Shown here: positions 1-64,000 of the stretch, in pieces
How positions within the stretch are numbered: position 1 is the stretch's first letter
Layout: every line of letters starts with the position of its first letter
Sequence record: KM672662.1
Length of the DNA stretch: 64,000 bases
Reading direction: 5' to 3' (one strand)
Source of the DNA: Acinetobacter phage YMC13/03/R2096
Position numbers and translations under genes: made by a program
The notes under the pieces: generated by a model
The model's input: only the letters and a program-made list of their open reading frames with translations
Database searches by the model: none
Told to the model about the DNA's origin: nothing

Positions 1-45
1 CAAGCCAAATATCTTTAGGTATATACATTATTTACTCCAAGAGTT

Positions 46-744
46 TTAATTTAAGTAAGTTTTTATTAGCTCTTCTGCGCTAACTACACACATACCATAA
101 CCGAAGCAACCACCATAGTCAATAAAAAGTTGGTTACCTCTTAAAATTTTTCTTCCTCTGGTTACAGAATGACCATGTATCATCAAATCTACACCAGAAA
201 TTGGTTGAATTTCCTCCAAAGATTGAATTGTTGAACGCTCCCACATTAAAATATCCTGTAGTTCTCGTCCACATACCTTATGTTTTGCCTTGAGGTGGTA
301 AACCCCCTCATGGTATTCATTGTAAGGGTAATCTGCATGAGTTACTACAAACCGTTTACCGTGCACATCTATCTCAATGATCAAAGGTAGCTCAGCAAAG
401 ACTTTAGCAATGTTATACATAGCTTGACCATCTAATTGGTAAAACCAAGCACCACCATTATCAATATGGCATCGTGCATAACTCTCATTGTATAAACCTT
501 GAATGGCTAAGTCTTCATGGTTACCCCTTACAGATTCAAACCAATCCTCTTTTAATAATTGGATAACCTCTAGGTTTTGCTTCCCACGATCCACCAAATC
601 ACCAGTACAAATTAAGAGGTCTTCCTCAAAATTAAAGCCTTTTGACTGAAGAACTCCCATTAAAAGGTCCAAACACCCATGAATATCCCCACAGAACCAC
701 ACCTTACCCTTGCGAGGTTTCACTACTTTAACCAAATCAACCAT
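46..744 (-). CDS. Ser/Thr protein phosphatase (calcineurin-like metallophosphoesterase)
   Basis: Translated motifs GDIHG, GDLVDRG, GNHE and VTHADYP match the PPP-family phosphoesterase signature. T5-like phages carry a homolog. Confidence 0.85.
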   Translation of the reverse strand: MVDLVKVVKPRKGKVWFCGDIHGCLDLLMGVLQSKGFNFEEDLLICTGDLVDRGKQNLEVIQLLKEDWFESVRGNHEDLAIQGLYNESYARCHIDNGGAWFYQLDGQAMYNIAKVFAELPLIIEIDVHGKRFVVTHADYPYNEYHEGVYHLKAKHKVCGRELQDILMWERSTIQSLEEIQPISGVDLMIHGHSVTRGRKILRGNQLFIDYGGCFGYGMCVVSAEELIKTYLN

Positions 745-1180
745 TCAAGAACTCCTGATTTACTCGTTCGTCTTCACTCTTATAAGTAATAACTTCAACA
801 TGGTCATAAAAACCCCATTGCATCATAGTTTCAAGTTGATATTCACCAAATCCCGAATAACTATCTTCAAAAGAAACTATGGCAGAAAGTCTTTCTTTAA
901 ATTTCTTAAAATTTTCATCCCAGCCTATTTTTTGACGTATCATAACAGTCCGTGCTGAGATATACTCCATAACATCTTTATATTTATGTCTCTCCTCTTC
1001 GAAGTCTTTCATCATAGCGCACTCCACTCTTCTGTAATCATGAGAGAATATCTCAATCTCTTTGATTATAGGTTCAAGTGCCTCTTTCACCTTCTCAGCA
1101 ACCTCTCGATCACTCACAATGACAACGCTGACAGTATCTGGACCACTTCCTGACAGTAAAACCTCATGAATTTCACTCAT
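737..1180 (-). CDS. hypothetical early protein
   Basis: Intact 147-aa ORF that overlaps the neighbouring gene by a few nt, as in compact operons. Confidence 0.5.
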   Translation of the reverse strand: MSEIHEVLLSGSGPDTVSVVIVSDREVAEKVKEALEPIIKEIEIFSHDYRRVECAMMKDFEEERHKYKDVMEYISARTVMIRQKIGWDENFKKFKERLSAIVSFEDSYSGFGEYQLETMMQWGFYDHVEVITYKSEDERVNQEFLNG

Positions 1181-1479
1181 TTTTCACCTCTTTTAAATTT
1201 GTTAAAGATAGCTTGTTTATTCTCTAGGAAGAAACACACTAGAAATATCATTAAAAATGCAATTATTGGAACTAAAACAACACCACGAGATGCAATTATA
1301 AGACCAATTATGGCTAAAACAAAAGTTACTCCAAAAAAACTAATCGCAAAAATTGCAAAAGCCTTACTTAAAGGACCTTCTACATCCATAAACACCTCCA
1401 AAACATAAAATTTAAGTAATAAAAAACCCTGAAGGATTACCTTCAGGGTTAATTTACCAGTTATCTTATTCAGAGTCAA
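1177..1479 (-). CDS. small membrane protein
   Basis: 100-aa ORF with two or three hydrophobic helices. Confidence 0.45.
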   Translation of the reverse strand: MTLNKITGKLTLKVILQGFLLLKFYVLEVFMDVEGPLSKAFAIFAISFFGVTFVLAIIGLIIASRGVVLVPIIAFLMIFLVCFFLENKQAIFNKFKRGEK

Positions 1480-1882
1480 CTGATTTTGCTTTAGAAGCTC
1501 GTTTTGGTTGAGATTTTGTAGCTACTTCTGCTGGTTTTTGTTTTTCAACTTCCACTTCAACTTCTTTAGGAATCTCAGCTTGTTTTACTGGTTCTTCTTT
1601 TGGTTGTTCACCAACTTTGAATGCAGCATAAGCTAATGGAAAGTGTTTACTTACAAGATCATCTGTACCATTAACAAAAACAATGAAACGTGCACTAGAA
1701 CCTAATGCGATATTTCCTTGTGTTCTTGAAAGCACAGTTTCAGACAATTCAAATCCCCACTTGCTAAGCACAAGAAGATTCTGATTACTCTTGTGAAAAG
1801 AGTTTGAATAGACACTTACTTCGATTTTACCATCTTCAAGTCGTCTAAGTTTTGGTGCAAATGTTGTATTTAATTCGGACAT
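1466..1882 (-). CDS. hypothetical protein with K/E-rich C-terminus
   Basis: 138-aa ORF tightly packed against its neighbours. Confidence 0.5.
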   Translation of the reverse strand: MSELNTTFAPKLRRLEDGKIEVSVYSNSFHKSNQNLLVLSKWGFELSETVLSRTQGNIALGSSARFIVFVNGTDDLVSKHFPLAYAAFKVGEQPKEEPVKQAEIPKEVEVEVEKQKPAEVATKSQPKRASKAKSVDSE

Positions 1883-1892
1883 TAAGAACTCC

Positions 1893-2081
1893 TTAACCTT
1901 CTAATCCTTCACGTTTATTACTTCGCTTACTTTTTCGATCTAAAGTACGGGCTTTATCATTAAGTTTTCTCTGAAGTTTATCGCCAAGACCATAACCATC
2001 AGACATCTCAACACTAAGACCAAGACCATAACCATCTTTATAAGCTTTGCGTTTAGCCACGAATACACTCCTATGTGACAA
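1893..2081 (-). CDS. small hypothetical protein
   Basis: 62-aa ORF in the same operon. Confidence 0.3.
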   Translation of the reverse strand: MSHRSVFVAKRKAYKDGYGLGLSVEMSDGYGLGDKLQRKLNDKARTLDRKSKRSNKREGLEG

Positions 2082-2137
2082 ATAAGTTACTTTACTACTT
2101 AAATAAGTTTACCACGTTTTAACAATGTGTCAACTAT

Positions 2138-2374
2138 TTATTCCTCTTCATCATCTCCACCGTATCCAAATCTTGAATTAAAGAAACATTCTACAAGTGT
2201 GCATATGATGTTGTATATGATAATTGAGAGAATTCCCACTGTCAAGATACTTTGATCAAATCCCCACCCAACGAAATCCAAGGCAAAGAGTAAGCACTTA
2301 GTTATAACAGCAGATAAAAATATAATACAAAAGTTTAAAACCAAATAGAGTAGTTGCAAACTAGACTCACTCAT
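2138..2374 (-). CDS. small membrane protein
   Basis: 78-aa hydrophobic ORF. Confidence 0.4.
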   Translation of the reverse strand: MSESSLQLLYLVLNFCIIFLSAVITKCLLFALDFVGWGFDQSILTVGILSIIIYNIICTLVECFFNSRFGYGGDDEEE

Positions 2375-2397
2375 AACACCTCCTTGTGAGGATAACC

Positions 2398-2634
2398 TCA
2401 GATCTCTTCCAAGTCATCATAGCCTGTTAGGAGTTTCTCAGATGGCATTTCTTCCACAGATAACTCCCCACATTTTGAACATTCTAAGGTTATTACAGGC
2501 ATCTCTATCCCAAATAACTCATTGAATTCCTTACCACTTTCCTTAAAAATCAAAACACCAGAACCTTTACAGGACCCATTGGTGTGTTTTACAGGTTTAT
2601 CTTTCATAAACACCATCCATGAAAAAGAGGGCAC
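2398..2634 (-). CDS. small hypothetical protein
   Basis: 78-aa ORF. Confidence 0.4.
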   Translation of the reverse strand: MPSFSWMVFMKDKPVKHTNGSCKGSGVLIFKESGKEFNELFGIEMPVITLECSKCGELSVEEMPSEKLLTGYDDLEEI

Positions 2635-2652
2635 TAAGCCCTCAATTTTTAA

Positions 2653-3075
2653 TTAAATATCATACCGAACTCTAATTATCTCACGCTTATCAAGATCTGT
2701 CAAGATACCATAAGCATAACAATTATTCTGTATGTAATTGTCAACAGTTTGAATATTGAAGGATACCCACCTTGGTGACTTACCCTCACTAATTGTACAC
2801 AATAAGCAACTACCATTTCGTATGTGTAGAACAGTCAACATTCCTTCAATACTAACCATCCAGTGTGTAGCAGATTCTAAGTGCTCTTTACGACCCACAA
2901 ATGTTCGAACAACAGATGAATGGACACTTTTCATCTGAATGGCACCTAGAAAGCTGTTGTGCATGACTAATCTAGGTTTCCCACACTGGTATTGACCATT
3001 GTTATAGCTAGTTACACCCTTTAAAGCCATCATCCACCCCAAATTGTTATACAAACCATAAGGACAGTATAACAA
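2653..3075 (-). CDS. hypothetical protein
   Basis: 140-aa ORF. Confidence 0.45.
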   Translation of the reverse strand: MLYCPYGLYNNLGWMMALKGVTSYNNGQYQCGKPRLVMHNSFLGAIQMKSVHSSVVRTFVGRKEHLESATHWMVSIEGMLTVLHIRNGSCLLCTISEGKSPRWVSFNIQTVDNYIQNNCYAYGILTDLDKREIIRVRYDI

Positions 3076-3230
3076 ACAATTCCTGTACAGACAACAAGAG
3101 CAGTATATTTATTCAAAATAAAAACCCCCACATTAGTTGAAGTAGTTTAAACCCAACAAAGGCAAAACCTCCCATAATAACCGATATCACAAGCATACCT
3201 ATAATCATCACAACTATTTTCCAGTTCATG

Positions 3231-3464
3231 TTAATCCCCTTTAGTTGTACCTACATTCTTACCACATAAGAATGCATAAAGCATGACAGGTGCCCAGAAG
3301 AACATAACAAATATGATTATCAGTGATAAAGCAAATGAATTAACAGCTTGTTTTTTCTGTGCTCGATCCAACTTAATCATAACTGCCAGCTTACCAGCAT
3401 TAAAGCAACCGTACATCAGATATAAAGAAACTAAAAAACTTAACGTGTCAGTATTGATCATCAA
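3231..3464 (-). CDS. small membrane protein
   Basis: 77-aa ORF with two TM helices. Confidence 0.4.
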   Translation of the reverse strand: MMINTDTLSFLVSLYLMYGCFNAGKLAVMIKLDRAQKKQAVNSFALSLIIIFVMFFWAPVMLYAFLCGKNVGTTKGD

Positions 3465-3478
3465 TTATCTCCAAAAGA

Positions 3479-3775
3479 TTAATGTTTATGTATGAAGTTT
3501 AAATCACCTAGATTTTTAATGCAAGCATCAATTGTAGCTTGTACACGCTTGTCTAAGGCTTCTAAATCATTTAAGTCACTAGATATTACCTCCATGAACT
3601 TAACACGCTCTAAACAAGCCTTAACAGTCGAGAAATAACCTATAGGTGTTCTTCGAATTTCACCCTCTTGCTTTCCACTTTTTGCAATACTTAAGCTGTA
3701 CAAGATGAAATTCATATCATCCGAACCTAAAGCATAACCTACTTGATCTTTTGTAGGTTCTTTTAACACCTTCAT
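3479..3775 (-). CDS. hypothetical protein
   Basis: 98-aa ORF. Confidence 0.45.
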   Translation of the reverse strand: MKVLKEPTKDQVGYALGSDDMNFILYSLSIAKSGKQEGEIRRTPIGYFSTVKACLERVKFMEVISSDLNDLEALDKRVQATIDACIKNLGDLNFIHKH

Positions 3776-3820
3776 CTTACTCTCCTTGTAAAAATCTTTC
3801 AGGCAGTTGATATGGAATCA

Positions 3821-4192
3821 TTATAAACCTCCAAGGTGTCCTGATTTATGAATTAATTCTGATACAAAACCTTTCAACTCTTCCGATACCTGACCAGACT
3901 CTAATCTCTTCTTATAAGAAACCTCAAGGTCAGAAATAGTGACTCTATGTAAATCTTTATACACTGTGTCATGTTCTCCATAATAACCATACCACAATCT
4001 ACAAGCATATACTATAAAGAAATCTACATCTGTTTTTTTAGATATCTCAACATTGTTTCCATCTCTTGGTTGCGCCCACTTCCAACCAAGACCATGAATT
4101 AATGCAAGTATGTAAAGCTTTTCACTAGGTTTCATACCCTGAACAACAATTAATTGATCATCATTCACACAACTTCTCCCAACAAGAATCAA
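3821..4192 (-). CDS. hypothetical protein
   Basis: 123-aa ORF. Confidence 0.45.
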   Translation of the reverse strand: MILVGRSCVNDDQLIVVQGMKPSEKLYILALIHGLGWKWAQPRDGNNVEISKKTDVDFFIVYACRLWYGYYGEHDTVYKDLHRVTISDLEVSYKKRLESGQVSEELKGFVSELIHKSGHLGGL

Positions 4193-4487
4193 ACCACTCA
4201 GACTTAGCTACAAAGTAACCTTTTCCATCATACATAATGTAATCACCCATATTAGCAATCTGTAATCCATACTCTGGATCAGTGAATTCAAACTCACGTA
4301 TATCACATGTGGTTATTGCCGAAGGCTTATATACACCACCAACTTCCATCCAAAGTGCTAGAGTAGCAATGTCGGTGGAGGAACCACCAAACATTACCGC
4401 AATAACAACCTTACCACTTACCTTGTTCTTACAACGTTTGGCAGTTCTCATTATTAAGCTCCAGATACTTGGTTTTCGGTGCACCAC
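4161..4487 (-). CDS. hypothetical protein
   Basis: 108-aa ORF. Confidence 0.45.
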   Translation of the reverse strand: MVHRKPSIWSLIMRTAKRCKNKVSGKVVIAVMFGGSSTDIATLALWMEVGGVYKPSAITTCDIREFEFTDPEYGLQIANMGDYIMYDGKGYFVAKSEWFDSCWEKLCE

Positions 4488-4726
4488 TCTTTCATGTCAG
4501 TTTTGGTAATAGTTGCACTATCCACATCAATCGTAATCAGGTCGTAACCTTCAGGCTCATTTCTGGTGTACTGTTCTTTGTAAACACCATCACGGAATAG
4601 TCGATTTAACTGTAGGGCATTTTTCAGTGCACCCAAAGAGGTCCAGCATTTACCATTTTTTGTCACAGTCATACCAGCAGCTAGGTACTTACCGTTCTTT
4701 TTACCACGAATCATGTAAATTTTCAT
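4454..4726 (-). CDS. hypothetical protein
   Basis: 90-aa ORF. Confidence 0.45.
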   Translation of the reverse strand: MKIYMIRGKKNGKYLAAGMTVTKNGKCWTSLGALKNALQLNRLFRDGVYKEQYTRNEPEGYDLITIDVDSATITKTDMKEWCTENQVSGA

Positions 4727-4741
4727 AATTACTCCAAAATA

Positions 4742-5206
4742 TCAATGAAAAATAACTGCTACTAACCCTATTACCAACAGAACTGACATACATATTGCAA
4801 AAATCTGGAATGCATCAGTTCTACAATAGTATCCTAACACACCCTTCCATCCACGAGCAAGAGCAACATCAAAGTTTTTAACTTGAAACTTGCACTTGTA
4901 TGCATCATTTCTACGAACCGTACATGAACCATAGCTATAATCGATGTCGTAATCTTTGAGAGGTGAATTTCCAACATCTCGATAGAGATCCCTCCCATCA
5001 TAACTTTCAAAGTCAAAACGAACATTCATCAGGTCTTCAAACTCAATGACATGCTTAATGAACTGCTTTTTAAGGAAAGCTTTTTTATCCTCTTCATCTT
5101 GCTGGACCTTTTTCTCAGTAGCTACCTTTTGCATGTGTTCATGATACCACTCAGGTTTTTGTTCCTCTTCTTTCATCTTTTTCTTCACAAGATTCTTGAT
5201 CATCAA
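4742..5206 (-). CDS. hypothetical protein with C-terminal TM anchor
   Basis: 154-aa ORF with a hydrophobic C-terminus. Confidence 0.45.
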   Translation of the reverse strand: MMIKNLVKKKMKEEEQKPEWYHEHMQKVATEKKVQQDEEDKKAFLKKQFIKHVIEFEDLMNVRFDFESYDGRDLYRDVGNSPLKDYDIDYSYGSCTVRRNDAYKCKFQVKNFDVALARGWKGVLGYYCRTDAFQIFAICMSVLLVIGLVAVIFH

Positions 5207-5341
5207 GTGCTTCCTCCAAATCCTGTCTTACAATACCCTCATCATAACCCAGCTTAACATCTTTCTTTTTATCCCGAAAGGTCTTAGGCTGGTTAAATTT
5301 GTGAAGATTTTTCGCTACAGGGTTCCTATAACCTTTAGCCA

Positions 5342-5554
5342 TTAGATTAAGTGCTCAAATCTAAGGTATTCATAAACCTTTTCACCATTTAGTGTAACTT
5401 CACCAACACTACCAACAATTTCAATCTGAAGGACATTATCACCTTTACTCAAGGTGTGCACCTCCATCTTACCACAACGTACAGACTGGATGTTGTCTGC
5501 ACTTTTAAACTCATCAATCAAACCGAAAAGTTTATATTCATCATAAGTTTGCAT
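5342..5554 (-). CDS. small hypothetical protein
   Basis: 70-aa ORF. Confidence 0.4.
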   Translation of the reverse strand: MQTYDEYKLFGLIDEFKSADNIQSVRCGKMEVHTLSKGDNVLQIEIVGSVGEVTLNGEKVYEYLRFEHLI

Positions 5555-5689
5555 AGATAGTTATTAACTCCAAAATAATAATAAAAATAAACATCATAAG
5601 TAAAAACTGTTTGAAATTCCTACTTACCATAATAGCCATACCAAAAAAGCAAGCATTTAAGGCCAACATCAATACAAAACCTAAAAGTG

Positions 5690-6178
5690 TCATTTCTTGT
5701 ATTCCTCTATAGCCTCCTGAAGTGTTGGGTATACAATGTAGTAAATATACTGAGAGAAACTTCTAAAGTCATCGTACCACTCTTGAAATGACTCTTCTTT
5801 ATAATTGAACCATTTATCAAGAACTCGCTTAGCTTCTAAACTAACATAAACACTTGACGATACCCCTGAAGTATCTAACAACTCCAAAACCTTCATGTCT
5901 TGCTCATACTTAACACGTTTAGCTTTAGCATATTGTCGAAACCGAGATTGTTGACCCGTGTAAATTTTCAAACGCTTCAAGGATTTCTTACCCCACTCAA
6001 TACCTAAGAAGCTATGTTGGTAAACAGCACATTCTTCATATGACAACTTTTCCATCACCTCAAAGAACTTTGCACGATCCTCAAGGTACTTCTTGAGGTT
6101 TTTTATCGCTTCTTTCTGCATGTAGCTAATACTAGTGCTTGTCAAATTGACAAACCCTACAGGATTAAATTCAGACAT
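5690..6178 (-). CDS. hypothetical protein
   Basis: 162-aa ORF. Confidence 0.5.
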   Translation of the reverse strand: MSEFNPVGFVNLTSTSISYMQKEAIKNLKKYLEDRAKFFEVMEKLSYEECAVYQHSFLGIEWGKKSLKRLKIYTGQQSRFRQYAKAKRVKYEQDMKVLELLDTSGVSSSVYVSLEAKRVLDKWFNYKEESFQEWYDDFRSFSQYIYYIVYPTLQEAIEEYKK

Positions 6179-6191
6179 CTAAACTCTCCTA

Positions 6192-6572
6192 TTATTTATA
6201 ATTAACTTTAGTTACTTCAACCTTTTCAATATCGCCACCAGCACCATGAGTGTAGAAATCACTAATGGTAACAGCGAGTTGCACAATATCCGAAAGTTTT
6301 CCTTGATATACACCAAGTTTTGGACGATGGTGATAACCACCAAAATCACAGTTTGGGTCCTCTCCATACACAGTCCACAAACCTTCTTCATCCAGAGAGT
6401 GCTTCTTTAACAACCTTTTCCCAGCATAACTACCAAGCCAACCTTTTGCTTTCTTGTCATGCTTATACTTCTCAGATTCCTCATATCTAAGAGCTTCTTC
6501 AGGCGTGCTAAACTCTTTACCATCATCTGCAACATAAATAGTTTTAACGTGCATTTTATCCTCACTAATCAA
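6192..6572 (-). CDS. hypothetical protein
   Basis: 126-aa ORF. Confidence 0.5.
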   Translation of the reverse strand: MISEDKMHVKTIYVADDGKEFSTPEEALRYEESEKYKHDKKAKGWLGSYAGKRLLKKHSLDEEGLWTVYGEDPNCDFGGYHHRPKLGVYQGKLSDIVQLAVTISDFYTHGAGGDIEKVEVTKVNYK

Positions 6573-6582
6573 TATCTTTCAA

Positions 6583-7809
6583 CTAATCTTTGTTTAACCA
6601 ATCTCTAAACAAACTATACATACGTTTTGATGCTATTGCAAGCACAATTTTCTCACCTTTACGTATTCTTGAACGCCAAACCCATTGAAGCATCTCCGAC
6701 AAGGCAAAAACCTCACGGGAAATCGGATATCCATAATCTTGGAGGTATGACTCCACACTAACCATCGGGTAACGATCATAACAGTGCACTAAAACTGACT
6801 TGTCAGCATAATCATTAGTTGCTCTTGTCTGAACAGGTAACCAACAGTAACTCCAAGAGCCATCGTTACTTCTTTTACGGTAATAACCTTTTGGTTTAAC
6901 TAAGTTTTTACTTCCAACATGTCTTTCTTTTGGTATTGTGTACATTAAATCATCTGGTGTGGCTTTATACTTCATGGCAACACTTCTAATGTATTTACCA
7001 ACCACATCAAGTTGAGCCTGACTAGCTCTTTTATACCAACTACTTGACAAACCAGTGGAAATTGACAAGTCAGCCCTAGGTTCAACCAATTCAATTAAAT
7101 CACGAATGGTGTCTTTAGATGTCTTCGTTACCTCAATTTCTCTAAAAGGTTTAGATTCAACACCCTTCAACCTTAAGAAACGATCTAAAATGTTACCTTC
7201 AAACATATAAGTGAGGATAACCACCCTTTTAGCCACTGTCATTAACCTGATAGGTAGTTGAGTCACCATCATTAAATTACTTCTCTTGGCAACATAAAGG
7301 CACTGACTATCACAATACTGCTTCAACATGTAATATTTATGAGCTTTCCCAACTGGCTGGTCGCACACCCAAGATAGCATACCATCATGTGGATCTACTG
7401 AAACTTTCTCATTCGAGTACAACCACTTATAATCATCTATGGAATACTTATCAAAACCTTCGATAACATTGATCTCCTCGTCAATCACAACGGTGTAGCC
7501 ATGATATTCAACAAGGTCTAAGTGCTCGTTGGTCAGGGACATGTACAGGCTATGCGTACAAGCAATATTTTCACCATTACTTAGAAGTTCAAGTAAGTGC
7601 TCCGATTTAGTATCATGATCTTCAGTGGTTGGGTAGGAGAATGATATACGGCTAACCGCTTGGGATAACCTTCCACCATCACCCACCTCAGAGAGTAAAG
7701 GAGAAACATAAATATATTTCTCTTCATGGTACTTTTCCATCCACTTAATAATTCCAGTGGTTTTATGTGAACCCATAATAGAATCAAGAACTTCAATTAC
7801 CTCAGCCAT
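6583..7809 (-). CDS. hypothetical protein with degenerate P-loop-like N-terminus
   Basis: 408-aa ORF. It carries a GSHKTTG segment followed by a hydrophobic-DEE segment (VVIDEE) that resemble deviant Walker A/B motifs. The nearby genes give no hint of its family. Confidence 0.5.
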   Translation of the reverse strand: MAEVIEVLDSIMGSHKTTGIIKWMEKYHEEKYIYVSPLLSEVGDGGRLSQAVSRISFSYPTTEDHDTKSEHLLELLSNGENIACTHSLYMSLTNEHLDLVEYHGYTVVIDEEINVIEGFDKYSIDDYKWLYSNEKVSVDPHDGMLSWVCDQPVGKAHKYYMLKQYCDSQCLYVAKRSNLMMVTQLPIRLMTVAKRVVILTYMFEGNILDRFLRLKGVESKPFREIEVTKTSKDTIRDLIELVEPRADLSISTGLSSSWYKRASQAQLDVVGKYIRSVAMKYKATPDDLMYTIPKERHVGSKNLVKPKGYYRKRSNDGSWSYCWLPVQTRATNDYADKSVLVHCYDRYPMVSVESYLQDYGYPISREVFALSEMLQWVWRSRIRKGEKIVLAIASKRMYSLFRDWLNKD

Positions 7810-8043
7810 TTAATCTCCAAAATATTCACGTAGTGTATCTATCCAATACTGATTATACTTCAAGTCATACTCTATTTCTGCAACCTCACGGGCAGTAAAC
7901 CACCAAACACCATTCTCATTACATGTGTTTTCTACAACAAAATCACCATCCGAGTTTTTATAACAAATAAAAATTAAATCTAAACCTTCGTGATAAAAGG
8001 CATGTTTCTTAGCTTTTTCCATCACACATCCTCCACTTTGCAA
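7810..8043 (-). CDS. small hypothetical protein
   Basis: 77-aa ORF. Confidence 0.4.
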   Translation of the reverse strand: MQSGGCVMEKAKKHAFYHEGLDLIFICYKNSDGDFVVENTCNENGVWWFTAREVAEIEYDLKYNQYWIDTLREYFGD

Positions 8044-8300
8044 TTCGGTGAAATGTGGTTTTCTAGTTTGTCTAGTGTTTCCAATTCGCCCAAATCCGAG
8101 GGTTTATCAATACAGCCAATGAGGTTTTCTGTGTTGGAATCGTCACTTATCAACTCTAAAAAGTTCTCATTAAGAACTTTTTCAAACTCTGGATGCAATT
8201 CTTGCAAACTCCCAATTGGCTTGGGCATAGTGGGCATGTCAATATCACTAAACTCACTCATGGCTGGCTCCTTCCAAACTTTCCAAGTTCTTTTCTTCAA
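8022..8300 (-). CDS. acidic hypothetical protein
   Basis: 92-aa ORF. Confidence 0.4.
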   Translation of the reverse strand: MKKRTWKVWKEPAMSEFSDIDMPTMPKPIGSLQELHPEFEKVLNENFLELISDDSNTENLIGCIDKPSDLGELETLDKLENHISPNCKVEDV

Positions 8301-8517
8301 CCCAGATTAGGCCTTCTCCAGTTTCAACCTGCCAAGAATCATCATTGTGTGGATGCGGTCTAACAGCAGTAACTACATTTCCTGCAAACTCTAATGTGCC
8401 GCGCGATTTAAGGACCTCATCGACTTCAACCAAGCGGTATTGCTTCATTGATTTGATTGATGAGCCGTCTTTGTCTTGTGCTAGCAAGTGAATTGTTTTA
8501 TGTGTATTTGATTTCAT
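8254..8517 (-). CDS. hypothetical protein
   Basis: 87-aa ORF. Confidence 0.4.
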   Translation of the reverse strand: MKSNTHKTIHLLAQDKDGSSIKSMKQYRLVEVDEVLKSRGTLEFAGNVVTAVRPHPHNDDSWQVETGEGLIWVEEKNLESLEGASHE

Positions 8518-8774
8518 TTTTTTATCGTCCGAATCATGATTGCAAAGGGAATTAGGAATGGAGCCACAATCAGGCAGATAATTCCAAGCACCCCAATCAG
8601 TAAAAGTTTTGTGGCGTATGCAAAGTCACGGAATGCTTGTTTATAGAACTGCCCCGCATTGCTAAACTCATGCCATTCATGTGTATAAAGCTCTTTAAAA
8701 TCCTTTAGTGTGGCTTTCACCTCATTCTTGAATTTACTCATCCCCGCCTCCGTATATTGATTCGTATGCTGCAA
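8514..8774 (-). CDS. small membrane protein
   Basis: 86-aa ORF with a C-terminal TM helix. Confidence 0.4.
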   Translation of the reverse strand: MQHTNQYTEAGMSKFKNEVKATLKDFKELYTHEWHEFSNAGQFYKQAFRDFAYATKLLLIGVLGIICLIVAPFLIPFAIMIRTIKK

Positions 8775-9114
8775 TAGCTGCTAGCAATGGCTGGTTATAT
8801 ACAAAACAATCTTTATGAGCTTCTGAACGTGCTGCTTTTAATCCACCTAAGCTATTTACTAAATCAACCGACTCCACCAGACGCTTGAGTTCGGAAAGTG
8901 GTTTAATTACCTCACTGGTAAATATCTGATATGGAACAACGCTTCTTCTCCAATGCTTATTGGTCCACACATAGCATTCAGTTTCAGAAACATTCTTTGT
9001 GTATCTAGTTCCGCAACTTAAATCCCTATAGTGAGTTGCATCTTCTGGCGCCATTTCTAAAATTTGCTTAGCCTCTGGCAACCCCTGCTCACGAATAAAC
9101 TGTTCTGGTTTCAT
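8734..9114 (-). CDS. hypothetical protein
   Basis: 126-aa ORF. Confidence 0.45.
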   Translation of the reverse strand: MKPEQFIREQGLPEAKQILEMAPEDATHYRDLSCGTRYTKNVSETECYVWTNKHWRRSVVPYQIFTSEVIKPLSELKRLVESVDLVNSLGGLKAARSEAHKDCFVYNQPLLAAIAAYESIYGGGDE

Positions 9115-9363
9115 TTAGGAACTCCTTTACTGATCATTGGACAGTATATCGCATGTTCTTTAATACTTCTACCACAAAATTGACATTTTACCATATTAGT
9201 TCTCCATGCACCATTTAAGTGCACATTCCAAGCTTTCTGCTTCAGCAACCTGCCGACCATCAATTTCAGAAATGTAAAATGCTAAAGCTCCCTCTTCAAT
9301 TTCATAACCATTGCATGAAATATAGTCACCATCAACTATCACAACAGCTTCTAAAGTCATGCA

Positions 9364-9570
9364 CTAACCCTCAAAAATGTTATTATCCATGATATCAGAA
9401 ATAACTTCATCAATCTCTAAATTTGTTTCTTCGATAAGTTTATCGTACTTTTCTTTTTCCGCAAATACATCCCTCTCAGTCTTCAACTTCTCAAGACGAA
9501 CATGAAGAGAGTGTAACTGAGTGTGAAGCCTTGCGAGATTACCTGTGGTTTCTAAGTCAAACATTGTCAT
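9364..9570 (-). CDS. small hypothetical protein
   Basis: 68-aa ORF. Confidence 0.4.
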   Translation of the reverse strand: MTMFDLETTGNLARLHTQLHSLHVRLEKLKTERDVFAEKEKYDKLIEETNLEIDEVISDIMDNNIFEG

Positions 9571-9871
9571 CCTCCATTAAATTGTAGGCAGAAATTAGGC
9601 TAGTTATCAACTGATCCAACTCACTCTTCGAGAGAATTCCAACTTTTTGACATGAAACTTCATCAAGCATATTTCTTCTTGTATCATAGAAGTTAATACT
9701 ATTATCTTCTTGCACACTGATTAAATCTTGCTCACACAGGAAGTTTGGTTTGAAGTCGTCACTTATAACAATTCTCAAACCATTAGCATCACCATCACTA
9801 TCAAGAAAAGTGTAGACAAACACCCCTTTCTCTTTACCGATACCTCTTTTATCATTGGTAGTTATTTTCAT
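9557..9871 (-). CDS. hypothetical protein
   Basis: 104-aa ORF. Confidence 0.45.
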   Translation of the reverse strand: MKITTNDKRGIGKEKGVFVYTFLDSDGDANGLRIVISDDFKPNFLCEQDLISVQEDNSINFYDTRRNMLDEVSCQKVGILSKSELDQLITSLISAYNLMEDDNV

Positions 9872-10142
9872 AAGATCTCTGACTCCCTAAATAACTTTCT
9901 AAAATAACATCATATAAATCATCTTGGTTATTTATGTAGTAGCTATTGTAAGGGCTTAGCACCAAGATTTCAGATGGTCTATATGCCCTACCTTCTTCAG
10001 TGACTATTGTGGATTTTTCACTGTTGTAATACTCACTATTAAGTTTCAGCTTACCAACCAAAACCCTACCACAATCTCTGGGTATAAACTGTACTAGATC
10101 ACCATCTCTGTATGAACTCACCCATTTTCCATAAATGATCAT
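9852..10142 (-). CDS. hypothetical protein
   Basis: 96-aa ORF. Confidence 0.45.
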   Translation of the reverse strand: MIIYGKWVSSYRDGDLVQFIPRDCGRVLVGKLKLNSEYYNSEKSTIVTEEGRAYRPSEILVLSPYNSYYINNQDDLYDVILESYLGSQRSYENNYQ

Positions 10143-10423
10143 TCTTCATCCCCCATAGAAACCAACCAAGATATATGAGTTTTCCCAGTAAGTACAAATG
10201 CTGTATAACCAGACTTCCTTAACTCCTCCAAGGTTCTTTTTGTAACTTTTTTGTCAAGCGATATACTGAACGCACCTGAACTTGCTGCACTCTTAATCTT
10301 TTTATAGCACTCTTCAAGATCTTCTTCTGTGTTACCCTCATCAAAACTATCAGCCATCTTTCTAGCTTCTTTTGCAGTTATCTTTTCCATTTTTATCTCC
10401 TTAAGATAATTCATTAAGTGCAT
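10139..10423 (-). CDS. hypothetical protein
   Basis: 94-aa ORF. Confidence 0.45.
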   Translation of the reverse strand: MHLMNYLKEIKMEKITAKEARKMADSFDEGNTEEDLEECYKKIKSAASSGAFSISLDKKVTKRTLEELRKSGYTAFVLTGKTHISWLVSMGDEE

Positions 10424-10607
10424 CTACAGCAAAGCGATGCGGGTTATTGAGAGTAAGCAAGCCAATAAAAAACATAAGGATGTACATTACCGGTGCAAAC
10501 AAGAACCAAATTACAAAAGCCATCCAAATCAGCTTTACTCTTTTTTCTGGATATTCTTTCCACTGGTGCTTAAATGACTTAAGCTGCCTAGTTGCATATT
10601 TTCTCAT
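10401..10607 (-). CDS. small membrane protein, first gene of the leftward early operon
   Basis: 68-aa ORF with a TM helix. It is the gene nearest the divergent promoter region. Confidence 0.45.
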   Translation of the reverse strand: MRKYATRQLKSFKHQWKEYPEKRVKLIWMAFVIWFLFAPVMYILMFFIGLLTLNNPHRFAVDALNELS

Positions 10608-10782
10608 AAAACCTCCTAAAAATTTTGTTTATTTTAGCACTAAAAATCACCAAATACAAGCACCATAAAAATCACCTTTGGAAACCTCACTTCCAGAAAT
10701 TAAAAAACGGCAAAAAATTTAACTTAAAAAACAAGAACTTGTAGCACTAAAATTTATCGTCCCTTGAGAAAAGAAACATCGA

Positions 10783-10950
10783 AAAGGATACCTTAAAAAG
10801 AAAATAAAAGAGCACATAAAAACTTACCTAAAAGGATAACCTAAAGGTTAAATTTGGTGGGTGGGTAATTTTTAAAACAAACAACCCAAACAAAGGAAAA
10901 ACCTAAAGGTTAAAACTTAAGAAGATCCCTAAAGGATACCTAAAGGTACA
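10783..10950. promoter_or_regulatory. cluster of operator-like inverted repeats in the divergent control region
   Basis: Four copies of TAACC/TACC-TAAA-GGTTA/GGTA at 10837-10850, 10900-10912, 10928-10935 and 10937-10948. AAAGGATACC half-sites lie at 10785 and 10931. Confidence 0.5.
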
Positions 10951-10965
10951 TCTTAAAGAAACAAC

Positions 10966-10993
10966 TTGACAAAGAGATAAACTGTGCTATTGT
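10966..10993 (+). promoter_or_regulatory. sigma70-like promoter (TTGACA, 16-nt spacer, TATTGT)
   Basis: Consensus -35 element plus a plausible -10 element lie 80 bp upstream of the first rightward gene. Confidence 0.5.
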
Positions 10994-11076
10994 AATTAGT
11001 ATAGGATAACCACAATAAGTAAACATATTGATCACTAGGATGTGATTGTCCCAATAACTTACAAGGAAGGTTTCAT

Positions 11077-11376
11077 ATGCGTAAAAGCAAAAAGAAATCT
11101 GGTAAAATTTCCTTCAGTATTGTTCCTAAAGAAGCTGTTCAAGCAAAACCTTTAAAAATAACATGTTCAGAGTGCTCCAGTCATAATGTAATTATCGATA
11201 CTGGTGTGTGCTCTTTACCTAAAGGAAATAATCCAGAAAAACAAGTAATCCACCAGACCATTTGTCTCGATTGCAGTCATGTTGGTGGGGTTTGTCTAAC
11301 CAGTGAACAAGTAGAACAACTCATTAGAGATGAAGAGGAGTTAGCTGAAGTAATGATTGTTGCTGGAAAACTTTAA
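11077..11376 (+). CDS. zinc-ribbon protein
   Basis: 99-aa ORF with two Cys pairs (CSECS...CSLP...CLDCSHV). Confidence 0.5.
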   Translation: MRKSKKKSGKISFSIVPKEAVQAKPLKITCSECSSHNVIIDTGVCSLPKGNNPEKQVIHQTICLDCSHVGGVCLTSEQVEQLIRDEEELAEVMIVAGKL

Positions 11377-11386
11377 CAGAATATAG

Positions 11387-12028
11387 GTGAATGGCATGTT
11401 AGTCTTTAAAACACTTGTCTTGGATTTCCTGACAGGTTTAGTTGGTTCTTTACTTAAAAACTGGAAGTTAGCCTTAATTAGTTTCTTGATTTTATTCTCA
11501 GTGCTTTATACCAGTCACCTTAAAGGTGAGTTAAAAGATGCTAAAACTGATTTGGATACTCAAAAGGCATATCACAGTGCATACGTACAGGCATATGAAA
11601 AGGAATTCCAGAAGAGATATGCAGAGGTCGTGCACATAAACAAACGATTAGTAAAAGATTTGGAGGAAGTCAATGGACAAATTGAAAGGAAAAATCAAGA
11701 AGTTGAAGCTACTTATGCCGATAACCGTGCTCTTCTTGATGAGCTTACTCGTAGGTTGTCAAAGCAGCAAGATTCAGGAACCAAAGGTGGGGGTTGGGTC
11801 ACTACCGATTCCAGTGTACCAGCTACCAAAGCTACAGAACCCGAATCCACAAGCAGATCATTCATCGAATGTGCACAAGAGCTTACAGAAATGGGTCGGG
11901 AAGCAGACTCCTTAGCAATTGACCTACAGGCAGTTATCCAAAGTCACAATAATTATTTAACTGAGATAGAGATTTTAAACTCAAGTAACTTAAATGGAAA
12001 TTCCAAGGAATTAGATAAGAGGGATTAA
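11387..12028 (+). CDS. membrane-anchored coiled-coil protein (Rz-like spanin or fibre-assembly candidate)
   Basis: 213-aa ORF with an N-terminal TM helix followed by heptad-rich sequence. Confidence 0.45.
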   Translation: MNGMLVFKTLVLDFLTGLVGSLLKNWKLALISFLILFSVLYTSHLKGELKDAKTDLDTQKAYHSAYVQAYEKEFQKRYAEVVHINKRLVKDLEEVNGQIERKNQEVEATYADNRALLDELTRRLSKQQDSGTKGGGWVTTDSSVPATKATEPESTSRSFIECAQELTEMGREADSLAIDLQAVIQSHNNYLTEIEILNSSNLNGNSKELDKRD

Positions 12029-12031
12029 GTA

Positions 12032-14794
12032 ATGGCTGATGTATTAGTCACAGGTATTAAAATTGGGGATATGCCCCTTAAAGGTACTGTTTCAGGAAAT
12101 GAAAAGCTACCTACTGGAGATGTAGGAGACTTAGCTGTTACTCCTAATCAAATTAAAGACTTCACGATTCAAGAAGGTAACCTTGTAAATCAAGAACAAC
12201 TTGATGATGCAATAGAGTCAGTAGAACAAACCTCTTCAGGGCTTGCTGGCAGGGTGCAGACACTAGAAAGTAGAACTTCTAATGTCGATAATACGGCTGA
12301 CCTAGATAAACCCATCAGCAATGCTACACAAGCTGCTTTAGATGCTAAGGCAGATAAGGTAGATGTAGACGCAAAATTAGATCTCAAAGCTGACAAAGAT
12401 AAAGTAGTTTCTTCTTTTAATGGTCAAACTGGTGCAGTTACACTGGATCAATCCGATCTTATTGATGTTGGTGGTGATTTCACTGCAACACCAATTTTTC
12501 AAAACGTACCTAAATTAACAAAACCTGATGGTAGCTCTATACCAGAGATTGATTCTCAAATTCAACCATTAGTAAATAGTATAGCAGTCCATAGACAAGG
12601 ATTAACCCCGACATTTGATCAAGCATTTGCTGAGGCAATTGGTGGCTACCCATTAAATGCCAGACTAATGCTCGATAATGGGGATATTGTTAAATCAACA
12701 ATTCCTAATAACGTTAACAATCCTAATGCAAATATGAATGGTTGGAGTGTTATTAAAAACTCCATTCCTTTTGTAGACTCTATCTCCGATCTATCAAGTA
12801 TTAATAATCCAAAACATGGAGAAATTATTGTTGTACGACACTTTGATAAACCTAGCAACCGCTTAAATGGTGGTGGTGAATTTTATTATGACTCTTCTAA
12901 ATCAAGTGTAAATGACGGTGTTTTGTGCTTCAACGGATGGGTTAGAGAAGTTCCATTTAATATCTATACACCCTATATGTCTGGTTGTTATGGAGATGGA
13001 GTTACTGATGACACACTTAATTTTGACAAGCTTATGTATGCATTGGAAGTCAATTCATTAAGTGGAACTGTTGTTTGTGATGGTGTTTTTTATTTTAACA
13101 GTCAATGTCCTCGAACTGGAAAAATGATTGACCCTGTTCAGTTCAATGAAAAAAATGCTATTCGTTTAGTATCAAATGTTGATCTGGTTATTCAACCAAA
13201 TTCAGTATTAAAATTTGGCTCATTTTACAGGGGTACTGCCGAACAACCAAAGTGCAACATTCTTAGTGCTATGTATCGAGAAGATTCAAATGATTGGTAT
13301 GGAAGAAGTAAACATAAAAACATTAATATCTATGGAGGGGGAAAATTAGACTTTTCTGAAACATCAAGTCCAGATGCTCCACAGGACGGCTACAGATGGG
13401 CTATAAAAGCATCAATTGATAATATGAAAGTTTACGGCTTGACTTTTGAAGGGGGTGATTTTGCAAATGCCTTTCAATCTTCAAAAACATCAACAAATAT
13501 TGAAATATTTGGAAATACATTTATCAATTTGATGTCTGATACATCATTATTTCATGATCATTCTACTATTTATTGTATCGGTAAGAATATAAAAGTGCAT
13601 GATAACGATTTTATATTTACAACAGTTAAAGGTAAATTAAACTCTTGCGCTTGTGAATTGCACGGATCAAACCAGTGGTTTTACAATAACCGCATAAATG
13701 GGTATCCAAATATGCTATTTAGTGCAATTTTACGGACAGATCAATCTTTAGATTCTAACGAAATAGTTTATGATCAAAAAGCGTACAACAATACTGCAAC
13801 CATATCAAGATCGGCTCTTGGATTCTGGTCGATACCAAATCAAACTGCAAAATTAAATGATCTTGAGTTTTATGATAATAATGTAACTTTTATTGAAGCG
13901 CCAACTTTACAAGAGTATACAAATTCAGGAGTTAGAGGATTAAGCTACCCATCCGATCTTAGCGCATCCGTATTTACCGTATGGCCTGAAGGAGATACTG
14001 TTCCTAACATTACTTATTCTGCTGAAGTTTTGGATCATATTTTAATTCGTGACAATACATTCAGCGCTACTGATGAAATTCTAAATAATCAGATTGTCAG
14101 TGCTGTTAGATTTGTTGGTAGTTATGTTCGTGAGAATCTTAAATTTCTAAACAACTCGATGAAATTGAATACGATTCTGAATCGTGACGTTAGCACAAGC
14201 ACTGCAAATGATTATTTTAAGGGGTGGGAGTTCTCTGGAAATGAGTATGACTTTTCTAAATTTATTAATCGGCGACACGGTATGTTGATGTATCTGGAAT
14301 ACATGCAAGACTGCTTGTTTGACTTCAATATCAACTCTAAATTTCCCGCAATTGATAAGACTTATAGCTTACTAAACTTTGTGTTTAGTGATGACTCTAA
14401 GGTATTAAATAATACCATTAAAATCAAACCAAACGGTTCATATCGTGTTTTTAATTCATGGCTTGGTGGTGACTTTAACACATACTCAGACGCCAATATT
14501 GGTGGAAAAGGAAATTATATCGAATCTGTTTCATATGTTTATATTCAAGAAAGCAGGAAAAGTGGCGGTACTGTTTCAAAAATGGGAGTGCAAAGTGGAT
14601 CAATTCCCTCTGCTGCAAAACTGGGCATGGTTTTAGAGTATACCGAAACCATGCTTTCTACTGTTATTTACTCTCCCTCGTATACTACTGATTATTCAGG
14701 AACATACAAACTTGTATCGCTAGGAATATCTGAAACACCTTTTTCAATCACAGATACATCTGACAGGTTTGCTTTTATGAAATATTCAACGTAA
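12032..14794 (+). CDS. tailspike protein with pectate-lyase-like beta-helix depolymerase domain
   Basis: 920 aa. The motif GCYGDGVTDDTLNFDKLMYAL matches the pectate_lyase_3 hallmark G-x-GDGxTDDT. The N-terminus MADVLV-GIKI is shared with the ORF at 45750. Confidence 0.7.
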   Translation: MADVLVTGIKIGDMPLKGTVSGNEKLPTGDVGDLAVTPNQIKDFTIQEGNLVNQEQLDDAIESVEQTSSGLAGRVQTLESRTSNVDNTADLDKPISNATQAALDAKADKVDVDAKLDLKADKDKVVSSFNGQTGAVTLDQSDLIDVGGDFTATPIFQNVPKLTKPDGSSIPEIDSQIQPLVNSIAVHRQGLTPTFDQAFAEAIGGYPLNARLMLDNGDIVKSTIPNNVNNPNANMNGWSVIKNSIPFVDSISDLSSINNPKHGEIIVVRHFDKPSNRLNGGGEFYYDSSKSSVNDGVLCFNGWVREVPFNIYTPYMSGCYGDGVTDDTLNFDKLMYALEVNSLSGTVVCDGVFYFNSQCPRTGKMIDPVQFNEKNAIRLVSNVDLVIQPNSVLKFGSFYRGTAEQPKCNILSAMYREDSNDWYGRSKHKNINIYGGGKLDFSETSSPDAPQDGYRWAIKASIDNMKVYGLTFEGGDFANAFQSSKTSTNIEIFGNTFINLMSDTSLFHDHSTIYCIGKNIKVHDNDFIFTTVKGKLNSCACELHGSNQWFYNNRINGYPNMLFSAILRTDQSLDSNEIVYDQKAYNNTATISRSALGFWSIPNQTAKLNDLEFYDNNVTFIEAPTLQEYTNSGVRGLSYPSDLSASVFTVWPEGDTVPNITYSAEVLDHILIRDNTFSATDEILNNQIVSAVRFVGSYVRENLKFLNNSMKLNTILNRDVSTSTANDYFKGWEFSGNEYDFSKFINRRHGMLMYLEYMQDCLFDFNINSKFPAIDKTYSLLNFVFSDDSKVLNNTIKIKPNGSYRVFNSWLGGDFNTYSDANIGGKGNYIESVSYVYIQESRKSGGTVSKMGVQSGSIPSAAKLGMVLEYTETMLSTVIYSPSYTTDYSGTYKLVSLGISETPFSITDTSDRFAFMKYST

Positions 14795-14902
14795 TAGAAT
14801 CATTAATGTTATCTTGTGTGCAGCACTTTCAACCCCAAAGGTTTTGTACCACTCCTCTAGACAATTTGACAAACTAACTTTCTGTGATAAAATGAATAGT
14901 TT

Positions 14903-15307
14903 TTGATCAAGGAGTTAGTTTTGTCTAGTTTAATGTGTATGGCATTGGTTATCTTTTCAGAAGCTCGTGGTGAGCCACTTAAAGGTAAACAAGCTGTTGC
15001 AGAAGTGGTAGCAACACGATCTATTGAATGGAACAAGGATGTATGTGGTGTGATTTACCAGAAAGGTCAATTTACAGGAATTAGAAATGTAAAGCCACCT
15101 AAAGAGGGGACACCAGCACGAAAAGAATGGGAAGATTGTCATGCAATTGCCAAAAAGTATGTTCATGATGAGAAAGCCGTTACTAAATATAAAGTAAAAA
15201 GACCTACAAACTTCACCAATAGGGCACTCTACTTCAATCGAGGCAGTAGTTGCTCTAACGGTAATTATAAGATAACCAAGATAGGAAATCATGTTTTTTG
15301 TAGGTGA
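14903..15307 (+). CDS. SleB/CwlJ-like cell-wall hydrolase
   Basis: Contains the hydrolase_2 signature FSEARGEP...AVAEVVATR. The true start may be the TTG/ATG at about 14921-14930, downstream of an AAGGAG site. Confidence 0.6.
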   Translation: MIKELVLSSLMCMALVIFSEARGEPLKGKQAVAEVVATRSIEWNKDVCGVIYQKGQFTGIRNVKPPKEGTPARKEWEDCHAIAKKYVHDEKAVTKYKVKRPTNFTNRALYFNRGSSCSNGNYKITKIGNHVFCR

Positions 15308-15331
15308 TTTTAATATTTAAAGGAGTTAAGT

Positions 15332-15847
15332 ATGTCACAGGAACGTGAAGACTTAGAAGTTTCTTCTCAAGATACTCCAATTGGCTCTGAGTTAATGACT
15401 AATGCTCAGAAAAAACTTAAAGAAGCCCAAAAGAAAAGAGTATCTTTAGAAAAAATTATTGCTTTAACAGACGATGCTATGATTGACTCTATTCAGTACA
15501 TGCACCAAACAGTAAATAATCCTAAAGTAAGTCCAAATGCTCGTGTTGTTTGTGCGAATAACTTGGTTGCAATCAACCTTAAAGCTAAAAAACAACTTAC
15601 AGAAGAGAAAATGGCTGAACAAATGTACAGACACAAGGAACTTGTTATCCGTGCTGAAGCTATGAAGATTGCCCAATTGTCTGGTATAGGTCAAGAAGGT
15701 GGAGGATATGCTTCAGAAAGAACTGGGACTTTACAGTTAGAGTATGTAGAGAATCCAGAATATGCCGATGTTCCTACAGACCCAACATTAGCTGATGGAT
15801 ACGTTCCTGAATCTGGTGAAGGTCTGGGTGAGTATGAGATAAATTAA
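15332..15847 (+). CDS. hypothetical acidic protein
   Basis: 171-aa ORF. The RBS is AAGGAG. Confidence 0.5.
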   Translation: MSQEREDLEVSSQDTPIGSELMTNAQKKLKEAQKKRVSLEKIIALTDDAMIDSIQYMHQTVNNPKVSPNARVVCANNLVAINLKAKKQLTEEKMAEQMYRHKELVIRAEAMKIAQLSGIGQEGGGYASERTGTLQLEYVENPEYADVPTDPTLADGYVPESGEGLGEYEIN

Positions 15848-15930
15848 CCTTATTTTGTACAATAAATATACAACTAAGTAATATTTTTATGGTTTTTATG
15901 AAAAATTTATGAAAATATCAAATTTAGGTG

Positions 15931-15959
15931 TTGACAATGTATAAAAATCTGGTAATCTT
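15931..15959 (+). promoter_or_regulatory. promoter upstream of tRNA cluster (TTGACA, 17-nt spacer, TAATCT)
   Basis: Sequence inspection only. Confidence 0.4.
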
Positions 15960-16050
15960 AAATACATAGCGCTGATAAACATATTGATTATTTGTTTTTC
16001 ATAGTTATGTCCTTATCGGTAACCAAGAGTAAAAGCCCTCTTGGTTATTT

Positions 16051-16136
16051 GGGTGATGTTGGGGTGTTGGTCAACCCCATCAGACTGTAAATCTGACGTG
16101 AAAGCTGTCTAGGTTCGAATCCTAGATCACCCACCA
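16051..16136 (+). tRNA. tRNA-Tyr (GTA)
   Basis: Acceptor GGGTGAT/ATCACCC. Anticodon loop is ctGTAaa. Long variable arm. T-arm is GGTTCGAATCC. CCA is encoded. Confidence 0.8.
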
Positions 16137-16139
16137 AAT

Positions 16140-16214
16140 AGTACCTTAGTTCAGGGGTAGAACGCAGAACTGATAATTCTGAGGTCGATGGTTCGAAACC
16201 ATCAGGTACTACCA
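16140..16214 (+). tRNA. tRNA-Ile (GAT)
   Basis: Acceptor AGTACCT/AGGTACT pairs perfectly. Loop is ctGATaa. CCA is encoded. Confidence 0.8.
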
Positions 16215-16243
16215 ATTTAAAAGTTTTTAAAAGTTTATTCAGG

Positions 16244-16315
16244 TCTAGTGTAGCACAACGGTAGTGCAGCAGACTGTTAATCTGTTGGTTGTTGGTTCGA
16301 ATCCAGCCTCTAGAG
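16244..16315 (+). tRNA. tRNA-Asn (GTT)
   Basis: Loop ctGTTaa, D-stem GCAC/GTGC and G73. The acceptor has one mismatch and no CCA is encoded. Confidence 0.55.
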
Positions 16316-17057
16316 CCTGAGTAAATTAAGAATTACCCTTCGGGGTATGGGTCGTGTATAACCCTTAGATAAACTGCAAAACAGTATAAAGTCGTAACGG
16401 CAGTTATGGCGCAGAGTAAAAATCTGTCAAGTACACACTCAAGGTATCATACTTATGTGGCGTAGAGCCAATCGGTGTAAACCATTTAAGTATGGGGGTG
16501 TAATGCTCCTGAGTCGATAGGCAATAAGAGAACTTGAAGGTATCTAGCGAAGTTGATTGTCAAGTCAAAACGCTGTTTACCATTGTGAGAGGTATATAGA
16601 GTTTAACAGGTGGTGCTGAATCTCGTAGTCCTAAACCAAGTGGACAATATATGCTTGAAACATCGTGCATGGTAAAGCACATTAGGTAGTGTGGTATTGA
16701 TGGGTTCAAAAGATCTGTTAGCCACAGAGAAACCACTATCTATGCAATACAAATTTCATTTTAGGAAAAAATTAAATTCAAAAGTGTTTCTCACGTTGGC
16801 ATGAAAGGTGCTTACATAGTAATGGGTTGTCCATTGCACATTTAACCTGAAAGGTTATTTGTATTTTCATGAAAGGATTATGTTTGGTAGGCATACTAGC
16901 ATAGTTTGAGTATTGGGAGAGTAGTTCCAACGTCTAAGAGTGGTTAGCTATACTGACCAGCACTGATCACTACTATATAAAGTATAGTGGATAATGAGGG
17001 AAAAGATAATCCTCTCAAGGTGGTCATTTAAACGTGTAATCTCAGCGTTTTACTTGT

Positions 17058-17132
17058 GGCTCTGTAGCATAGTGGATTATGCGCCTCCCTGTCTAGGAGA
17101 AAAACGCCAGTTCGAGTCTGGTCAGAGTCGCC
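17058..17132 (+). tRNA. tRNA-Asp (GTC)
   Basis: Acceptor GGCTCTG/CAGAGTC. Loop is ctGTCta. G73. CCA is encoded. Confidence 0.75.
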
Positions 17133-17136
17133 AGTA

Positions 17137-17211
17137 TTGTCGTATAGTGTAATGGTTAGCACAGAAGACTTTGACTCTTCTAGTTTAGGTTCGAGTCCTA
17201 ATTCGACTACC
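17137..17211 (+). tRNA. tRNA-Gln (TTG)
   Basis: Anticodon stem GAAGA/TCTTC pairs perfectly. Loop is ctTTGac. T-arm is TTAGG-TTCGAGT-CCTAA. The acceptor has one mismatch. Confidence 0.6.
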
Positions 17212-17214
17212 AAA

Positions 17215-17290
17215 TGGGTCACTAGCACAATGGTAGTGCAGTTGCTTTGCAAGCATCAGGTTAAGGGTTCGAGTCCCTTGTGTATCCACC
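17215..17290 (+). tRNA. tRNA-like element, anticodon probably TGC (Ala). Acceptor pairing is poor.
   Basis: D-stem GCAC/GTGC, loop ttTGCaa, T-arm AAGGG-TTCGAGT-CCCTT and a CCA end. Only 5 of 7 acceptor base pairs could be formed by hand. Confidence 0.35.
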
Positions 17291-17292
17291 AA

Positions 17293-17368
17293 TATTCCAT
17301 TCGACTAGCGGTTAGGTCGCTTCCCTTTCAAGGAAGTAGCACGAGTTCGAATCTCGTATGGAATACCA
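17293..17368 (+). tRNA. tRNA-Glu (TTC)
   Basis: Acceptor ATTCCAT/ATGGAAT pairs perfectly. Stem CTTCC/GGAAG. Loop ctTTCaa. CCA is encoded. Confidence 0.8.
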
Positions 17369-17370
17369 AT

Positions 17371-17447
17371 AGGACGTTAGCTCAGTTGGTTAGAGCAAGA
17401 GCCTTTTAAGTTCGAGGTCATAGGTTCAAATCCTATACGTCCTACCA
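17371..17447 (+). tRNA. tRNA-Lys (TTT)
   Basis: Acceptor AGGACGT/ACGTCCT pairs perfectly. D-arm is GCTCAGTTGGTTAGAGC. Loop ctTTTaa. CCA is encoded. Confidence 0.8.
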
Positions 17448-17452
17448 ACAAT

Positions 17453-17526
17453 GGTGACTTTGGTGTAATGGTTTGCATCACTCCCTGTGAAGGAGAAGGT
17501 CAGGGTTCAAATCCCGAAGTCACACC
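17453..17526 (+). tRNA. tRNA-His (GTG) with G-1
   Basis: Loop ctGTGaa. Acceptor GTGACTT/AAGTCAC is preceded by an extra G. CCA is encoded. Confidence 0.65.
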
Positions 17527-18225
17527 AAGAATTTTAAGAATTTCAAACGAGTAGAGGTACAGTCCTGAAAGTTTGAAAGTGGGGCGACACCTGCCTGAAG
17601 TAGTAGCTAATAATGGCCTGTTAGTGAATCTAAGTGGTGTGACTTAACTGACTTGGAGAGAAAGGTCGGGGCAGAGCACAAGTAGCTGAGATGGATTAGC
17701 GCTACCCTGAAGAGGTTGAGAGGTTGGATCGTTACCAACATTGTGCACCAAATTTTTAAAAGAAGAATTATTTTAGGATTACCATAACCTAAAGGCTCGA
17801 AGGGGCGGTCTGCAACATCGTTGTTGGTGAGTTGAAGTCTCACATGGTAATCCAAAGTGATTTTTATAGAGGTTAAACCAGATAGGTTCTGGGACACCCT
17901 GCTAAGGTGATCGTGTTAGAAATAGCATTCGGATCGAGACCGATGGCCTCTGCCAAATTTGTTGTGCGCTCCACAGGTTGATCCTGTTACGGTTATCCTC
18001 AAGACCAGACCGCAACAAAGCAACATCAATGGCTTGTCTAAAGTAACGCTGTTGATGGGGCAAATGCAGACACCGATTCGCCTCTGACCTAGTTAAGCAC
18101 ACTAATCGGTTTTTTCTTAGGGCTATTGGACAGGTAATTACCCCTCCTTTAGTTACGACAAGATATCTTCGTGGCTCGCTACCTTGAAGGCATCCCAGTT
18201 AGGGTTCTGGTTAAAAACTCACTAC

Positions 18226-18300
18226 AGTCCCTTAGCTCAATCGGGAGAGCAACACTCTTACAAGGTGAAGGTAGTAGGTTCGAAACCTACAGGGACTACC
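18226..18300 (+). tRNA. tRNA-Val (TAC)
   Basis: Acceptor AGTCCCT/AGGGACT pairs perfectly. Loop ctTACaa. T-arm is GTAGG-TTCGAAA-CCTAC. CCA is encoded. Confidence 0.75.
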
Positions 18301-18301
18301 A

Positions 18302-18391
18302 AGGTGGGTAGCGTCAAGGTGACAAAGCGGGCTTGAACCCCGTGCCAATTGTGATGAGCAGTTGAGAGTTCGATTCTTTTACCCATCGCCA
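18302..18391 (+). tRNA. tRNA-Ser (TGA), class II
   Basis: Acceptor GGTGGGT/ACCCATC. Stem GCGGG/CCCGT. Loop ctTGAac. Long variable arm. G73 and CCA. Confidence 0.6.
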
Positions 18392-18392
18392 A

Positions 18393-18466
18393 GCGTTTAT
18401 AGTGTAGTGGTAACACCCTGTACTTCCAATTCAGTATCTTCGGTTCGAATCCGAATAGACGCTCCA
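18393..18466 (+). tRNA. tRNA-Gly (TCC)
   Basis: Acceptor GCGTTTA/TAGACGC. Loop ctTCCaa. T-arm is TTCGG-TTCGAAT-CCGAA. U73 and CCA. Confidence 0.75.
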
Positions 18467-18477
18467 GATTATGTTTA

Positions 18478-18600
18478 TGGACACTTCCTAAGGTTCTTTC
18501 TACAGGTTCGAAACTGTTTTAAGAATTGCTGGTGCTAGGTTTAGCGTCAAGAATCATTCGAAGGGTTCTTGGGGTGGTGAGTTCGATTCTCACAGTGTTC
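18478..18600 (+). ncRNA. aberrant 123-nt tRNA-like element
   Basis: GGACACT pairs with AGTGTTC on 7 of 7 positions, enclosing about 110 nt. Inside are two T-arm-like hairpins (ACAGG-TTCGAAA-CTGT and GTGAG-TTCGATT-CTCAC) and a 6-bp stem CAAGAA/TTCTTG. There is no canonical anticodon arm and no CCA. Confidence 0.3.
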
Positions 18601-18619
18601 CCCCTATTTTAAAGTTTAT

Positions 18620-18696
18620 CTCTGTGTAGCTCAGTTTGGTAGAGCACTCGCTTTGGGAGTGAGGGGTCGTAAGTTCAATTCTTACTACAGAGACCA
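18620..18696 (+). tRNA. tRNA-Pro (TGG)
   Basis: Acceptor CTCTGTG/TACAGAG. Stem CTCGC/GTGAG. Loop ttTGGga. T-arm is GTAAG-TTCAATT-CTTAC. CCA is encoded. Confidence 0.7.
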
Positions 18697-18783
18697 GTTA
18701 TGAAGTGTTTGTACAGCTATCAGCTCACCGTTTAAAGGATACGGACAAGTCGGCTCGACTAAAGACTCACTTCATATGTTTTT

Positions 18784-18860
18784 GGGTAGTTGAAGGGAAT
18801 GGCATACCTTTCACGCTTAGAACGTGAAGTTTCTGAGTTCGAGTCTCAGACTACCTACCA
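18784..18860 (+). tRNA. class-I tRNA with anticodon TAG, presumably Leu (CUA/CUG)
   Basis: Acceptor GGGTAGT/ACTACCT. Stem TCACG/CGTGA pairs perfectly. Loop ctTAGaa. Variable loop is 5 nt. A73 and CCA. Confidence 0.6.
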
Positions 18861-18866
18861 AATTCT

Positions 18867-18942
18867 GGGGATATAGCCCAACGGCAGAGGCAAGAGGTTT
18901 AAACCCTCTCAAGTTTCAGTTCGAATCTGAATATCCCTACCA
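18867..18942 (+). tRNA. class-I tRNA with anticodon TAA, presumably Leu (UUA/UUG)
   Basis: Acceptor GGGGATA/TATCCCT. Stem AGAGG/CCTCT pairs perfectly. Loop ttTAAac. Variable loop is 5 nt. T-arm is TTCAG-TTCGAAT-CTGAA. A73 and CCA. Confidence 0.6.
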
Positions 18943-18957
18943 GTTTAGGAGTGCTAC

Positions 18958-19239
18958 ATGGAAGTATTACTTGTTAGTGATTGTAGATGCCAAGAGCGTT
19001 ATGACTTTGCAGATATTGTAAAGGATGCTCAAGAACAAGGTATCAAAATTAAGTACACATTAGTTCCTAAGAAGATATCCTATGAAGATAGAACTTACAC
19101 ATTTGTTAATGTTGAAGATCTCACTAAGGATAAAAGTTGTATTGTTGGTAAGAAGTTTGATGATGTCTATTTGACACCAGAAGCTAAAGATGCTATACCT
19201 TTAGGGTTGCTATCATTTATACTTACAAGAATACGTTAA
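18958..19239 (+). CDS. small hypothetical protein embedded in tRNA cluster
   Basis: 93-aa ORF. An AGGAG site lies 8 nt upstream of the ATG. Confidence 0.5.
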   Translation: MEVLLVSDCRCQERYDFADIVKDAQEQGIKIKYTLVPKKISYEDRTYTFVNVEDLTKDKSCIVGKKFDDVYLTPEAKDAIPLGLLSFILTRIR

Positions 19240-19246
19240 GTTTTAA

Positions 19247-19334
19247 GTCCCTACACCCTCCAAGAGCCTTCTAAGCTCTCGACATTAAATAGGGGGAAGG
19301 TAGTCAGAGTGTTCGATTCACTGTGGGGACTCCA
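19247..19334 (+). tRNA. atypical tRNA-like element, anticodon TCT (Arg?). It has a rudimentary D-arm and a 27-nt variable region.
   Basis: Acceptor GTCCCTA/TGGGGAC and stem AGAGC/GCTCT pair perfectly. Loop ctTCTaa. T-arm is GAGTG-TTCGATT-CACTG. CCA is encoded. Confidence 0.4.
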
Positions 19335-19335
19335 A

Positions 19336-19411
19336 GCCGAATTAGCTCAGTTGGTAGAGCAGCGCACTTGTAATGCGAAGGTCGTAGACTCGGATTCTAC
19401 ATTCGGCACCA
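19336..19411 (+). tRNA. tRNA-Thr (TGT)
   Basis: Acceptor GCCGAAT/ATTCGGC pairs perfectly. D-arm is GCTCAGTTGGTAGAGC. Loop ctTGTaa. T-loop is CTCGGAT. CCA is encoded. Confidence 0.75.
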
Positions 19412-19417
19412 TATTTA

Positions 19418-19507
19418 GGTCGTGTAGCTTAAAGAAAGCAAGAGGATTTATAAACCTTTTCACTAGATAAGTGCTTGATGTGGGGGCAGTACCCACCACG
19501 ACTACCA
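19418..19507 (+). tRNA. class-II tRNA-like element with a 9-nt anticodon loop (AUUUAUAAA); identity unresolved
   Basis: Acceptor GGTCGTG/CACGACT. D-stem GCTT/AAGC. Stem AGAGG/CCTTT encloses the 9-nt loop. Long variable arm. T-arm is GTGGG-GGCAGTA-CCCAC. A73 and CCA. Confidence 0.4.
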
Positions 19508-19509
19508 AT

Positions 19510-19579
19510 AAGTCCCCCTCTGGGAGGGAAGAGGTCTCCAAAACCACTTAGCTGTGTTCGATTCACAGGGGATTTGCCA
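19510..19579 (+). tRNA. tRNA-Trp (CCA), short 70-nt form
   Basis: Acceptor AAGTCCC/GGGATTT. Loop ctCCAaa. T-arm is CTGTG-TTCGATT-CACAG. G73 and CCA. The D-arm is compact. Confidence 0.55.
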
Positions 19580-19729
19580 AATTAGATTAAGATGTTGGTG
19601 CGTGACAACCTTAATCGGCATGATTTTAGTTTATGTCGATGTGATAAACATGGCTAGATAGATATGTCGATAAAAACTAGAAATTAAAACACGTAGTATT
19701 GAAATGTTAAAAATAATTAAACAAAACAC

Positions 19730-19758
19730 TTGACAAATAGATTTTTAGTGTTATATAT
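19730..19758 (+). promoter_or_regulatory. promoter (TTGACA, 16-17-nt spacer, TATATA/TATAAT) upstream of tRNA-Met and thioredoxin
   Basis: Near-consensus -35 and -10 elements. Confidence 0.5.
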
Positions 19759-19783
19759 AATATATAAGCAATTAAGTTTTCAT

Positions 19784-19858
19784 AGCGAGGTAGTGTAACG
19801 GTTTGCACAGGGGACTCATAATCCTCTGGTTTGGGTTCGAATCCCAACTTCGCTTCCA
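19784..19858 (+). tRNA. tRNA-Met/fMet or Ile2 (CAT)
   Basis: Acceptor AGCGAGG/CTTCGCT. Stem GGGGA/TCCTC. Loop ctCATaa. T-arm is TTGGG-TTCGAAT-CCCAA. CCA is encoded. Confidence 0.7.
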
Positions 19859-19878
19859 GTTTCGGAGGATCAATTATC

Positions 19879-20193
19879 GTGTATTTAGAACTAGTAGAAA
19901 ATGAAGCATTTAGCCAGATTGGTACAAACCGAAAGGTTATCTTCAAATTTGGTGCAAAATGGTGCTCTGGTTGTAAAGCGATAACTCCAGTCCTCAAAAA
20001 ATTATCTGAACAAAATCCTGATATTGTCTTTGTAGATATCGATATTGAGCAATCGAAAGGACTAGCTGAAAGATTTAATGTTCAGACCTTACCAACTTTC
20101 ATATCTTTCCAAGAGTCCTTAAAGAAGGATACCATTGTAGGTACTCCTAAAATTACTCAGTTGAAAGAAATGATCACAAATATGCAAAAATAA
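19879..20193 (+). CDS. trx: thioredoxin
   Basis: Active site WCSGCK within a Trx fold. GTG start at 19879 lies 8 nt after GGAGGA. The track ORF starts earlier and overlaps the tRNA. Confidence 0.75.
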   Translation: MYLELVENEAFSQIGTNRKVIFKFGAKWCSGCKAITPVLKKLSEQNPDIVFVDIDIEQSKGLAERFNVQTLPTFISFQESLKKDTIVGTPKITQLKEMITNMQK

Positions 20194-20215
20194 TAAAGAT
20201 AAGCAAACACGTTTC

Positions 20216-20240
20216 TAAAACCTTTAGTTTAAGGTTTTTC
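20216..20240 (+). terminator. rho-independent terminator after trx
   Basis: Hairpin AAACCTTT-agttt-AAGGTTT followed by TTTCTCC. Confidence 0.45.
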
Positions 20241-20408
20241 TCCAACCCCACTAACCAAATAACTGTTATGGATGACACAAGTCAATAATAGGGAATAATT
20301 AAGGTTAGTGGGTTTTCTTATTTATAATGACATTTCGTGTAGATTTAAGAGGTGGTGCTTACTTGTCCTAGGCATCACCCCTTAAGTTATCAACATAGAG
20401 GACAAGCT

Positions 20409-20903
20409 ATGGAAGAAATTTGGAAGCCTGTTGAAGGTTTTGGTGGCTATGAAGTTAGTGATTTGGGTCGTGTACGTAAGGTTGACGGAACTATTGTTAA
20501 TCTATTCAACCATCCGCAAGGATACCTAAAAGTAGCCCTTAAGGTTGCTGGCCAAAAGGTTAGTAAGAAGTACGTGCATAGGCTTGTAGCTGCTGCATTT
20601 ATACCTAACCCAGACAACCTTCCTTATGTAAATCATAAGAATGGCAAGCAGTGGTGTAATGAGGTTGATAACCTTGAGTGGATATCCTCTAAAGATAACC
20701 ATACACATGCTCGTGAGACTGGTCTTATTGACTATTACAAGTCACACCGAGTAGTTTCTGTCGAGGATGTACGATACATACGTAAGCATATAAAACCTTA
20801 CGATAAAGAATTCGGTAATGGTGCTATTGCAAAGCGATTGGGCTTAAGCCGAGACCAAGTTACTGACATTGCCCTGTACCGGAATTACAAAGACGTGATA
20901 TAG
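20409..20903 (+). CDS. free-standing HNH homing endonuclease
   Basis: EVSDLGRVR..., a NUMOD4-like N-terminus, and YVNHKNGKQWCNEVDNLEWISSKDNHTHA (HNH_3). ATG at 20409 follows AGAGGA. It sits immediately upstream of the intron-containing terminase gene. Confidence 0.7.
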   Translation: MEEIWKPVEGFGGYEVSDLGRVRKVDGTIVNLFNHPQGYLKVALKVAGQKVSKKYVHRLVAAAFIPNPDNLPYVNHKNGKQWCNEVDNLEWISSKDNHTHARETGLIDYYKSHRVVSVEDVRYIRKHIKPYDKEFGNGAIAKRLGLSRDQVTDIALYRNYKDVI

Positions 20904-20912
20904 GAGGTATTA

Positions 20913-20990
20913 ATGTCGAATATATTTGCACCGTGTAGTCCAGTGCAAGCAAAGTTACTGCAAAGTGATGCAACAATTACAGTTTATGGT
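20913..20990 (+). CDS. terL: terminase large subunit, exon 1 (MSNIFAPCSPVQAKLLQSDATITVYG)
   Basis: ATG follows AGGAGG. The frame hits TGA right after ..VYGG and a group I intron follows. The exon end is approximate, 20990 or 20994. Confidence 0.6.
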
Positions 20991-21312
20991 GGGTGAATAT
21001 AGGCTCCTTTAAGTAGTAATACTTATCGAATAACCTTGTGAAATGCTGGAAACCCCTTAGAGCCTTGAGTACCGAAGTGTAACAACCTTAAGGATTGGGC
21101 AATCAGCAGGGAAGCCTCTTATTAGAGGAACCCTCAACGACTATCGAAAGGGTAACGAACCGAGTAGAGTAGGGGCAAGTGTCCCGAAGTGCAAGGCACC
21201 TCAAGTAGGTGAAGATATAGTCTGGACTCATGGGAAACCTTGAGCATGCAATTGGCTAATGTGCTGTTGCATGGGTTGGCTCTAACGAAGCCTTCTTAAC
21301 ACAATCACTATG
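20991..21312 (+). ncRNA. group I intron 1 in terL (ORF-less, about 320 nt)
   Basis: Contains conserved group I core elements: an R-like element CAACGACTAT and an S-like element GAAGATATAGTCTG. It also has the blocks CCTTTAAGT..ACTTATCGAATAACC, GAAATGCTGGAAACCCC and CAATCAGCAG, which are shared with intron 2 and with the nrdB intron. It ends ..CACTATG (omega-G). Confidence 0.65.
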
Positions 21313-21382
21313 GGGTCTGCGAAAACCTATGGAGGTCTACTAAGACACCTTCAATATGTAAATAGTCCTCATTATGTTGGGT
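21313..21382 (+). CDS. terL: terminase large subunit, exon 2 (GSAKTYGGLLRHLQYVNSPHYVG, P-loop region)
   Basis: A 23-codon open frame lies between the two introns. GSAKT preceded by exon-1 YG gives a Walker-A-like segment. Confidence 0.55.
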
Positions 21383-21631
21383 GAAAATACATGCCCCTTT
21401 AAGTGGTGACACTTATCGAATAACCCCTCTAATTGCTGGGAACCCTCTTTGAGGCAATCAGCAGCCAAGCCCAGCAGGGAAGGTTCAACGACTATTCCGA
21501 CAGGAAGTACACTCAAGTGAGTGGAAACGGGGGGCATCTCGCAGAGATGATGATATAGTCTGATCTACATGGTGACATGTAGCAAGGTTAAAACCTTGGA
21601 GTTAGCTTAACGAGCTAACACTAACAAAATG
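21383..21631 (+). ncRNA. group I intron 2 in terL (ORF-less, about 250 nt)
   Basis: Begins GAAAATACATGCCCCTTTAAGTGG..ACTTATCGAATAACC. Contains GCTGGGAACCC, CAATCAGCAG, CAACGACTAT (R) and GATGATATAGTCTG (S). A terminal hairpin is followed by ..AACAAAATG (omega-G at 21631). Confidence 0.65.
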
Positions 21632-22905
21632 ATGTTATCCGTAAAAATGAAGTAGTTCTGAGGGCTGGTGGTGGTGCTTTTGAAGAAGCCAAAGCTTTAT
21701 ACAAGGCATTTGAGCCGAGAGTTAAAATCACAGAGAAACCTATGAGGTTTCGCTTTCCTTCTGGTGCTGTAATTAACTTTGCAGGTGCTGAAGATGAGAA
21801 AGCTATGGAAAAATATCGTGGTCTTAACTTGACTGGCGTGATGGTCGATGAAGGTACACAGTTATCAGAAAGACAAATTTGGTTCTTGATCTCTCGTTTG
21901 CGTAACGGTAAAGATCCAAACATTATGCCAAATATATGGATTACATGTAACCCTGACCCTGATAGTTATTTGTTTGAATGGGTTAAGTGGTATTTATATC
22001 CTGTAGGGCATCCTCTTGCTGGAAGACCTGATAAAGATAAGAATGGATTAAAAAGATATTTCGTATCGACTCCAGAAGGTTTAGTTTGGAGTGATAATGA
22101 ACAGGAATTACTTGATAAGTATCCGCATTTATTTACAAAAGGGACTAGACCACTAAGCTTTAGATTTATTGGTGGTACAGTTTACGATAACCCACCTCTT
22201 CTTAAGAACTCACCTCAATATCTTCAAAACCTACTCCAACAGAAAGACCGAGTAGTGCGAGAACGTGAGTTGTACGGCAACTGGTTTGCACGTAGGGAAG
22301 ATTCAAGTTACTTCAACAGGTCTTGGTGTGAGATAGTTGATAAGCCTCCTGAAAGGGTCCGTAAAAGGGTTCGTTCTTGGGACTTGGCTTTCACATTACC
22401 AACTGAGACAAACCCAAACCCCGATTATACCTGTGGTGTTCGTCTGAGTAAAGATGATGAAGGTACAATCTATGTTGAAGACATGGTTCTTGAAAGGGTT
22501 GGTTCTGGGCAAATTATTGAGTTAATTGCAAAGACTGGTCTAGAAGATGCTGAGATGTTTGGTGTTGTTGAAACAACAATCCCTCAAGATGCTGGTGGTA
22601 TGGCTAAATTTGCAGCTAGGGATATGGCCTCTAAGCTAAGAGAGCATGGTGTATCTCCTATTGTAGTTCCTGTAGGTAATAAAGGCAAGCTCGTTCGTTT
22701 TATTCCATTCTCAGGTGCAGCACAAAATAAACATGTGAAGATTGTACGTGGTGATTGGAATGCAGCCTTCTTTCATCAGTTAGAAGCTTTTGGAAGTGGA
22801 AATAAGGCTGTGCACGATGATGCTGTCGATGCTGTTGCTGATGCTTATAAAAGAGTAGCAGAAAATAGAACGATTGACTATGCCATCGACTTAGCAGTTT
22901 TATAA
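21632..22905 (+). CDS. terL: terminase large subunit, exon 3 (ATPase Walker B and nuclease domain)
   Basis: ..VIRKNEVVLRAGGGAFEE..LTGVMVDEG (Walker B), plus a C-terminal RNaseH-like nuclease region. The frame is open only from 21625. The spliced product would be about 473 aa. Confidence 0.75.
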
Positions 22906-22916
22906 AGGAGTAGTCA

Positions 22917-23009
22917 TGGCTATAAATGAAGTACAAACAGTTTCTGGTTTCAGTGATACTGGGATGGTTGTTAAAAAACGTGTTAGAAGAAAAAACTCGA
23001 CCCATTAAA
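22917..23009 (+). CDS. small ORF (30 aa) between terL and portal
   Basis: AAGGAG RBS, then an ATG. Very short. Confidence 0.25.
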
Positions 23010-23055
23010 CGTTGAGTTAGGTGTTCATGGTAATACCTTCAAGGATTTAACTGAA

Positions 23056-24417
23056 ATGAATTGGGATGCTCTAACATACCCAACAAGCCTTGAAACATAC
23101 AAATTAATGGGCAAACATTTAGTTATCTCTTCAGCACTTAATCTAATTTCAACCATGATGGCTAGGGTTCCTTGGAGAATTGAAGCTTACGAGCCTAAAG
23201 AGGCTGATATGAAGAATGCTAAATTTATCACTGAAGTGTTTAATGACATGGATGAAGGTTGGCAGACTTTTATTTCAGAAGTATCAACAATGAACCAATA
23301 TGGACATTCTGTTCATGAGATTGTTTTAAGATACAGAAGATTTGAGGAAGGTTCACGATACAATGATGGTAAGATTGGCCTAAAATATTTACCAATCAGA
23401 TCACAACACAGTATTGCTGAATGGGTTTATGACCCTAATGGTAGAACCTTGCTAGGTATCACTCAGAAGATTCCTCAAACTAAAAAATATATGGGTTATA
23501 AAGAAAAAGAGATCTTTATTCCTATTGAAAGTCTCTTAATTTTCAGAGTCAATCCTCAAGATGGTAGCCCTATTGGGACAAGCCCTTTAGATGGATGTTA
23601 TAGTGCTTGGAGATACTTGGTAACTTATCAAGAAATTGAAGGTACAACTGTTAGTAAAAACCTTAACGGTGTGGGTATTTTTAAAATCCCATCTAAGTAT
23701 ATGGCTGAGCATGCCACTCCAGCAGACCGAAAGGTTTATGAGAATGCAAAACGTATTGTTTCTAATGTGAACAATGGCGAGCAAGCTGGTATGGTTATCC
23801 CTTCAGATTTTGATGAACTTAGTGGTAAGCCTTACTTTGGTTTTGAAGTTATTAACTCTACAGCATCTAATACATCTGTTACAGGTGAGATTGTTAAAAG
23901 ATACACCAATGAAATTCTTCAATGCTTGAGTGCAGATTTATTACAACTTGGTTCTACCAATACTGGTTCTTACTCTCTTGCCGATAGTAAAACTTCTCTA
24001 GTAGAAACTGTAGTTGAATCTCGTATGATGGTTATTAAAGAATTAATGAATAGGAAGTTAATTCCAATCATTGCAGAAGCTAATGGTATGGATTTAGAAA
24101 GACTACCTAAATTTGAATTTGGTGATATCTCTAGACCAGACCTTGAGACTTTCGCTAAGGCAATCCAACAACTTACTGCTGTTAATATGGTATATCGCTC
24201 AGCACGTAATGTCAACAGAATTGCAGAGATTCTAAGTCTTCCTGACATGGTTGACCCTGATATCTCTAAAGAGGAACTTGACAAGTTACTTGGTGTTGAC
24301 CAAGAAATGCAAAGTAAGAGTGGTAAAGGTTACGCTTCTGATACTGGTGGACTTAATGGAACATCAAATAAAGTAGCTAAGAAGGATAACTCAGCAAATA
24401 ATTTACAAAATAAGTGA
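23056..24417 (+). CDS. portal protein
   Basis: 453 aa. It lies directly after terL and before the protease. Call rests on position and size. Confidence 0.6.
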   Translation: MNWDALTYPTSLETYKLMGKHLVISSALNLISTMMARVPWRIEAYEPKEADMKNAKFITEVFNDMDEGWQTFISEVSTMNQYGHSVHEIVLRYRRFEEGSRYNDGKIGLKYLPIRSQHSIAEWVYDPNGRTLLGITQKIPQTKKYMGYKEKEIFIPIESLLIFRVNPQDGSPIGTSPLDGCYSAWRYLVTYQEIEGTTVSKNLNGVGIFKIPSKYMAEHATPADRKVYENAKRIVSNVNNGEQAGMVIPSDFDELSGKPYFGFEVINSTASNTSVTGEIVKRYTNEILQCLSADLLQLGSTNTGSYSLADSKTSLVETVVESRMMVIKELMNRKLIPIIAEANGMDLERLPKFEFGDISRPDLETFAKAIQQLTAVNMVYRSARNVNRIAEILSLPDMVDPDISKEELDKLLGVDQEMQSKSGKGYASDTGGLNGTSNKVAKKDNSANNLQNK

Positions 24418-24424
24418 GGTACTA

Positions 24425-25999
24425 ATGTCAAGAGCACACAGTATTATGCGCTTGAGTGAATCTGTTTTCAATACCCCACAATACATGCTTCCAGAGCACT
24501 TTGAAAAGCTTACCAGTTATATGATTGATCGTAACACTGGTAAGTTAGCTTGGCAAGTAGATATTGGTGCTGAAAAAGAAAGAGCAGCAAAAGAAAAAGC
24601 TGAAAAGGATAAAGATAAGGTTTTAGCCTTAGATCCAGTTAAAGCAAATTCATTCAAACGACCTGACTTCTCACAGTATCCTGAAGATGTTCGTGAGCAA
24701 GCTCGACAAGATTATTATGACTTCATTCAATATGACCCTAAGAATAAATTAGGTGTTTTAAATATTGAAGGTACGACTGTTTACAGAAGTACCCCCTTCG
24801 AGGCTATGTGTGGGATGACCTCTTACCAAAGACTCGAACGTACTATCAAGGCACAAATAGCAGAGGGTGCTAAAACCATCCTCATGTATGTTGATAGTGG
24901 AGGTGGTGAAGCATTCGGAAATATTGAAACAGCAGTTAACTTGAGAAATATTGCAGATGCATCTGGGGCTAAATTAATAGCCTATATTGATGGTAAATCT
25001 GCTTCAGCAGCTTATGCTTTATCAGCAGTTGCTCATACAGTGGTAGCAAATCCAGACTCAGAAGTGGGTTCAATTGGGGTTGTTGCTTCACTGATTGAGG
25101 ATACCTCAAAAGAAGAAGGTATACAAACAATCACACTATTTAGAGGTGATAACAAAGTAGCAACTGATGATGAAGGACGTTTTAAAGAAGGCTTCATTCA
25201 AAGAATCAACAACACACTTGATCGTTTATATGGTGTATTCACAGGCCACGTTGCCAAATACAGAAATATGGATGTCAAGGATGTTGTAGGAACACAAGCT
25301 TCTATGTATACCGCAGAGAAAGCCCTAGAGGTTGGCTTGGTGGATGTATTAATGACTCGTGCAGATTTCTTTGGTGATTACCTTCCAAGACAAACCCAAA
25401 GAGTTAACTCTTTAAGTTTCAGTCCGTTTGCTGAAACTGCCAAGTTCAAAACAACATGTGAGGATGTAAAACAAATGGACGTAAAAGATTTAGATTTAAA
25501 CCAAAAAGATAATCCAGAAGTGGTAACCCTGCAAAAATCTGAATATGAAGATTTGATGACTAAGGTTTCTGCTACTGATGAACAAATTAAATTGGCTATT
25601 GATGCTGCATTGGCTGAACAAGCTGATACACACCAACAAGCACTTCAAGCATTACAAGCTGATATTGCACAAAAAGAAGTTGACTTACAAGCTTTAACTG
25701 AACGTGCACAACTAGCTGAACAAAGTTTAATTGATCTAAAACATGAAACTTTAATGGCTGACCGCAGAGAAAAACTTGAGAAAGTTCTTGCAGTTGACCA
25801 AGTAGAAGGTGCAATGCAACTGGCTGCTACATTTAGTGATGAGCAATTCGAAGCTTATCATGCAACACTTTCAAGTGTTTACCAAAAATCAAAAGACAGT
25901 CTTAAAGAGAAGGGTACAAAGGCAAATGATGAAGAGCCTACCAAAGATTATTCTTCTATTTTAGGTGCTGCAATTCAAAAACACAATCAATCTCGATAA
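24425..25999 (+). CDS. prohead protease (S49/ClpP-like) fused to a scaffold-like coiled-coil
   Basis: ILMYVDSGGGEAFGNIE..YIDGKSASAAYALSA is a ClpP/SppA serine protease fold. The C-terminal 200 aa is an alanine- and glutamine-rich coiled coil. Confidence 0.7.
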   Translation: MSRAHSIMRLSESVFNTPQYMLPEHFEKLTSYMIDRNTGKLAWQVDIGAEKERAAKEKAEKDKDKVLALDPVKANSFKRPDFSQYPEDVREQARQDYYDFIQYDPKNKLGVLNIEGTTVYRSTPFEAMCGMTSYQRLERTIKAQIAEGAKTILMYVDSGGGEAFGNIETAVNLRNIADASGAKLIAYIDGKSASAAYALSAVAHTVVANPDSEVGSIGVVASLIEDTSKEEGIQTITLFRGDNKVATDDEGRFKEGFIQRINNTLDRLYGVFTGHVAKYRNMDVKDVVGTQASMYTAEKALEVGLVDVLMTRADFFGDYLPRQTQRVNSLSFSPFAETAKFKTTCEDVKQMDVKDLDLNQKDNPEVVTLQKSEYEDLMTKVSATDEQIKLAIDAALAEQADTHQQALQALQADIAQKEVDLQALTERAQLAEQSLIDLKHETLMADRREKLEKVLAVDQVEGAMQLAATFSDEQFEAYHATLSSVYQKSKDSLKEKGTKANDEEPTKDYSSILGAAIQKHNQSR

Positions 26000-26017
26000 T
26001 TAGAGGAAGTTCAACAT

Positions 26018-26482
26018 ATGGCAACTTTAGATTTAAATGCATTGTTTAATCTTGGTCACACCGAGTTTTCTGATGTTTTCCAGACTGAAGCTGGTACAAC
26101 TATTGGTTATGTTCGTAAGAACATCACAGTAACAGGTACGGCTGGTACAACTTTACAAATCGGTCACATCTTACAAGATAATGGAGATGGTACTGCCACA
26201 ATCCCTGCAACTACAGCTTCAATTACAAACCCTGTAATTTACTGTGGTGATGACCCTTACAAACAACAAGCTGATGGTAAGCGTGACTGGAATTCAAATA
26301 CAACTGTATTCACAGCAGATAACCTTACACAAGATGTTGTAGTTGTTTATCGTGGTCGTGTTGGTGTAGGTACATCTTACCTAGTATTCCCTGCCGATGT
26401 AACTCCAACTACTCGTGCAGCAGTTTACAAAGCTCTTGACGACAAAGGCTTCAAGATCATCAGACAAATCGCTAAATACTAA
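26018..26482 (+). CDS. putative head decoration or structural protein
   Basis: 154 aa. It sits between the protease and the capsid gene. Confidence 0.4.
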   Translation: MATLDLNALFNLGHTEFSDVFQTEAGTTIGYVRKNITVTGTAGTTLQIGHILQDNGDGTATIPATTASITNPVIYCGDDPYKQQADGKRDWNSNTTVFTADNLTQDVVVVYRGRVGVGTSYLVFPADVTPTTRAAVYKALDDKGFKIIRQIAKY

Positions 26483-26587
26483 TTTTAAGATATTTACGAA
26501 AAATAGTCAAAAGGAATTGATGGTGGGTGGGATGAATTTGTTTCGCCACTCATCCCATAACACTTTCAAATATGAGGAATTTATAAT

Positions 26588-27658
26588 ATGCCAACTATTC
26601 GCAATCCATTAGATTTCAGCACTACTCTTGATCTTACTGATGCTATTAATGAGATCGTACCAGAGTATGGTGCTTTTAACAACTCTGGATTATTTAATAA
26701 ACGTGGTACAACTCAGGAAGCTGTACTTTACGAAATCAACCAAGGCGCTCGTAGCTCAATGGTTGGTACAACTTCTCGTAGAGAACGTAACACTGTTAAA
26801 GACGCTCGTGGGCGTGTTAAACAACAAGCTCTCTACATTCCTTACATCAAACACAGCGCACAAATCGCTCGTGAAGATGTAGCGTATGTTGTACGTGACT
26901 GGAAAGAGCTTACTGTTGAATCAGTAACAGAGTTATACGTAGACAAGCTTGCAAGCTTACGTAGAAACTTAGAGCAATCTCATGAATATATGGCTGTAAC
27001 AGCTACACAAGGTATCACTCGTGATCCTCTAGATGGTTCTGTGATTGTTGACATGTTCGCTATCAATGGCGTTACACAAACAGTTCATACTTGGAACTTC
27101 ACTGACCCTAACTTCGACCTTATTGGTGCGATTCGTAAGTTAAAAACTGACTTAACTCGTGCCAACCTTTGGGGTGGTGTGATTCAGTCAGTGGACGTAC
27201 CAGTAGGTGAAGCGTTGTTTAATGCTATCGTAACACACCCTCAATTAGCTGAACTTTATGTTCTTGCTATGACTGGTCGTGGTCAAGAAGCAATCAACAA
27301 CTCTCGTCCTTGGGCAACAGAAACAATGACTCGTTACGGTATTGCTTCTACGTTTACATTTGATGGTGTACGTTTCATGACTTACCCTTCAACATTCCGT
27401 ACAGAGCAAGGTGACTTGATTGAACCTATCGCTAATAACGAAGGTCATACAATTGTACGTGGTTTATCTGGTATGTATGAAGCTCGCTTCGCTCCAGACA
27501 ACAACCTTGACACAATTGGTCAAGTAGGTCAAGAGATTTTCGCATGGCGTACTCCATTGATCGAACGTCACCACTTCGAAATCATCACTGAAACAAGCCC
27601 AATCTACTTCGCTACACATCCTGAATTAATCTTCAAGATCGTAGGTACATTGGCTTAA
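26588..27658 (+). CDS. major capsid protein
   Basis: 356 aa. It follows the protease-scaffold, has a strong RBS, and is followed by a hairpin. Confidence 0.6.
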   Translation: MPTIRNPLDFSTTLDLTDAINEIVPEYGAFNNSGLFNKRGTTQEAVLYEINQGARSSMVGTTSRRERNTVKDARGRVKQQALYIPYIKHSAQIAREDVAYVVRDWKELTVESVTELYVDKLASLRRNLEQSHEYMAVTATQGITRDPLDGSVIVDMFAINGVTQTVHTWNFTDPNFDLIGAIRKLKTDLTRANLWGGVIQSVDVPVGEALFNAIVTHPQLAELYVLAMTGRGQEAINNSRPWATETMTRYGIASTFTFDGVRFMTYPSTFRTEQGDLIEPIANNEGHTIVRGLSGMYEARFAPDNNLDTIGQVGQEIFAWRTPLIERHHFEIITETSPIYFATHPELIFKIVGTLA

Positions 27659-27671
27659 TCAGTCAAATGAA

Positions 27672-27700
27672 TAACCTTCTAGGCTATCTTTCTAGGTAGC
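27672..27700 (+). terminator. hairpin after capsid gene (CTAGGCTA...TAGCCTAG)
   Basis: 8-bp perfect stem. The downstream sequence is not T-rich. Confidence 0.3.
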
Positions 27701-27775
27701 CTAGATAACTTTATCTAAAGGCATTTCATAAGGTTTAGAGATGTTTTTACATAAAGTTATTTCTAGGAGAATGTA

Positions 27776-28324
27776 ATGACATTTACATATACAGGCGATC
27801 CATCAAACAACAAAATCGATGAGCTTAGATTACTCTTAGGTGACTTAGATGAAAGACAACCAATCTACCAAGATGAAGAGATTCAATACTTTTTAAATCA
27901 AGCTGATGGTAACGTAAAGGTAGCCTTCTACTTAGCTATTGGCGCTATGATTCCAAAGTTTACTCGAATGGCAAGAGAAAGGGCTGGACAAATCGAAGTC
28001 TATGCTGGTGATTACTTCAACCACTACTTACAGTGGATTAAAATGTTAATGAAGCCTACTTCACCATCATTCCAGTTAAGAGAAGACGCTCTTTTCTATG
28101 GTGGTATTGAGAAGGCTCAGTCACAACAATACTTCCTAGACCCTTCTATTGTTGCACAACCATTCTATAGAGGCCAATTCTTCAGAATGCCAACTATGAT
28201 GGGATATCGTAGATTAACCCCTACAGGATTCGCTGAGGTTGATGAAAGTGGAAGACTTTTAGGTTTTGTGAGAGATGTGGCACTACCAGCAGTTATTGAT
28301 GACTCTGATGTGCCAAATCCTTAA
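27776..28324 (+). CDS. head completion or adaptor protein candidate
   Basis: 182 aa. Call is by position. Confidence 0.35.
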   Translation: MTFTYTGDPSNNKIDELRLLLGDLDERQPIYQDEEIQYFLNQADGNVKVAFYLAIGAMIPKFTRMARERAGQIEVYAGDYFNHYLQWIKMLMKPTSPSFQLREDALFYGGIEKAQSQQYFLDPSIVAQPFYRGQFFRMPTMMGYRRLTPTGFAEVDESGRLLGFVRDVALPAVIDDSDVPNP

Positions 28325-28333
28325 GGAGTAAGT

Positions 28334-28939
28334 ATGGCTAGGGGTGGATTACCTGAATGGCAAAAGGCCAGATATAGAACAACATATGCTGGAAAGAAAG
28401 CCTATACGGTTAGACATAAGAACCTAACCATGCATGTGAATACTGAAAAGTTAGAAGCCTTGAAAGGTGAACTTGTTAACCTATCTCTTCAACATGTACG
28501 TTATGGTATTGTAGATGACAATAGATATCCTACAAGTGACCCTAGAGGTAGAGGTGGGATGTATGTAGCAACCATTTGGAAGCGTCTTGAGTTTGGTTCA
28601 GTGGATGAGATCAATGGTAAAGCCAGAGTTATTCCACCACGACCAACATTTACACAACATGTGCACACTGGTGGTAAAGGTACAGCAAAACTTGTAATGA
28701 TGGATATCATGCACGATGTCTTTACAGGTAAATCTGTTAGGGATAAAGCATGGGTGAAGTTAGGTTTAGCAATGCAATCTCGTCTTAAATTCGATGTAAT
28801 GACTCAGAAAGGTTTTGTTCCATTGAAGTTACCTAGTTGGTCCGATAGATCCCCAACAGACTTCTATAATGATACAGGTCATTTAATTAGAAGTATTTCT
28901 TATCGAATTATGCCTATAGGTTTAGATTTTAGCAAGTGA
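28334..28939 (+). CDS. structural protein
   Basis: 201 aa. Confidence 0.35.
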   Translation: MARGGLPEWQKARYRTTYAGKKAYTVRHKNLTMHVNTEKLEALKGELVNLSLQHVRYGIVDDNRYPTSDPRGRGGMYVATIWKRLEFGSVDEINGKARVIPPRPTFTQHVHTGGKGTAKLVMMDIMHDVFTGKSVRDKAWVKLGLAMQSRLKFDVMTQKGFVPLKLPSWSDRSPTDFYNDTGHLIRSISYRIMPIGLDFSK

Positions 28940-28957
28940 TTTAGTGGAGATTAAAAT

Positions 28958-29368
28958 ATGGAAATTATGCCACTATCATCACCTACGGGGCGTGTCAATT
29001 TAAAAGTATTGAGACATGTTGGTGGGTATTACGATGAAGATGGGATGTGGGTTGGTGGTCAATATCAAGAGATCTCTGTTATTGCCAATGTTCAACCAGC
29101 TAACAGATGGAACGTACAACAACAATTAAAAGAAGGGGACAGACAGAAAGATACAATCTTAGTTCTCTGTTACGACAATCTTGTCAAGGCAGATGATAGG
29201 GCTGATCCTTCAGGGAATCCTCAAGTTAAAACCAAAGCTGATATTGTTGTCTGGAAAGATAAATACTATGAGGTAAAAACAGCAGAACCTTATGAAATGG
29301 GTGTGCTCAATCACTGTGAATGTATTTGTGTAAGGCTAGATGATGAATCACCATTTATTGGAGGTTAA
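28958..29368 (+). CDS. head-tail joining protein candidate
   Basis: 136 aa. Confidence 0.35.
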   Translation: MEIMPLSSPTGRVNLKVLRHVGGYYDEDGMWVGGQYQEISVIANVQPANRWNVQQQLKEGDRQKDTILVLCYDNLVKADDRADPSGNPQVKTKADIVVWKDKYYEVKTAEPYEMGVLNHCECICVRLDDESPFIGG

Positions 29369-29370
29369 TC

Positions 29371-29937
29371 ATGCAAGACAGAAGACAATTCTCAAGAGCA
29401 TTTAGAGAGTTGATGCCAGATGTACAGTTCTACTGGTCTGGACAAGAAGGTGTAAAACTAACTCCACCAATGGTTCTATTTGATGTTTTAGCCGATGAAA
29501 TTGTTGGTATGGGTGAAAAACCAACCTCAACCGCACCAAGAGATGTAGCTGGTGATACTGACTATGTTGGACGTTATGGGGAAACTAGAGAGGTAGTCGT
29601 TCGGGTTTCCTTTATAGGTAAATTTACTGATAGCACATATGCTAATTCCAGAAAGTTTATGGCAATCGTAAAAAGTTTTCAAGGAAGAAGTGCATTTTAC
29701 CGACAGGGATTGTCTTTAGCAGGTGTCTCTCCGATGAGGCCAGTTGATGTTTCTACAGAGACTACAGCCTATACAAACAACTATGTGGATCTTACCCTTA
29801 GATATAAATCAATCTTTGAATTTAATTTAGAGCCTATTGAAGAAGTAGAAGTGAGCCATGTTCTCACTATTGACGAAGATTTAGGGACTCCAGAACCTGA
29901 CTACACAATAACAGGTACAAACACTATCACCAGATAA
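29371..29937 (+). CDS. tail completion or structural protein
   Basis: 188 aa. Confidence 0.35.
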   Translation: MQDRRQFSRAFRELMPDVQFYWSGQEGVKLTPPMVLFDVLADEIVGMGEKPTSTAPRDVAGDTDYVGRYGETREVVVRVSFIGKFTDSTYANSRKFMAIVKSFQGRSAFYRQGLSLAGVSPMRPVDVSTETTAYTNNYVDLTLRYKSIFEFNLEPIEEVEVSHVLTIDEDLGTPEPDYTITGTNTITR

Positions 29938-29950
29938 AAGAGGAAGAAAA

Positions 29951-30979
29951 ATGGCTTCAAAACTTTCTGAAGTAGTGAATGTTGTTATTAGAAGAGAGAC
30001 TAGTTTCATCCGTGAAGCTGATTTAAACACAATGGCTATTGTCTCAAATAACACAACATTTACAGATGCATACCGCATCTACACTAATATTGATCAAATT
30101 TTAGATGATGGCTTTGATACAGATTCTTATGTTTATAAAGCAGCAGCAATGGCTTTTGGACAAGAAATTAAACCAGCTAAGATTGTTGTTACAGGTGGTG
30201 CTGTTGCAACTGGCGAGTATGTTACAAAGCTTACAAGTACATTAAGTGCATATAACCAATTTTTATTCGTTGTCACAGATGCTACAGCAGATGCAGATAT
30301 TCTTGCAATTGCAGCTTATGTGGAAACACAAGAGTTATTTTATGGAGTTACTATGACTGATATTACAGCACAAGGCAACTTGATGACTCAGCTAAAAACT
30401 CTTGGCTACGATCGTACACTTGTTTTATTCAATGAAAATACTACAGGAACTATCCCAGAAGCTGGATGGATTGCTAGATTCGGTTCTGAGCAAGCTGGAA
30501 GTATCACTTGGGTTCTTAAACCAGTTAAAGGTCTTTTACCATCAAAACTTTCTGAAACACAGAAAACATTCTTAGAGACCAACAACGTTTCATGGCTAGA
30601 CAGTTATGAAGACGATGCAGTTATCTCTAATCGTGGTGGTAAGGTTGCTTCTGGTGAGTGGATTGATGTAATGCTTGGGGTTCAGTGGATTATCACTCGC
30701 TTGAGAGAAGCAGTTTACAACGTTCTAAGAAACCAACGTAAAGTAGGTATGAGTAATGAAGGGGTTGCTTTAATTGAGGCACCGATTCGTAGAGTTTTAG
30801 AACAAGCTATCCTGTTTGGTATCTTGGCAAGAGAACCACAATATTCTCTTATCATGCCTGATGTTCTAGCATTGACACCAGCAGAACGTAACTCTCGTAA
30901 ACTTAAAGGCATCACTTTCAGAGCTAGACTTGAAGGTGCTATTCACTATGTTGACATTGAAGGCACTGTTTACCCTTAA
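29951..30979 (+). CDS. major tail protein (sheath-like candidate)
   Basis: 342 aa. It sits upstream of the tube-like paralogs. Confidence 0.4.
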   Translation: MASKLSEVVNVVIRRETSFIREADLNTMAIVSNNTTFTDAYRIYTNIDQILDDGFDTDSYVYKAAAMAFGQEIKPAKIVVTGGAVATGEYVTKLTSTLSAYNQFLFVVTDATADADILAIAAYVETQELFYGVTMTDITAQGNLMTQLKTLGYDRTLVLFNENTTGTIPEAGWIARFGSEQAGSITWVLKPVKGLLPSKLSETQKTFLETNNVSWLDSYEDDAVISNRGGKVASGEWIDVMLGVQWIITRLREAVYNVLRNQRKVGMSNEGVALIEAPIRRVLEQAILFGILAREPQYSLIMPDVLALTPAERNSRKLKGITFRARLEGAIHYVDIEGTVYP

Positions 30980-31016
30980 TCTGAGGGTAAACTTACTTAA
31001 AATAAGGAGAGTTTAG

Positions 31017-31544
31017 ATGGCTGAACAAAACTTAGGTACATACAGTGCTGAAGAAGTTCAAGTAATTTTAGAGCAAGAAAGTACAGGTCTAGTTTATAGG
31101 GTTGTAGGTTTCATGGAAGATTCTATGGTTACTATAACACCTTCAGTAGATACATACACACCATACAATGGTGCAGATAATACTGGTGCCCGTATTCATA
31201 ATGGTAACAGAAGTGCAAACGTGGTTTTATCTCTACAACAAACTTCACCTTCGAACGATGTCTTAACAAGACTACTTCAAAAGGATGTTCGTTCACGTAG
31301 AAATGAAGGTCTCTTCTCAGTAATGATTAAGGATGCTTCTGGACGTACTGTTGCGACAGCACGACAAGCATACATTACAAGACTACCAGAAATCACTTAC
31401 ACAAACAACATGTCAGTGCGTGAATGGAATATTTATGCATACAACTCAGAAATCTTCGTTGGTGGTAACGCTATGTTAGAACCAGAAGTTGTAGATGCTT
31501 TAACAACACTTGAAGCACCTATCGACAACACTTGGGTTGACTAA
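31017..31544 (+). CDS. tail tube-like protein, paralog 1 (LSLQQTSP family)
   Basis: 175 aa. Motif VVLSLQQTSPSNDVL. A strong terminator follows. Confidence 0.45.
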   Translation: MAEQNLGTYSAEEVQVILEQESTGLVYRVVGFMEDSMVTITPSVDTYTPYNGADNTGARIHNGNRSANVVLSLQQTSPSNDVLTRLLQKDVRSRRNEGLFSVMIKDASGRTVATARQAYITRLPEITYTNNMSVREWNIYAYNSEIFVGGNAMLEPEVVDALTTLEAPIDNTWVD

Positions 31545-31549
31545 TGCTT

Positions 31550-31588
31550 GGGAGGGTTGGGTTTTCCTTCCCTCCCTTTTTGTTTCTT
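31550..31588 (+). terminator. rho-independent terminator (GGGAGGG...CCCTCCC then T-run)
   Basis: 7-bp GC stem followed by TTTTTGTTTCTTT. Confidence 0.6.
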
Positions 31589-31600
31589 TGAGAGGATATT

Positions 31601-32167
31601 ATGATCAATGAATTGATGTATTACTCACCAATGGATGTGCAATTCACCATTCTTGGAAAAACCATTTCAGGTTATGCTGAAGACAACTTCATTGTGATTG
31701 AGCCTCAAAATGACACATCAACCATGAAGGATTCTCTTGATGGTAGAGTGCAAATAACACATAAACCTAATGCAATGTATACTGTAACTCTTTCATTGCA
31801 GCAGACATCACCAGATAACACCTTATTGAGTGCACTACATACAATCTACAAGAGATTTGGTTCAACACTAAAACTACCATTGATTATTAAAGATCATAAC
31901 ACAGGGACCACAATGTATGCAACTGATGTTTTCTTTAGAAGGGAACCTACAGTTACTTTTGGCTCAGGTATGAATGTACTTAATTGGGAGTTTAATGTAA
32001 AGAATCCTTCTTTTGTCATTAGTGGTAACCCTATAGGTGATAATGATGATATTGAAAGAATGATCAACCAAGCTATTCAAATAGCTGGTTATTTAGATAT
32101 TGACCTATCTTCAATTTTAGGAACTGTTAATAATCTTTTTGAAGATGTTAGAGACATATTTGTCTAG
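31601..32167 (+). CDS. tail tube-like protein, paralog 2
   Basis: 188 aa. Motif VTLSLQQTSPDNTLL. Confidence 0.45.
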   Translation: MINELMYYSPMDVQFTILGKTISGYAEDNFIVIEPQNDTSTMKDSLDGRVQITHKPNAMYTVTLSLQQTSPDNTLLSALHTIYKRFGSTLKLPLIIKDHNTGTTMYATDVFFRREPTVTFGSGMNVLNWEFNVKNPSFVISGNPIGDNDDIERMINQAIQIAGYLDIDLSSILGTVNNLFEDVRDIFV

Positions 32168-32170
32168 GGA

Positions 32171-32785
32171 GTGAATTATATGGCTGATCTTGATTTTGAT
32201 CAATACATCAAAGAAAACCCCGACATCTTAGGTCAAACAGTTGATAGAGATTCCTTACTAGGTCCACAAGCTACAAATACTGTTTTAAAGTCATCAACAA
32301 AGGCTTCTGAGAGCTTTGGTAACTTTGTTAAGCAAACCCAAAGTGTTCTTAACAGCAGAGTTTTTACAACCCTTAAGAGGATTGCTGGAAAGATTATCTC
32401 TAATGGTGAGGGTTCTTATGACCCTTCAAAGCATATCTTTTATGTTGGTGATTTAAAATTAGAGGGTGTTGTTGAATGTAGAATCAACTACCCCGATGTT
32501 TTCAAAACTTACGAAAGTATGGCAATTGGTGGAAACCCTGTAACCAGAAAAAGAAATGGTGTCATTACTATGGAGATTGTACTACAAAGAACCTCTCCTA
32601 GTTGTAATGCACTTAATCAAGCATGGGATATCATGTATAGAACTGGTAGGGGAAAACTTAAAATCCACATTGTCGATAATGGTGGTATTGGCCTAGATGG
32701 TGATGCCATTATTGTTAAAAAACCAGACAATACAATGGATATTGATGGTGCAGATTTTACATATACCTTTCAATTATTTAGATAA
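32171..32785 (+). CDS. tail tube-like protein, paralog 3
   Basis: 204 aa. Motif IVLQRTSPSCNAL. Confidence 0.4.
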   Translation: MNYMADLDFDQYIKENPDILGQTVDRDSLLGPQATNTVLKSSTKASESFGNFVKQTQSVLNSRVFTTLKRIAGKIISNGEGSYDPSKHIFYVGDLKLEGVVECRINYPDVFKTYESMAIGGNPVTRKRNGVITMEIVLQRTSPSCNALNQAWDIMYRTGRGKLKIHIVDNGGIGLDGDAIIVKKPDNTMDIDGADFTYTFQLFR

Positions 32786-32804
32786 TATCTTTGTTATATA
32801 AGGA

Positions 32805-33236
32805 GTGAATATGACACAAGAACTACAACGAGTTGTTACTGTTAACGACAAAGAATACACAATTCAAATCTTCAAGGGTGAAACCTCAATGGTTATCTTC
32901 CATGAGTTAAGCCGTGTAATCATCCCCTTCATTAAGGATTTACAGGATGCCTTCACAACTGAAGATGAAGCAGAAAAAAGTAAAATGATTTTAAGTGCTC
33001 TAGAGAAAGTATTCACTACAGTGGATTATAACACAGCACTCAAACTCTTAAAAACTCTGGTAAGTCAAGTATATGGTGCCAATGGCCGTGTAATTGTTCC
33101 TAATGATGAATTCGCTAAGAACATTACTTCATGGTACTTGTTAGCTTGGGAAGTTATCTCATTCAACTACGCTGATGTTTTTTCCTTTCTCGGTTCAGGA
33201 GAGACAGCAGCAGACCTGAAACGAGACTTAATCTAA
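32805..33236 (+). CDS. tail assembly chaperone (G-like)
   Basis: 143-aa acidic protein immediately upstream of the tape measure gene. Confidence 0.5.
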   Translation: MNMTQELQRVVTVNDKEYTIQIFKGETSMVIFHELSRVIIPFIKDLQDAFTTEDEAEKSKMILSALEKVFTTVDYNTALKLLKTLVSQVYGANGRVIVPNDEFAKNITSWYLLAWEVISFNYADVFSFLGSGETAADLKRDLI

Positions 33237-33447
33237 AATTAAGGGCTGAACTTGACAAATTAGATGAAGAGTTCAGCATGCCTCATGAATGGCTGCAAAT
33301 ACTTAGTGCTAAAAAACCTTTGGTTACCTATATGGAATTAAGGAATATGACATGCTCTGAAGTATACGATATTCTTGAGTTGCAAGATAGTTTAGACCTC
33401 TACAGGGATGTTGCTGAATATATCCAAGAGCAAAATAAAAAATAATT
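33176..33447 (+). CDS. -1 frame extension of the chaperone (GT-like product via programmed frameshift)
   Basis: The -1 frame is open from 33176 to 33447 with no credible own start. The overlap contains GTTTTTTCC (33177-33185). Confidence 0.4.
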
Positions 33448-33460
33448 GTGAGGTAATATA

Positions 33461-35584
33461 ATGGAAATTGCTAAGCTGTTTGCCTCTGTCGGCTTCCGAG
33501 TTGACACAACAAACCTTGAAAAGTTCGAAAGCAAATTGGGCCAAGTACAGACTAAGTTTGTAGGTTTTAGCCAAACAATTAGTGCTGTTGGTACACAAGC
33601 ATCTACAGCAATTGTCCCTGTAAATAACTTACTTAAAGCTTTAGATTTTAAAGGTAAAAGTACAGGTATTACCCCTTTAGTTACTGCTTTAGGGAGATTA
33701 TCTACCACAGTAAATGCAATGAATACTTCTGAGTTCCACTCAAAGATTCAAAAAATTACATTAGCACTAGAAGAATCTAGACCTAGTATTTGGAAAAGTA
33801 AAAATGCTTGGGAAGCATACGCTAAAGCTGTAGCAGAAGCAAGGGCTGCCTTAACAGGAAACTGGGGAAGAATGCCCCCTAGCCCAAGAACTGCTGCTAG
33901 TGGTGCTGCTGGGGTAGCTGGAGGTATGGCTTTAGGGTCAACTATGAGAGGAGGTGGTGGTTATGTATCATCACCTCACTACACACCAGCAAGTAGACTT
34001 TTAGCACCAATGGTTGGCTCTCACTTAGCTTATTTAGGTTCTGGTGGCGTTATGGCTGGGGTTGGTGCTATCTATGCCACTAAAGCCACTCTAGATAGAG
34101 CACAAGAGAACGTAACCGCAGAGAACTTTGTAAAGATGGCCTCTAAAGATGATGCCGAGTTCAAACAAAACCGAGATTGGTTGTGGGAAAGATCACAGTA
34201 CTATGGTACTGACATCAATGCCAACATGGAAGGTTTTGGTAAAATCTACATGAACACCATTGATTCTCTAGGAAGAAAAGCTTCTTTAAATGTTATTGAA
34301 GACATTATGAAGTATAACACTGCTATGCACACTTCTAGGGAAGCTCAGAAGTTTATTAACAAGTCATTGTACCAAATGGCAGGTACAGCCCAAGTAAACG
34401 CTCAAGACTATAACCAATGGGAAGAACACGTAGCTGGTGGTAACAAAGTGGCTTCTGCTGCTCTTGATATCTTAGCACGACAAGGTAAAATCCAAAAAGA
34501 TTGGAGAGAATTAGGAACCGCCAAAAAAGCTATTTCCGAATTAAAACTCCAAGGTAAGGATTTAGTACCAGCCTTGACACAAGCTATGGCTAATGCTTCT
34601 GCTAAAGGTCTAGAAACTGGTCGTACTGGTTACCAAGCCCAACAAACAAGATTCCAAAACCAAGTAACACAATTTGCTAGGGATCTTGCTGATGGTGGCT
34701 TGTTCGATATGGCTAAGAATTTCTTTAAGTTACTATCAACCATTATGGATGTCATGAAGGCAATGATGCCAATATGGACTGGTTTAGCTAAGGTTATGGG
34801 ATTCTTCTTTGAGAATTTCGCTTTAGGCATTGAAGCCATTAAGGAATTTTTGAAGTATGGTCTAGATTTTATATCATTCTTATATGAAACACGTACTGGT
34901 GCTCTTATTGCCAATGCTGGTATTGCTTTACTTCTTATTGGACTTTGGAGATTCTTCAATGGCTTCAAGAAGTTTATGACTGCTGTTAAATTATTAATGG
35001 CTTCAAACCCAATCCTATTAGCATTAATGGCAATCATTACTATTCTAGGTTTCCTATATGGTCAATGGAAAGCACAACAAGAAGGTTTAGATAACTGGTT
35101 AGATGTCTTTACGGATGTTCTAACAATTGCCAAATATTCATTCTTAGAGTTTGTCTACAATGTACAATCATACTTCTTTATGATGATTTCGTCAATTGTC
35201 TCTAAAGGCATGGAAATCAAAACTTGGTTGTCTGATGTAATTGAAGAAATGAGGGAGATGAGTAAAGTTGTTGACTTGATTGTTACTGGTTTTGAGAAAG
35301 TTGAAGAGTTGAGACAAAGAAACAAAAAGAACCGAGAGGAACTTGATGGAGTATTTGAAAAATATGGAATCAACAGAAATAGTTTCTGGTCACCAATGGC
35401 TAAACCTATTCAACAACCAACTACACCAAGTCCTTCTAAGAATGCTTTTGGTAATGGCTTAAGTGGCTTTACTGGTGCTGACTTCAGAATCAAAACTGAA
35501 GGTCAATTCACACTGGTTGACCAAAAAGGAAAACCTCTGGGTAATGCTGAGAATATTAATTCTCAAGTTGCTTATGGTGTTTAG
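33461..35584 (+). CDS. tail tape measure protein
   Basis: 707 aa. Alanine-rich helical N-terminus with central TM segments. It lies downstream of the chaperone pair. Confidence 0.75.
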   Translation: MEIAKLFASVGFRVDTTNLEKFESKLGQVQTKFVGFSQTISAVGTQASTAIVPVNNLLKALDFKGKSTGITPLVTALGRLSTTVNAMNTSEFHSKIQKITLALEESRPSIWKSKNAWEAYAKAVAEARAALTGNWGRMPPSPRTAASGAAGVAGGMALGSTMRGGGGYVSSPHYTPASRLLAPMVGSHLAYLGSGGVMAGVGAIYATKATLDRAQENVTAENFVKMASKDDAEFKQNRDWLWERSQYYGTDINANMEGFGKIYMNTIDSLGRKASLNVIEDIMKYNTAMHTSREAQKFINKSLYQMAGTAQVNAQDYNQWEEHVAGGNKVASAALDILARQGKIQKDWRELGTAKKAISELKLQGKDLVPALTQAMANASAKGLETGRTGYQAQQTRFQNQVTQFARDLADGGLFDMAKNFFKLLSTIMDVMKAMMPIWTGLAKVMGFFFENFALGIEAIKEFLKYGLDFISFLYETRTGALIANAGIALLLIGLWRFFNGFKKFMTAVKLLMASNPILLALMAIITILGFLYGQWKAQQEGLDNWLDVFTDVLTIAKYSFLEFVYNVQSYFFMMISSIVSKGMEIKTWLSDVIEEMREMSKVVDLIVTGFEKVEELRQRNKKNREELDGVFEKYGINRNSFWSPMAKPIQQPTTPSPSKNAFGNGLSGFTGADFRIKTEGQFTLVDQKGKPLGNAENINSQVAYGV

Positions 35585-35621
35585 GTAGCAGAATACAGGA
35601 GAATAAAATGAGGGATCATGA

Positions 35622-36515
35622 ATGAGATATCACCTATATTCAATCAACACGGGAGAGGTAATCTCTCTCGATGCTACCACAAGCTTTAGTGAAAGCCATA
35701 AGGCCAATGTCACAGAGCATCCTGTGGAAATGGGCACACCAATTAGTGACCATGTGTTCTTATCCAACCCAACACTTAACCTGAAGGGTATCGTGACAGA
35801 TTATGATGTAGTTAATAGTGAATATATTGACTTGTCAAGCTTCTCGGTATCCTCAATAGTTCAAGATGTAATTAGTCTTTTTAAGGACCCTACAGATGTT
35901 GATAATATTTCAACACAGGATGACACTAAGTTAGACTTTAGGTCAATTGCTGTTGCAAACGCCTTAAAGAAAGCTTTCTATGATCGCCATGTTTTCTCTT
36001 TGTTTGTTTTAGATGACACAGAAGATGCACCACCTATTGATCACTACAACACAGTGGTAATCGATGGTCTAACCTTCACTAGAAGTGCTGACAATGGTGG
36101 TGAAATGATTGAGGTTGATATTGCACTCAAGCAAATACGATTAGCCAAAATCAGAAGATCTGAAGTGACAAAAGCCGAGAAGGATGCCTTAGATAAAGCT
36201 GTTTCTCAGACAGCTAAATCAAACGCTACTAAAGATAGTACTAGTGGTTCATCTAAGAGTACTAAAGATGGTAAAGGGACTAAAACAAGTGGTGATGGTG
36301 CCTTTTCAGATCCTTCAGATATTAGCAAACAATTTGATGTTGGTGCTAAAGAAGGTGAAGGTGCTGGAAGTTTAGTTGGTAAGGTTAGATCCAAGACAGC
36401 AGCTATGGCTAAACAAAAGATGGTAGATGCAGAAGATGCTAGAAAGTTAGCCGAAAGAAACCGAGCAGGTATCTCTGAAGGTAAAACTTACGGAACTACT
36501 TATGGTGGTAGATAA
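35622..36515 (+). CDS. distal tail or baseplate protein
   Basis: 297 aa. Confidence 0.4.
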   Translation: MRYHLYSINTGEVISLDATTSFSESHKANVTEHPVEMGTPISDHVFLSNPTLNLKGIVTDYDVVNSEYIDLSSFSVSSIVQDVISLFKDPTDVDNISTQDDTKLDFRSIAVANALKKAFYDRHVFSLFVLDDTEDAPPIDHYNTVVIDGLTFTRSADNGGEMIEVDIALKQIRLAKIRRSEVTKAEKDALDKAVSQTAKSNATKDSTSGSSKSTKDGKGTKTSGDGAFSDPSDISKQFDVGAKEGEGAGSLVGKVRSKTAAMAKQKMVDAEDARKLAERNRAGISEGKTYGTTYGGR

Positions 36516-36529
36516 TTTAAGGAGTATGT

Positions 36530-36877
36530 ATGGAGCAATTAAAATATTATGGTTGTAGGGTAGCACTTTATAACGATAAAAACTACACATGCTTTATCAA
36601 GCTCTCAGATTTTACTTACCACTTAGCCTTTAGGTACAACACCTTTGCTGGTGCATATATGTTAACTGTATATGATGCCAATGGTAATACTCTGATATCA
36701 AACAAAATGGTCAAACCTGACAGGATGTTTGATATTAGACCTAGAGAGAATTCTGTAGAATCTTTGAACTTGGTATTTAATAAAATATTCCCAAATGCTG
36801 ATGTAAATTATGACAAATGGGATGACAACATGATGTGCACAGCCTATCTTACACGATGGGAGAATGTAGAGCAATAG
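36530..36877 (+). CDS. baseplate-associated small protein
   Basis: 115 aa. Confidence 0.35.
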   Translation: MEQLKYYGCRVALYNDKNYTCFIKLSDFTYHLAFRYNTFAGAYMLTVYDANGNTLISNKMVKPDRMFDIRPRENSVESLNLVFNKIFPNADVNYDKWDDNMMCTAYLTRWENVEQ

Positions 36878-36889
36878 GAAGGAGGGTTT

Positions 36890-38086
36890 ATGTCTGAATA
36901 TTTATGGGACAGGAAGATCAGGGTTACAGTTTACAAACAAGGCTTGACAACTGATGAAATCACCCAAATCCTTGCAAGCACAGATGATGGCCTTGAAGAG
37001 GGTTTCGATAGAAGCCCAACTCAGACAGGTATTTTAAAGTTTGAAATTGATCAAGAGTTACCTATTGAGTTTGAGATTACGAAAACTCTAGACAATAGTG
37101 GAAAGAATAACTCTGCAAGTTTAAGAATATACAATATTAGTGAAGATACTGCAAAAACTATGGGCCACCAAATGCTCACAGTTAAAATTGAAGTAGCTTA
37201 TAGAGGTATGCCTCTTACACCAATCTTCTTAGGGGATGTTATTAGTGCATCCTACAAAAGAGGTAAAGAAGGAAACTATGCTGACTTTGAAATGAGTCAA
37301 TCATACCTAATACAAAATACAGGAATCAAGTTCTCTGCTACATTCCCTGCTGGGATGACCTATGCGGAAGCTGTGTTTTTTGTTTTAGATTTTTACAGTT
37401 TTGCTGGTGAGTTTTACTCTGCCAAAGAAGATGAAATTGCCATGTTCCAAAAGCCATTACCTTATGGGTTAAGCTTAGAGGGAAACATGGCTGAATGTTT
37501 AGCAAAGCTTTTAAAGCCTATAGGTATGAATTGGCACATTACTCAAGCTAACACTATTCAAATTTTTACTGATAGGGTTTTTGAGGAAGGTGGCACTAGT
37601 GGAACAATCTCAAAACAAGGTCTAGTTCCCAATAAAACACAATCAAGTGATGTTACAACAAGCACTGGTTTAACAATATACTCATTCGATGCTGATAGTG
37701 GTTTGATTGAAAAACCATACCTAAAAACTGAGACAGTTACGAAAAGAATGGGTGAGGTCGCTAACAACGAAACATTCATTGCAGTAAAACCTACAAAGTC
37801 AAAAGCTAAATCTACAAGTGAAGCGGTTGGTACAAATAAAAAGAAAACCAAAAAAGCTGTAAAGACACCAAACAAACCGAAGATCACTGTAGCTCGACAA
37901 GTTGTTGAGTTTAAAACCTTACTATTACCTCAGATAGAACCAAAAACGGTTGTTGATATTGTTTCCAAAACACAGGAAAACATTAGTGGTCGTTACGGAA
38001 TCTTAGAGGTTAAATATACAGGTGCCAGCTATGATGATAAATGGTACTGTGAATGCATCGGAGTTGCAACCAGTAAGATAGATTAA
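36890..38086 (+). CDS. baseplate hub-like protein
   Basis: 398 aa. Confidence 0.4.
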   Translation: MSEYLWDRKIRVTVYKQGLTTDEITQILASTDDGLEEGFDRSPTQTGILKFEIDQELPIEFEITKTLDNSGKNNSASLRIYNISEDTAKTMGHQMLTVKIEVAYRGMPLTPIFLGDVISASYKRGKEGNYADFEMSQSYLIQNTGIKFSATFPAGMTYAEAVFFVLDFYSFAGEFYSAKEDEIAMFQKPLPYGLSLEGNMAECLAKLLKPIGMNWHITQANTIQIFTDRVFEEGGTSGTISKQGLVPNKTQSSDVTTSTGLTIYSFDADSGLIEKPYLKTETVTKRMGEVANNETFIAVKPTKSKAKSTSEAVGTNKKKTKKAVKTPNKPKITVARQVVEFKTLLLPQIEPKTVVDIVSKTQENISGRYGILEVKYTGASYDDKWYCECIGVATSKID

Positions 38087-38090
38087 AGGA

Positions 38091-38840
38091 GTGAACATGA
38101 ATACAGATTTTATCACAGCACTAAAGAAAGGTGCACAAACCCAGACTGAGAACAGGTACTATTGTTTACCAGCCGAGGTTGTTGGTGTTGCCAATCTTGA
38201 TAAGGGTGTAATTGATGTAAAACCAATTATTGAACGAGTGTATGATGATGGATCTGTAAATGAAGTTCCTACCATATTATCTGTGCCAATAGCACACCCA
38301 CACACAAGAAATAGTGCCATAATGTTGCCAGTAAATCAAGGTGACAGTGTACTTTTAGTTTTCTCTCAAAGGGATATTTCTGCATTTAAAGGTGGAGCAA
38401 GAAGTTCTCATGAACCAGAAACAAGAAGAGTTCATGATTTAAATGATGCCTTTGCCATTCTTGGAATTAGTCCCCTAGAGGAAAGCCCTTATGCATCACA
38501 GCAGCATTCCTTGCCACACTCCACAAGTGATGTTGTTGTGGTGCATAATTTAGGTTCTTCAAATGAAAATGAAGTAAGACTAAAACGCAATGGAGACATT
38601 GAGTTAACTACACCAAATAATTTCGTAGTTAATGCAAAAACAGCACAATTTAATGTTGACAAATTGATAAATACGGGTGATAATATTGTAGAGGGAGACT
38701 CTACTGTAAATAGCAACCAGACAGTTAATGGAATGACTAATCTTGTTGGTGGTGGTGTTGCCAAGGGAATCTCTCTAGAACAACATAGACACCATTACAC
38801 CGATGATGGTAATGATATGATTACAGACCCTCCACAATAG
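38091..38840 (+). CDS. baseplate spike-like protein
   Basis: 249 aa. Confidence 0.4.
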   Translation: MNMNTDFITALKKGAQTQTENRYYCLPAEVVGVANLDKGVIDVKPIIERVYDDGSVNEVPTILSVPIAHPHTRNSAIMLPVNQGDSVLLVFSQRDISAFKGGARSSHEPETRRVHDLNDAFAILGISPLEESPYASQQHSLPHSTSDVVVVHNLGSSNENEVRLKRNGDIELTTPNNFVVNAKTAQFNVDKLINTGDNIVEGDSTVNSNQTVNGMTNLVGGGVAKGISLEQHRHHYTDDGNDMITDPPQ

Positions 38841-38860
38841 TGAGGGTTTATTTTTAAGGG

Positions 38861-39277
38861 GTGTATATGGACATACTATTAGTAAATGGGAAGGTTTCCA
38901 TTACAGGAAATCAACTCCATCCAACAACAGACCTTGCCAGTAAAGTTTCCCAAAGAATCTACGTAAGACTTAAAAGCAACAAAGGTTACTGGTTTCTTGA
39001 TACTACCTTTGGGGTTGCTTGGCTTGATGAAATCTTTGGAAAAAGAAGAACTAAAGCTGCAATTGATACTCGACTTCAACAAGAAGTCTTGAAAGACACT
39101 TATATTGAAAGAATTAGTTCTTGGTCATCTAACATTGATGGCCGTTCCTATAGTTGTCAATTTACCATACAGGTTATAAGAAGTCAAGATGAGGATAACA
39201 CAATTACCATGAGGTTAGTTGGTAACGAATCTGGTCTTATCCTTCAAGATAGTCTAGGTAATGTATATGAAATATAG
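38861..39277 (+). CDS. gp25/GPW-like baseplate wedge protein
   Basis: 138 aa. Its size and sequence pattern fit the GPW/gp25 family. Confidence 0.5.
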   Translation: MYMDILLVNGKVSITGNQLHPTTDLASKVSQRIYVRLKSNKGYWFLDTTFGVAWLDEIFGKRRTKAAIDTRLQQEVLKDTYIERISSWSSNIDGRSYSCQFTIQVIRSQDEDNTITMRLVGNESGLILQDSLGNVYEI

Positions 39278-39286
39278 GAGGCTTAA

Positions 39287-40750
39287 ATGGCTAGAACTGT
39301 AAATGGAGTTTTACAAAGAGATTCTTTATCAGATATTAGAACAAAGCTAAGAACCAAAGCTGTTGAGATTTTCCAAGAAGTTACACCTTATGGTCAATCA
39401 GTTGATACAGACCCAGCTTCTATTTTAGGTAGATGGATTGATATTAATGCTGAAGCAAAATACGACCTTGAAGAAATAACTGAGTATCTTATTAATATGG
39501 CTGACTTAGACACAGCCGAAGGTAACAAACTTGAAGACATTACCAGTTTAGGTGGTATTGATAGACTACAGTCAACAGCTTCTCAGGTTTTACTTGTTGT
39601 TGTAGCTAAACCATATACAGTTATCCCAGCAGGTTCATTCATTAAGAGTGCTTACACTAACGACACTTTCTCAACCGACTATGAAATTCAAATCCAATCG
39701 ACACAAGGAGAAGGCGGTGTTTTTGGTTATGACCTCAATGTTGCTGACTCTAGTGATCCAAACTTTAACTACGTCTTCACATGGCAACGAGATTCATCTC
39801 CGAGCACAAACATTAATGTTAATGTACAACGTGGCACTGGTTCTTTTGACTCTTTTCTACAACTACTTGTAGATACAATCAATCAAACAACCAATGATGT
39901 ATTTGCTGAGATATCTTCAGATGGCTATCTTAAGATCACTACAACAGATTACAATGAGACAATATCATTGAGATTAACAGCAAGTCAAGTTGTTAATGTT
40001 TACCAAGGTGTTGAAGCAACCTGTACTAACTTAGGTGCTGTATCGGCTGATGCTGGTACTTTAACTTCAATTCAAAGTCCTGTTAATGGTTGGTTGTCAG
40101 TTAATAACCCTTTTGATGCTTCTATTGGTTCAGAAATTCAAACCGATGAAGAATTGAGAGATTACTATAAATCAGCTAAAAACTTTGGTGGGTCAAGTAC
40201 TTTGAATGCTCTTCAAGCTTCCTTGTACAGAGTCTCAGGAGTTAAATACGTCTATATCAGTGAGAACACCTCTAACATTACCACAACAATGCCTTCACAC
40301 TCATTCAGTGCTGTAGTTCTTGGCGGAAGAAGAGATGATATCGCACAGGTTATCTTCGAAAATAAACCTCTAGGTATTAACTCTTTTGGTTCTTCTGAAG
40401 GTAATGCTGTTGATATCAACGGAAACAACTACACTGTTAATTTTAGTCGGCCTGAGTTTGTTCCTATTGCTATCAGAATCAGTCTTACACAACAAGCTGG
40501 TTTCGAAAATAGTAACTACGATCAAATTAGACAGAATATTATCAACTATCTAAACAGTATGCAATATGGTGGAGGGGTTGTTTCAATATCAAGACTTTAT
40601 ACACCAATTAATGCGGTGCCAAACCACTATATTAATAGTTTGGAAATTGGTCGAATAGTGAATGGTGTACCTGAATATGGAACATCAAACATTACCCTTC
40701 AATATAATGAGATACCAACAATCAATCCAGAAAACATCCAATTCTACTAG
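39287..40750 (+). CDS. baseplate J-like protein
   Basis: 487 aa. It lies directly after the gp25-like gene. Confidence 0.5.
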   Translation: MARTVNGVLQRDSLSDIRTKLRTKAVEIFQEVTPYGQSVDTDPASILGRWIDINAEAKYDLEEITEYLINMADLDTAEGNKLEDITSLGGIDRLQSTASQVLLVVVAKPYTVIPAGSFIKSAYTNDTFSTDYEIQIQSTQGEGGVFGYDLNVADSSDPNFNYVFTWQRDSSPSTNINVNVQRGTGSFDSFLQLLVDTINQTTNDVFAEISSDGYLKITTTDYNETISLRLTASQVVNVYQGVEATCTNLGAVSADAGTLTSIQSPVNGWLSVNNPFDASIGSEIQTDEELRDYYKSAKNFGGSSTLNALQASLYRVSGVKYVYISENTSNITTTMPSHSFSAVVLGGRRDDIAQVIFENKPLGINSFGSSEGNAVDINGNNYTVNFSRPEFVPIAIRISLTQQAGFENSNYDQIRQNIINYLNSMQYGGGVVSISRLYTPINAVPNHYINSLEIGRIVNGVPEYGTSNITLQYNEIPTINPENIQFY

Positions 40751-40758
40751 GAGGTTAT

Positions 40759-41385
40759 ATGATAGATCATAGCTTCACAGAAAAAGCTCGATCAAGATAT
40801 ACAGGAACCTTTAAGGGTGATGGTGTTTTTGATTGTGCAGTTAGAACTGGTATTGCATATGAACAAGATTGCTTAGATCAGTTTGATGACTTTGTTGATA
40901 AGCTTTTCAACATTGACAAATCTTCTGGTTTGATGTTGGACCTTATAGGTAAAATTGTAGGTCAGGATAGGGTTTTAATTTCTTACACTGACCAGACAAA
41001 CTTTGGTTTCTTAGGTCACCCCTTGGCAGAATCCTTTGGTACAAAAGCAAATCCAAATATTGGTGGTTATTGGAAGAGTTCTTCGTCTTCCAGCACTATT
41101 TATAGAAAGATGGCTGATGACACTTACAGGACTGTCTTAAAGGCAAGAATTGCATCAAACATCTCTAGAGGAACTATCAATGACTTCCTCAGAGTTATAA
41201 ATATTCTTACTGGTCACACTAGATCTCAAATTATTGAGGGTCCTGAAAGTGGTAGTGTCACTTTGGTAATCCCTTCAGGTAATGCAACATTAGTTCAATA
41301 TTATTATACACGTATAGGACAGCCAGATCAAATTCTGCCAATTCCTGTAGGTGTTAGTTTAAAAGTTATTATTGTAGAGGAATAA
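40759..41385 (+). CDS. baseplate or tail fibre-associated protein
   Basis: 208 aa. Confidence 0.4.
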   Translation: MIDHSFTEKARSRYTGTFKGDGVFDCAVRTGIAYEQDCLDQFDDFVDKLFNIDKSSGLMLDLIGKIVGQDRVLISYTDQTNFGFLGHPLAESFGTKANPNIGGYWKSSSSSSTIYRKMADDTYRTVLKARIASNISRGTINDFLRVINILTGHTRSQIIEGPESGSVTLVIPSGNATLVQYYYTRIGQPDQILPIPVGVSLKVIIVEE

Positions 41386-41386
41386 A

Positions 41387-42466
41387 ATGGCAAGAATTAA
41401 CAAGCCCAACGACTACAATGTTATTTGGGCACAATCAGGTGGTAAATCTGATATTACAGCTAAGATTCCTGAAGGTTGGGTTGTTGAGATTCCTGACTTT
41501 GAAGATATGAATGCCCTTCAGTACAGACAAGATAGAGCCATTGCTTATCTTCTACAAGCTGGTGTTCCTGAGTGGGATTCTAGTAGTGTTTACTATGTAA
41601 ACCAAATTACAAACAGAAGTGGTGTATTGTACAGAGCTATTCAAGAAAACCAAGGAAGAGACCCTTCGACCTCAGTTGCTAATGGTTATTGGGAAAAATT
41701 ATCACCTTCTTATGCTGAGTTCATAACACTTCAAAATAGGATAAACTCAACAGATCCCTTCTCACAGTATATTCTTAAAACTCAACCAGTAGTTTCTGTA
41801 TCTATGGGTGCCACTGGTTATCGGTCTAACATTGAGCCGACCACAGGTATGTTCTTTAACGGTACTGAGATGGAGTTTAGAAAATCAGGTGCAACTACAG
41901 CAGTTATCCCTCCAGAAACATTGAGTATTGAGGATAATAGCAAATATTTAGCAACAACTGCTTGGGTAAAATCTTTAATTGCAGACGAGATTGCTAAAGT
42001 TACAACTAAGTTCCAAATTGGGATTGGTGAATCAATTATCAGTAACAACCCACAAAATCCAGCTACAACTAAAGGGTATGGTGTTTGGGCTTTAGATTGC
42101 CAAGGTAGAACCATTGTTGGTGTTTCACAAAATACAACAGATCCTACTTGGACGAAAACTGTAAATAGTTTGTTTGGTGCTTATACACATACATTGAGTA
42201 CCGCAGAAATGCCTAGCCACAACCACTATACTGATCAAAGGTTCAATAAGTTATCTGCGATGGCAGAAGATGTTTATGATGATCCTGCTATTAGGACTTC
42301 TACTCCAAGCGGATTCGACTACAACAATATGTGGGAAGAGTTAGGTACTGGACGGATCACAGCTCAGGCTAAAGTCCTCATGCAGATCAAAGATGTTGGT
42401 GGTAACCAAGCACATAATAACGTACAGCCATCACAAACCAAGTATATCTGGACAAGAATCGCTTAA
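41387..42466 (+). CDS. tail fibre-like protein
   Basis: 359 aa. Confidence 0.45.
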   Translation: MARINKPNDYNVIWAQSGGKSDITAKIPEGWVVEIPDFEDMNALQYRQDRAIAYLLQAGVPEWDSSSVYYVNQITNRSGVLYRAIQENQGRDPSTSVANGYWEKLSPSYAEFITLQNRINSTDPFSQYILKTQPVVSVSMGATGYRSNIEPTTGMFFNGTEMEFRKSGATTAVIPPETLSIEDNSKYLATTAWVKSLIADEIAKVTTKFQIGIGESIISNNPQNPATTKGYGVWALDCQGRTIVGVSQNTTDPTWTKTVNSLFGAYTHTLSTAEMPSHNHYTDQRFNKLSAMAEDVYDDPAIRTSTPSGFDYNNMWEELGTGRITAQAKVLMQIKDVGGNQAHNNVQPSQTKYIWTRIA

Positions 42467-42478
42467 TTAGGAGTAGGA

Positions 42479-42865
42479 GTGATGGAGATATTTTCAATTA
42501 GTACAGCTATTGCCTTCATCAAACCTATAATTCCAAATATCATCGGTGGTGCTTTATCCATTAAGGATGAGATAACAAGTGGTGCTAAAGAACAATCTTT
42601 CAAGAGGTATTTTGTTCTTTTCACCATGTTTATCTTGGCAGTATCTTTTGGGTACTACCTTGGTGGCTTTATTATTGAGTATTTGAAGATAGAGAAATGG
42701 AGTGGTGACTTGCCCACATTCTCTTATGCAATGATCATGATATTAGCCACAGCATCAAGTCTAAGGTTTATTAAGAAATTCACAAGCCGTATCGAAGAAA
42801 TATTGGATTTAATCTTTGATGGTTTTATCGGCTTGATCAAAACCATATTTAAGATGGATAAGTGA
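42479..42865 (+). CDS. membrane protein
   Basis: 128 aa with two or three TM helices. Confidence 0.4.
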   Translation: MMEIFSISTAIAFIKPIIPNIIGGALSIKDEITSGAKEQSFKRYFVLFTMFILAVSFGYYLGGFIIEYLKIEKWSGDLPTFSYAMIMILATASSLRFIKKFTSRIEEILDLIFDGFIGLIKTIFKMDK

Positions 42866-42886
42866 TAGCCATGAAGGAGTTATCGA

Positions 42887-43213
42887 ATGAATAACATTAT
42901 CGACAGTATTACTGCATCTTTTGTTGGAATAGCTTTGTTGCTAACCCCAACAGTTGTATTCCAAGGGGTGATGGTTGCACTTGTCGCCTTTTTCATTTGG
43001 ATTGAGTATTTCTCAAAGAAATTTGATAAGAATGGTTTTATGTATGTGATGTTCACATTTATAGGAATGTCAGCATCCATACTCTATTACTATGCCCCTA
43101 GTATTCAGACCGATTTTGGTTGGACTATAGCGTTAATTACATTTAGTTTATACACAATATACTTCTTAAAGTATATCTGGAGAATGAGAAAAGATAATCG
43201 CACAGGAGATTAG
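42887..43213 (+). CDS. membrane protein (holin-like candidate)
   Basis: 108 aa with three TM helices and a charged C-terminus. Confidence 0.35.
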   Translation: MNNIIDSITASFVGIALLLTPTVVFQGVMVALVAFFIWIEYFSKKFDKNGFMYVMFTFIGMSASILYYYAPSIQTDFGWTIALITFSLYTIYFLKYIWRMRKDNRTGD

Positions 43214-43214
43214 A

Positions 43215-44459
43215 ATGGAACAACTTGTTTTAAATATTAATAAAGTCCCTGTTGTGGAAGCATCTCAATTTAAATACTCAGACCATATTTTTGTTTCAGT
43301 TAATGGTCAATTTAAAAGAATGAAAAGAACCGATCTCATTACCTTATTGAGTGCTGATGTTAAAGGTGAAAAAGGTGATAGAGGTCCGATTGGTTTACAA
43401 GGTAGGACTGGAGCTACAGGTGCAACTGGTGCCACAGGAGCTACAGGTGCAACTGGAGATAAAGGCGATAAGGGAGATCGTGGAGATCGTGGTTTCCGAG
43501 GATGGTCACCAGTCTTCAAATCAGTGGCTGAAGATGGTTCTATTTACCTATACTTAAGTGATTGGGTTGGTGGTGAAAATACAAAACCTAATGTTCTGGG
43601 TTATATCTCACCTACAGGGATTGTAAACTATATCACTGAGGGCGCAACTGCAATCAACACTGACTTTGCACCACAGATCAATGACCTTCAAGCAAATAAA
43701 CTAGACGTTGGCTCTACAACTAGTGCTATCCCTGAAGGTTCAAACCTATATTATACAGATGAACGAGTTCGTGCTGCAACCCTTACAGGTCTTTCTACAG
43801 CGACCTCTACAGCTATTGTAGCGACCGATACTGTATTAAGTGCATTTGGCAAGGCACAGGCTCAACTTAACCTTAAACAGAACAGTGCAAGTTTAGGAAC
43901 AGATGTACAAGCTACAGTTCTATCTACTTACACCGTTGGTGGTAATACAGCAATTGCCAACACTGATACCATAGCAGCAGCTTTTGGTAAAGCTCAAGGG
44001 CAAATTAATGCTAGACAACTTTCAGCCAATCTTTCATCTGATGTTCAGGCGTTAGTACTTTCAAGTTATGTTGTTGGTTCTAACACAGCTTTAGCCAATA
44101 CAGATACTTTCATTGCTGCTCTTGGCAAGTTGCAAGGTCAGATCAATGCTAGAGAGGTAGCTGCTAATGTACCAGCAGATGTTAGGGCAACAGTTCTTAC
44201 AGGTCTTTCTACAGCGAGTTCTACAGCAATTACTGCTACAGATACTGTCTTGTCAGCCTTCGGGAAATTACAAGCCCAAGTCAACTTGAAACAAGACTCA
44301 TCTACTCTAGCTGCAAGTGTAAGATCAACAACCCTTACAGGTTTCTCTGCAACACCAAACTCAGCAGTAGTGGCAGCAGATACACTATTGGCAGCAATAG
44401 GAAAATTACAGGCTCAAGTTGATAGTTTATCTTCTAGAGTAACAGCACTAGGAGGATAA
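43215..44459 (+). CDS. collagen-like tail fibre protein with tandem 35-aa repeats
   Basis: A Gly-X-Y tract (GEKGDRGPIGLQGRTGATGATGATGATGATGDKGDKGDRGDRGFRG) is followed by four repeats of the form TLTGLSTA.STAI.ATDTVLSAFGK.QAQ.NLKQ.S. Confidence 0.7.
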   Translation: MEQLVLNINKVPVVEASQFKYSDHIFVSVNGQFKRMKRTDLITLLSADVKGEKGDRGPIGLQGRTGATGATGATGATGATGDKGDKGDRGDRGFRGWSPVFKSVAEDGSIYLYLSDWVGGENTKPNVLGYISPTGIVNYITEGATAINTDFAPQINDLQANKLDVGSTTSAIPEGSNLYYTDERVRAATLTGLSTATSTAIVATDTVLSAFGKAQAQLNLKQNSASLGTDVQATVLSTYTVGGNTAIANTDTIAAAFGKAQGQINARQLSANLSSDVQALVLSSYVVGSNTALANTDTFIAALGKLQGQINAREVAANVPADVRATVLTGLSTASSTAITATDTVLSAFGKLQAQVNLKQDSSTLAASVRSTTLTGFSATPNSAVVAADTLLAAIGKLQAQVDSLSSRVTALGG

Positions 44460-44460
44460 T

Positions 44461-45027
44461 ATGGCAACAACTTTTCTAGAGGAAACTGTAGAAGTTTCAA
44501 TTTCTCGTGAAGAGGCACCAACAACCTCTTCAGGGGTTGACCTAAGAAATATTTTAATTGTTAGCAACAACCCTAGATATTCAGATAGTCATCGAACTTA
44601 CTCATCTGTTTCTGAAATGAAAATGGATGGTTTTACCAGTGATGACTTCGCTTTAAAATTTGCTGCTCTTTACTTCCCAAACACAGCAATACCCTACGAT
44701 AGACCAAAGCTTATTGTATCTGGTGGTGCTCTTCTAACGGATTACCATGAGTATGTTAACAAGATATCTCAAGTATTGCAATCAACAGATAACTTTGGAT
44801 TGATTGTTACTGATGGTTTATATAGAGGCTTGACTGAGGAACAAGGTGCCAACTTTGTAATTAATGTTGCCCAGTATGTTGAAACTACTGAGAAGTTTTA
44901 TGCAGTTTTTCTCGACAATAGATTTATGCCTGAATACAAACAATTCATCCATGCAGCTAGTGACAATGTTGTACTAACAGAATCACCTGAAGGATTATTG
45001 ACAGAGAGTTCCTTTGTCAAAGAGTAA
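44461..45027 (+). CDS. hypothetical protein (fibre-associated?)
   Basis: 188 aa. Confidence 0.45.
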   Translation: MATTFLEETVEVSISREEAPTTSSGVDLRNILIVSNNPRYSDSHRTYSSVSEMKMDGFTSDDFALKFAALYFPNTAIPYDRPKLIVSGGALLTDYHEYVNKISQVLQSTDNFGLIVTDGLYRGLTEEQGANFVINVAQYVETTEKFYAVFLDNRFMPEYKQFIHAASDNVVLTESPEGLLTESSFVKE

Positions 45028-45053
45028 TTCAAGGCAGTTAAAAGGAGTTTAAC

Positions 45054-45728
45054 ATGGACATTTTAAAATTTAACTCTCGTGGTGATTTAGTAGTTCACCT
45101 ACAGAAAAAACTTGCATCATTAGGCTATAAGTTAAACCCAGATGGCATCTTTGGAAAGGACACTCAAGAAGCTGTTATTCATTTCCAAAGACAAAATGGC
45201 TTAACTTCTGATGGTATCGTTGGCAAGTTAACTTGGTCTATGTTGGACTCTAAAACTTCATCAATAGGTAAAACTAGAACAATTAGCCAAAACGGTATTG
45301 ACTTTATAAAAAGTTTTGAGGGTTTAAGGCTACGTGCTTATGACGATGGTGTTGGGGTTATAACTATTGGTTATGGCACAACTCGTTATCCAAATGGTCA
45401 TAAAGTTCAATTAGGCGATACCTGCACTGAAAAACAGGCAGAACAGTACTTAGCCAATGATTTAGTCAAGTTTGAAAAGGCTGTTAATGAACTAGTAAAA
45501 GTCCCAGTCAATCAAAATCAATATGATGCACTTGTTAGCTTCACATACAATGTTGGAGTAGGTGCATTATCAACAAGTAAGGCTTTAAAGCTTTTAAATG
45601 CTGGTGATTACACTGGTTGTGCTAAAGCTATGCTTTCTTGGAATAAAGGTCGTGTTGGTGGAAAACTTGTTGAAATCGGTGGTCTAACCAGAAGAAGAAA
45701 TGCAGAAAAAGATTTATTTTTAAAATAA
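45054..45728 (+). CDS. endolysin: N-terminal peptidoglycan-binding domain plus GH24 (T4-type) lysozyme
   Basis: The N-terminus is a PG_binding_1 repeat (LQKKLASLGY..DGIFG..T..AV..FQ). The catalytic part FIKSFEGLRLRAYDD..ITIGYGTT carries the catalytic Glu and the GH24 signature. Confidence 0.85.
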   Translation: MDILKFNSRGDLVVHLQKKLASLGYKLNPDGIFGKDTQEAVIHFQRQNGLTSDGIVGKLTWSMLDSKTSSIGKTRTISQNGIDFIKSFEGLRLRAYDDGVGVITIGYGTTRYPNGHKVQLGDTCTEKQAEQYLANDLVKFEKAVNELVKVPVNQNQYDALVSFTYNVGVGALSTSKALKLLNAGDYTGCAKAMLSWNKGRVGGKLVEIGGLTRRRNAEKDLFLK

Positions 45729-45749
45729 AAAGGATACAAGGAGAGATTT

Positions 45750-46031
45750 ATGGCTGATGTTTTAGTATCAGGTATCAAAATTTCAGAAATGGAATTAGTT
45801 AACGATGTAACAGGAGCTGAGAAAGTACCTACAGATCAAACAGGTGATAAAGCTATTAATATTGACCAGATATTAGCTTATGTTAATAGCAAGGTGAAAC
45901 CTGTTTGGGGAAACATTCAAGGTGATATTGATCAGCAAACTGACTTGATTGACATCATAACTGCTCAAAATGCCACATTGATAAATGAAATTGAACAGCT
46001 TAAACTTAGAGTTACACAACTAGAAACTTAA
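45750..46031 (+). CDS. small protein sharing the N-terminal module of the tailspike, with a coiled-coil C-terminus
   Basis: MADVLVSGIKISEMEL... matches MADVLVTGIKIGDMPL... of the 12032 product. The RBS is AAGGAGAG. Confidence 0.5.
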   Translation: MADVLVSGIKISEMELVNDVTGAEKVPTDQTGDKAINIDQILAYVNSKVKPVWGNIQGDIDQQTDLIDIITAQNATLINEIEQLKLRVTQLET

Positions 46032-46036
46032 AAAGA

Positions 46037-46086
46037 AACCCCTGAAGGAATTCCTTCCCCTGAAGGAATTCCTTCAGGGGTTTTTC
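46037..46086. terminator. bidirectional rho-independent terminator (24-bp perfect palindrome with EcoRI core, plus T-run)
   Basis: AAACCCCTGAAGGAATTCCTTC is partly duplicated, then CCCTGAAGGAATTCCTTCAGGGG followed by TTTTTC. Confidence 0.6.
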
Positions 46087-46106
46087 TATGGCTAAAAATT
46101 TATGAT

Positions 46107-48878
46107 TTATTGACAGTTATCACATTCTTCATGTCGCTTAATATCACCAGATCCCCTCATAGAGTAGATGTAATATAAAGCTAAGATACCTGCATTTTCC
46201 AAAGCATATTTGTGAACCTTCATAATATACTCTGGAGTGTCATTACTTGTAAAATACAAGTTGATTGACTGTTGCTGATCAATATATTGTTGTCGTTGTG
46301 CACACAAATCCAAATGTTTGATCATGTCAATCTCAAAGGCAGTTCTAAAGACATCCTTCTCATGCTGAGTCAACCAGTGAACATGTTGTACAGAACCTTT
46401 ATGCTTATTGATGTCATTGATTACGTCTTCATTGTAAACACCACGTTCCTTCATGATCTCTAGAAGGACCTTATTAACCCTCCAGATATCCCCTCCAGCA
46501 CTCTGCTTAACGAACACCATTGCAACATCCAGACCAATACCTTCAGAAGCACCAGCCATAATCTCTGCTGTTGACTTTGTAGGTGGCATCATCATGGTAG
46601 TGGCATTACGGATTCCTAAATGAGCACACCCTTCAGGCATACCAACTTCACGAGCTAGCCACTTAGAAGCAGCTAAGGTTTGGTCTCTCATACCCTTAAA
46701 GATTTCTTCATTTAACCAGAAGCTCTCAAGGCTACCTACCACAATTCTACGTTTTTGTAGTAGTGTGTGGAAACCTAGTACACCTGTACCAACTGCACGG
46801 AATCTCTTGGTGAAGGCTAAGATTTTTCTAAATGCCAAGGCATCCTCTTTATCTTGAGCCATTCTCGTTTCCATGAACTCAATGTAGTCACTCACATTAC
46901 AGTCTTGCATAACATGCGCAATAAATGCTAAGTGAGGACATCTTGATTTCCACTCATCGTATAAGTCAAGGTTCAAGTTTAGAATTACACAAGAGAATGT
47001 ATGCTTCTCATCACTACCAAGTAACACTTCTTGGCAATTCATTGTATTCAAACCATTGAACATCAACATGTTACGTTTTGGCTCAAGTGCACAATATGTA
47101 TCATCAAATCTTCCTTGGTCGATCACTTCATCAACACATACAAATCTTTCAGCAGAACGTTGAGGTTTTCTTTCACTCCATTTTAGGCGGTGTGTTTTTA
47201 AACCTAACTGACTCAACTTAAAGAGACCTGTACTCGATACAAGAAGACGATAAGCATCTTGGCATTCATACAGTCCTTTATCACCTGTACCATTATTGAG
47301 AGGTAATTCTTTTAGACCACCTACATCCCTCAAGACAACCTTTGAAGAAACACCAAGTGTTTGTAACATCAATTGCACATCTTGTAAGAATGTCTTGTGA
47401 ATGCTTACCACTTGGATAGATTCATTTTCACCATTACGAGCAATAGTTCCATCTGAATCTAGGAGTCCAGCAAACCATTCCAATCGGCTTTCAACAGTGT
47501 ACTCAGATGTTGGTACAAAGAATTTATCCTTAAGCCCTTCACTGTGAGTAAGCTTAATACGATCACCACCTTGAAGTCCTGACACTGAAGAAACGCAAGT
47601 TATATTTTCAAGTAACTCCTTCTTCTTACCATACAAGTATGTGTGTTTTTTACCTTTGTATTCAAAACCATCACCAGTGAAGAATCCATTAGTGTAAGCA
47701 TGTCCGAGGGTCTTGTCACCTAAAATAACTGGTAGATCAAATTTAGATAGTCGATCACCAGACTTCAACTCGTAGGCACGTTTAATGACCTCATTGCCAT
47801 CCTCACCAACAACCTTAAAGCGGTGATACTCTGTGCAATCTAATTCATACCCTGAATCAGTTACCACTTTAACTAACTTCTGATTTTCACCAGTTTTGAT
47901 AATTGTCACTTCAGACCATTCAAAACCATTCCACACCTCGACCTGTTGTCCCTCAAGGTCAGAAATCGTTTGATATCCACCTTTAGTTAAGATTAATGTC
48001 TCAGGTGCAACACACAAATTAGAAGCTTTCGCTGTCATACCTGCATCTTTAAATGCCTGAGCTAAGTGGCGGTTCATTTCATCAATCTTAGTGAAGTAAC
48101 CCTTACCACGCTGCATCTTGATAGCAATAGCTTTAGCTAATAGGGCAACTGCTTCTGGGTCATCCTTGACTAACTTCTCAATGTACTCGTCCTTACATAA
48201 CCATGCTGGGTTATTACTTTCAGGTCGTTTGAATAGGTACTTTAAAACTTCCTCAAACTCAGGATGTTCAATACTAACAGCATAAGATAAACTACCTCTA
48301 CGGCTACCTTGAACAACCTCATCCATACAATTAATCAAGTCACGAATGACAGGCATCACCCCACCACCATAACCACCTCTAGGCAGTTTCTTACCTTTAT
48401 AGGCCCAGTCATCAACTGAGTAAGATGTACCATGCGAGTGCTTAGTCAAGATACCTGCTTCAGTCACACAATCGTAACGAGAGAACAAGTTGTCACCAAC
48501 ATAACCACCAGCACAACTTACTGTTGACCCCCTTTCAGGTAAACCACTGTTCGCCAATAAAGGAGTTGAACAAGACACATAACCATCCCAAAGTACGTCA
48601 AAAAACACTTCCTCCCAAGTTTTACCAGCCGTATAAGTATCCACATTCCACCAAGAAGGGTACTTATCTGGTGCATGTTTAGCTAAAGTCTTAGCAATCA
48701 TTTTATAGCGAGATTTTACAGTCTCACCATTCCAAGAATATTTTTCAAAGAACAATTGAGTACCACCAGTGGTAAACCATTTAGGGATCTCTCCATGTTC
48801 TTGTAGTTTTTTTCTGAGTTGACTGTAACTATCAACCCCGTATAATTCCAATGTTTCTAAATAAGATAAAACAGCCAC
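46107..48878 (-). CDS. nrdA: ribonucleotide reductase large subunit (class I NrdA/NrdE-like) containing an intein
   Basis: N-terminal ATP-cone-like region. The active-site motif ASNLC is interrupted after the Cys and resumes as CQEVLL. The C-terminus carries the CxxC tail ECDNCQ. Confidence 0.85.
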   Translation of the reverse strand: MAVLSYLETLELYGVDSYSQLRKKLQEHGEIPKWFTTGGTQLFFEKYSWNGETVKSRYKMIAKTLAKHAPDKYPSWWNVDTYTAGKTWEEVFFDVLWDGYVSCSTPLLANSGLPERGSTVSCAGGYVGDNLFSRYDCVTEAGILTKHSHGTSYSVDDWAYKGKKLPRGGYGGGVMPVIRDLINCMDEVVQGSRRGSLSYAVSIEHPEFEEVLKYLFKRPESNNPAWLCKDEYIEKLVKDDPEAVALLAKAIAIKMQRGKGYFTKIDEMNRHLAQAFKDAGMTAKASNLCVAPETLILTKGGYQTISDLEGQQVEVWNGFEWSEVTIIKTGENQKLVKVVTDSGYELDCTEYHRFKVVGEDGNEVIKRAYELKSGDRLSKFDLPVILGDKTLGHAYTNGFFTGDGFEYKGKKHTYLYGKKKELLENITCVSSVSGLQGGDRIKLTHSEGLKDKFFVPTSEYTVESRLEWFAGLLDSDGTIARNGENESIQVVSIHKTFLQDVQLMLQTLGVSSKVVLRDVGGLKELPLNNGTGDKGLYECQDAYRLLVSSTGLFKLSQLGLKTHRLKWSERKPQRSAERFVCVDEVIDQGRFDDTYCALEPKRNMLMFNGLNTMNCQEVLLGSDEKHTFSCVILNLNLDLYDEWKSRCPHLAFIAHVMQDCNVSDYIEFMETRMAQDKEDALAFRKILAFTKRFRAVGTGVLGFHTLLQKRRIVVGSLESFWLNEEIFKGMRDQTLAASKWLAREVGMPEGCAHLGIRNATTMMMPPTKSTAEIMAGASEGIGLDVAMVFVKQSAGGDIWRVNKVLLEIMKERGVYNEDVINDINKHKGSVQHVHWLTQHEKDVFRTAFEIDMIKHLDLCAQRQQYIDQQQSINLYFTSNDTPEYIMKVHKYALENAGILALYYIYSMRGSGDIKRHEECDNCQ
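47037..48014 (-). other. intein (326 aa) with LAGLIDADG homing-endonuclease domain inside nrdA
   Basis: Starts with Cys289 (CVAPETLILT). Two dodecapeptide motifs: YTNGFFTGDGF and EWFAGLLDSDGT. Ends ..LMFNGLNTMN, with Cys as the +1 residue. The joined extein reads ASNL-CQEVLL. Confidence 0.75.
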
Positions 48879-48888
48879 AAATACCTCC

Positions 48889-49395
48889 TTACTTACTTCC
48901 TTGTAATCCTTTATTATCTTCTGAATCTTCCATGATCAGATTCAAGAGTTCTTCTTGTTCCTCTTGTTCTTTCTTCCTCATATTATTCCAAGCTTCTACA
49001 AACATAGCCTCAGACCAGTTACTTTCATACTCTCGGTTTTGACCCTTAGTGAAGAAATCTGGCATCTGGTAACCGTATGTATTTAAGTTAAACATCTTAG
49101 CCACTTTAGAATCCTTCTGAGTAACTTGGAACTCTTTAGGGATTTTATCTACAGGAACCTGCAAACGAGTCAAGAAAGTAAAGATTCGGAAGCGCACAAA
49201 ATCAATGTACTCGGCTGTTGTATACCCATTGAGTGAACCTGAAGGGATTGCCATATCAATGATTCGCTTCTCATGCTCTAACACGTAGTGGCAAGCTTGT
49301 AGTAACTTTCCAAACATTTCTTCATGCTCATGTAGAGGTTTTCCTACTTCATGGAAATAGGTGTTAAAATGTTCTGCGGCGTAAATTCCATGCAA
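48889..49395 (-). CDS. nrdB: ribonucleotide reductase small subunit, exon 2
   Basis: LHGIYAAEHFNTYFHEV...GSLNGYTTAEYIDFVRFRIFTFLTRLQVP aligns with the C-terminal half of R2. It supplies H241-equivalent and the acidic C-terminus. The exon starts after omega-G of ..CCCATG. Confidence 0.65.
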   Translation of the reverse strand: MHGIYAAEHFNTYFHEVGKPLHEHEEMFGKLLQACHYVLEHEKRIIDMAIPSGSLNGYTTAEYIDFVRFRIFTFLTRLQVPVDKIPKEFQVTQKDSKVAKMFNLNTYGYQMPDFFTKGQNREYESNWSEAMFVEAWNNMRKKEQEEQEELLNLIMEDSEDNKGLQGSK

Positions 49396-50251
49396 CATGG
49401 GTTGTTCAGGTGTGCTCGTTACACACACCCCGTAGAGTACTTCACCACTCAAGTACTCACAGCTTACACTTTCATGTAAGATCAGACTATATCATCACCA
49501 CAAGGTTTTACTTGTTGTGGTGCTTCCCACTTCGGTCTTACTTAAGACCTACTCCCCGAAGGGATAGTCGTTGAGGATTCTAAACCTAATTCCAACCACA
49601 AAGCTTTCCAACGTTTTTTATGCCTAATTAACGAAACATATCTACTGTGTATTCCAAAAACTCTAGAGATCTGTTTGTTAGTAAAACCTGCTAAGCACAT
49701 ACGAATAACCTTTTCAGCATCATCCTTTGTCAGTTTAACAGTCGAGTTCCTATATCTAGCACCACTTAACGAGACATTTTTATTGGGATTTTCCCAAAAA
49801 TTACGATAGTGGTGATGCACATTATCCTCTTGTTTTACAACCTCTAAATTTTCTATACAATTGTTTAGCTTGTTAGCATCAATATGATTTATTACAAATC
49901 CCTTTGGTATAACACCTTTGATGCACTCCCAAACGAATCTGTGACCATTTTCAGTCACACCATTGAATTCATATTGCCGATAACCTGTAGTTGATAAACA
50001 GCCTCTCATAAGCTGTCCTCTCTTTCCATACACATTTCCAAATACATCGCAACTGTATCCAGAAAATTTTGGATGTTTAAATTTTTCCATAATTACCTCC
50101 ATAATAAGAGGTTGGAATTAGGTTTAGCTTTCCTGCTGATTGCCCAATACTTTAGATTTTTACTCAGTGTTTAAATTTTTCAACACTTCAGTACTAAAGT
50201 CTCTAAGGGGTTTCCAGCATTTCAAGAAGTTTATTGAGGACTTGCAAATTA
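49396..50251 (-). ncRNA. group I intron in nrdB (about 856 nt) carrying an HNH homing endonuclease ORF
   Basis: On the - strand it begins TAATTTGC.. right after exon codon GAT. It contains GAAATGCTGGAAACCCCTTAGAG and GGGCAATCAGCAGG. After the ORF come CAACGACTAT (R), GATGATATAGTCTGATCTTACATG (S) and 3' hairpins. Confidence 0.65.
49542..50102 (-). CDS. intron-encoded HNH homing endonuclease
   Basis: 186 aa. Contains ..GYRQYEFNGVTENGHRFVWECIKGVIPKGFVINHIDANKLNNCIENL, an HNH motif with N and H residues, plus a C-terminal helix-turn-helix-like region. It lies between intron core elements. Confidence 0.7.
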   Translation of the reverse strand: MEVIMEKFKHPKFSGYSCDVFGNVYGKRGQLMRGCLSTTGYRQYEFNGVTENGHRFVWECIKGVIPKGFVINHIDANKLNNCIENLEVVKQEDNVHHHYRNFWENPNKNVSLSGARYRNSTVKLTKDDAEKVIRMCLAGFTNKQISRVFGIHSRYVSLIRHKKRWKALWLELGLESSTTIPSGSRS

Positions 50252-51016
50252 ATCCTCATCTAGTGCACTCTGATTAGCAATTTGGGCAATAACTTTAATT
50301 AAGTTAAAACCGTTTGTCTGGAAGCTCTTAAGGATAGCAAAGCTAGAGAATAACAAAGCTGTCTCTGTTAAAGAGAAGCACAAGCATGCAAGCATCTTGT
50401 TTTCATCTCGCATTAACCCATCTAACCATTCCATACGTTCATTGAGCACAGGGTCATCAATGTATGATGTGTAGTAATCATCGGTATCTAGTCCAAGTAC
50501 AATGTTAATCTCATTGTATGTTCGTGCATGGACCATCAACTCAATCATTGCTAAGGCAGAAGCACCAGCACGGGATTCATGTCGAGGGAATACTTTAATG
50601 AATAATCCATTCCAGAATTCATCACCAACAATTAATTCATACTGTAAGAATAAGTGTAGAACTGTTTTTACTGCATGTAGTTGCTCTTTAGTTAGCACAT
50701 ACTCAAGTTCCATCTGGTCATTCTTGACTTCCATTTCACTCTTAAACCACATCTGCTCTTCAAGCTGCTGGTCAGCAATCTCAAGAATCTTTGGGTACTT
50801 AATCTCATAGCCACTATTGGGTGATGTAATACGGGTTTGCACTAACCCAGTTTTCTCTGAATTTAGTGTTTTGTTTATTGTCACATAAACGAATTTCCCT
50901 TCAGGGTTTTTCTCATCCTTGACATTGATGATTACCTTTCCAGTTGGTGGTGGTAAAAATCCAATCTTCTCAACCTGACCTTCGGTTAAATCTACCTCAA
51001 TATTAATTTTAGACAT
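50252..51016 (-). CDS. nrdB: ribonucleotide reductase small subunit, exon 1
   Basis: VGDEFW.., ALAMIELMVHARTY (E115/H118 equivalents), SLTETALLF (E204 equivalent) and ..SALDED. Splicing to exon 2 recreates DED-LH (the E238-x-x-H241 pattern). About 100 aa of the N-terminus is non-homologous. Confidence 0.65.
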
Positions 51017-51042
51017 CTTAACTCCTTTTAATTTATAAAATT

Positions 51043-51066
51043 ATAAATCATAAACTCCATGTAAAA
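51043..51066 (-). terminator. hairpin terminator (GGCCAC-TCAATG-GTGGCC) between upstream gene and nrdB
   Basis: Perfect 6-bp GC stem. A T-rich tract follows on the - strand. Confidence 0.45.
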
Positions 51067-51095
51067 GTAAGGCCACTCAATGGTGGCCCCTTCTG

Positions 51096-51572
51096 TTATT
51101 TACGTTTAATTCTTGCACTGGTAATTCGAGGTTTGTCTGAAGAGCGATGATACTCAATTTCAAAACCCAAATCATTTAAGATGTCTGAAAATTCACGAGA
51201 GGTTAAATTGGAGTCAAACAATGGTACATCCTCACCATAATTCTTGACAACTTTAATACCTTGAATTTCCTTACGAGATACCTTTTCCAAGATTTCTTCA
51301 CAAAATAACTTAGCGAATAAGTCACACAGTGTTTGTACTGCTGGTCGTTTCTCTGGGGTTCGAAAACCGTTCTGGTCCTCTAATGAGTGCCAACCCCACC
51401 AACGACCTTCACCAATGTCAGTCTGTGCAAATAAACTTCGAGTATTTCTTTTGTGATCCTGATAATGCCCAAGTCGAACAATAAAGTTATCTAGAGTATT
51501 CCCTGTCATGTCTACATAATTAGGACGTTTGGTAGGGTCTTTCTCTTGGACTTGGTTTACTGTTTCAATCAT
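51096..51572 (-). CDS. hypothetical protein
   Basis: 158 aa. First gene of the leftward nrd operon. Confidence 0.5.
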   Translation of the reverse strand: MIETVNQVQEKDPTKRPNYVDMTGNTLDNFIVRLGHYQDHKRNTRSLFAQTDIGEGRWWGWHSLEDQNGFRTPEKRPAVQTLCDLFAKLFCEEILEKVSRKEIQGIKVVKNYGEDVPLFDSNLTSREFSDILNDLGFEIEYHRSSDKPRITSARIKRK

Positions 51573-51970
51573 ATAGTCTCCTTATGAATTGTTTACATAA
51601 TATGTAGGGATGATTTCTGGCACCACTACAAGTTGCAGGTATTGTAGTATGAATTAAATTTATAAAACACCCCACACCTTTAGAAATTCTTAAAAGTTTA
51701 CCTTGTTTGGTTGTTTGTTATACACAACACAAAGTTAAGGTATCCTCTTGATAAAACTTTTAGAGAATAAAAAAGGGCACCACCTTGAAGTAGTGCCCTA
51801 AAAGTTACCCTAGGAAATATTACTATAATAACCCCTGAGGCAAATTTTTTAAGTTTCCCTTATATTTATAGTACCCCAAAAAGCAATTTTGTCAATATGT
51901 AAACCACAAATATACTGATTGGAAATTTCGATTAAAAATTAAATATTAGTAAATTCTGTAAAAAATACAT

Positions 51971-52053
51971 CAGACTGATTTGATCAAATGCATTTTTTAA
52001 AAGTGAACATAACCAGTTCAAAATGGTTTTAACCAGACCGATTTGATCATATG
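51971..52053. repeat. direct repeat CAGAC(T/C)GATTTGATCA(A/T)ATG x2 containing TGATCA palindromes, plus AACCAG repeats
   Basis: Copies at 51971-51990 and 52034-52053. They sit in a 560-bp AT-rich intergenic region with divergent promoters. Confidence 0.45.
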
Positions 52054-52100
52054 TTCTAATAAGGTAATAAATAGGGTTTTAAATATGTTTCTTTTTTAAG

Positions 52101-52127
52101 TTGACAGAGAAAAAAATTTTTTATAAA
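52101..52127 (+). promoter_or_regulatory. promoter (TTGACA, 15-nt spacer, TATAAA)
   Basis: Upstream of 52177. Confidence 0.4.
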
Positions 52128-52176
52128 GTTATCCACATCCAAAGATGGTTGATTGGTATAAGTAAGGAGAATTTTC

Positions 52177-52911
52177 ATGTTTAAAGGTTTTTTAACAGAT
52201 GTGGCAAAAGAAGCTGGTGTTGGTCCTGCAATTCTTTTAAATCAGTTGCACCAATGGGTTAAGTCTACTGGAAACCAGAAGATTTATAGATCAAACGCCC
52301 AACTACATGAAGACCTTGATGGAGTTCTTTCAGTAGCAGCTATTCAACGTCATAAGGTAAAACTTATCGAATGTGGATACATTATCGTTTCTCACGATAA
52401 AGGAACTATTCGTACTACTACTTACCAATTAACTGAGAAGGCTTTGAAATCTTTAGGTGCTTTCTTTGACAAAGCTAAAGACAAAGTTAAACAAGCCTTC
52501 CAACCTAAGAAGCCTAAAGAAAATAAACAACCTAAACAACAAGTTCCAGCACAACTTAAAGAGGAACCAGTAAAGCAAAGCACTGAGAAACCAACCTCTA
52601 TGGAAGAAGAGTTTAAGAAAGCTGGTCAAGAACGTAAGGACCGCCCTAGAGGTTGCCCTAAAGAACTTCTTAAAGGTATCTTTATGGGTGCTAAGAAAGA
52701 AGAGGAAAAACAAGAAGATGTTGTTTATGAAGACAATTCTGAAGAACTCTTTGGAAATAAATTTGAAGATCAAGACTTGAGTGATGAAGAGATCTTTGAT
52801 AAAATGAGTAAAACTCTTGGTGGTTTATTTAAGACTATCCCTAATGTGGATAAAAGAAATTCAAACCTTCAATCTATGACTAACTTTGGTAACTTCAGAG
52901 AAGAGTACTAA
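52177..52911 (+). CDS. hypothetical K/E-rich protein (possible DNA-binding or replication organiser)
   Basis: 244 aa. Strong RBS AAGGAGA. Confidence 0.5.
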   Translation: MFKGFLTDVAKEAGVGPAILLNQLHQWVKSTGNQKIYRSNAQLHEDLDGVLSVAAIQRHKVKLIECGYIIVSHDKGTIRTTTYQLTEKALKSLGAFFDKAKDKVKQAFQPKKPKENKQPKQQVPAQLKEEPVKQSTEKPTSMEEEFKKAGQERKDRPRGCPKELLKGIFMGAKKEEEKQEDVVYEDNSEELFGNKFEDQDLSDEEIFDKMSKTLGGLFKTIPNVDKRNSNLQSMTNFGNFREEY

Positions 52912-52937
52912 GGCTTGTTGATTAATAATCGGAGAAA

Positions 52938-53567
52938 TTGATAATGACTAAACATAAAATCGGAAAACCTGATTTCTGTCAGAATTATCCTGAATTAAAT
53001 AAAGCTTTTGATGAAGAGCTTCAGAGTCTATGCCGTGAAGAAGACGAAAAGACTGTGAACATTAGGAAAGCTTTCGAAAATTTCAAACCATTCCTAACAC
53101 AAGCTATTTATGGGACCACTGAGTGTGTAGACCCTAGAGTCCGTGTGTTGGCACAGGCTGGATATGGTTTTGGTACTAAGAATTGGCGTTTTTATTATGA
53201 AGATATTTTAGAAAATGCTCTTGAGTATGCCAGTGAAAAACTGAGTGCTGATGAGTATGAAGATGTTCGTGCAATGAAGGAAACTTTCTTAGGTGAGGAC
53301 TTGATAGAGCAGCACTGTCAAGATATGCTAAGAGAATTTTACGGATATGATTACAAAGTTTATTGTTCAGAGTTTTACCGCTACTTTATACGAGATATGA
53401 GTTTAGTTGAAGAGGCTTATTTCTTTACTTTTGCAAATGTTGCTGGTTGGGGTGTTTGGTTTATTGTTAAATTACTTATTGGTATTCCTTGGGCAATTCT
53501 AGTTTTTGTACTTTATGTAGTTTTTGGAGGCTTGGAAAGAATTTATAATATTATTTTTAAAAAGTAG
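52938..53567 (+). CDS. hypothetical protein with C-terminal TM helices
   Basis: 209 aa. Confidence 0.5.
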   Translation: MIMTKHKIGKPDFCQNYPELNKAFDEELQSLCREEDEKTVNIRKAFENFKPFLTQAIYGTTECVDPRVRVLAQAGYGFGTKNWRFYYEDILENALEYASEKLSADEYEDVRAMKETFLGEDLIEQHCQDMLREFYGYDYKVYCSEFYRYFIRDMSLVEEAYFFTFANVAGWGVWFIVKLLIGIPWAILVFVLYVVFGGLERIYNIIFKK

Positions 53568-53596
53568 TTGACATTGTTTTCTACCTTATCTAATAT
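53568..53596 (+). promoter_or_regulatory. promoter with conserved AAAGTAGTTGACAT motif (TTGACA, 17-nt spacer, TAATAT)
   Basis: Near-consensus elements. The motif is shared with the promoters at 59398 and 61258. Confidence 0.55.
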
Positions 53597-53658
53597 ACAC
53601 ACATCAGGTAGAGATACCTACCTAATTAATAAACAAGATATCCTAAGAGGAAACTTAA

Positions 53659-54150
53659 ATGAAAGCGATTGTTAGTTCATCTTTAAAAGCACAAGAAGTT
53701 CGTTCTAAGCGTGAAAACTTAGAGTTTAAATCAAATGGGACTAAGTTGTATCGTTCACTTGAAAAAATGTTTAAGGTTCGTGATGCACTTGCTGATGCTA
53801 AAGCAACTATTGCTGAAGTAACTGGTGAGAAATACATGATCGTTACAGCCGATGAAGCGATCCGTATTTATGAAAATAACAAATCATCATTTACAAGTTT
53901 TACTTTTGTCAAAATTTCTGATTGCACATTGCGTACAATTTCTACTCGACAAACTGATATTGGTGTGTCTGGCACTGCTTGTCCAAGTAAAAACAAAGAT
54001 CAATATAATGTCTTTGATACAAATTTGGCTAAGAAAATGATCAAAGAAGGTCGTAAAGAAGAAGTTGAAAGTGGTGGTGCATGGCGTTCATTTAACAAGA
54101 AATCACTTGTTAGTATGCGACACAATGGTACAACTTATTTGATTGCTTGA
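53659..54150 (+). CDS. hypothetical protein
   Basis: 163 aa. RBS AGAGGAAAC. Confidence 0.5.
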   Translation: MKAIVSSSLKAQEVRSKRENLEFKSNGTKLYRSLEKMFKVRDALADAKATIAEVTGEKYMIVTADEAIRIYENNKSSFTSFTFVKISDCTLRTISTRQTDIGVSGTACPSKNKDQYNVFDTNLAKKMIKEGRKEEVESGGAWRSFNKKSLVSMRHNGTTYLIA

Positions 54151-54157
54151 GGTATTT

Positions 54158-54427
54158 ATGGACTATTCAAACACTAAGTTTCAACTTGCAAAAGAAATAG
54201 TGCAAAAATTTAACCTGAATGGTAAAGATTCCGTATTTGTTTGTAACTCAATACAGAAACATATGGATTTGTATTTTTCAGAAATGCCACAAGTAAAGAA
54301 GTTTTCAAGTATGACTGGTTGTCAAGATGTTAGGCAAGCAGTTTATTGCTTAGATATGCACTCTTGGAATACTGGAATGGCCGTAAAATACTTTCAGGAG
54401 AATGCTGTAAAGGTAAATTTACAATAG
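54158..54427 (+). CDS. hypothetical protein
   Basis: ATG at 54158 lies after GAGG. The track ORF starts at 54143. Confidence 0.4.
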   Translation: MDYSNTKFQLAKEIVQKFNLNGKDSVFVCNSIQKHMDLYFSEMPQVKKFSSMTGCQDVRQAVYCLDMHSWNTGMAVKYFQENAVKVNLQ

Positions 54428-54497
54428 TAATTAAAACTTATAAATTAATTTAACAAGAGTCATCCAATAGGGTGCTCTTGTTTTTCGTCTTTATAAA

Positions 54498-54797
54498 ATG
54501 GAGAAAAAGATGGTATTTGAAATTGGAATTCTTAGAGAAGCTTTGCAAGGTATCAGGAAGGCAAAAATGAAAGTGAGACTTGACCCGTATATTGGCGAGG
54601 AAGAGTGCATCGAAATTCTTGAGGAACTTAATCTTGCAGAGATGGTGCACATGTCTCTCATTGCAACAATGTATGAGCAGCAACAAGTTGTGTCTGGAAA
54701 AGGAATTATAAAAGGGACTAAGACACCAAAAGAAATTTTAGATCAACTTCGAGAGAAATCACCAGAGGATTCTAAAGTAATTTTACCAGATAATTAA
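54498..54797 (+). CDS. hypothetical protein
   Basis: 99 aa. Confidence 0.45.
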   Translation: MEKKMVFEIGILREALQGIRKAKMKVRLDPYIGEEECIEILEELNLAEMVHMSLIATMYEQQQVVSGKGIIKGTKTPKEILDQLREKSPEDSKVILPDN

Positions 54798-54810
54798 AAG
54801 GAGGAAAACT

Positions 54811-56847
54811 GTGCAATATGAAGGATTCAAAATAAAAGGTGGAACTTACCAAAATTTTGATGTGAGTGATTTAGATTTTAGCCATGAACACAAAACAACC
54901 TGCCCTAAATGTGAATCTAAAGGTAAGGACCGTTCTGGAAATAACTTTCATATTTACTCTCCAGATGAATTAGGTAGACCTAGTGGTGGTAAGTGTTGGG
55001 CTGCTGGTTGTGGATTCCGTATCTTAAGCGCTGAAATTATCGGTGAGCTAGAGGCTACAGGAAATGGTCATGGTAAATATGAGTTAACAGAAGAGGAAAA
55101 AGCTGAATTAAAGACACAACAGCTTTTAAGGAAATCTCAAAGGAATAAGGAGAAGGCATTGGAAAAGGCATTATCTAGGGAAGATTTTTTGTCGATTTGG
55201 CAAAGCACTGGATCTGACCCTAAAGGTTGGAGAGGTTTGACAAAAGAAACCTGTGATGATTTAAAAATCCGATTCCGATATAATGAGGATGATGGTAAGC
55301 CAAACTCAATGTTGGTCCCAACCTTTATGCCTATGGAGGATGGCGCTAAGGCTGTACCAGTGGGTTATAAGATTCGAGTATTCCCTAAAGACTTCTCTCA
55401 TTCAGTTGGTGCTTTTGGTAAAGCTACTGATTTGATTGGTATGGCAAAATTCCACAGCCATAACAAAACTTTAGTGATTACTGCTGGTGAAGTTGACTGG
55501 GCTTCAGCTTATCAGATGTACAAGGCTAAGAAACCTGAACGTTATATTCCAGCTATTGTAACCTCACCACTGGGTGAAGAGGGAACCTTACAGCACTTCT
55601 TGGAGAACCCTAGAAACTACGAGTTCTTCATGCAATTTGATAAGGTTATCTTGTGCTTAGACTCTGATGATGCTGGATTAAAGGCTATGGAATCATTTGC
55701 CGAGAAGATGCCTAGAGAGAAACTTTGGAAGGTTCAACTACGCTACAAAGATGTAAATGAGTATCTTGTACAAGGTAAATACCAAGAATTTGTCGATGAT
55801 GTTGAGTTTAAGGCCAAACCATGTCATGATTCCTTGATCATTGGTTCTGGTGGTTGGCAAGTTGCCATTAAGCGTGAAATTAGTGTGGAGAAGTTGCAAT
55901 TACCTCCAATGTTGTGTAGACTAGAGAAATCTATAAAAGGTGGTTTCCCAATGGGTCGTATTGTAACCATTGGTGCAGCAAGTTCTGCTGGTAAAACCAC
56001 CTTAGTAAACTCAATGATTTATTACTGGTTGGGTTTAAGAACACATAAAATCGGTATTGTATCTTTGGAGTTAACCTTTGGTCAATACTGTATGGATATG
56101 CTGTCACGACATGTTGGTAGAAAAATTGATGCATTTGAGACAGTTAAGGAACAACAAGATTTCTTAAATCGTCCAGATGTGATCGATGCTGCAAATGATT
56201 TCTTCTACAATGAAGATGGAAGTGATAGATTCTGGGTGGTTGATAACCGAGATTCAAACATTGCAGAGATTCAACGCCTGTGTGAACAGATGGTTATCCA
56301 ACATGGAATTAATGTTCTTATCTTAGACCCAGTTTCAGACTTAACACAAAAACTTGATAAGGAAAAACAAGTTGAGTTTGCTTCTTGGCAAAAGAGCTTT
56401 GTTAAGAAACATAATGTCTTGATGATTCAAATTTCACACGTTCGTAAAACAGGAAATGGTCAAAAGAGTTATGCTGAAGGTGCTGTCCCTACAGAAGATG
56501 ACTTGATCGGTTCATATGCTGTTGGTTCATCTAGTGCGTGTACCATTATGCTTGCACGTAATAAGATGAGTGATAACCCACGTGTACGTAATACTACAGG
56601 TGTTTATGTTCCGAAGTGTCGTTGGAGTCCAGTTACAGGTCACTTAGATGATATTTACTACGATCTAGAGACACACCGATTGCACAATCTAGAGCAATGG
56701 GATTTAGGTATTGTCGATACTGGACAGAAGCTCTTGTTAGATGAAGACTTAGATACAAAAGGTGATGATCAAGATCATGTTTGTGCTGATGAACAGGAAT
56801 CTGTATATGCATCATCAAGTGACGTAACTCAATTGTTTAGTGAGTAG
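54811..56847 (+). CDS. bifunctional DNA primase-helicase (T7 gp4-like)
   Basis: Zn-ribbon CPKCES...CWAAGC, a TOPRIM segment LCLDSDDAG, and a DnaB-like helicase with Walker A GAASSAGKTT. GTG start lies after AAAGGAGG. Confidence 0.85.
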   Translation: MQYEGFKIKGGTYQNFDVSDLDFSHEHKTTCPKCESKGKDRSGNNFHIYSPDELGRPSGGKCWAAGCGFRILSAEIIGELEATGNGHGKYELTEEEKAELKTQQLLRKSQRNKEKALEKALSREDFLSIWQSTGSDPKGWRGLTKETCDDLKIRFRYNEDDGKPNSMLVPTFMPMEDGAKAVPVGYKIRVFPKDFSHSVGAFGKATDLIGMAKFHSHNKTLVITAGEVDWASAYQMYKAKKPERYIPAIVTSPLGEEGTLQHFLENPRNYEFFMQFDKVILCLDSDDAGLKAMESFAEKMPREKLWKVQLRYKDVNEYLVQGKYQEFVDDVEFKAKPCHDSLIIGSGGWQVAIKREISVEKLQLPPMLCRLEKSIKGGFPMGRIVTIGAASSAGKTTLVNSMIYYWLGLRTHKIGIVSLELTFGQYCMDMLSRHVGRKIDAFETVKEQQDFLNRPDVIDAANDFFYNEDGSDRFWVVDNRDSNIAEIQRLCEQMVIQHGINVLILDPVSDLTQKLDKEKQVEFASWQKSFVKKHNVLMIQISHVRKTGNGQKSYAEGAVPTEDDLIGSYAVGSSSACTIMLARNKMSDNPRVRNTTGVYVPKCRWSPVTGHLDDIYYDLETHRLHNLEQWDLGIVDTGQKLLLDEDLDTKGDDQDHVCADEQESVYASSSDVTQLFSE

Positions 56848-56887
56848 TTAAATGCATATTTATTAAAGGATTAATTAGGAGGTAATT

Positions 56888-59392
56888 TTGACAGACCAAA
56901 AGAAATATCACGTTTTTGCAGCCGACTTGGAAAGTACAGGTTTGCTTCATCATCTTGAAGAGCAGGGTGAGAATGCCCGATTACACAACTTTGGTCTGTT
57001 ATCTACCAAAAGTGATTCTTATGCCATTCTACATCCAATGGAACAAGGTGACCGTGAGAAACTTCAAAAGGTTTTAGATCGTGAAGATACTGTTTTGGTT
57101 ATCCATAATGGTATCTGCTATGATATAGAAGCTTTAAAACATTTTAAATTTGATACTTCAAAAGTTAAAGTAATTGATACTTTATATCTTGCTTGGTACT
57201 TAGATTTCTTTAAGGAAGGTCGTTATGGCTTAGAGGCTTATGGTGAGTTGTTAGGCTTTCCTAAGCCACCTATTGAAGACTGGGAGAATCTAACTCAAGA
57301 GGATTATGACCACCGTGTTTATGGGGATATTAAAATCCAGAAAGCACTTTGGTTAAAGCTTTGTAAGCAGTTTGCAGAACTGTACAACATTCCAAATGAT
57401 GAGTACATGGAGTCCCGTGTCATTGATCATTATGCAATGAAGTACATTATGTGGAAGGGTGAACAGATGCGTATTCAACAAGAGAATATGTGGAAGTTCG
57501 ACTATGAAAAAGCTGCACCAATGCTTAAGAAGATTGAGTTTCAAATCAATGAAAAGATTGAAGCTCTCACAAGTGTAATGCCGAAGGTTCCAGTCTATGC
57601 AACAAGAAAGCGTCCAGCTAAACCTTTCAAGCAAAATGGGGAGTTGAGTGCTACTGGTTTAAAATGGAAGGAACTCACAGAGGAAATGAACCTGCCTTTT
57701 GAACATGCTGATGAAATCCGAATGATTACTAAGTATAATCCACCAAACCCAGCTTCACCAGCACAGGTTAAGGATTGGCTGTTTGATTTAGGGTGGGTGC
57801 CACAAACCTACGAGTTTAAGAAAGATGATAGTGGTGAAAGGAAAATCCCTCAGATTTATGTAAAAGGATCTGGTGGTGAGGTTTGCCCATCTGTACAAGA
57901 GCTTGCAGAGCGATACCCAGAGGTTGGTCACTTGGTTGGCCTTGGTGTGTTAAAGCACCGAAAAGGAATGGTAGCTAACTGGCTCAACAACCATAGAAAT
58001 GGATACCTAACAGCCCGTGCTGCTGGGTTCACTAACACCTTACGCTTGAAGCATGCAGAGTTGGTAAATATCCCTTCAGGTCGTGTTTTCTTGGGTTCGC
58101 AAGTACGTGCACTATTAACGGTGCGTGATGATGCTAACATTTTGTTAGGTTCAGACTTGAGTTCTTTAGAAAACCGATTGAAGTTCCACTTCCAGATGCC
58201 TCTTGACCCTGACTATGTTAAGGCCCAGATGTCTAAAGACTTCGATCCTCACTTATCCCTAGCTCTTCTTGCTGGACTACTCACAGAGGATGAAGTCAAC
58301 TTCTACAAGATAGAAGAAAAAGGCTTTGACATGCCTGATGAAGTGTACACTGATGATCTCAAGGAGATGCTTGCTAAGAGTGATGATTGGAAGCATACTG
58401 AATTAGCTCGTATTGAGAAGATACGTGGTATGGGTAAAGCTGGTAACTATGCTTGTTTGCCAATGGATACTCAAGTTGCAATTATTGATACAAATAATTT
58501 TGGTTATGTGAAGTACGTCACATTTGATGATTTAAAAGATACGGACCGAATTGTTCAGTATTGGTCTGATTCTGGAGAATATACAGCAAGTCCTTATAAG
58601 TACAAACACTTCTATAAGGATGCAGAGGTTGTGACTGTAAAAATTAAACCTGATGGGATTGTGACATTTAAATGCACTATGAACCACCGTTGGTTGGTGA
58701 GGTTTGATAATGGTCGTGAAGGTTTTGCTGAACTTTCAGATATCATTTCAAATAACTACGAAATGAATTATGCTGGCGTGTGGGTAAAGGGTTCCGACTT
58801 AGAAATTATAGAAGTTACAAAAGAGGACGTTTTTTGTTTAACTACTGAAAGTTCATCATTCTTGATTAAACAGGGTAGGTATTATTCGATTACTGGTAAC
58901 TGTCAGTATGGCGCTGGAGCTAAAACTGTGGCACGTACAGCGAAGGTATCTTTAGATGTTGGTCAACAGATTGTTGAAGGTTATCGAATGATGAATTGGT
59001 CCATTGATGTTATTGCTTCTAATACATCAATTAAAAAGACATCCTTTGGTGATTTCCAGTTAAACCCAATCAATAAGATGTACTATCCTCTCAAGACAGC
59101 TAAGGATAGATTCTCAACATTAATTCAAGGTAGTGGTGCCTATGTACTTGATCTTTGGTTGATGTTTATTTTTAAACGCTTGAAGTTAGCTCATCAAGTT
59201 GGTATTATGAAGGATGTTAAACTTCTAGGACAATTTCATGATGAAATAATCTTAGAATTCAATGAGTTACAGAAAGCAGAAGTTGAAAAGTTGGTTAATG
59301 ACGCTATGGGTGATGTTAATAACGCTTTAAAACTTCATGTAGATTTAGCATGTGATATCAAGTTTGGTAAAAACTATTCAGATATTCACTAA
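56888..59392 (+). CDS. family A DNA polymerase with 3'-5' exonuclease domain, containing a mini-intein
   Basis: Exo I FAADLESTG. Motif A is DLSSLENR. Motif B R..GKAGNYA/CQYGAGAKT is split by the intein. Motif C is GQFHDEIILE. TTG start lies after AGGAGG. Confidence 0.85.
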   Translation: MTDQKKYHVFAADLESTGLLHHLEEQGENARLHNFGLLSTKSDSYAILHPMEQGDREKLQKVLDREDTVLVIHNGICYDIEALKHFKFDTSKVKVIDTLYLAWYLDFFKEGRYGLEAYGELLGFPKPPIEDWENLTQEDYDHRVYGDIKIQKALWLKLCKQFAELYNIPNDEYMESRVIDHYAMKYIMWKGEQMRIQQENMWKFDYEKAAPMLKKIEFQINEKIEALTSVMPKVPVYATRKRPAKPFKQNGELSATGLKWKELTEEMNLPFEHADEIRMITKYNPPNPASPAQVKDWLFDLGWVPQTYEFKKDDSGERKIPQIYVKGSGGEVCPSVQELAERYPEVGHLVGLGVLKHRKGMVANWLNNHRNGYLTARAAGFTNTLRLKHAELVNIPSGRVFLGSQVRALLTVRDDANILLGSDLSSLENRLKFHFQMPLDPDYVKAQMSKDFDPHLSLALLAGLLTEDEVNFYKIEEKGFDMPDEVYTDDLKEMLAKSDDWKHTELARIEKIRGMGKAGNYACLPMDTQVAIIDTNNFGYVKYVTFDDLKDTDRIVQYWSDSGEYTASPYKYKHFYKDAEVVTVKIKPDGIVTFKCTMNHRWLVRFDNGREGFAELSDIISNNYEMNYAGVWVKGSDLEIIEVTKEDVFCLTTESSSFLIKQGRYYSITGNCQYGAGAKTVARTAKVSLDVGQQIVEGYRMMNWSIDVIASNTSIKKTSFGDFQLNPINKMYYPLKTAKDRFSTLIQGSGAYVLDLWLMFIFKRLKLAHQVGIMKDVKLLGQFHDEIILEFNELQKAEVEKLVNDAMGDVNNALKLHVDLACDIKFGKNYSDIH
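58454..58900 (+). other. mini-intein (149 aa, no endonuclease domain) in DNA polymerase motif B
   Basis: Begins CLPMDTQVAIID (block A). Has TMNHRWLV (block B, TxxH). Ends ..GRYYSITGN, followed by Cys +1. The joined exteins give KAGNYACQYGAGAKT. Confidence 0.7.
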
Positions 59393-59397
59393 AGTTG

Positions 59398-59426
59398 TTG
59401 ACATGGTGTTATTGTTGTTATACATT
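59398..59426 (+). promoter_or_regulatory. promoter with AAAGTTGTTGACATGGTGTT motif and downstream ATTAGCACCATAA box
   Basis: Shares both extended blocks with the promoter at 61258. Confidence 0.5.
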
Positions 59427-59463
59427 AGCACCATAACTTAGTTAAAGCTTAAAAGGAGCTTAT

Positions 59464-60723
59464 ATGTATAACGTAAGTGGTAATACTTATCGTCCGTGTA
59501 ACACCAGTGTTCAGCAAGAAAAATTAGAGATTGCAACTTATAAGATTGGATTGGATGATTTTGGTTACAAGCTTATACGTGTTGAAAACATGAAGTTACC
59601 TGAAAAGGTTTATGGAAGTAACACGGAGATTAGTGAAAAGATTATTCGTCTTTTTGAAGATAATGTTGGTGAGACAAGTGGTGTAATGCTTAGTGGTTTC
59701 AAAGGAACTGGTAAGACATTGACAGCAATTGAGTCATGTCAACTTGCGATTTCTAAAGGTTATCCAGTGTTGTTGCTTCAAGATAAACAATATGGCCCAA
59801 ATTTCAACTCGTTTTTAGAAAGTATTAAACAGCCTTGTGTTGTATTTATCGATGAATTTGAAAAGCTTTTTGATGACAATGAATCTATGAAGTCAACTAT
59901 TATGTTGCTTGATGGTGCAATTAAGTCTCATAAACTTTTCTTGTTGACTTCAAATACTGCTCTTGGAAACCGTAGTAACTTAGAGTTTTTGCACAACCGA
60001 CCAAGCCGTGTATTTTATTGCTTTGAATATGGTGGTCTTGAAGATGAAGTTGTGGTTGAATACTGTGAGGATAAGCTGGAAGAAAAATCCTACTTGTCTG
60101 AAATCTTAGCATTCAAGCGCTGCTTCAAAACCTTCTCTATTGATATCTTGAAGGCAATTGTTTCAGAGTTGAATCGATACAAAGGTCAACCTTTTTATTT
60201 GGTTATGCAACACCTGAATGTAACACCTGACCGTACAGTTAAAGATTATGACTTTAATGTTGAATTAAATGTATTTGGACAGAAGTTTGACGCACGTAAA
60301 GTTGTTCAACGTGATTATTCATATCGATTAGGTTCTTACCAGTTGAATGAAATTTTGAATGATGGTGATAGTACAGTAATTAGATTTACAATCCCTACTG
60401 ATGGCATTGATGGGAAGGCTTTGGAAGATGCTTTACGATCTTGTGGTCATTTATTTGATGAAAATGAAACACCAATCTCTAAAGAAGAGCAAGAAGAATT
60501 AACTCGACAAGGTGTTGAGTGGATGAAATCACGAGAGCTTCGTATGAAGGTGACAGATTATGATCTCACTATTAATTTGCGATTGGATTCTCATTCAGAG
60601 GTTTCTAATGTAACACAAGATGAAAAAACTCGTGCAATTACATTCCAGCTTGCTGATGGTGTGACACTGACATATACACCAATTTTAGTCGGTATGAAAT
60701 CGGTTCAGAAGTTCTACATCTAA
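59464..60723 (+). CDS. P-loop ATPase (AAA-like), replication-associated
   Basis: Walker A GFKGTGKT. Walker B VVFIDEFEK. Confidence 0.55.
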   Translation: MYNVSGNTYRPCNTSVQQEKLEIATYKIGLDDFGYKLIRVENMKLPEKVYGSNTEISEKIIRLFEDNVGETSGVMLSGFKGTGKTLTAIESCQLAISKGYPVLLLQDKQYGPNFNSFLESIKQPCVVFIDEFEKLFDDNESMKSTIMLLDGAIKSHKLFLLTSNTALGNRSNLEFLHNRPSRVFYCFEYGGLEDEVVVEYCEDKLEEKSYLSEILAFKRCFKTFSIDILKAIVSELNRYKGQPFYLVMQHLNVTPDRTVKDYDFNVELNVFGQKFDARKVVQRDYSYRLGSYQLNEILNDGDSTVIRFTIPTDGIDGKALEDALRSCGHLFDENETPISKEEQEELTRQGVEWMKSRELRMKVTDYDLTINLRLDSHSEVSNVTQDEKTRAITFQLADGVTLTYTPILVGMKSVQKFYI

Positions 60724-60765
60724 TTTTTAAAGAGACCTTTATGGGTCTCACTTTTTGGAGGTTGT

Positions 60766-61002
60766 ATGAGAGATTTTTTAGGTGATACTTTAGAGGTTGG
60801 TGATAATGTTGTTTTTCTCAAAACACCTATTGTTGGTGAACACACTTTCTGCATAGGAAAAGTTGCAAAGATTTCTAAAAAGAAAGTCTTTGTTGAATTT
60901 AAAAGAGATTGGGGTGATAAAGAAGTTTTTTGGGATTGTTGGCGATACCCTGAACAACTTATCAAAACAAATGTGGAGTTTATTGAAGATGAAAAGCATT
61001 AA
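60766..61002 (+). CDS. small protein, tandem paralog A
   Basis: 78 aa. Pattern LEVGDNVVF...GKVAKISKKKVFVE. Confidence 0.45.
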   Translation: MRDFLGDTLEVGDNVVFLKTPIVGEHTFCIGKVAKISKKKVFVEFKRDWGDKEVFWDCWRYPEQLIKTNVEFIEDEKH

Positions 61003-61228
61003 TGGTTATGAACTGAAGGTTGGTCAATTGGTTATCTGTGCAGAACAGAAGACAGCAGATTTCTTTCATGGTAAAATTACACAGATCAACGAAAAGACTG
61101 TTATTGTGGAAACACATAGGGAAAACTACAAGTACCACAAATACTCTAAACCAGTGACTGGCTATGTAACTCACCCAAGACGACCTGAACAAGTATTTGT
61201 TTTAGGAAGCCCTAAAGAATTGAATTAA
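60987..61228 (+). CDS. small protein, tandem paralog B
   Basis: ATG overlaps the upstream stop (ATTAATGG). Pattern LKVGQLVIC...GKITQINEKTVIVE. Confidence 0.45.
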
Positions 61229-61257
61229 AAATTCTTTAAAATATTTTATAAAAGTAG

Positions 61258-61290
61258 TTGACATGGTGTTTTAATTATGATTTAATTAGC
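61258..61290 (+). promoter_or_regulatory. promoter with AAAGTAGTTGACATGGTGTT motif and ATTAGCACCATAA box
   Basis: Same two blocks as at 59398. Confidence 0.5.
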
Positions 61291-61484
61291 ACCATAAATT
61301 AATAATCAATATATTACCTACCTTAGATGTGCAACACATCATATTTTTAGGAAGCCTCTAGGCAAGCCAGAAAGAAAAATGGAGAAGACAAGTTTTATTT
61401 AAGTCAGGACGACTATAATTAAGCGACTTTACGTCTTTTTCGCAAAACATATCTTAAAAGTATTTACTAAAAGGAGTTTACTAA

Positions 61485-62144
61485 ATGGCTAATACAAGTC
61501 TAGTTGATGGTGTTGTTTTATTTAATTCTTTAAAAAACCCAAAGTTTAAATTCGAAAGTCAAACTCGCCGAGAGTTTACAATTGATTTAGTTGTGAGTAA
61601 GAAAGATGCTATTGCTTGGAATAAACGTTTCAAGAAACAGCAAGCTGAAATTATTGACAACCAAGACTTTGTGGCAAAGTTTGAGATGGAAGTACCGTTC
61701 CCTGAACAAGATGAACAGTACAAAATCAAAGTAAAACGCCCAGCAGACTATGAAGAAAAAGATCCAACAACCCTTCAGAAAACTGGTCGAATCTTACCAA
61801 TTCCAGATAAGTATCGCCCTCGTGTTCTACAGTTGGTTGACCCAGAAACACGTAAATGTGTTGATATCACCTTCAAGGATTTTGGTGTAGGTCGTGGATC
61901 TAAAGTAACCGTTCAGTATGAAGAACGTGATAATGGTTCTTTTGGGACTACAGCACGTTTATCTAACGTTCGTGTTAACGAGTTGGTGAAGTTTGAGACA
62001 GGAAACTCATTTGATCAACTTGGTGAGGTGGAAGAGGTTATGGAAAACCCTTACGCACAAAAAGCAACTCCAGCGCCAGCAGCTAATGAAGGCGGTGCCA
62101 CTGGTGGTGACCCAAGCCAATCAGAAGTTGAAGATCTCTTTTAA
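61485..62144 (+). CDS. single-stranded DNA-binding protein candidate (T7 gp2.5-like)
   Basis: 219 aa with an OB-fold-like body and an acidic C-terminal tail (..SEVEDLF) typical of phage SSBs. Confidence 0.45.
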   Translation: MANTSLVDGVVLFNSLKNPKFKFESQTRREFTIDLVVSKKDAIAWNKRFKKQQAEIIDNQDFVAKFEMEVPFPEQDEQYKIKVKRPADYEEKDPTTLQKTGRILPIPDKYRPRVLQLVDPETRKCVDITFKDFGVGRGSKVTVQYEERDNGSFGTTARLSNVRVNELVKFETGNSFDQLGEVEEVMENPYAQKATPAPAANEGGATGGDPSQSEVEDLF

Positions 62145-62158
62145 TTGGTGAGGTAGAT

Positions 62159-62704
62159 ATGAGTGCAAGAAATCCGAAAAGGAAAGTTTATAAAACAAAC
62201 CCAAAAATAACAATTTCTGTAGAGAAGGACCTTCGTTGGAGAGATGTTAAGGATATGGTTTTTGATTCGATAGAACAGGGAGTTCCTTCGGATTTTGAAT
62301 CTAAAAAACTTGCACAACTATCTATCAAGTTACTAGCTGAGAAACAAGGATGTTCTCAGTTAAACTTGAGTTTTTATCCAGTTGTTCGTAGTACCCTTGA
62401 ACATTTAACCCCTGATGAACTTAGAAAGATAGCCATTCAGTGTATTGTGAAATGTACTGAGACAGAAGAAACCAGTGAGAACATTGTACCTATTGCTAAT
62501 AAGGTTGGTGTTATTTATGGTCGATTCTTTGATTATCGCTATAAGGGCAAACCTTATGTGGTATCTAAGCAAGCTGATCTTTTAGAAGAAGAAGTGGGTG
62601 TTGCTAATTTACCTAAAGATGGTGATCTGGAAGAAAACCAACTGGAGGAAGATGAGCAGTATGACATCATGGGGGCATTAGGACATATCCCTATAGATTT
62701 GTAG
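62159..62704 (+). CDS. hypothetical acidic protein
   Basis: 181 aa. Confidence 0.45.
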   Translation: MSARNPKRKVYKTNPKITISVEKDLRWRDVKDMVFDSIEQGVPSDFESKKLAQLSIKLLAEKQGCSQLNLSFYPVVRSTLEHLTPDELRKIAIQCIVKCTETEETSENIVPIANKVGVIYGRFFDYRYKGKPYVVSKQADLLEEEVGVANLPKDGDLEENQLEEDEQYDIMGALGHIPIDL

Positions 62705-62744
62705 TTCATAGGTTTTTACAAGGAATTTGCATAAGGAGTTGTGC

Positions 62745-63980
62745 ATGAGTAAGTATGATGGAATTGGTGAGAAGTTGCCAATTGTCACGGACTTAGGTGT
62801 TATTGAATATGAATTACCAGTTTATAGCTCTAAGGATGTTGTTGCAGTTTTTGACTTAGACTTTATTGTGTACTCTTCTGCATGTATGGCTGATCACACA
62901 TCAATTAAGGTGACATCGAAAAAGAAAGGTGTTGTCAAGTACTTCAAAAGTAGGACTGAATTTAATGAATTGCTGAGAGGGTTTAATGAAAAAAACCCTG
63001 ATGGTAAACTCACTAAAGCGGATTTTATTATTGAAGATATTGTTGTTCCCCAGCCTGTATCACATGCCTTAAGAAGTATTAAAGCACGAATTCAAGGTAT
63101 TATGGAAGTACTTGGTGCAAATAAAGCTGAGTATTATGTTGGTGGTGAGAATAATTTCAGGATGAGATTGCCATTGCCAGTACCATACAAAGGTAACCGA
63201 AAGGAAATGCGGAAGCCTACTCATTTAGCAGAAAGTAAAAAGTATGCTATTGAGGTTATTGGTGCCAAGAGTGTCTATGGTAGGGAAGCTGACGATGTGG
63301 TAACACAACGGGCCGTTCAGATTAGAAAGCAAGGAGCTAAAGCTATTCTGATTGGCGAGGATAAAGATGCTTATGGCACATTTAATATCTACACTTATAA
63401 CCCTAAAAAGGATTTTGAGCCTTTCTTCATAGGTGAATCCCCTTCTGTTTGGAGCACAAGTTTCATTGGTCACATAGACACAATTGAAAAGGTATCCATA
63501 GATAAGAATACAGGGAAAGAAAAAGTCACTTATGATTATAAAGGTTGTGGCCTAGCATGGAAATGCTATCAGATTGCCACAGGGGATGATGCAGATGGTT
63601 ACCACTTTTTAGATATTGCCAAGAGATTGTATTGTGATAAACATGGAGTCAGTCTGATGGCAGCAGCTAAGAAGATTCAACTCGATAGGGTAGGTTTAGT
63701 GGAAAAACTAAACAATGCCAAGGAAGAAAAAGAGTTGTGGGAAATTCTCTTAGAGCATTCAAAAAAATATTATGGGGAAGAACCTTTCGAATATACAGAC
63801 CACAATGGTATTAAACACACAACAGATTATATAGGTGTTCTTAACTTATACTATCACTGTGTGCATATGCGGTTGTCAGTCGCTGATGACAATACCTTCT
63901 ACACCATCTTGAGAAAACATGGATTGTATGATGGTGCGTTTAATCCAGAAGTTGAGTATTGTTATTTGTTCGAAAAGTAA
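62745..63980 (+). CDS. 5'-3' exonuclease / flap endonuclease (T5 D15-like, FEN family)
   Basis: VFDLDFIVYSS (N-terminal acidic pocket), YGREADDVV and LIGEDKDAYG (EADD and GDKD motifs). ATG at 62745 lies after AAGGAG. The track ORF starts at 62727. Confidence 0.65.
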   Translation: MSKYDGIGEKLPIVTDLGVIEYELPVYSSKDVVAVFDLDFIVYSSACMADHTSIKVTSKKKGVVKYFKSRTEFNELLRGFNEKNPDGKLTKADFIIEDIVVPQPVSHALRSIKARIQGIMEVLGANKAEYYVGGENNFRMRLPLPVPYKGNRKEMRKPTHLAESKKYAIEVIGAKSVYGREADDVVTQRAVQIRKQGAKAILIGEDKDAYGTFNIYTYNPKKDFEPFFIGESPSVWSTSFIGHIDTIEKVSIDKNTGKEKVTYDYKGCGLAWKCYQIATGDDADGYHFLDIAKRLYCDKHGVSLMAAAKKIQLDRVGLVEKLNNAKEEKELWEILLEHSKKYYGEEPFEYTDHNGIKHTTDYIGVLNLYYHCVHMRLSVADDNTFYTILRKHGLYDGAFNPEVEYCYLFEK

Positions 63981-64000
63981 TCTTTCAGTAATTATTCAGT

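What the first reader, a model, noticed from the sequence alone, without database searches (positions are those of the whole stretch)
18784..18942. Two adjacent class-I tRNAs carrying leucine anticodons UAG and UAA
Both fold cleanly with perfect anticodon stems. Both have a discriminator A73, which is a Leu identity element. Both have only a 5-nt variable loop. Bacterial and most phage tRNA-Leu are class II with a long variable arm. Either these are unusually compact Leu isoacceptors, or they are charged with something else. In the second case CUA and UUA/UUG could be reassigned or mistranslated during infection.
Basis: partly seen in the sequence, partly recalled or inferred. Interest (0 to 1): 0.6.

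Follow-up and report, generated by a model that had tools for sequence, protein, structure and literature searches.

The report
Two short-armed phage leucine tRNAs
These are two genuine leucine tRNA genes of an Acinetobacter phage that lack the usual long extra arm; this compact form makes up roughly a quarter to a third of virus-encoded leucine tRNAs, so the finding is real but ordinary and gives no sign of a changed genetic code.

Summary
Observation confirmed. ARAGORN and the Rfam tRNA model both call tRNA-Leu(UAG) at 18784-18860 and tRNA-Leu(UAA) at 18867-18942. The window is 99% identical to Acinetobacter phages Ab15 and Bestia, where these genes are already annotated as tRNA-Leu.

The "unusual" part does not hold. 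In viral contigs sampled with a class-neutral pattern, 19 of 65 tRNA-Leu have a variable loop of 6 nt or less, against 0 of 46 Ser and 0 of 17 Tyr. A consensus of the UAA type matches 615 phage records and many single chromosomal genes in Actinomycetota. A 77-nt tRNA-Leu(UAA) of the UAG gene's short-armed type, from a T5-like Salmonella phage, is annotated as an effective amber suppressor.

Both genes carry the E. coli leucine identity set: A73, A14, A15:U48, G18G19, A20a and U54:A58. Both also have G1·U72, as E. coli leuZ does. With the anticodon masked, both score best against leucine profiles.

UUA, UUG and CUA codons in the phage's reductase and portal genes align with Leu in distant homologs, like CUU. 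Reassignment is not supported. Charging by the Acinetobacter enzyme remains untested.

The parts
18784..18860 (+). tRNA-Leu(UAG), 77 nt, class I, the 'family B' type. Acceptor 18784-18790 pairs with 18850-18856 (G1.U72). Anticodon stem 18811-18815 / 18823-18827. Anticodon UAG 18818-18820. Variable loop AGUUU 18828-18832. T arm 18833-18849. A73 at 18857. CCA 18858-18860.
   Evidence: ARAGORN. Rfam RF00005 at 48.0 bits. 100% identical in phages AM24, Bestia, Herod, Mithridates and Ab15, and 84% identical in BS46 with compensatory stem changes. Family alignment shows covariation in 19 of 20 pairs. The anticodon-masked profile ranks class II Leu first.
18867..18942 (+). tRNA-Leu(UAA), 76 nt, class I, the 'family A' type. 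Acceptor 18867-18873 pairs with 18932-18938 (G1.U72). D arm is UAGCCCAACGGCAGAGGCA. Anticodon UAA 18900-18902. Variable loop CAAGU 18910-18914. T arm 18915-18931. A73 at 18939. CCA 18940-18942.
   Evidence: ARAGORN. Rfam RF00005 at 55.8 bits. 97-99% identical in related Acinetobacter phages, and about 77-80% identical across the variable loop to tRNA-Leu of Enterococcus, Streptomyces, Mycobacterium, Bacillus, Pseudomonas and cyanobacterial phages. Family alignment shows covariation in 16 of 21 pairs. The anticodon-masked profile ranks class I Leu first and class II Leu second.
18861..18866 (+). 6-nt spacer AAUUCU between the two tRNAs. They lie head to tail inside a same-strand tRNA cluster spanning about 16051-19858.
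   Evidence: Sequence and cluster map. Co-transcription is inferred from spacing and orientation and has not been shown.

Best explanation
Both genes encode functional leucine-accepting tRNAs of the short-variable-loop kind (class I, also called type I). They are made from the phage's same-strand tRNA cluster. They are probably charged by the host Acinetobacter leucyl-tRNA synthetase. In bacteria that enzyme reads the discriminator A73 and the D-loop/T-loop corner of the tRNA, not the anticodon and not the long arm.

Together they decode UUA/UUG and CUA (and probably other CUN codons) as leucine. That is 56% plus up to 44% of the leucine codons in this phage's long ORFs.

Shown here:
- The genes and their cloverleaves.
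- Conservation and covariation across homologs.
- Possession of the E. coli leucine identity set.
- The leucine meaning of the codons, judged from homolog alignments.
- That this tRNA type is widespread.

Inferred, not shown: actual leucylation by the Acinetobacter enzyme, expression, and benefit to the phage.
For: (1) Two independent detectors agree on the gene and the anticodon register.

(2) Identity elements. The E. coli LeuRS set is A73, A14, A15:U48, G18G19, A20a and U54:A58 (PMC9976931; PMC6614811). All are present in both genes in the Rfam alignment and in the alignment with E. coli leuZ and leuW. G1.U72 is shared with E. coli leuZ. It occurs in 11 of 23 class I and 10 of 42 class II viral tRNA-Leu, against 1 of 46 Ser and 0 of 17 Tyr.

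(3) The long arm is dispensable for E. coli LeuRS, and minimal tRNA-Leu lacking it are still charged (PMC9976931).

(4) A profile classifier with the anticodon masked and the variable region removed puts Leu first for both genes. The UAG gene scores 9.2 against class II Leu, with Tyr next at -1.1. The UAA gene scores 20.4 against class I Leu, then -8.4 against class II Leu, then Gln at -11.0. The same classifier gives the right answer for 9 of the 14 other tRNAs of the window.

(5) Codons. In NrdA, 32 TTA, 22 TTG and 14 CTA codons align with Leu in 56%, 62% and 64% of cells, across 101 homologs at 43-63% identity. CTT gives 64%. In the late portal gene Leu is again the top residue for TTA and CTA, at 0.40 and 0.38. 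At that divergence this is comparable to ATT aligning with Ile at 0.34 and TTT with Phe at 0.36.

(6) The type is common and under selection:
- All 119 pattern-bearing tRNAs confirmed by ARAGORN in viral contigs are tRNA-Leu of 73-79 nt.
- 19 of 65 tRNA-Leu in the class-neutral sample are class I.
- Compensatory changes occur in 16 of 21 pairs and 19 of 20 pairs.

(7) Function in a gammaproteobacterial phage system. The 77-nt class I tRNA-Leu(UAA) of T5-like Salmonella phage 5 is annotated 'replacement of the anticodon with CUA converts this tRNA into effective amber suppressor'. So such a tRNA is charged independently of its anticodon and works on the ribosome. A consensus of the UAA gene's type matches 615 phage records, including 220 Salmonella and 128 Escherichia phages.

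(8) The only other synthetases that ignore the anticodon are excluded. SerRS needs the long arm and G73. AlaRS needs G3:U70, and both genes here have G3-C70. HisRS needs G-1, and the base at -1 is T in both.
Against: - No charging or expression data exist for these two genes or for any Acinetobacter phage tRNA.
- In vitro, E. coli LeuRS did not leucylate the Streptomyces coelicolor type I tRNA-Leu(CAA) at all (PMC6614811). Acceptance of a short-armed tRNA-Leu by a gammaproteobacterial enzyme therefore cannot be assumed.
- The UAG tRNA has an irregular 8-to-D-stem junction: either an extra nucleotide or a missing nucleotide 26. This could lower its activity.
- The phage 5 suppressor note does not say which amino acid is inserted.
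- The codon test shows what the codons mean over evolutionary time. It would not detect low-level mistranslation.
- The host's own tRNA-Leu genes could not be retrieved for comparison.
Confidence: 0.8

Rival explanations
1. The tRNAs are charged with an amino acid other than leucine. CUA and/or UUA/UUG would then be reassigned or systematically mistranslated during infection.
For: Precedents exist in mitochondria. Class I tRNA(UAG) species decode CUN as Thr in yeast and as Ala in Ashbya (PMC7609411). E. coli LeuRS failed on one heterologous type I tRNA-Leu, so Leu charging is not guaranteed.
Against: - CUA, UUA and UUG codons sit at positions occupied by Leu in distant homologs, as often as CUU does.
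- Both anticodon loops are 7 nt, and both genes have G3-C70, not G3:U70.
- Both bodies score as Leu with the anticodon masked.
- UUA alone is 37.5% of Leu codons and about 3% of all codons in the long ORFs. Reassignment would rewrite every protein.
- Synthetases other than LeuRS, SerRS and AlaRS depend on anticodon bases that these tRNAs lack (PMC9976931).
Confidence: 0.03
2. The genes are real tRNA-shaped RNAs but contribute little to translation in Acinetobacter. They would be poorly charged passengers acquired by horizontal transfer within a mobile tRNA cluster. Alternatively they serve another role, such as decoys for host tRNA-targeting nucleases or processing signals.
For: - The cluster is a mosaic with many degenerate tRNA-like elements, a GOLLD RNA and small ORFs.
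- The UAA gene's nearest relatives outside Acinetobacter phages are in Enterococcus, Streptomyces and Mycobacterium phages.
- E. coli LeuRS rejects a Streptomyces type I tRNA-Leu.
- The UAG tRNA has an irregular D-arm junction.
Against: - The UAG gene is 100% identical and the UAA gene 97-99% identical across five phages. Where the UAA gene was compared directly (window against Bestia), the two differences lie in loops.
- There are compensatory changes against BS46.
- The full set of leucine identity elements and an encoded CCA are retained.
- No long-armed tRNA-Leu is called in the cluster or annotated in Bestia's cluster, so these two are the phage's only detected Leu tRNAs.
- A tRNA of the UAG gene's type is an effective suppressor in a T5-like phage system.
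Confidence: 0.1
3. The tRNAs are leucine tRNAs, as in the best explanation, but their lack of a long arm is itself the adaptation. It would make them insensitive to host defence nucleases or toxins that recognise or cut the variable arm of class II tRNAs. Leu decoding would then survive when host tRNA-Leu is destroyed.
For: - Septu and retron-Eco7 stop phages by cutting the variable loop of host tRNA-Tyr. T5 tRNA-Tyr escapes through a different variable loop (PMC13096335).
- Phage tRNAs evading anticodon nucleases is an established idea (PMC10264068).
- Loss of the arm is seen only for Leu, the one class II isotype whose bacterial synthetase does not need the arm.
- The phage encodes a pair that could cover all six Leu codons.
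Against: - No nuclease that cuts the variable arm of tRNA-Leu was found in the literature searched here.
- The same short-armed type is a normal chromosomal gene in Actinomycetota. It therefore needs no defence-related explanation.
- Six of 11 viral contigs with class I Leu also carry class II Leu.
- Nothing in this window links the tRNAs to a defence system.
Confidence: 0.12

Closest known systems
tRNAL2, tRNA-Leu(UAA) of T5-like Salmonella phage 5 (GenBank AJ604531)
   Same: A phage-encoded tRNA-Leu of 77 nt with a 5-nt variable loop (GUUUU), G1.U72, A73, encoded CCA and a GGCAUA D loop like the window's UAG gene. It lies in a tRNA cluster interspersed with small ORFs. Its host is a gammaproteobacterium.
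   Different: Only about 60-65% identical in sequence. It has a regular 8-9 junction. The record notes that it becomes an effective amber suppressor when given a CUA anticodon. No such data exist for the window's genes.
Type I tRNA-Leu(CAA) of Streptomyces coelicolor and the equivalent single chromosomal genes of many Actinomycetota (PMC6614811)
   Same: Both have a 5-nt variable loop. The chromosomal genes recovered here carry the same D-arm signature as the window's UAA gene (UAGCCCAAY..GGYAGAGGCA) and A73. The S. coelicolor tRNA is leucylated by a bacterial-type LeuRS.
   Different: Chromosomal and essential in Streptomyces. Its synthetase does not use A73 and has a specialised leucine-specific domain. 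E. coli LeuRS does not charge it. Most have G1-C72 (99 of 119), whereas G1.U72 predominates in the viral set (63 of 119).
E. coli class II tRNA-Leu: leuZ (UAA) and leuW (UAG)
   Same: Same anticodons. Both have A73 and a D loop of the form AAYYGGYAGA with a 3-bp D stem and a 13.22 mismatch. Both have U48 and the same T-loop interactions. leuZ also has G1.U72.
   Different: They carry a variable arm 8-10 nt longer in the alignment, for total lengths of 85-87 nt.
Human mitochondrial tRNA-Leu(UUR) (PMC9976931)
   Same: A class I tRNA-Leu with a UAA-type anticodon. Its identity is set by A73 and A14, and it is charged by a bacterial-type LeuRS.
   Different: Organellar, structurally floppy and dependent on modifications. 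It is not charged by the Streptomyces LeuRS.
Mitochondrial reassigning tRNAs with a UAG anticodon: yeast tRNA-Thr(UAG) and Ashbya tRNA-Ala(UAG) (PMC7609411)
   Same: Class I tRNAs carrying a UAG anticodon.
   Different: They have an 8-nt anticodon loop on a His-derived body, or a G3:U70 pair. The window's gene has a 7-nt loop, G3-C70 and a Leu-type body, and CUA aligns with Leu.

Membership tests
Class I (type I) tRNA-Leu | Leucine anticodon (NAG or YAA) centred in a 7-nt loop after U33 | tested here: met
   The loops are CUUAGAA and UUUAAAC, in the same register by ARAGORN and by the Rfam covariance model.
Class I (type I) tRNA-Leu | Variable loop of 4-5 nt with no extra arm | tested here: met
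   AGUUU and CAAGU. The alignment with E. coli leuZ and leuW shows a clean 8-10-nt gap at the arm.
Class I (type I) tRNA-Leu | Discriminator A73 | tested here: met
   A at 18857 and at 18939. A73 occurs in 23 of 23 class I and 40 of 42 class II viral tRNA-Leu.
Class I (type I) tRNA-Leu | Core elements of bacterial Leu identity: U8:A14, A15:U48, G18G19, A20a, U54:A58 | tested here: met
   All are present by sequence in the Rfam register, against the element list in PMC9976931 and PMC6614811. Caveat: the UAG gene needs an extra nucleotide in the 8-9 junction to place A14 and A15.
Class I (type I) tRNA-Leu | Body resembles leucine tRNAs when the anticodon is ignored (a stand-in for isotype-specific models) | tested here: met
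   The home-made position-specific profile ranks Leu first for both genes. It is a crude classifier. It was right for 9 of 14 control tRNAs and is not the tRNAscan-SE isotype model.
Class I (type I) tRNA-Leu | Leucylated by LeuRS and used to insert Leu | not testable with these tools
   Indirect evidence only: codon alignments and the suppressor activity annotated for phage 5 tRNAL2, which is of the UAG gene's type.
Canonical bacterial class II tRNA-Leu | Variable arm of 10 nt or more forming a stem-loop | tested here: not met
   The variable loops are 5 nt.
Sense-codon reassigning tRNA(UAG) of the mitochondrial Thr or Ala type | 8-nt anticodon loop or a G3:U70 pair, with target codons aligning with the new amino acid | tested here: not met
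   7-nt loops and G3-C70 in both genes. CTA aligns with Leu in 64% of cells in NrdA homologs and 38% in portal homologs, and Leu is the top residue in both.
Widespread short-armed tRNA-Leu lineage 'family A' (a working name used in this report) | D arm UAGCCCAAY(N0-3)GGYAGAGGCA followed by a Leu anticodon, with variable loop NNAGU | tested here: met
   The UAA gene matches the search pattern exactly. All 119 viral and 119 bacterial tRNAs that ARAGORN confirmed as carrying the pattern are tRNA-Leu of 73-79 nt. None has a Phe anticodon, although the pattern allowed GAA and AAA.
Short-armed tRNA-Leu 'family B' (a working name used in this report) | Class II-like D arm NNGG-AAYYGGYAWA-CNN, variable loop RUUYU, T loop UUCGAGU | tested here: met
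   The UAG gene aligns with 15 such tRNAs, and 19 of 20 pairs covary. Phage 5 tRNAL2 is of this type. The window's lineage differs by a one-nucleotide shift at the 8-9 junction.

The most novel reading that the evidence does not exclude
Loss of the long arm in phage tRNA-Leu is a counter-defence trait. Bacterial LeuRS, unlike SerRS and TyrRS, does not need the arm. Phages could therefore carry 'armless' replacement tRNA-Leu that escape host nucleases or toxins which recognise or cut the variable arm of class II tRNAs, as Septu and retron-Eco7 do with tRNA-Tyr. This would explain why a quarter to a third of viral tRNA-Leu, but no viral tRNA-Ser or tRNA-Tyr, are short-armed. It would also explain why this phage carries a pair able to cover all six Leu codons.
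Probability: 0.12. Interest if true: 0.65.

Novelty: already known. Interest (0 to 1): 0.25.

Why it matters
For this window it matters little. The two genes are ordinary phage tRNA-Leu genes, already annotated in near-identical genomes, and they give no reason to suspect an altered code.

Three wider points are worth keeping:
- The textbook rule 'bacterial and phage tRNA-Leu are class II' fails for a quarter to a third of viral tRNA-Leu. A short tRNA-Leu should therefore not be flagged as anomalous in future scans.
- The contrast with Ser and Tyr (0 of 63 short-armed) is a natural-history confirmation that bacterial LeuRS does not need the arm.
- E. coli LeuRS rejected a Streptomyces type I tRNA-Leu in vitro. 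Yet phages of Acinetobacter, Pseudomonas, Salmonella and Escherichia carry such tRNAs. What makes a short-armed tRNA-Leu acceptable to a gammaproteobacterial LeuRS is therefore a cheap, testable question.

Tried and rejected
- **Free-energy folding of the single sequences.** The MFE structures are not cloverleaves and z-scores are weak. This is uninformative for AT-rich unmodified tRNA sequences, so the covariance model and covariation were used instead.
- **Nearest-neighbour identity with anticodon and variable region removed.** Class I Leu gave the best neighbour for both genes, but margins over other isotypes were small (0.81 vs 0.74; 0.76 vs 0.75). It was replaced by position-specific profiles.
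- **First MAFFT run of the profile test.** It failed on illegal characters and was repeated after cleaning.
- **BLAST of both genes against 5,426 E. coli genomes.** No match, so there is no evidence of these particular genes in E. coli prophages.
- **T5 itself.** In the region fetched, its only tRNA-Leu is an 85-nt class II UAG. The short-armed tRNAL2 is in T5 relatives.
- **Promoter and terminator scan of the cluster.** Counts were at or near shuffle expectation, and the listed terminator-like sites mostly fall inside tRNA genes, so nothing usable emerged.
- **Literature searches for an explicit description of type I tRNA-Leu in phages.** They found only a remark on a Mycobacterium tRNA-cluster tRNA-Leu(TAG) with a short variable loop (PMC6582537).
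- **The single genome-contig scan.** The host's own tRNA-Leu genes were not retrieved. That they are all class II rests on my memory only.
- **Pseudogene or chance match.** Considered and rejected, given the strong model scores, perfect conservation across phages and compensatory changes.

Full report
**What is there.** The window comes from an Acinetobacter baumannii phage. Bases 18700-19000 are 99.3% identical to phage Ab15 and 99.0% identical to phage Bestia. ARAGORN predicts 17 tRNAs on the + strand between 16051 and 19858. Among them are tRNA-Leu(tag) at 18784-18860 and tRNA-Leu(taa) at 18867-18942.

The Rfam tRNA covariance model matches both full length, at 48.0 and 55.8 bits (E about 1e-9 and 7.5e-12).

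Read directly from the sequence:
- Both anticodon stems are five Watson-Crick pairs.
- The variable loops are AGUUU and CAAGU.
- Both discriminators are A, and CCA is encoded in both.
- Six bases separate the two genes.
- Both have a G1.U72 wobble pair.

Bestia's GenBank record already annotates the same two genes as tRNA-Leu(tag) and tRNA-Leu(taa).

Two qualifications apply. Free-energy folding alone does not give clean cloverleaves (z -1.25 and -2.18). The UAG gene also has an irregular junction before its D stem. Rfam inserts an extra base between U8 and A9. ARAGORN instead draws a 4-bp D stem with no nucleotide 26. Comparison with phage BS46 and with similar tRNAs favours the Rfam register, which keeps A14, A15 and G18G19 in place.

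**Internal control.** The same cluster keeps long-armed tRNA-Tyr (86 nt) and tRNA-Ser (89 nt). The short arm is specific to Leu.

**Are such tRNAs unusual?** No. BLAST of the UAA gene finds gap-free alignments running across the variable loop to annotated tRNA-Leu genes in many unrelated phages. These infect Enterococcus, Streptomyces, Mycobacterium, Bacillus, Pseudomonas, Synechococcus and Prochlorococcus. The fetched records list these genes at 73-78 nt. Bacillus phage P59 even has the same adjacent UAG and UAA short pair.

All 119 pattern-bearing tRNAs that ARAGORN confirmed there were tRNA-Leu of 73-79 nt, covering all six Leu anticodons. None had a Phe anticodon, although the pattern allowed GAA and AAA.

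The same scan of bacterial genomes also hit its limit. The hits were mostly single chromosomal genes in Actinomycetota, with some in Planctomycetota and others.

The UAG gene belongs to a second recurrent type, family B. Its D arm resembles class II tRNA-Leu (..GG-AAYYGGYAUA-C..), and its variable loop is RUUYU.

**A class-neutral census.** I fetched 118 viral loci with a generic T-arm-plus-CCA pattern and ran ARAGORN on them. The table gives counts by variable-region length.

| Isotype | 6 nt or less | 7-9 nt | 10 nt or more |
|---|---|---|---|
| Leu (65) | 19 | 4 | 42 |
| Ser (46) | 0 | 0 | 46 |
| Tyr (17) | 0 | 0 | 17 |

Leaving out tRNAs that themselves matched the search pattern gives 13 of 51 short-armed Leu, 0 of 29 Ser and 0 of 13 Tyr. 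So a quarter to a third of viral tRNA-Leu are class I.

A family A consensus matches 615 records of isolated phages, including 220 Salmonella and 128 Escherichia phages.

**Are they real, selected tRNAs?** Yes.
- The UAG gene is 100% identical in five phages. It is 84% identical in BS46, with compensatory changes in the anticodon and acceptor stems.
- The UAA gene is 97-99% identical in relatives. Compared directly with Bestia, its two differences lie in loops.
- In an alignment of 39 family A members including the window's gene, 16 of 21 pairs show double compensatory changes.
- In 16 family B members including the window's gene, 19 of 20 pairs do.

**Which amino acid?** E. coli LeuRS does not use the anticodon or the long arm. 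It reads A73, A14, the A15:U48 pair, G18G19, A20a and U54:A58. Minimal tRNA-Leu lacking the arm are still charged (PMC9976931; PMC6614811).

Both window genes carry every one of these elements. Both also share G1.U72 with E. coli leuZ. That pair is enriched in viral tRNA-Leu of both classes and nearly absent from Ser and Tyr.

The alignment with E. coli leuZ and leuW shows the phage genes as the same tRNA with 8-10 nt missing at the arm.

The anticodon was masked and the variable region removed.
- The UAG gene scores best against class II Leu, at 9.2. Tyr is next at -1.1.
- The UAA gene scores best against class I Leu, at 20.4. Class II Leu follows at -8.4, then Gln at -11.0.
- The classifier names 9 of the 14 other window tRNAs correctly.

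The remaining synthetases that ignore the anticodon are excluded. There is no long arm or G73 for SerRS. Both genes have G3-C70 rather than G3:U70, which rules out AlaRS. Neither has G-1, which rules out HisRS.

**Codon test of the reassignment idea.** In the phage's ribonucleotide reductase gene (46107-48878, - strand), I compared each codon with 101 homologs at 43-63% identity. TTA (32 codons), TTG (22) and CTA (14) align with Leu in 56%, 62% and 64% of cells. CTT gives 64% and CTC 56%.

In the late portal gene (23056-24417), against 82 homologs below 50% identity, Leu is again the top residue for TTA (0.40) and CTA (0.38), followed by other hydrophobic residues. At this divergence ATT aligns with Ile at 0.34 and TTT with Phe at 0.36.

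Across 44 long ORFs, the Leu codon shares are:

| Codon | Share |
|---|---|
| TTA | 37.5% |
| CTT | 23.1% |
| TTG | 18.7% |
| CTA | 12.7% |
| CTC | 4.2% |
| CTG | 3.8% |

The two tRNAs therefore serve the phage's commonest Leu codons. With wobble at U34 they could cover most or all six; that last step is inference.

Nothing points to reassignment. The marks of the known mitochondrial CUN reassigners are absent: an 8-nt loop or G3:U70 (PMC7609411).

**Does a gammaproteobacterial system accept short-armed tRNA-Leu?** The evidence is mixed.
- Against: E. coli LeuRS did not charge the Streptomyces type I tRNA-Leu(CAA) in vitro, whereas the Streptomyces and human mitochondrial enzymes did (PMC6614811).
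- For: the GenBank record of T5-like Salmonella phage 5 annotates its 77-nt tRNAL2 (UUA) with the note that changing the anticodon to CUA 'converts this tRNA into effective amber suppressor'.

That tRNA is class I and family B-like, with G1.U72 and A73. So a tRNA of the UAG gene's type is charged independently of its anticodon and works in translation. Short-armed tRNA-Leu also occur in Shigella, Pseudomonas and further Acinetobacter phages, and BLAST matches suggest the same for Aeromonas and Vibrio phages.

I therefore consider leucylation by the Acinetobacter LeuRS very likely. It has not been shown.

**Why short?** This is unknown. The simplest view is that the arm is dispensable for bacterial LeuRS, so short-armed lineages persist and spread horizontally within mobile tRNA clusters. 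Family A is an old lineage shared with Actinomycetota. Family B looks like a class II tRNA-Leu that lost its arm.

A more interesting but unsupported reading is that lacking the arm protects the tRNA from defence nucleases that cut variable arms. Septu and retron-Eco7 do this to tRNA-Tyr (PMC13096335).

**Verdict.** The 'compact Leu isoacceptor' interpretation is supported and the 'reassignment' interpretation is not. The feature is an already annotated member of a common, previously described kind. Interest is low.

**Side observations.** These are listed separately. The most notable is a nearly invariant 54-nt core with a covarying closing helix, sitting immediately upstream of the UAG gene and shared by unrelated phages.

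Noticed in passing
window 18702-18778 (+), between tRNA-Pro and tRNA-Leu(UAG): A small structured element with a nearly invariant core of about 54 nt: GTACAGCTATCAGCTCACCGTTTAAAGGATACGGACAAGTCGGCTCGACTAAAGAC. It is 91-97% identical in unrelated phages of Serratia, Enterobacter, Aeromonas, Salmonella and Pseudomonas. It also occurs in 13 IMG/VR contigs. It is unannotated in every phage record listed, and in about half of the flanks examined a tRNA lies within about 110-120 nt. The closing helix differs in sequence and length (8-14 bp) but stays complementary in every copy. The MFE fold is a three-hairpin, cloverleaf-like shape. There is no Rfam 15 match at E<=1. Function unknown. It may be comparable to the 'stable RNAs of unknown function' annotated between T5 tRNAs.
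   Followed up: partly
window 16682-17048 (+): A GOLLD RNA (RF02032, 217.6 bits, E 2.5e-61, full-length model match) embedded in the tRNA cluster between tRNA-Asn and tRNA-Asp.
   Followed up: no
window 17676-17750, 17779-17854, 17868-17955, 18146-18218, 18525-18602, 19256-19334, 19418-19504, 19510-19579 (all +): Degenerate or unusual tRNA-like elements between the canonical tRNAs. ARAGORN misses them at default settings. Rfam finds 17676-17747 (38.6 bits; annotated tRNA-Phe in Bestia) and 19418-19504 (32.3 bits). The latter is 87 nt with a long extra hairpin, a 9-nt loop AUUUAUAAA and an atypical T loop (fold z -2.56). Relaxed ARAGORN adds candidates for Cys(gca), Ser(gct), Ala(cgc), an undetermined one, 'Stop(tta)' and Trp(cca) with a tiny D loop.
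   Followed up: partly
window 46107-48878 (-): The ribonucleotide reductase large subunit (923 aa) appears to carry an intein. Close homologs have the Pfam intein-splicing and LAGLIDADG domains. Intein-free homologs of about 597 aa exist in related Acinetobacter phages such as Mithridates.
   Followed up: no
window 21742-22905 (+): The terminase large-subunit ORF (387 aa) covers only positions 236-608 of a 642-position profile. Bestia annotates an uninterrupted 476-aa terminase. The gene may be split or interrupted in this phage, or its start lies upstream.
   Followed up: no
L006 3178-3262; L008 3928-4014; L010 5212-5298; unbiased viral sample: Some phage tRNAs have a long variable arm but an anticodon that is not Leu, Ser or Tyr. 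Examples are an 85-nt tRNA-Gln(ttg) with a Leu-like D arm in Pseudomonas phage Y1-MI, and 87-nt 'tRNA-Asn(gtt)' predictions in P-SSM7 and phiPsa374. In the class-neutral sample, 5 of 26 Asn, 5 of 29 Ile and 2 of 28 Gln predictions have variable regions of 10 nt or more. These are odder than the short-armed Leu tRNAs and might repay a look.
   Followed up: no
window 18958-19239 (+): A 93-aa ORF starts 15 nt after tRNA-Leu(UAA), with an AGGAG ribosome-binding site. It matches PHROG 37672 (unknown function, E 7e-64) and is annotated hypothetical in Bestia. It is one of several small ORFs interspersed in the tRNA cluster, as in T5.
   Followed up: partly

Follow-up and report, generated by a model that had tools for sequence, protein, structure and literature searches.

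The window, that is, the whole stretch of 64,000 nucleotides of Acinetobacter phage YMC13/03/R2096 (KM672662.1) that was analysed, belongs to a genome of the AM24/Herod/Bestia group of Acinetobacter baumannii phages, with about 96-97% identity across the matched parts of 12 kb. A plus-strand tRNA array occupies positions 16051-19858. Within it, at 19418-19507 on the plus strand, lies a complete tRNA gene of 90 nt with an encoded CCA end, which scores 101.8 bits (E = 1.2e-21) with the family covariance model R1. It is referred to here as the UAU tRNA, after its most probable anticodon. The gene for tRNA-Thr(UGU) (19336-19411) ends 6 nt upstream of it, and a small tRNA-Trp(CCA)-like gene (19510-19579) starts 2 nt downstream. 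Every GenBank phage record in which the UAU tRNA was found lacks an annotation under the match, and no neighbouring protein gene common to the lineages that carry it, such as a synthetase or a modification enzyme, could be found.

Structure, detection and homologues of the UAU tRNA

The plus-strand sequence at 19418-19507 forms a cloverleaf with a 7-bp acceptor stem, a 4-bp D stem, a 5-bp anticodon stem and a 5-bp T stem. The 5' strand of the acceptor stem, GGUCGUG (19418-19424), pairs with CACGACU (19497-19503) through G1.U72 and six Watson-Crick pairs. The linker U8-A9 leads to the D arm (19427-19439; stem GCUU/AAGC, 5-nt loop AAAGA), and a single A separates this arm from the anticodon stem AGAGG/CCUUU (19441-19445 and 19455-19459). 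The anticodon loop AUUUAUAAA (19446-19454) formally contains 9 nt, with A31 and A39 unpaired around an inner 7-nt loop U32-U33-U34-A35-U36-A37-A38; the assigned anticodon UAU lies at 19449-19451. A single U then separates the anticodon stem from the variable-arm hairpin (19461-19473; stem CACU/AGUG, loop AGAUA), which is followed on its 3' side by the 6-nt single strand CUUGAU (19474-19479), the T arm (19480-19496; stem GUGGG/CCCAC, loop GGCAGUA), the discriminator A73 (19504) and CCA (19505-19507). All parts listed in an earlier, sequence-only reading of this DNA (acceptor, D stem, 5-bp anticodon stem, variable arm, T arm, A73 and CCA) were recovered in these places. The minimum-free-energy fold is the same cloverleaf (-25.4 kcal/mol, z = -2.56), and only one of 200 shuffled sequences folded equally well.

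Standard tRNA finders perform poorly on this gene. The Rfam tRNA model RF00005 gives it 32.3 bits, where the gathering score is 29 (E = 5.8e-4 in 5 kb), and a default Rfam run across the whole window misses it because the default filters drop the match. ARAGORN does not call the window copy with default or with lowered thresholds. When the ARAGORN check proposed in the sequence-only reading was carried out with intron and low-threshold options on 19200-19650, the element was never called and spurious overlapping calls were returned instead. In its default mode the same program names the Aeromonas members of the family, as well as the members L024 and L038, tRNA-Ile(tat). Several adjoining non-canonical tRNAs are also missed by default ARAGORN and Rfam runs. 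Since the finders miss the UAU tRNA and other non-canonical phage tRNAs, phage tRNA counts and analyses of codon compensation are underestimates.

Homologues were identified by BLAST in phage Bestia (98% identity), in BS46, Phab24 and the T4-like Acinetobacter phage Acj61 (90% each) and in nine Aeromonas Plateaulakevirus records (71-74%). Pattern searches in contigs from metagenomes and IMG/VR yielded more members, some of them on genomes of 250-262 kb, and the family now comprises 20 distinct sequences in about seven lineages, spread over phages of Acinetobacter and Aeromonas and contigs of uncultured phages. A pattern made from the anticodon loop and variable loop alone returned mostly chance matches. 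No bacterial copies of the Acinetobacter/Aeromonas type were found, the scan of genome contigs giving two chance matches with a pattern that is blind to divergent types, and the divergent members L037 and L038 had no BLAST match among GenBank phages. The family covariance model separates members (84-102 bits) from any other tRNA (46 bits at most). After the members, the model ranks tRNA-Ile(GAU) genes highest, at 46 and 38 bits; they have the alternative elbow described below.

The strongest case against chance is comparative. Standard pairs occupy 93.2% of the pair cells in the 20 homologues, compared with 37-48% after a shift of the 3' partners by 1-3 columns. Both sides have changed in 17 of the 26 pairs tested, the covariation score was reached by none of 500 shuffles, and RNAalifold, to which no structure was supplied, returned the same cloverleaf, including the 9-nt loop. 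Compensatory changes were observed at all seven acceptor pairs (99.3% of cells paired in the 20-member alignment), in all five pairs of the anticodon stem (96% of cells paired) and in three of the five pairs of the T stem. The D arm is near-invariant in all 20 members. The variable region measures 20-24 nt across the family and consists of a 4-bp stem with compensatory changes (A-U, G-C, C-G) and a 5-nt loop, in which AGAU is invariant (20/20). A73 is likewise present in every member and CCA in 19 of 20, and the acceptor/T-stem configuration is 7/5 throughout, U8 being unable to extend the acceptor stem. These results indicate that the element is almost certainly a functional, selected phage tRNA gene.

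The elbow of the molecule differs from the canonical one. Its D loop (AAAGA) lacks G18 and its T loop (GGCAGUA) lacks T54-Psi55 and keeps C56, so the canonical contact between G18-G19 and T54-Psi55-C56 fails and only G19-C56 is retained, in 20 of 20 members. The tertiary pair 18-55 covaries perfectly as A.G (10 members), G.U (6) or G.C (4), while 54-58 alternates among G.G, A.U and C.A and the type of T loop covaries with the type of D loop. The elbow is therefore non-canonical yet evidently intact. The same alternative elbow is common to many other phage tRNAs with various anticodons; it accounts for the misses by the finders, and its recurrence argues against decay.

Anticodon assignment and AUA codons

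Positions 31 and 39 carry A.A, A.C, C.A or C.C in 19 of the 20 members and C-G in a single one, L038, which has a true 7-nt loop closed by this pair. Because 31 and 39 pair in only this member, the enlarged loop is a trait of the family and not an accident of the window copy. The formally 9-nt loop described in the sequence-only reading is thus real and conserved, in agreement with RNAalifold; a fold with a canonical 7-nt loop, named there as the finding that would speak against it, is obtained only by admitting a non-Watson-Crick pair at 31/39.

In the framing of both Infernal and ARAGORN, the loop is UUUAUAA, 7 nt long, with an A.A mismatch closing it. Across the family, this inner loop has a pyrimidine, U or C, at position 32, U in 14 members and C in 6 at position 33, U-A-U-A without exception at 34-37 and mostly A at 38; the C33 of six members is unusual for an elongator tRNA. 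A pattern search that left the anticodon free recovered UAU members only, which ties the body plan to UAU. Two other frames fit less well. One that reads the anticodon as AUA gives several members C, U or G as base 37 and places both extra bases on a single side of the loop, and one that reads UUA or CUA places an invariant U at 37 and loses the symmetric 32/38 pattern. According to the sequence-only reading, the anticodon could not be assigned and UAU, AUA and UUA were all candidates. The frame found by Infernal and ARAGORN, the C-G closure in L038 and the variation within the family allow its assignment as UAU, and the other two candidates fit less well at position 37 and in the symmetry of the loop. 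The genomic context described below supports the same choice, and it is very probable that the anticodon is UAU, reading the codon AUA.

An Infernal-style description, in which the top pair of the 5-bp anticodon stem (A-U, G.U, G-C or C.U across the family) takes the 26.44 place and one extra base follows the D stem, is equivalent. Under this description the anticodon would lie at the normal distance from the elbow; alternatively, the arm would be one layer longer.

The position of the gene in the array also bears on its decoding. In the window and in Bestia the order is Thr, UAU tRNA, Trp-like and Met. In AM24, Mithridates and Ab15, tRNA-Thr is followed, after the same spacer, by a CAU tRNA of 76-78 nt that starts with GGUCCUU and carries C4-G69 and C5-G68. 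These two pairs are very frequent in tRNA-Ile(CAU) and are required by E. coli TilS (PMC1635315). BLAST of the AM24 CAU tRNA against E. coli genomes gave no match, so its tRNA-Ile2 character rests on this C4-G69/C5-G68 signature (PMC1635315). A second, different CAU tRNA lies further on in all these phages, including the window, and is Met-like, with C3-G70 and without C4-G69/C5-G68. CAU tRNAs that co-occur with the UAU tRNA in other lineages are likewise all Met- or fMet-like (C3-G70, no C4-G69/C5-G68), and none of the phages examined carries both a UAU tRNA and a tRNA-Ile2-like CAU tRNA. Judged by gene order and signature pairs, the UAU tRNA thus occupies the slot that is held in sister phages by a putative lysidine-type, tRNA-Ile2-like CAU tRNA. 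Herod has neither AUA reader, nor does it have tRNA-Thr. Since some close relatives lack the UAU tRNA, it is dispensable.

Some phages carry the UAU tRNA as part of a very small tRNA set. Aeromonas phage phiA009 (115 kb, 36% GC, 10.9 ATA per 1000 codons) has only two tRNAs, the UAU tRNA and Pro(UGG); its Aeromonas hosts have about 60% GC and use AUA very rarely. The four tRNAs of BS46 are Tyr, Leu(UAG), Arg(UCU) and the UAU tRNA, and AGA, CUA and AUA are rare codons in E. coli. The sequence-only reading had regarded the element as anomalous and of unknown decoding function. It belongs instead to a conserved family of phage tRNAs, and its genomic context points to AUA decoding.

Alignments of coding sequences indicate that the AUA codons of these phages sit at isoleucine positions. 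Of 81 ATA codons of the window that were aligned to AM24, 75 were kept, two were replaced by ATT/ATC, three by GTA and one by ACA, and none by TTA or CTA. At the seven ATA sites of a phiA009 exonuclease, homologues translated by the standard code carry I in 53%, L in 19% and V in 8% of cases, their own ATA codons being counted as I; at its Leu-codon sites the homologues have L in 40% and I in 7%. At 8.9 per 1000, the codon shows no enrichment in the window, and several open reading frames there contain no AUA at all, including one that aligns with the major capsid gene of AM24.

Proposed function and rival explanations

Taken together, the results suggest a functional UAU tRNA that decodes the rare codon AUA and is probably charged with isoleucine by the host isoleucyl-tRNA synthetase (IleRS), independently of TilS; we give this reading a probability of about two in three. 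The tRNA would be cut out of the polycistronic transcript of the array, charged with Ile by the host IleRS and used to read AUA without lysidine synthesis by the host TilS.

The identity set of the E. coli IleRS (PMC9976931) served as a yardstick for charging; it describes the E. coli enzyme, and the hosts here are Acinetobacter and Aeromonas. The family matches this set in part. A73, A35, U36 and A37 are invariant in all 20 members. Among the stem determinants, U12-A23 is found in every one of the 20 and C4-G69 in 16 of them, the window copy included. The pair 29-41 is G-C in the window copy and variable across the family, the determinant C29-G41 not being kept, and the determinants G16, D20 and D21 fail, as these positions are absent from the 5-nt D loop (AAAGA/AAGGA). 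As a separate observation, A73 together with a long variable arm is also compatible with the rules of LeuRS or TyrRS.

Several other explanations were weighed. A decaying tRNA pseudogene or a chance cloverleaf would explain why ARAGORN makes no call and why the Rfam score is only 3 bits above the threshold, and a pseudogene had been raised in the sequence-only reading. Every helix, and one tertiary pair as well, shows compensatory changes over 20 distinct sequences from several phage groups, which excludes this explanation and leaves it with a negligible probability. The formally 9-nt loop, whose positions 3-5 read YUA (UUA or CUA) across the family, could also belong to a nonsense suppressor with its anticodon in the 5' half of the loop, or to a +1 or quadruplet frameshift suppressor, since engineered or mutant tRNAs with expanded loops read longer codons. 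The UUA/CUA frame brings the invariant U at position 37 and the loss of the 32/38 symmetry noted above, and one member has a true 7-nt loop. All three stops are in use in the window (TAA 37, TAG 13, TGA 9) and also end genes in every related contig, and open reading frames gain nothing of substance if any of them is read as a sense codon, which bears out the earlier view that an efficient ochre suppressor is unlikely. Suppression of either kind is thus highly improbable.

The two remaining explanations accept a conserved tRNA and differ on what it does. The RNA might be tRNA-shaped and act outside decoding, as a decoy for a host anticodon nuclease or toxin, as a regulator, or as the substrate of a phage enzyme that reads the variable loop. 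The non-canonical T and D loops, C33 in some members, the invariant AGAU with no known role and the relatives that do without the gene are consistent with this, as is the allo-tRNA(UAU) group, which showed no activity in translation assays and has links to toxin-antitoxin loci (PMC5389517). On the other hand, the odd elbow is widespread in ordinary-looking phage tRNAs with other anticodons and hence is not a sign of non-function; the gene changes places with the tRNA-Ile2-like CAU tRNA and is one of only two tRNAs in phiA009; the invariant U-A-U and A37 with Y32 and N38 make a decoding-type loop; and no conserved adjoining protein gene was found. We regard a non-decoding role as unlikely. A further explanation concerns the amino acid: a synthetase that disregards or tolerates the anticodon and takes long-arm tRNAs with A73 (LeuRS; less likely TyrRS or SerRS) might charge the UAU tRNA, and a residue other than Ile would then be inserted at AUA, as a statistical recoding or a translation poison. 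The long variable arm and the invariant A73 speak for it, as do the poor performance of IleRS of the E. coli type on UAU (PMC3575796) and the insertion of Ser or Ala in E. coli by long-arm allo-tRNAs with sense anticodons (PMC5389517). It is opposed by the location of AUA at Ile-type sites, with no exchange between ATA and Leu codons seen between sister phages that carry the UAU tRNA or the tRNA-Ile2-like CAU tRNA. Moreover, neither G2-C71 of SerRS nor G3.U70 of AlaRS is conserved because the acceptor stem varies freely, there is no U35, which TyrRS requires, the D loop does not resemble that of any bacterial tRNA-Leu, and the window phage's own tRNAs with Leu anticodons have short variable regions. 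Charging with an amino acid other than Ile therefore seems quite unlikely.

Decoding of AUA as isoleucine remains the preferred reading, and the unusual features of the tRNA could be part of it. E. coli IleRS charges UAU tRNAs poorly, and a normal tRNA-Ile(UAU) cannot distinguish AUA from AUG on E. coli ribosomes (PMC3575796); on B. subtilis ribosomes an unmodified U34 is able to read AUA selectively (PMC3919564). Because these two problems of UAU, charging by IleRS and discrimination between AUA and AUG, are reported for E. coli (PMC3575796), the open 31/39 and the long variable arm may be adaptations to poor recognition of U34 by IleRS and to misreading of AUG, a proposal based on their conservation. 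More specifically, the open 31/39 might reshape the loop so that U34 reads A and not G, and the variable-loop AGAU, in which the GAU anticodon of the major tRNA-Ile is embedded, might serve as a second recognition element for charging or for a phage or host factor, given that the true anticodon guides IleRS poorly. The result would be a tRNA purpose-built for AUA decoding, with U34 unmodified or modified in another way, in hosts with an IleRS and a ribosome tuned to lysidine. This is a speculative proposal and, as it stands, an improbable one; if it is true, the UAU tRNA would be the first tRNA for isoleucine in which an arm of the class II type has a function. Two other roles of the variable loop were considered and set aside: its pairing with the anticodon loop or the T loop is not conserved across lineages, and its GAU as a surrogate anticodon in the anticodon pocket of IleRS is sterically unlikely, since class I synthetases approach the tRNA from the D-arm side.

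Comparison with known systems

Bacterial tRNA-Ile2(UAU) is known with an ordinary short variable region and a 7-nt loop. The phage UAU tRNA differs from it in the long variable arm, the invariant AGAU loop, the 5-nt D loop, the non-canonical T loop and the unpaired 31/39, and also in being phage-borne in gammaproteobacterial hosts, in which, by E. coli precedent, IleRS and the ribosome would handle UAU badly. Its likeness to the bacterial molecules, known from Mycoplasma mobile, from a tilS-deletion suppressor of Bacillus subtilis and from lactic acid bacteria (PMC3575796, PMC3919564, PMC1635315), lies in a UAU anticodon that would read AUA without lysidine, in A37 and in A73. In M. mobile a UAU tRNA has replaced tRNA-Ile(CAU), and in the phages the UAU tRNA likewise alternates with a tRNA-Ile2-like CAU gene. 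This lysidine-type tRNA-Ile2(CAU), known from bacteria and recognized by its signature in AM24, Mithridates and Ab15, shares with the UAU tRNA the array slot, the spacer, the presumed codon AUA and, with many members of the UAU family, an acceptor start of the GGYCC type. It differs from the phage tRNA in its body and at position 34, which is U in the latter; tRNA-Ile2(CAU) needs the host TilS, which converts C34 to lysidine before the tRNA is charged with Ile (PMC1635315).

The allo-tRNA(UAU) of Mukai et al. (2017, PMC5389517) resembles the phage tRNA in having a long variable arm, a compact D arm and an anticodon arm that can be described as one layer longer than usual, and in carrying the anticodon UAU on a class-II-like body. 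By definition the acceptor and T stems of allo-tRNAs are arranged as 8/4 or 9/3, and position 73 is mostly G or U. Their genes lie close to toxin-antitoxin genes in Acidobacteria, Clostridia and Proteobacteria, and the abundant UAU group showed no activity in translation tests (PMC5389517). The phage tRNA, in contrast, has a 7/5 configuration and an invariant A73 and sits in phage tRNA arrays; being 7/5, and not 8/4 or 9/3, it fails the definition of an allo-tRNA. Frameshift suppressors (SufB2, SufJ and engineered quadruplet decoders) also have more than seven formally unpaired loop nucleotides. They carry one inserted base beside the anticodon, in an 8-nt loop, whereas the extra bases of the UAU tRNA are the symmetric 31/39 around a canonical inner loop of 7 nt.

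With class II tRNAs (bacterial Leu, Ser, Tyr and Sec) the UAU tRNA shares a base-paired variable arm and, with those for Leu and Tyr, A73. Bacterial class II tRNAs have 3-bp D stems with large loops, and a conserved variable-loop sequence is not usual among them; the phage tRNA differs in having a 4-bp D stem with a 5-nt loop, a conserved sequence in the variable loop and an anticodon of a class I family. A search of the accessible literature found no description of a long-arm tRNA-Ile, of 9-nt anticodon loops in phages or of the UAU family. A long variable arm is treated as a hallmark of the tRNAs for Leu, Ser, Tyr and Sec, and nearly all tRNAs close a 7-nt anticodon loop with a Watson-Crick 31-39 pair; the conserved phage family described here, with its isoleucine anticodon, departs from both rules. 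Its likely job, the supply of a tRNA for a rare codon, is ordinary for a phage, and it is the structure that is surprising. The alternation of this tRNA with a lysidine-type one in otherwise 96%-identical phages provides a natural matched pair, which bears on two old questions, how U34 could read AUA but not AUG and how IleRS could accept UAU.

Size of the tRNA array and its atypical members

The default ARAGORN run omits tRNA genes of the plus-strand array, so that the array totals about 24 tRNAs and not 17. Uncalled at default settings were the plus-strand genes for tRNA-Phe(GAA) (17676-17750; T loop AUCGUUA, Rfam score 38.6 bits), tRNA-Cys(GCA) (17779-17854) and tRNA-Ser(GCU) (17868-17955). 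A tRNA-Trp(CCA)-like gene of 70 nt (19510-19579, plus strand), with a tiny D arm and G as base 73, was likewise not called at default settings but was called at -ps80. Its helices are preserved by compensatory changes in the copies of the sister phages Bestia and AM24. In the T4-like Acinetobacter phage Acj61, a Trp-like copy, annotated solely as 'similar to tRNA', lies immediately 5' of the copy of the UAU tRNA (the probable AUA reader).

In an Arg(UCU)-like element of 88 nt (19247-19334, plus strand), the acceptor stem and T arm (UUCGAUU) are accompanied by an anticodon hairpin, AGAGC-CUUCUAA-GCUCU, with the anticodon UCU (Arg). The element has no normal D arm, and a CCCUC/GGGGG helix encloses the anticodon hairpin. 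The same array position is occupied in Mithridates and Ab15 by a canonical tRNA-Arg(UCU). The Bestia copy is identical and so offers no covariation, and the fold z-score of the element is only -0.72. The weak tRNA-like call at 18525-18602 (plus strand; 8-nt loop; 'tcga', ARAGORN -ps85) folds poorly, reaches 18.8 bits with Rfam tRNA-Sec, far under threshold, and is probably not a real gene.

Mosaicism, GOLLD RNA and group I introns

Phages that share about 96% identity differ in a mosaic pattern in their tRNA arrays. The Thr/AUA-reader slot is bordered by genes for HNH homing endonucleases and by inserts several hundred nucleotides long (Bestia, L003 3682-4118; AM24, L047 7982-8398; Ab15, L048 8337-8849), and these flanks suggest that tRNA genes are reshuffled through cassette exchange driven by endonucleases. 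The array gap at 16318-17057, flanked by tRNA-Asn and tRNA-Asp, contains a strong match to GOLLD RNA (RF02032; 16682-17048, plus strand; 217.6 bits versus a gathering score of 150).

Two plus-strand group I introns (RF00028) were found at 20975-21244 and 21360-21582 (78.8 and 96.6 bits), adjoined by an HNH/NUMOD4 endonuclease ORF (20409-20903). Shortly downstream of both introns, ORF 21742-22905 aligns with the terminase region of relatives. Since the terminase gene of AM24 and Bestia is a single unbroken ORF of 1431 nt, that of the window phage may be interrupted by the introns. Aeromonas phage phiA009 also carries two group I introns (contig L051, 5470-5749 and 20831-21059).

Alternative elbow and short leucine-anticodon tRNAs

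Phage tRNAs with many different anticodons share an alternative elbow (contigs L042, IMG/VR 3300033074_001483, 400-8000, and L033, 1605-1678; AUA-reader family alignment A2), and most of these tRNAs go undetected by ARAGORN. In this elbow G18 is absent from the D loop (AAAAGUA or AAAGA), the T loop reads GGCAGUA, AGCGUUA, AUCGUUA or CCCGAUA, and bases 18 and 55 covary, occurring as A.G, G.U or G.C.

Two plus-strand tRNAs of the array carry the leucine anticodons UAG (18784-18860) and UAA (18867-18942), each with G1.U72 and A73. With lengths of 76-77 nt and short variable regions, they differ from bacterial tRNA-Leu.

Follow-up and report, generated by a model that had tools for sequence, protein, structure and literature searches.

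Large terminase gene of an Acinetobacter phage split by two predicted group I introns, probably mobile by collaborative homing

The large terminase gene (terL) of Acinetobacter phage YMC13/03/R2096 is divided into three exons by two inserts, which we assign from their sequence to the group I introns and expect to be self-splicing. Very probably, the gene hosts two mobile, ORF-less introns of this kind, with collaborative homing as the most likely route of spread. The window, i.e. the whole stretch of DNA that was analysed, comprises 64,000 nt of sequence record KM672662.1, and its source is an AM24/Herod-type Acinetobacter phage.

All features described here lie on the + strand. The gene starts at the ATG at 20913, which is preceded by an AGGAGG Shine-Dalgarno sequence, and the frame meets a TGA (20994–20996) after 27 codons, as a previous sequence-only reading of this DNA had noted. 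Its observation that the Walker B and nuclease frame is open only from 21625 was also borne out, with a TAA (21622–21624) standing just before it. Comparison with the intron-less alleles of AM24 and Ab15 placed the insertion points of both introns to the exact base. Exon 1 (20913–20994) consists of 27 codons and the first base of codon S28, encodes the peptide MSNIFAPCSPVQAKLLQSDATITVYGG and ends in GGGU. It is followed by intron 1 (20995–21307, 313 nt), which starts with GAAUAUAGGCUCC and ends with AACACAAUCA. Exon 2 (21308–21382, 75 nt) runs from the last two bases of S28 to the first base of Y53, again ends in GGGU and codes for (S)MGSAKTYGGLLRHLQYVNSPHYVG(Y), i.e. the Walker A P-loop and helix 1. 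Its alignment with AM24 and Ab15 agrees with the suggestion that this short middle frame supplies the missing P-loop. Intron 2 (21383–21631, 249 nt) starts with GAAAAUACAUGCCCC and ends with ACAAAAUG. Exon 3 (21632–22905) extends from the remainder of codon Y53 through the stop codon and contains Walker B, the rest of the ATPase domain and the RNase-H-like nuclease domain. According to the ORF list, no ORF of more than 42 aa lies wholly within either intron. The in-frame stop predicted at the start of each intron is a UGA that spans the 5′ splice site, with the U contributed by the exon and GA by the intron.

Upon removal of both inserts, the frame is restored and yields a TerL of 476 aa, which matches the AM24 protein across both joints and is reported to be 100% identical over its full length to the database TerL P0001. 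Alignment of the spliced product with intron-less homologues, a check that the sequence-only reading had proposed, fixed both junctions. The junction suggested for intron 2 (21382/21632) turned out to be exact. For intron 1, the suggested junction (20990/21313) is 4–5 nt off the true one (20994|21308) and would delete three P-loop residues; the extent of the intron, previously given as about 20991–21312, is corrected to 20995–21307.

The Rfam search covered the 64 kb on both strands with 4227 families and matched both inserts to model RF00028 (gathering score 50), in line with the earlier assignment of both intervening pieces to group I. The match to intron 1 spans positions 20975–21244 (78.8 bits, E 2.4e-18) and that to intron 2 positions 21360–21582 (96.6 bits, E 1.1e-23); the matches were reproduced in Herod and in nine Logan contigs. 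Core elements had been described for both inserts. The R-like element UCAACGACUAU is indeed present in both, but the S-like element is exact (AAGAUAUAGUCUG) in intron 1 only and reads AUGAUAUAGUCUG in intron 2. P7 in introns 1 and 2 is ACGACUAU/AUAGUCU, with a canonical guanosine-binding pair that is the same in both. In an alignment of five diverged introns, compensatory changes were found in 32 of 50 predicted pairs. P1 is formed by GGGU/GCUC in intron 1 and by GGGU/GCCC in intron 2, and the terminal U of exon 1 makes the U.G pair of P1. P10 comprises 5 bp in intron 1 (CUAUG/UAUAG) and 4 bp in intron 2 (AUGU/ACAU). The J7/9 segment GGA of intron 1 is able to pair with the UC preceding the terminal A (P9.0), and P1, P10 and P9.0 fit the junctions of both introns. 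Introns 1 and 2 share about 74% identity and are paralogous, while intron 2 is 88% identical to an intron of contig L016.

Sequence profiles and a structural model identify the gene product as a large terminase of the Terminase_6N/6C type, with a predicted N-terminal ASCE ATPase and a C-terminal RNase-H-like nuclease. Exon 3 matched the Pfam families Terminase_6N (PF03237, 4.5e-14) and Terminase_6C (PF17289, 6e-12), and TerL matched PHROG 979, terminase large subunit (1.6e-168). A search of the PDB with the TerL sequence gave no match. The AF2 model (pLDDT 91.6) was used for a fold search, with the TerL proteins of D6E, Sf6, HK97 and T4 as top matches (best 4.6e-17, D6E 5OEA). In the model, exon 1 contributes a helix (residues 10–17) and a strand (22–27), and exon 2 the P-loop (28–32) and a helix (33–44). 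Across 58 aligned homologues, conservation reaches 90% or more at P7, S9, Q12 and G26, and G27, G30 and K33 never vary. The motif GG-x-x-G-x-x-K-[ST] is kept at fixed length in about 100 TerL homologues.

The last base of intron 1 is A21307 and not G, which was found in seven independent assemblies. To our knowledge, a G as the final intron nucleotide (omega-G) is normally universal in group I introns; it is present in intron 2 (G21631) and missing from intron 1. Judging by ribozyme work such as that on Tetrahymena G414A, the terminal A should reportedly impair exon ligation strongly. No canonical U/G splice pair for intron 1 gives back the invariant P-loop. On balance, we lean slightly towards the view that intron 1 works in nature as a group I intron, keeps a canonical P7 G-C pair and ligates after a 3′-terminal A (omega-A). 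The 3′ splice site of such an omega-A intron would be set by the unusually long 5-bp P10 together with the re-matched P9.0, and the intron may have originated by an 8-nt slide from one GGGU site to another within the P-loop codons. Literature searches for natural group I introns lacking omega-G returned nothing citable. For the 3′ tail of intron 1, a distant-mode search of a phage database for diverged relatives or further copies gave a full-length match to Herod only, two motif scans of IMG/VR recovered nothing beyond introns that have the core in common, and a metagenome scan with 15-mers was too unspecific and left zero real matches after BLAST filtering. Genome contigs scanned for the 5′ junction contained two 21-mer matches, both due to chance and lacking similarity to the intron.

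In the proposed splicing reaction, guanosine would attack 3′ of the GGGU uridine at 20994 and 21382, and the exons would then be ligated at 21308 and 21632; ligation of intron 1 after A21307 would be the anomalous step. The exon 1-exon 2 junction is expected to read ...GGUGGGU|CUAUGGGG..., with the cDNA reading GGGUCUAUGGGG, and the exon 2-exon 3 junction ...GUUGGGU|AUGUUAUC... In unspliced RNA, translation should end at the UGA across each 5′ splice site. Joining exon 1 directly to exon 3 (GGGU|AUGUU) would likewise be in frame, and exon 2 skipping of this kind is reported for the TerL of SIOphi.

Among phages that are about 98% identical, every one of the four intron states is represented. 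Neither intron is present in AM24, Ab15, Bestia and Mithridates, Herod has intron 1 only, contigs L018, L024 and L025 have intron 2 only, and the window and L019–L023 have both; the introns of the window were also found in nine further contigs. Intron 1 is 99.4–100% identical, with the same ends, in Herod and L019–L023, and is missing in AM24, Ab15, L018, L024 and L025. Intron 2 shows 98–99.6% identity in L018–L026 and is missing in Herod, AM24 and Ab15. At the population level the introns are probably mobile, and the presence of one does not depend on the other. Exon 1 of the window and the AM24 allele differ in 15 of 81 nt with 0 amino acid changes; between allele types, exon 1 is 82–85% identical, compared to 98–99% for the backbone. 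Exon 2 is a mosaic with at least two different crossovers. In L016, an intron occupies a different P-loop site, and here too an HNH gene lies upstream. P-loop introns or inteins were also found in several more distant homologues of TerL. Within the family, the P-loop codons harbour two intein sites and, inside a stretch of 9 nt, at least four points of intron insertion, which makes them an invasion hotspot and shows selfish elements converging on the most conserved DNA.

Directly upstream of terL lies a predicted free-standing I-HmuI-like HNH homing-endonuclease gene (HNH164, 20409–20903, 164 aa), which starts at the ATG at 20409 (the mechanical ORF start is the GTG at 20352). Its stop codon is located 9 nt upstream of the terL ATG, and the gene is outside both introns. 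The deduced protein consists of a NUMOD4-type N-terminus, an HNH motif and a C-terminal helix-turn-helix; it matched NUMOD4 (1e-09) and HNH_3 (5.6e-07) in Pfam and the HNH endonucleases of PHROG 59 (4.2e-47). It can be aligned over its full length with I-HmuI (PDB 1U3E; residues 5–155 versus 3–156, E 5.6e-12). An exact-protein look-up of HNH164 yielded no match. All 11 intron-bearing genomes have an HNH gene between the thioredoxin gene (trx) and terL and none of the 17 intron-less genomes does, a count that is confounded by shared ancestry, as few independent acquisitions may underlie the 11 genomes. Three HNH variants, 37–46% identical to each other, occur at this locus, each with a different intron site. 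They are about equally diverged, and no clear pairing of HNH lineages with intron lineages was established. The window has intron 2 but lacks HNH266, the variant found with intron 2 elsewhere, indicating that at least one intron here lacks a dedicated endonuclease.

ORF-less introns together with a free-standing endonuclease gene beside terL correspond to the layout of collaborative homing. The joint occurrence of HNH gene and intron and the diverged exon 1 agree with inheritance as one unit and co-conversion of the flanking exon, in genomes that are related, so that independent events are few. Collaborative (trans) homing is most likely the mechanism of mobility, as suggested by these genome comparisons. 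Each intron configuration would be accompanied by its own I-HmuI-like HNH gene between trx and terL. The free-standing enzyme would cut intron-less terL near the P-loop codons, and repair would then copy the donor HNH gene, the diverged exon 1 and the intron. With the target disrupted by the intron, the carrier would be protected.

Other accounts of intron 1 have to be weighed against ligation after A21307. Splicing at a canonical 3′ site after G (20990/21313 or U20994/G21313), leaving a shortened P-loop (YGGSAKT or YGGWSAKT), would obey the universal terminal-G rule, and most related intron tails end in (A/U)UG; intron 1 has CUAUG and then GGG just 3′ of it. However, among 615 in-frame combinations enumerated, 34 were canonical, in frame and free of stops, and 0 of these 34 keep the P-loop of the family. 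In addition, all intron-less alleles have exon sequence homologous to the CUAUGGG after the insert, and the 5-bp P10 and P9.0 both indicate 21307|21308. Canonical splicing of intron 1 is hence considered highly improbable. We give even less credence to the view that intron 1 is retained, exon 1 is a remnant and a TerL of 448 aa starts at the ATG at 21310, and this start was rejected. Herod, a viable isolate, is annotated in this way, and the terminal G that ligation requires is missing from intron 1, but no Shine-Dalgarno sequence is present at 21310, in contrast to the perfect one before the ATG at 20913. The exon 1 peptide is unchanged despite the nucleotide differences between alleles, and it holds the conserved P7/S9/Q12 motif and the strand leading into the P-loop. 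Neither folding nor ATP binding is to be expected of a P-loop ATPase that lacks strand 1, and the removal of intron 2 would still be required in the window. By hand, ribosomal bypass from GGG 20991 to GGG 21313 and a frameshift after splicing at G21312 were considered and dropped, since they give the wrong P-loop or are baseless; A-to-I editing of the terminal A was dropped because its context is UCAC and not the TadA motif UACG.

Somewhat less remote, although still unlikely, is that intron 1 is not autonomous, i.e. that its ligation relies on a factor from the phage or the host, or is slow by design, with the missing G throttling TerL. That a terminal A occurs alongside a canonical G-binding site points to a weak second step, and for several introns of Bastillevirinae phages splicing took place in vivo only and not in vitro (PMC11878797). 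This account comes without a candidate factor, and the intact P1, P10, P9.0 and core favour a working ribozyme. The HNH gene might also be read as a packaging accessory, like the HK97-type HNH protein aiding terminase cutting, with a coincidental link to the introns. HNH genes beside terminase genes are common in cos phages, and the gene is located directly upstream of terL. Yet it is absent from seventeen close relatives with the same or a near-identical TerL, NUMOD4, HNH_3 and the helix-turn-helix match I-HmuI over the full length, and the locus holds three variants with different intron sites. Relatives moreover have HNH paralogues scattered through their tRNA region, a pattern typical of free-standing homing endonucleases, and a role limited to packaging appears very unlikely.

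The sequence-only reading had called two introns in a packaging gene unusual, which is overstated, as terL of Bastillevirinae Bacillus phages (SIOphi, phiAGATE) contains one to three group I introns, for which splicing was seen during infection (PMC11878797). As in these phages, a large-terminase gene, a conserved core gene, is split by group I introns (PMC11878797). Multi-intron terL was hence already known; what is possibly new here is a natural omega-A intron. The Acinetobacter phage further differs in its Gram-negative host, in the very small ORF-less introns and in the lack of a terminal G in intron 1. Many introns of Bastillevirinae have an average length of about 800 nt and code for HNH, VSR or GIY-YIG enzymes (PMC11878797), whereas the endonuclease gene is free-standing and upstream here. 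For collaborative homing, the psbA intron of cyanophage S-PM2 with the free-standing F-CphI and the DNA-polymerase introns of T7-like phages serve as precedents (Zeng et al. 2009; Bonocora and Shub 2009; PMC3984707). In these systems, experiments demonstrated cleavage at the site of intron insertion (PMC3984707), while it is inferred for the window. In contrast to them, the predicted enzyme belongs to the I-HmuI-like HNH family, and two introns and three HNH variants compete for one locus.

The introns resemble those of T4 td, nrdB and sunY (subgroup IA2) in their R and S cores, the extra helices between P7 and P3′, the P9.1/P9.2 extensions, the short P1 with a U.G pair and the location in a phage gene of DNA metabolism. 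The T4 introns, however, contain endonuclease ORFs (I-TevI, I-TevII, I-TevIII) and all end in G, whereas those of the window are ORF-less. A further relevant case is the intron in terL of Lactobacillus phage LL-H. HNH164 appears similar over its full length to I-HmuI, an HNH nicking endonuclease of Bacillus phage SPO1, but is free-standing, while I-HmuI is encoded inside its own intron.

If ligation after A21307 is true, the supposedly universal omega-G would be dispensable in vivo, and the essential terL would be a natural system to measure how. Accurate splicing of intron 1 would challenge omega-G as indispensable for the second step, a point with reach beyond the field. Near-identical phages with all four intron states and three HNH variants constitute a natural experiment on intron and endonuclease mobility. 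Phages of this group are being isolated against A. baumannii, which makes mixed infections easy.

The terminal A of intron 1, the adjoining HNH gene and the presence/absence polymorphism were not mentioned in the sequence-only reading. In public records of this phage group, terL is mis-annotated. Gene callers break it into fragments in all intron-bearing contigs, and the GenBank entry for TerL of Herod (QVG64131.1) is annotated from M29, the equivalent of the ATG at 21310, with 448 aa.

The phage belongs to the AM24/Herod group of Acinetobacter phages. The region 20300-23100 shows 98.7% identity to Herod and, counting shared parts only, 97.7-98.8% to AM24, Ab15, Bestia and Mithridates. In AM24 and Ab15, the large terminase gene terL is contiguous (1431 nt, 476 aa). 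In the window, a first frame begins at ATG 20913, preceded by an AGGAGG Shine-Dalgarno sequence, and runs through MSNIFAPCSPVQAKLLQSDATITVYGG to TGA 20994-96; only from 21625 onward is the long TerL frame open. Alignment of AM24, Ab15 and Herod to the window fixed the junctions and yielded two clean insertions on the plus strand: intron 1 (20995-21307, 313 nt) separates exon 1 (20913-20994) from exon 2 (21308-21382, 75 nt), and intron 2 (21383-21631, 249 nt) separates exon 2 from exon 3 (21632-22905). Both introns are recognised by the Rfam group I intron model, whose gathering score is 50: the match at 20975-21244 reaches 78.8 bits (E 2.4e-18) and that at 21360-21582 reaches 96.6 bits (E 1.1e-23). 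These scores, far beyond chance, bear out the sequence-only reading that two group I introns interrupt terL. Its intron 2 junction (21382/21632) is exact when compared with intron-less AM24 and Ab15, but that for intron 1 (20990/21313) was 4-5 nt off and would remove three P-loop residues.

Removal of intron 1 joins ...GGU GGG U/CU AUG GGG UCU GCG AAA ACC..., giving ...TVYGGSMGSAKT..., and removal of intron 2 joins ...GUU GGG U/AU GUU AUC..., giving ...HYVGYVIRKN...; both are the same as in the intron-less proteins. The predicted spliced TerL (476 aa) is reported to be 100% identical over its full length to the database TerL protein P0001 and matches PHROG 979 (terminase large subunit, 1.6e-168). 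Its AlphaFold model has a pLDDT of 91.6, and the closest structures are the large terminases of D6E, Sf6, HK97 and T4. Each 5' splice site creates an in-frame UGA (exon U plus intron GA), so that unspliced RNA gives only a 27-aa peptide. Since exon 2 measures 75 nt and both introns are in phase 1, skipping of exon 2 would stay in frame and remove the P-loop; a dominant exon-skipped TerL product is reported from another phage (PMC11878797).

The two introns are paralogues with about 74% identity; their P2, J2/3, P4, P7 and S elements are near-identical. The internal guide (GCUC or GCCC) pairs with the GGGU at the end of each 5' exon, and the bases directly 5' of the guide pair with the 3' exon (P10 of intron 1, CUAUG/UAUAG, 5 bp; P10 of intron 2, AUGU/ACAU, 4 bp). 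When both were aligned with three more diverged relatives, 32 of the 50 predicted pairs displayed compensatory changes. No ORF of more than 42 aa was found wholly within intron 1 or intron 2.

Intron 1 ends in ...AACACAAUCA/CUAUGGGG, its last base being A where group I introns normally carry G (omega). The window, Herod and five Logan assemblies all have the terminal A, and across these assemblies only three other intron 1 positions in all differ from the window copy. Omega G-to-A mutations are known to block exon ligation, and the P7 guanosine-binding pair, which is the same in introns 1 and 2, also counts against splicing at an omega A. A canonical site (U at -1, G at omega) was sought by combining all 5' sites in 20960-21030 with all 3' sites in 21240-21335. 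None of the 34 canonical combinations that were in frame and free of stops gives the P-loop GG-x-x-G-x-x-K-[ST], a motif whose length is constant across about 100 homologues and in which G27, G30 and K33 are invariant. Only 20994/21308 combines U at -1 with a restored P-loop, exactly in the relatives' sequence; a P1 of 4 bp fits this site, as does the 5-bp P10, which starts precisely at C21308. J7/9 fits this site as well: in intron 1 it is GGA, the GA of which can pair with the UC preceding the terminal A, and in the four relatives whose last base is G it is GAU, the ending being AU-G in three of these. Translation of TerL from the exon 2 ATG, as in the Herod record, is unlikely given that this ATG lacks a Shine-Dalgarno sequence and that exon 1 contains a conserved P7/S9/Q12 motif and encodes beta-strand 22-27, which runs into the P-loop. 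Accurate splicing after A21307 is thus the most likely reading and is predicted here as rather probable, the reaction possibly being slow or factor-assisted. If experimentally confirmed, the terminal A would be a remarkable feature. Speculatively, since GGUGGGUCUAUGGGU contains GGGU twice, intron 1 could have originated by sliding 8 nt from one of these motifs to the other.

The HNH164 gene (20409-20903, plus strand; 164 aa, NUMOD4 and HNH_3 domains) ends 9 nt 5' of the terL ATG. Its product aligns over the full length with the HNH homing endonuclease I-HmuI from phage SPO1 (1U3E, E 5.6e-12). An HNH gene lies directly 5' of terL in 11/11 intron-bearing versus 0/17 intron-less genomes, although these genomes are related and few independent events stand behind the counts. 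HNH164 is found with intron 1, a 266-aa variant with intron 2 alone, and a 162-aa variant in L016, a relative of 78% identity whose intron is 88% identical to intron 2 and occupies a third site, after G30. The three enzymes share 37-46% pairwise identity. A role of the HNH protein as packaging accessory, which its position beside terL might suggest, is unlikely because close relatives with identical or near-identical TerL manage without the gene. Taken together, the ORF-less intron, the free-standing endonuclease gene next to it, their joint inheritance and the exon that is diverged and co-converted match collaborative homing as known from cyanophage psbA and T7-like phages (reviewed in PMC3984707), a putative pathway here in which the HNH enzyme would cut intron-less terL. 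In the 266-aa variant of contig L018 (1681-2481), an apparent degenerate N-terminal NUMOD4/HNH repeat precedes a complete copy, and both halves align to HNH164 and the L016 enzyme.

Exact-protein look-ups yielded nine further contigs from independent samples with the exon 3 ORF and likewise many intron-less contigs. All four intron states occur: neither intron (AM24, Ab15, Bestia, Mithridates, L027-L039), intron 1 only (Herod), intron 2 only (L018, L024, L025) and both (window, L019-L023). In the backbone, represented by the thioredoxin gene and exon 3, identity is 98-99% across the set. Exon 1 occurs as three alleles with a mutual identity of only 77-85%; between the alleles of the window and AM24 there are 15 changes in 81 nt, none of which alters an amino acid. 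Exon 2 has a mosaic sequence, the window copy matching the intron-2-only type at 74/75 positions and those of L019-L023 having Herod-like bases at the 5' end, which indicates that at least two different crossovers brought the introns together.

Partnerships of a free-standing endonuclease and an intron are already known, and the terL locus is a known type of element that is unannotated or mis-annotated in public records. The Herod record (MW316732, 2511-3857) gives terL (QVG64131.1) as 448 aa starting at the exon 2 ATG, with exon 1 and intron 1 unannotated, and in all contigs with intron 2 the gene callers give only the 387-aa exon 3 ORF. In Bastillevirinae, terL is already known to carry as many as three group I introns (PMC11878797).

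In this TerL family, the P-loop codons are a hotspot of invasion. In window terL numbering, group I introns lie after nt 81 (L040, L041, L042), 82 (window), 84 (L043) and 90 (L016), and inteins follow G30 and K33 in other homologues. The more distant homologues have P-loop-codon introns at three other positions (L040:2241-2497; L042:1-119; L043:553-778; L016:2757-3003). The L043 intron is under the Rfam threshold, yet has clear P1 and P10; L040 carries a second intron near the terL 3' end (3799-3990, 56.5 bits). Nine TerL homologues measure 639-831 aa. P0011, P0013, P0046, P0090, P0095 and P0096 contain intein or homing-endonuclease domains (PF14890, PF05204, PF14528); P0012, P0027 and P0067 were called intein-bearing from length and the sequence beyond the P-loop break. 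The insert follows GGxxG in P0012 and P0067 and GK in P0046, P0090 and P0095, so that inteins and introns target the same few codons.

Further elements were observed in the window. A thioredoxin-like gene (19831-20193) lies downstream of an array of 16 tRNA genes (16052-19855, plus strand; RF00005), which encloses a GOLLD RNA (16682-17048, plus strand; RF02032, full-length model match, 217.6 bits, gathering score 150). In relatives, HNH genes are scattered among the tRNAs. A third candidate group I intron (region 49463-50248, minus strand) has an RF00028 match at 49463-49693 that falls slightly short of the gathering score (43.6 versus 50 bits; E 1.9e-9 when 1.5 kb was searched). This candidate splits the ribonucleotide reductase small-subunit gene, whose ORF 50249-51016 matches Pfam Ribonuc_red_sm (1.1e-22) at profile positions 5-191 of 281 only; an HNH_3 and helix-turn-helix ORF (49542-50102, 186 aa) lies inside or overlaps it. 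The large-subunit ORF (46107-48878, minus strand; 923 aa) contains an intein (Pfam Intein_splicing, LAGLIDADG_3) starting around residue 296, with the LAGLIDADG match at 465-517. Outside the window, the phage contig L017 (IMGVR_UViG_3300014059_000785, ~290-1260), which is unrelated and GC-richer, has group I S-element cores at ~850 and ~1190. Both precede a likely capsid-type ORF, and ORF 293-847 ends beside the first core; these positions suggest a structural gene with several introns.
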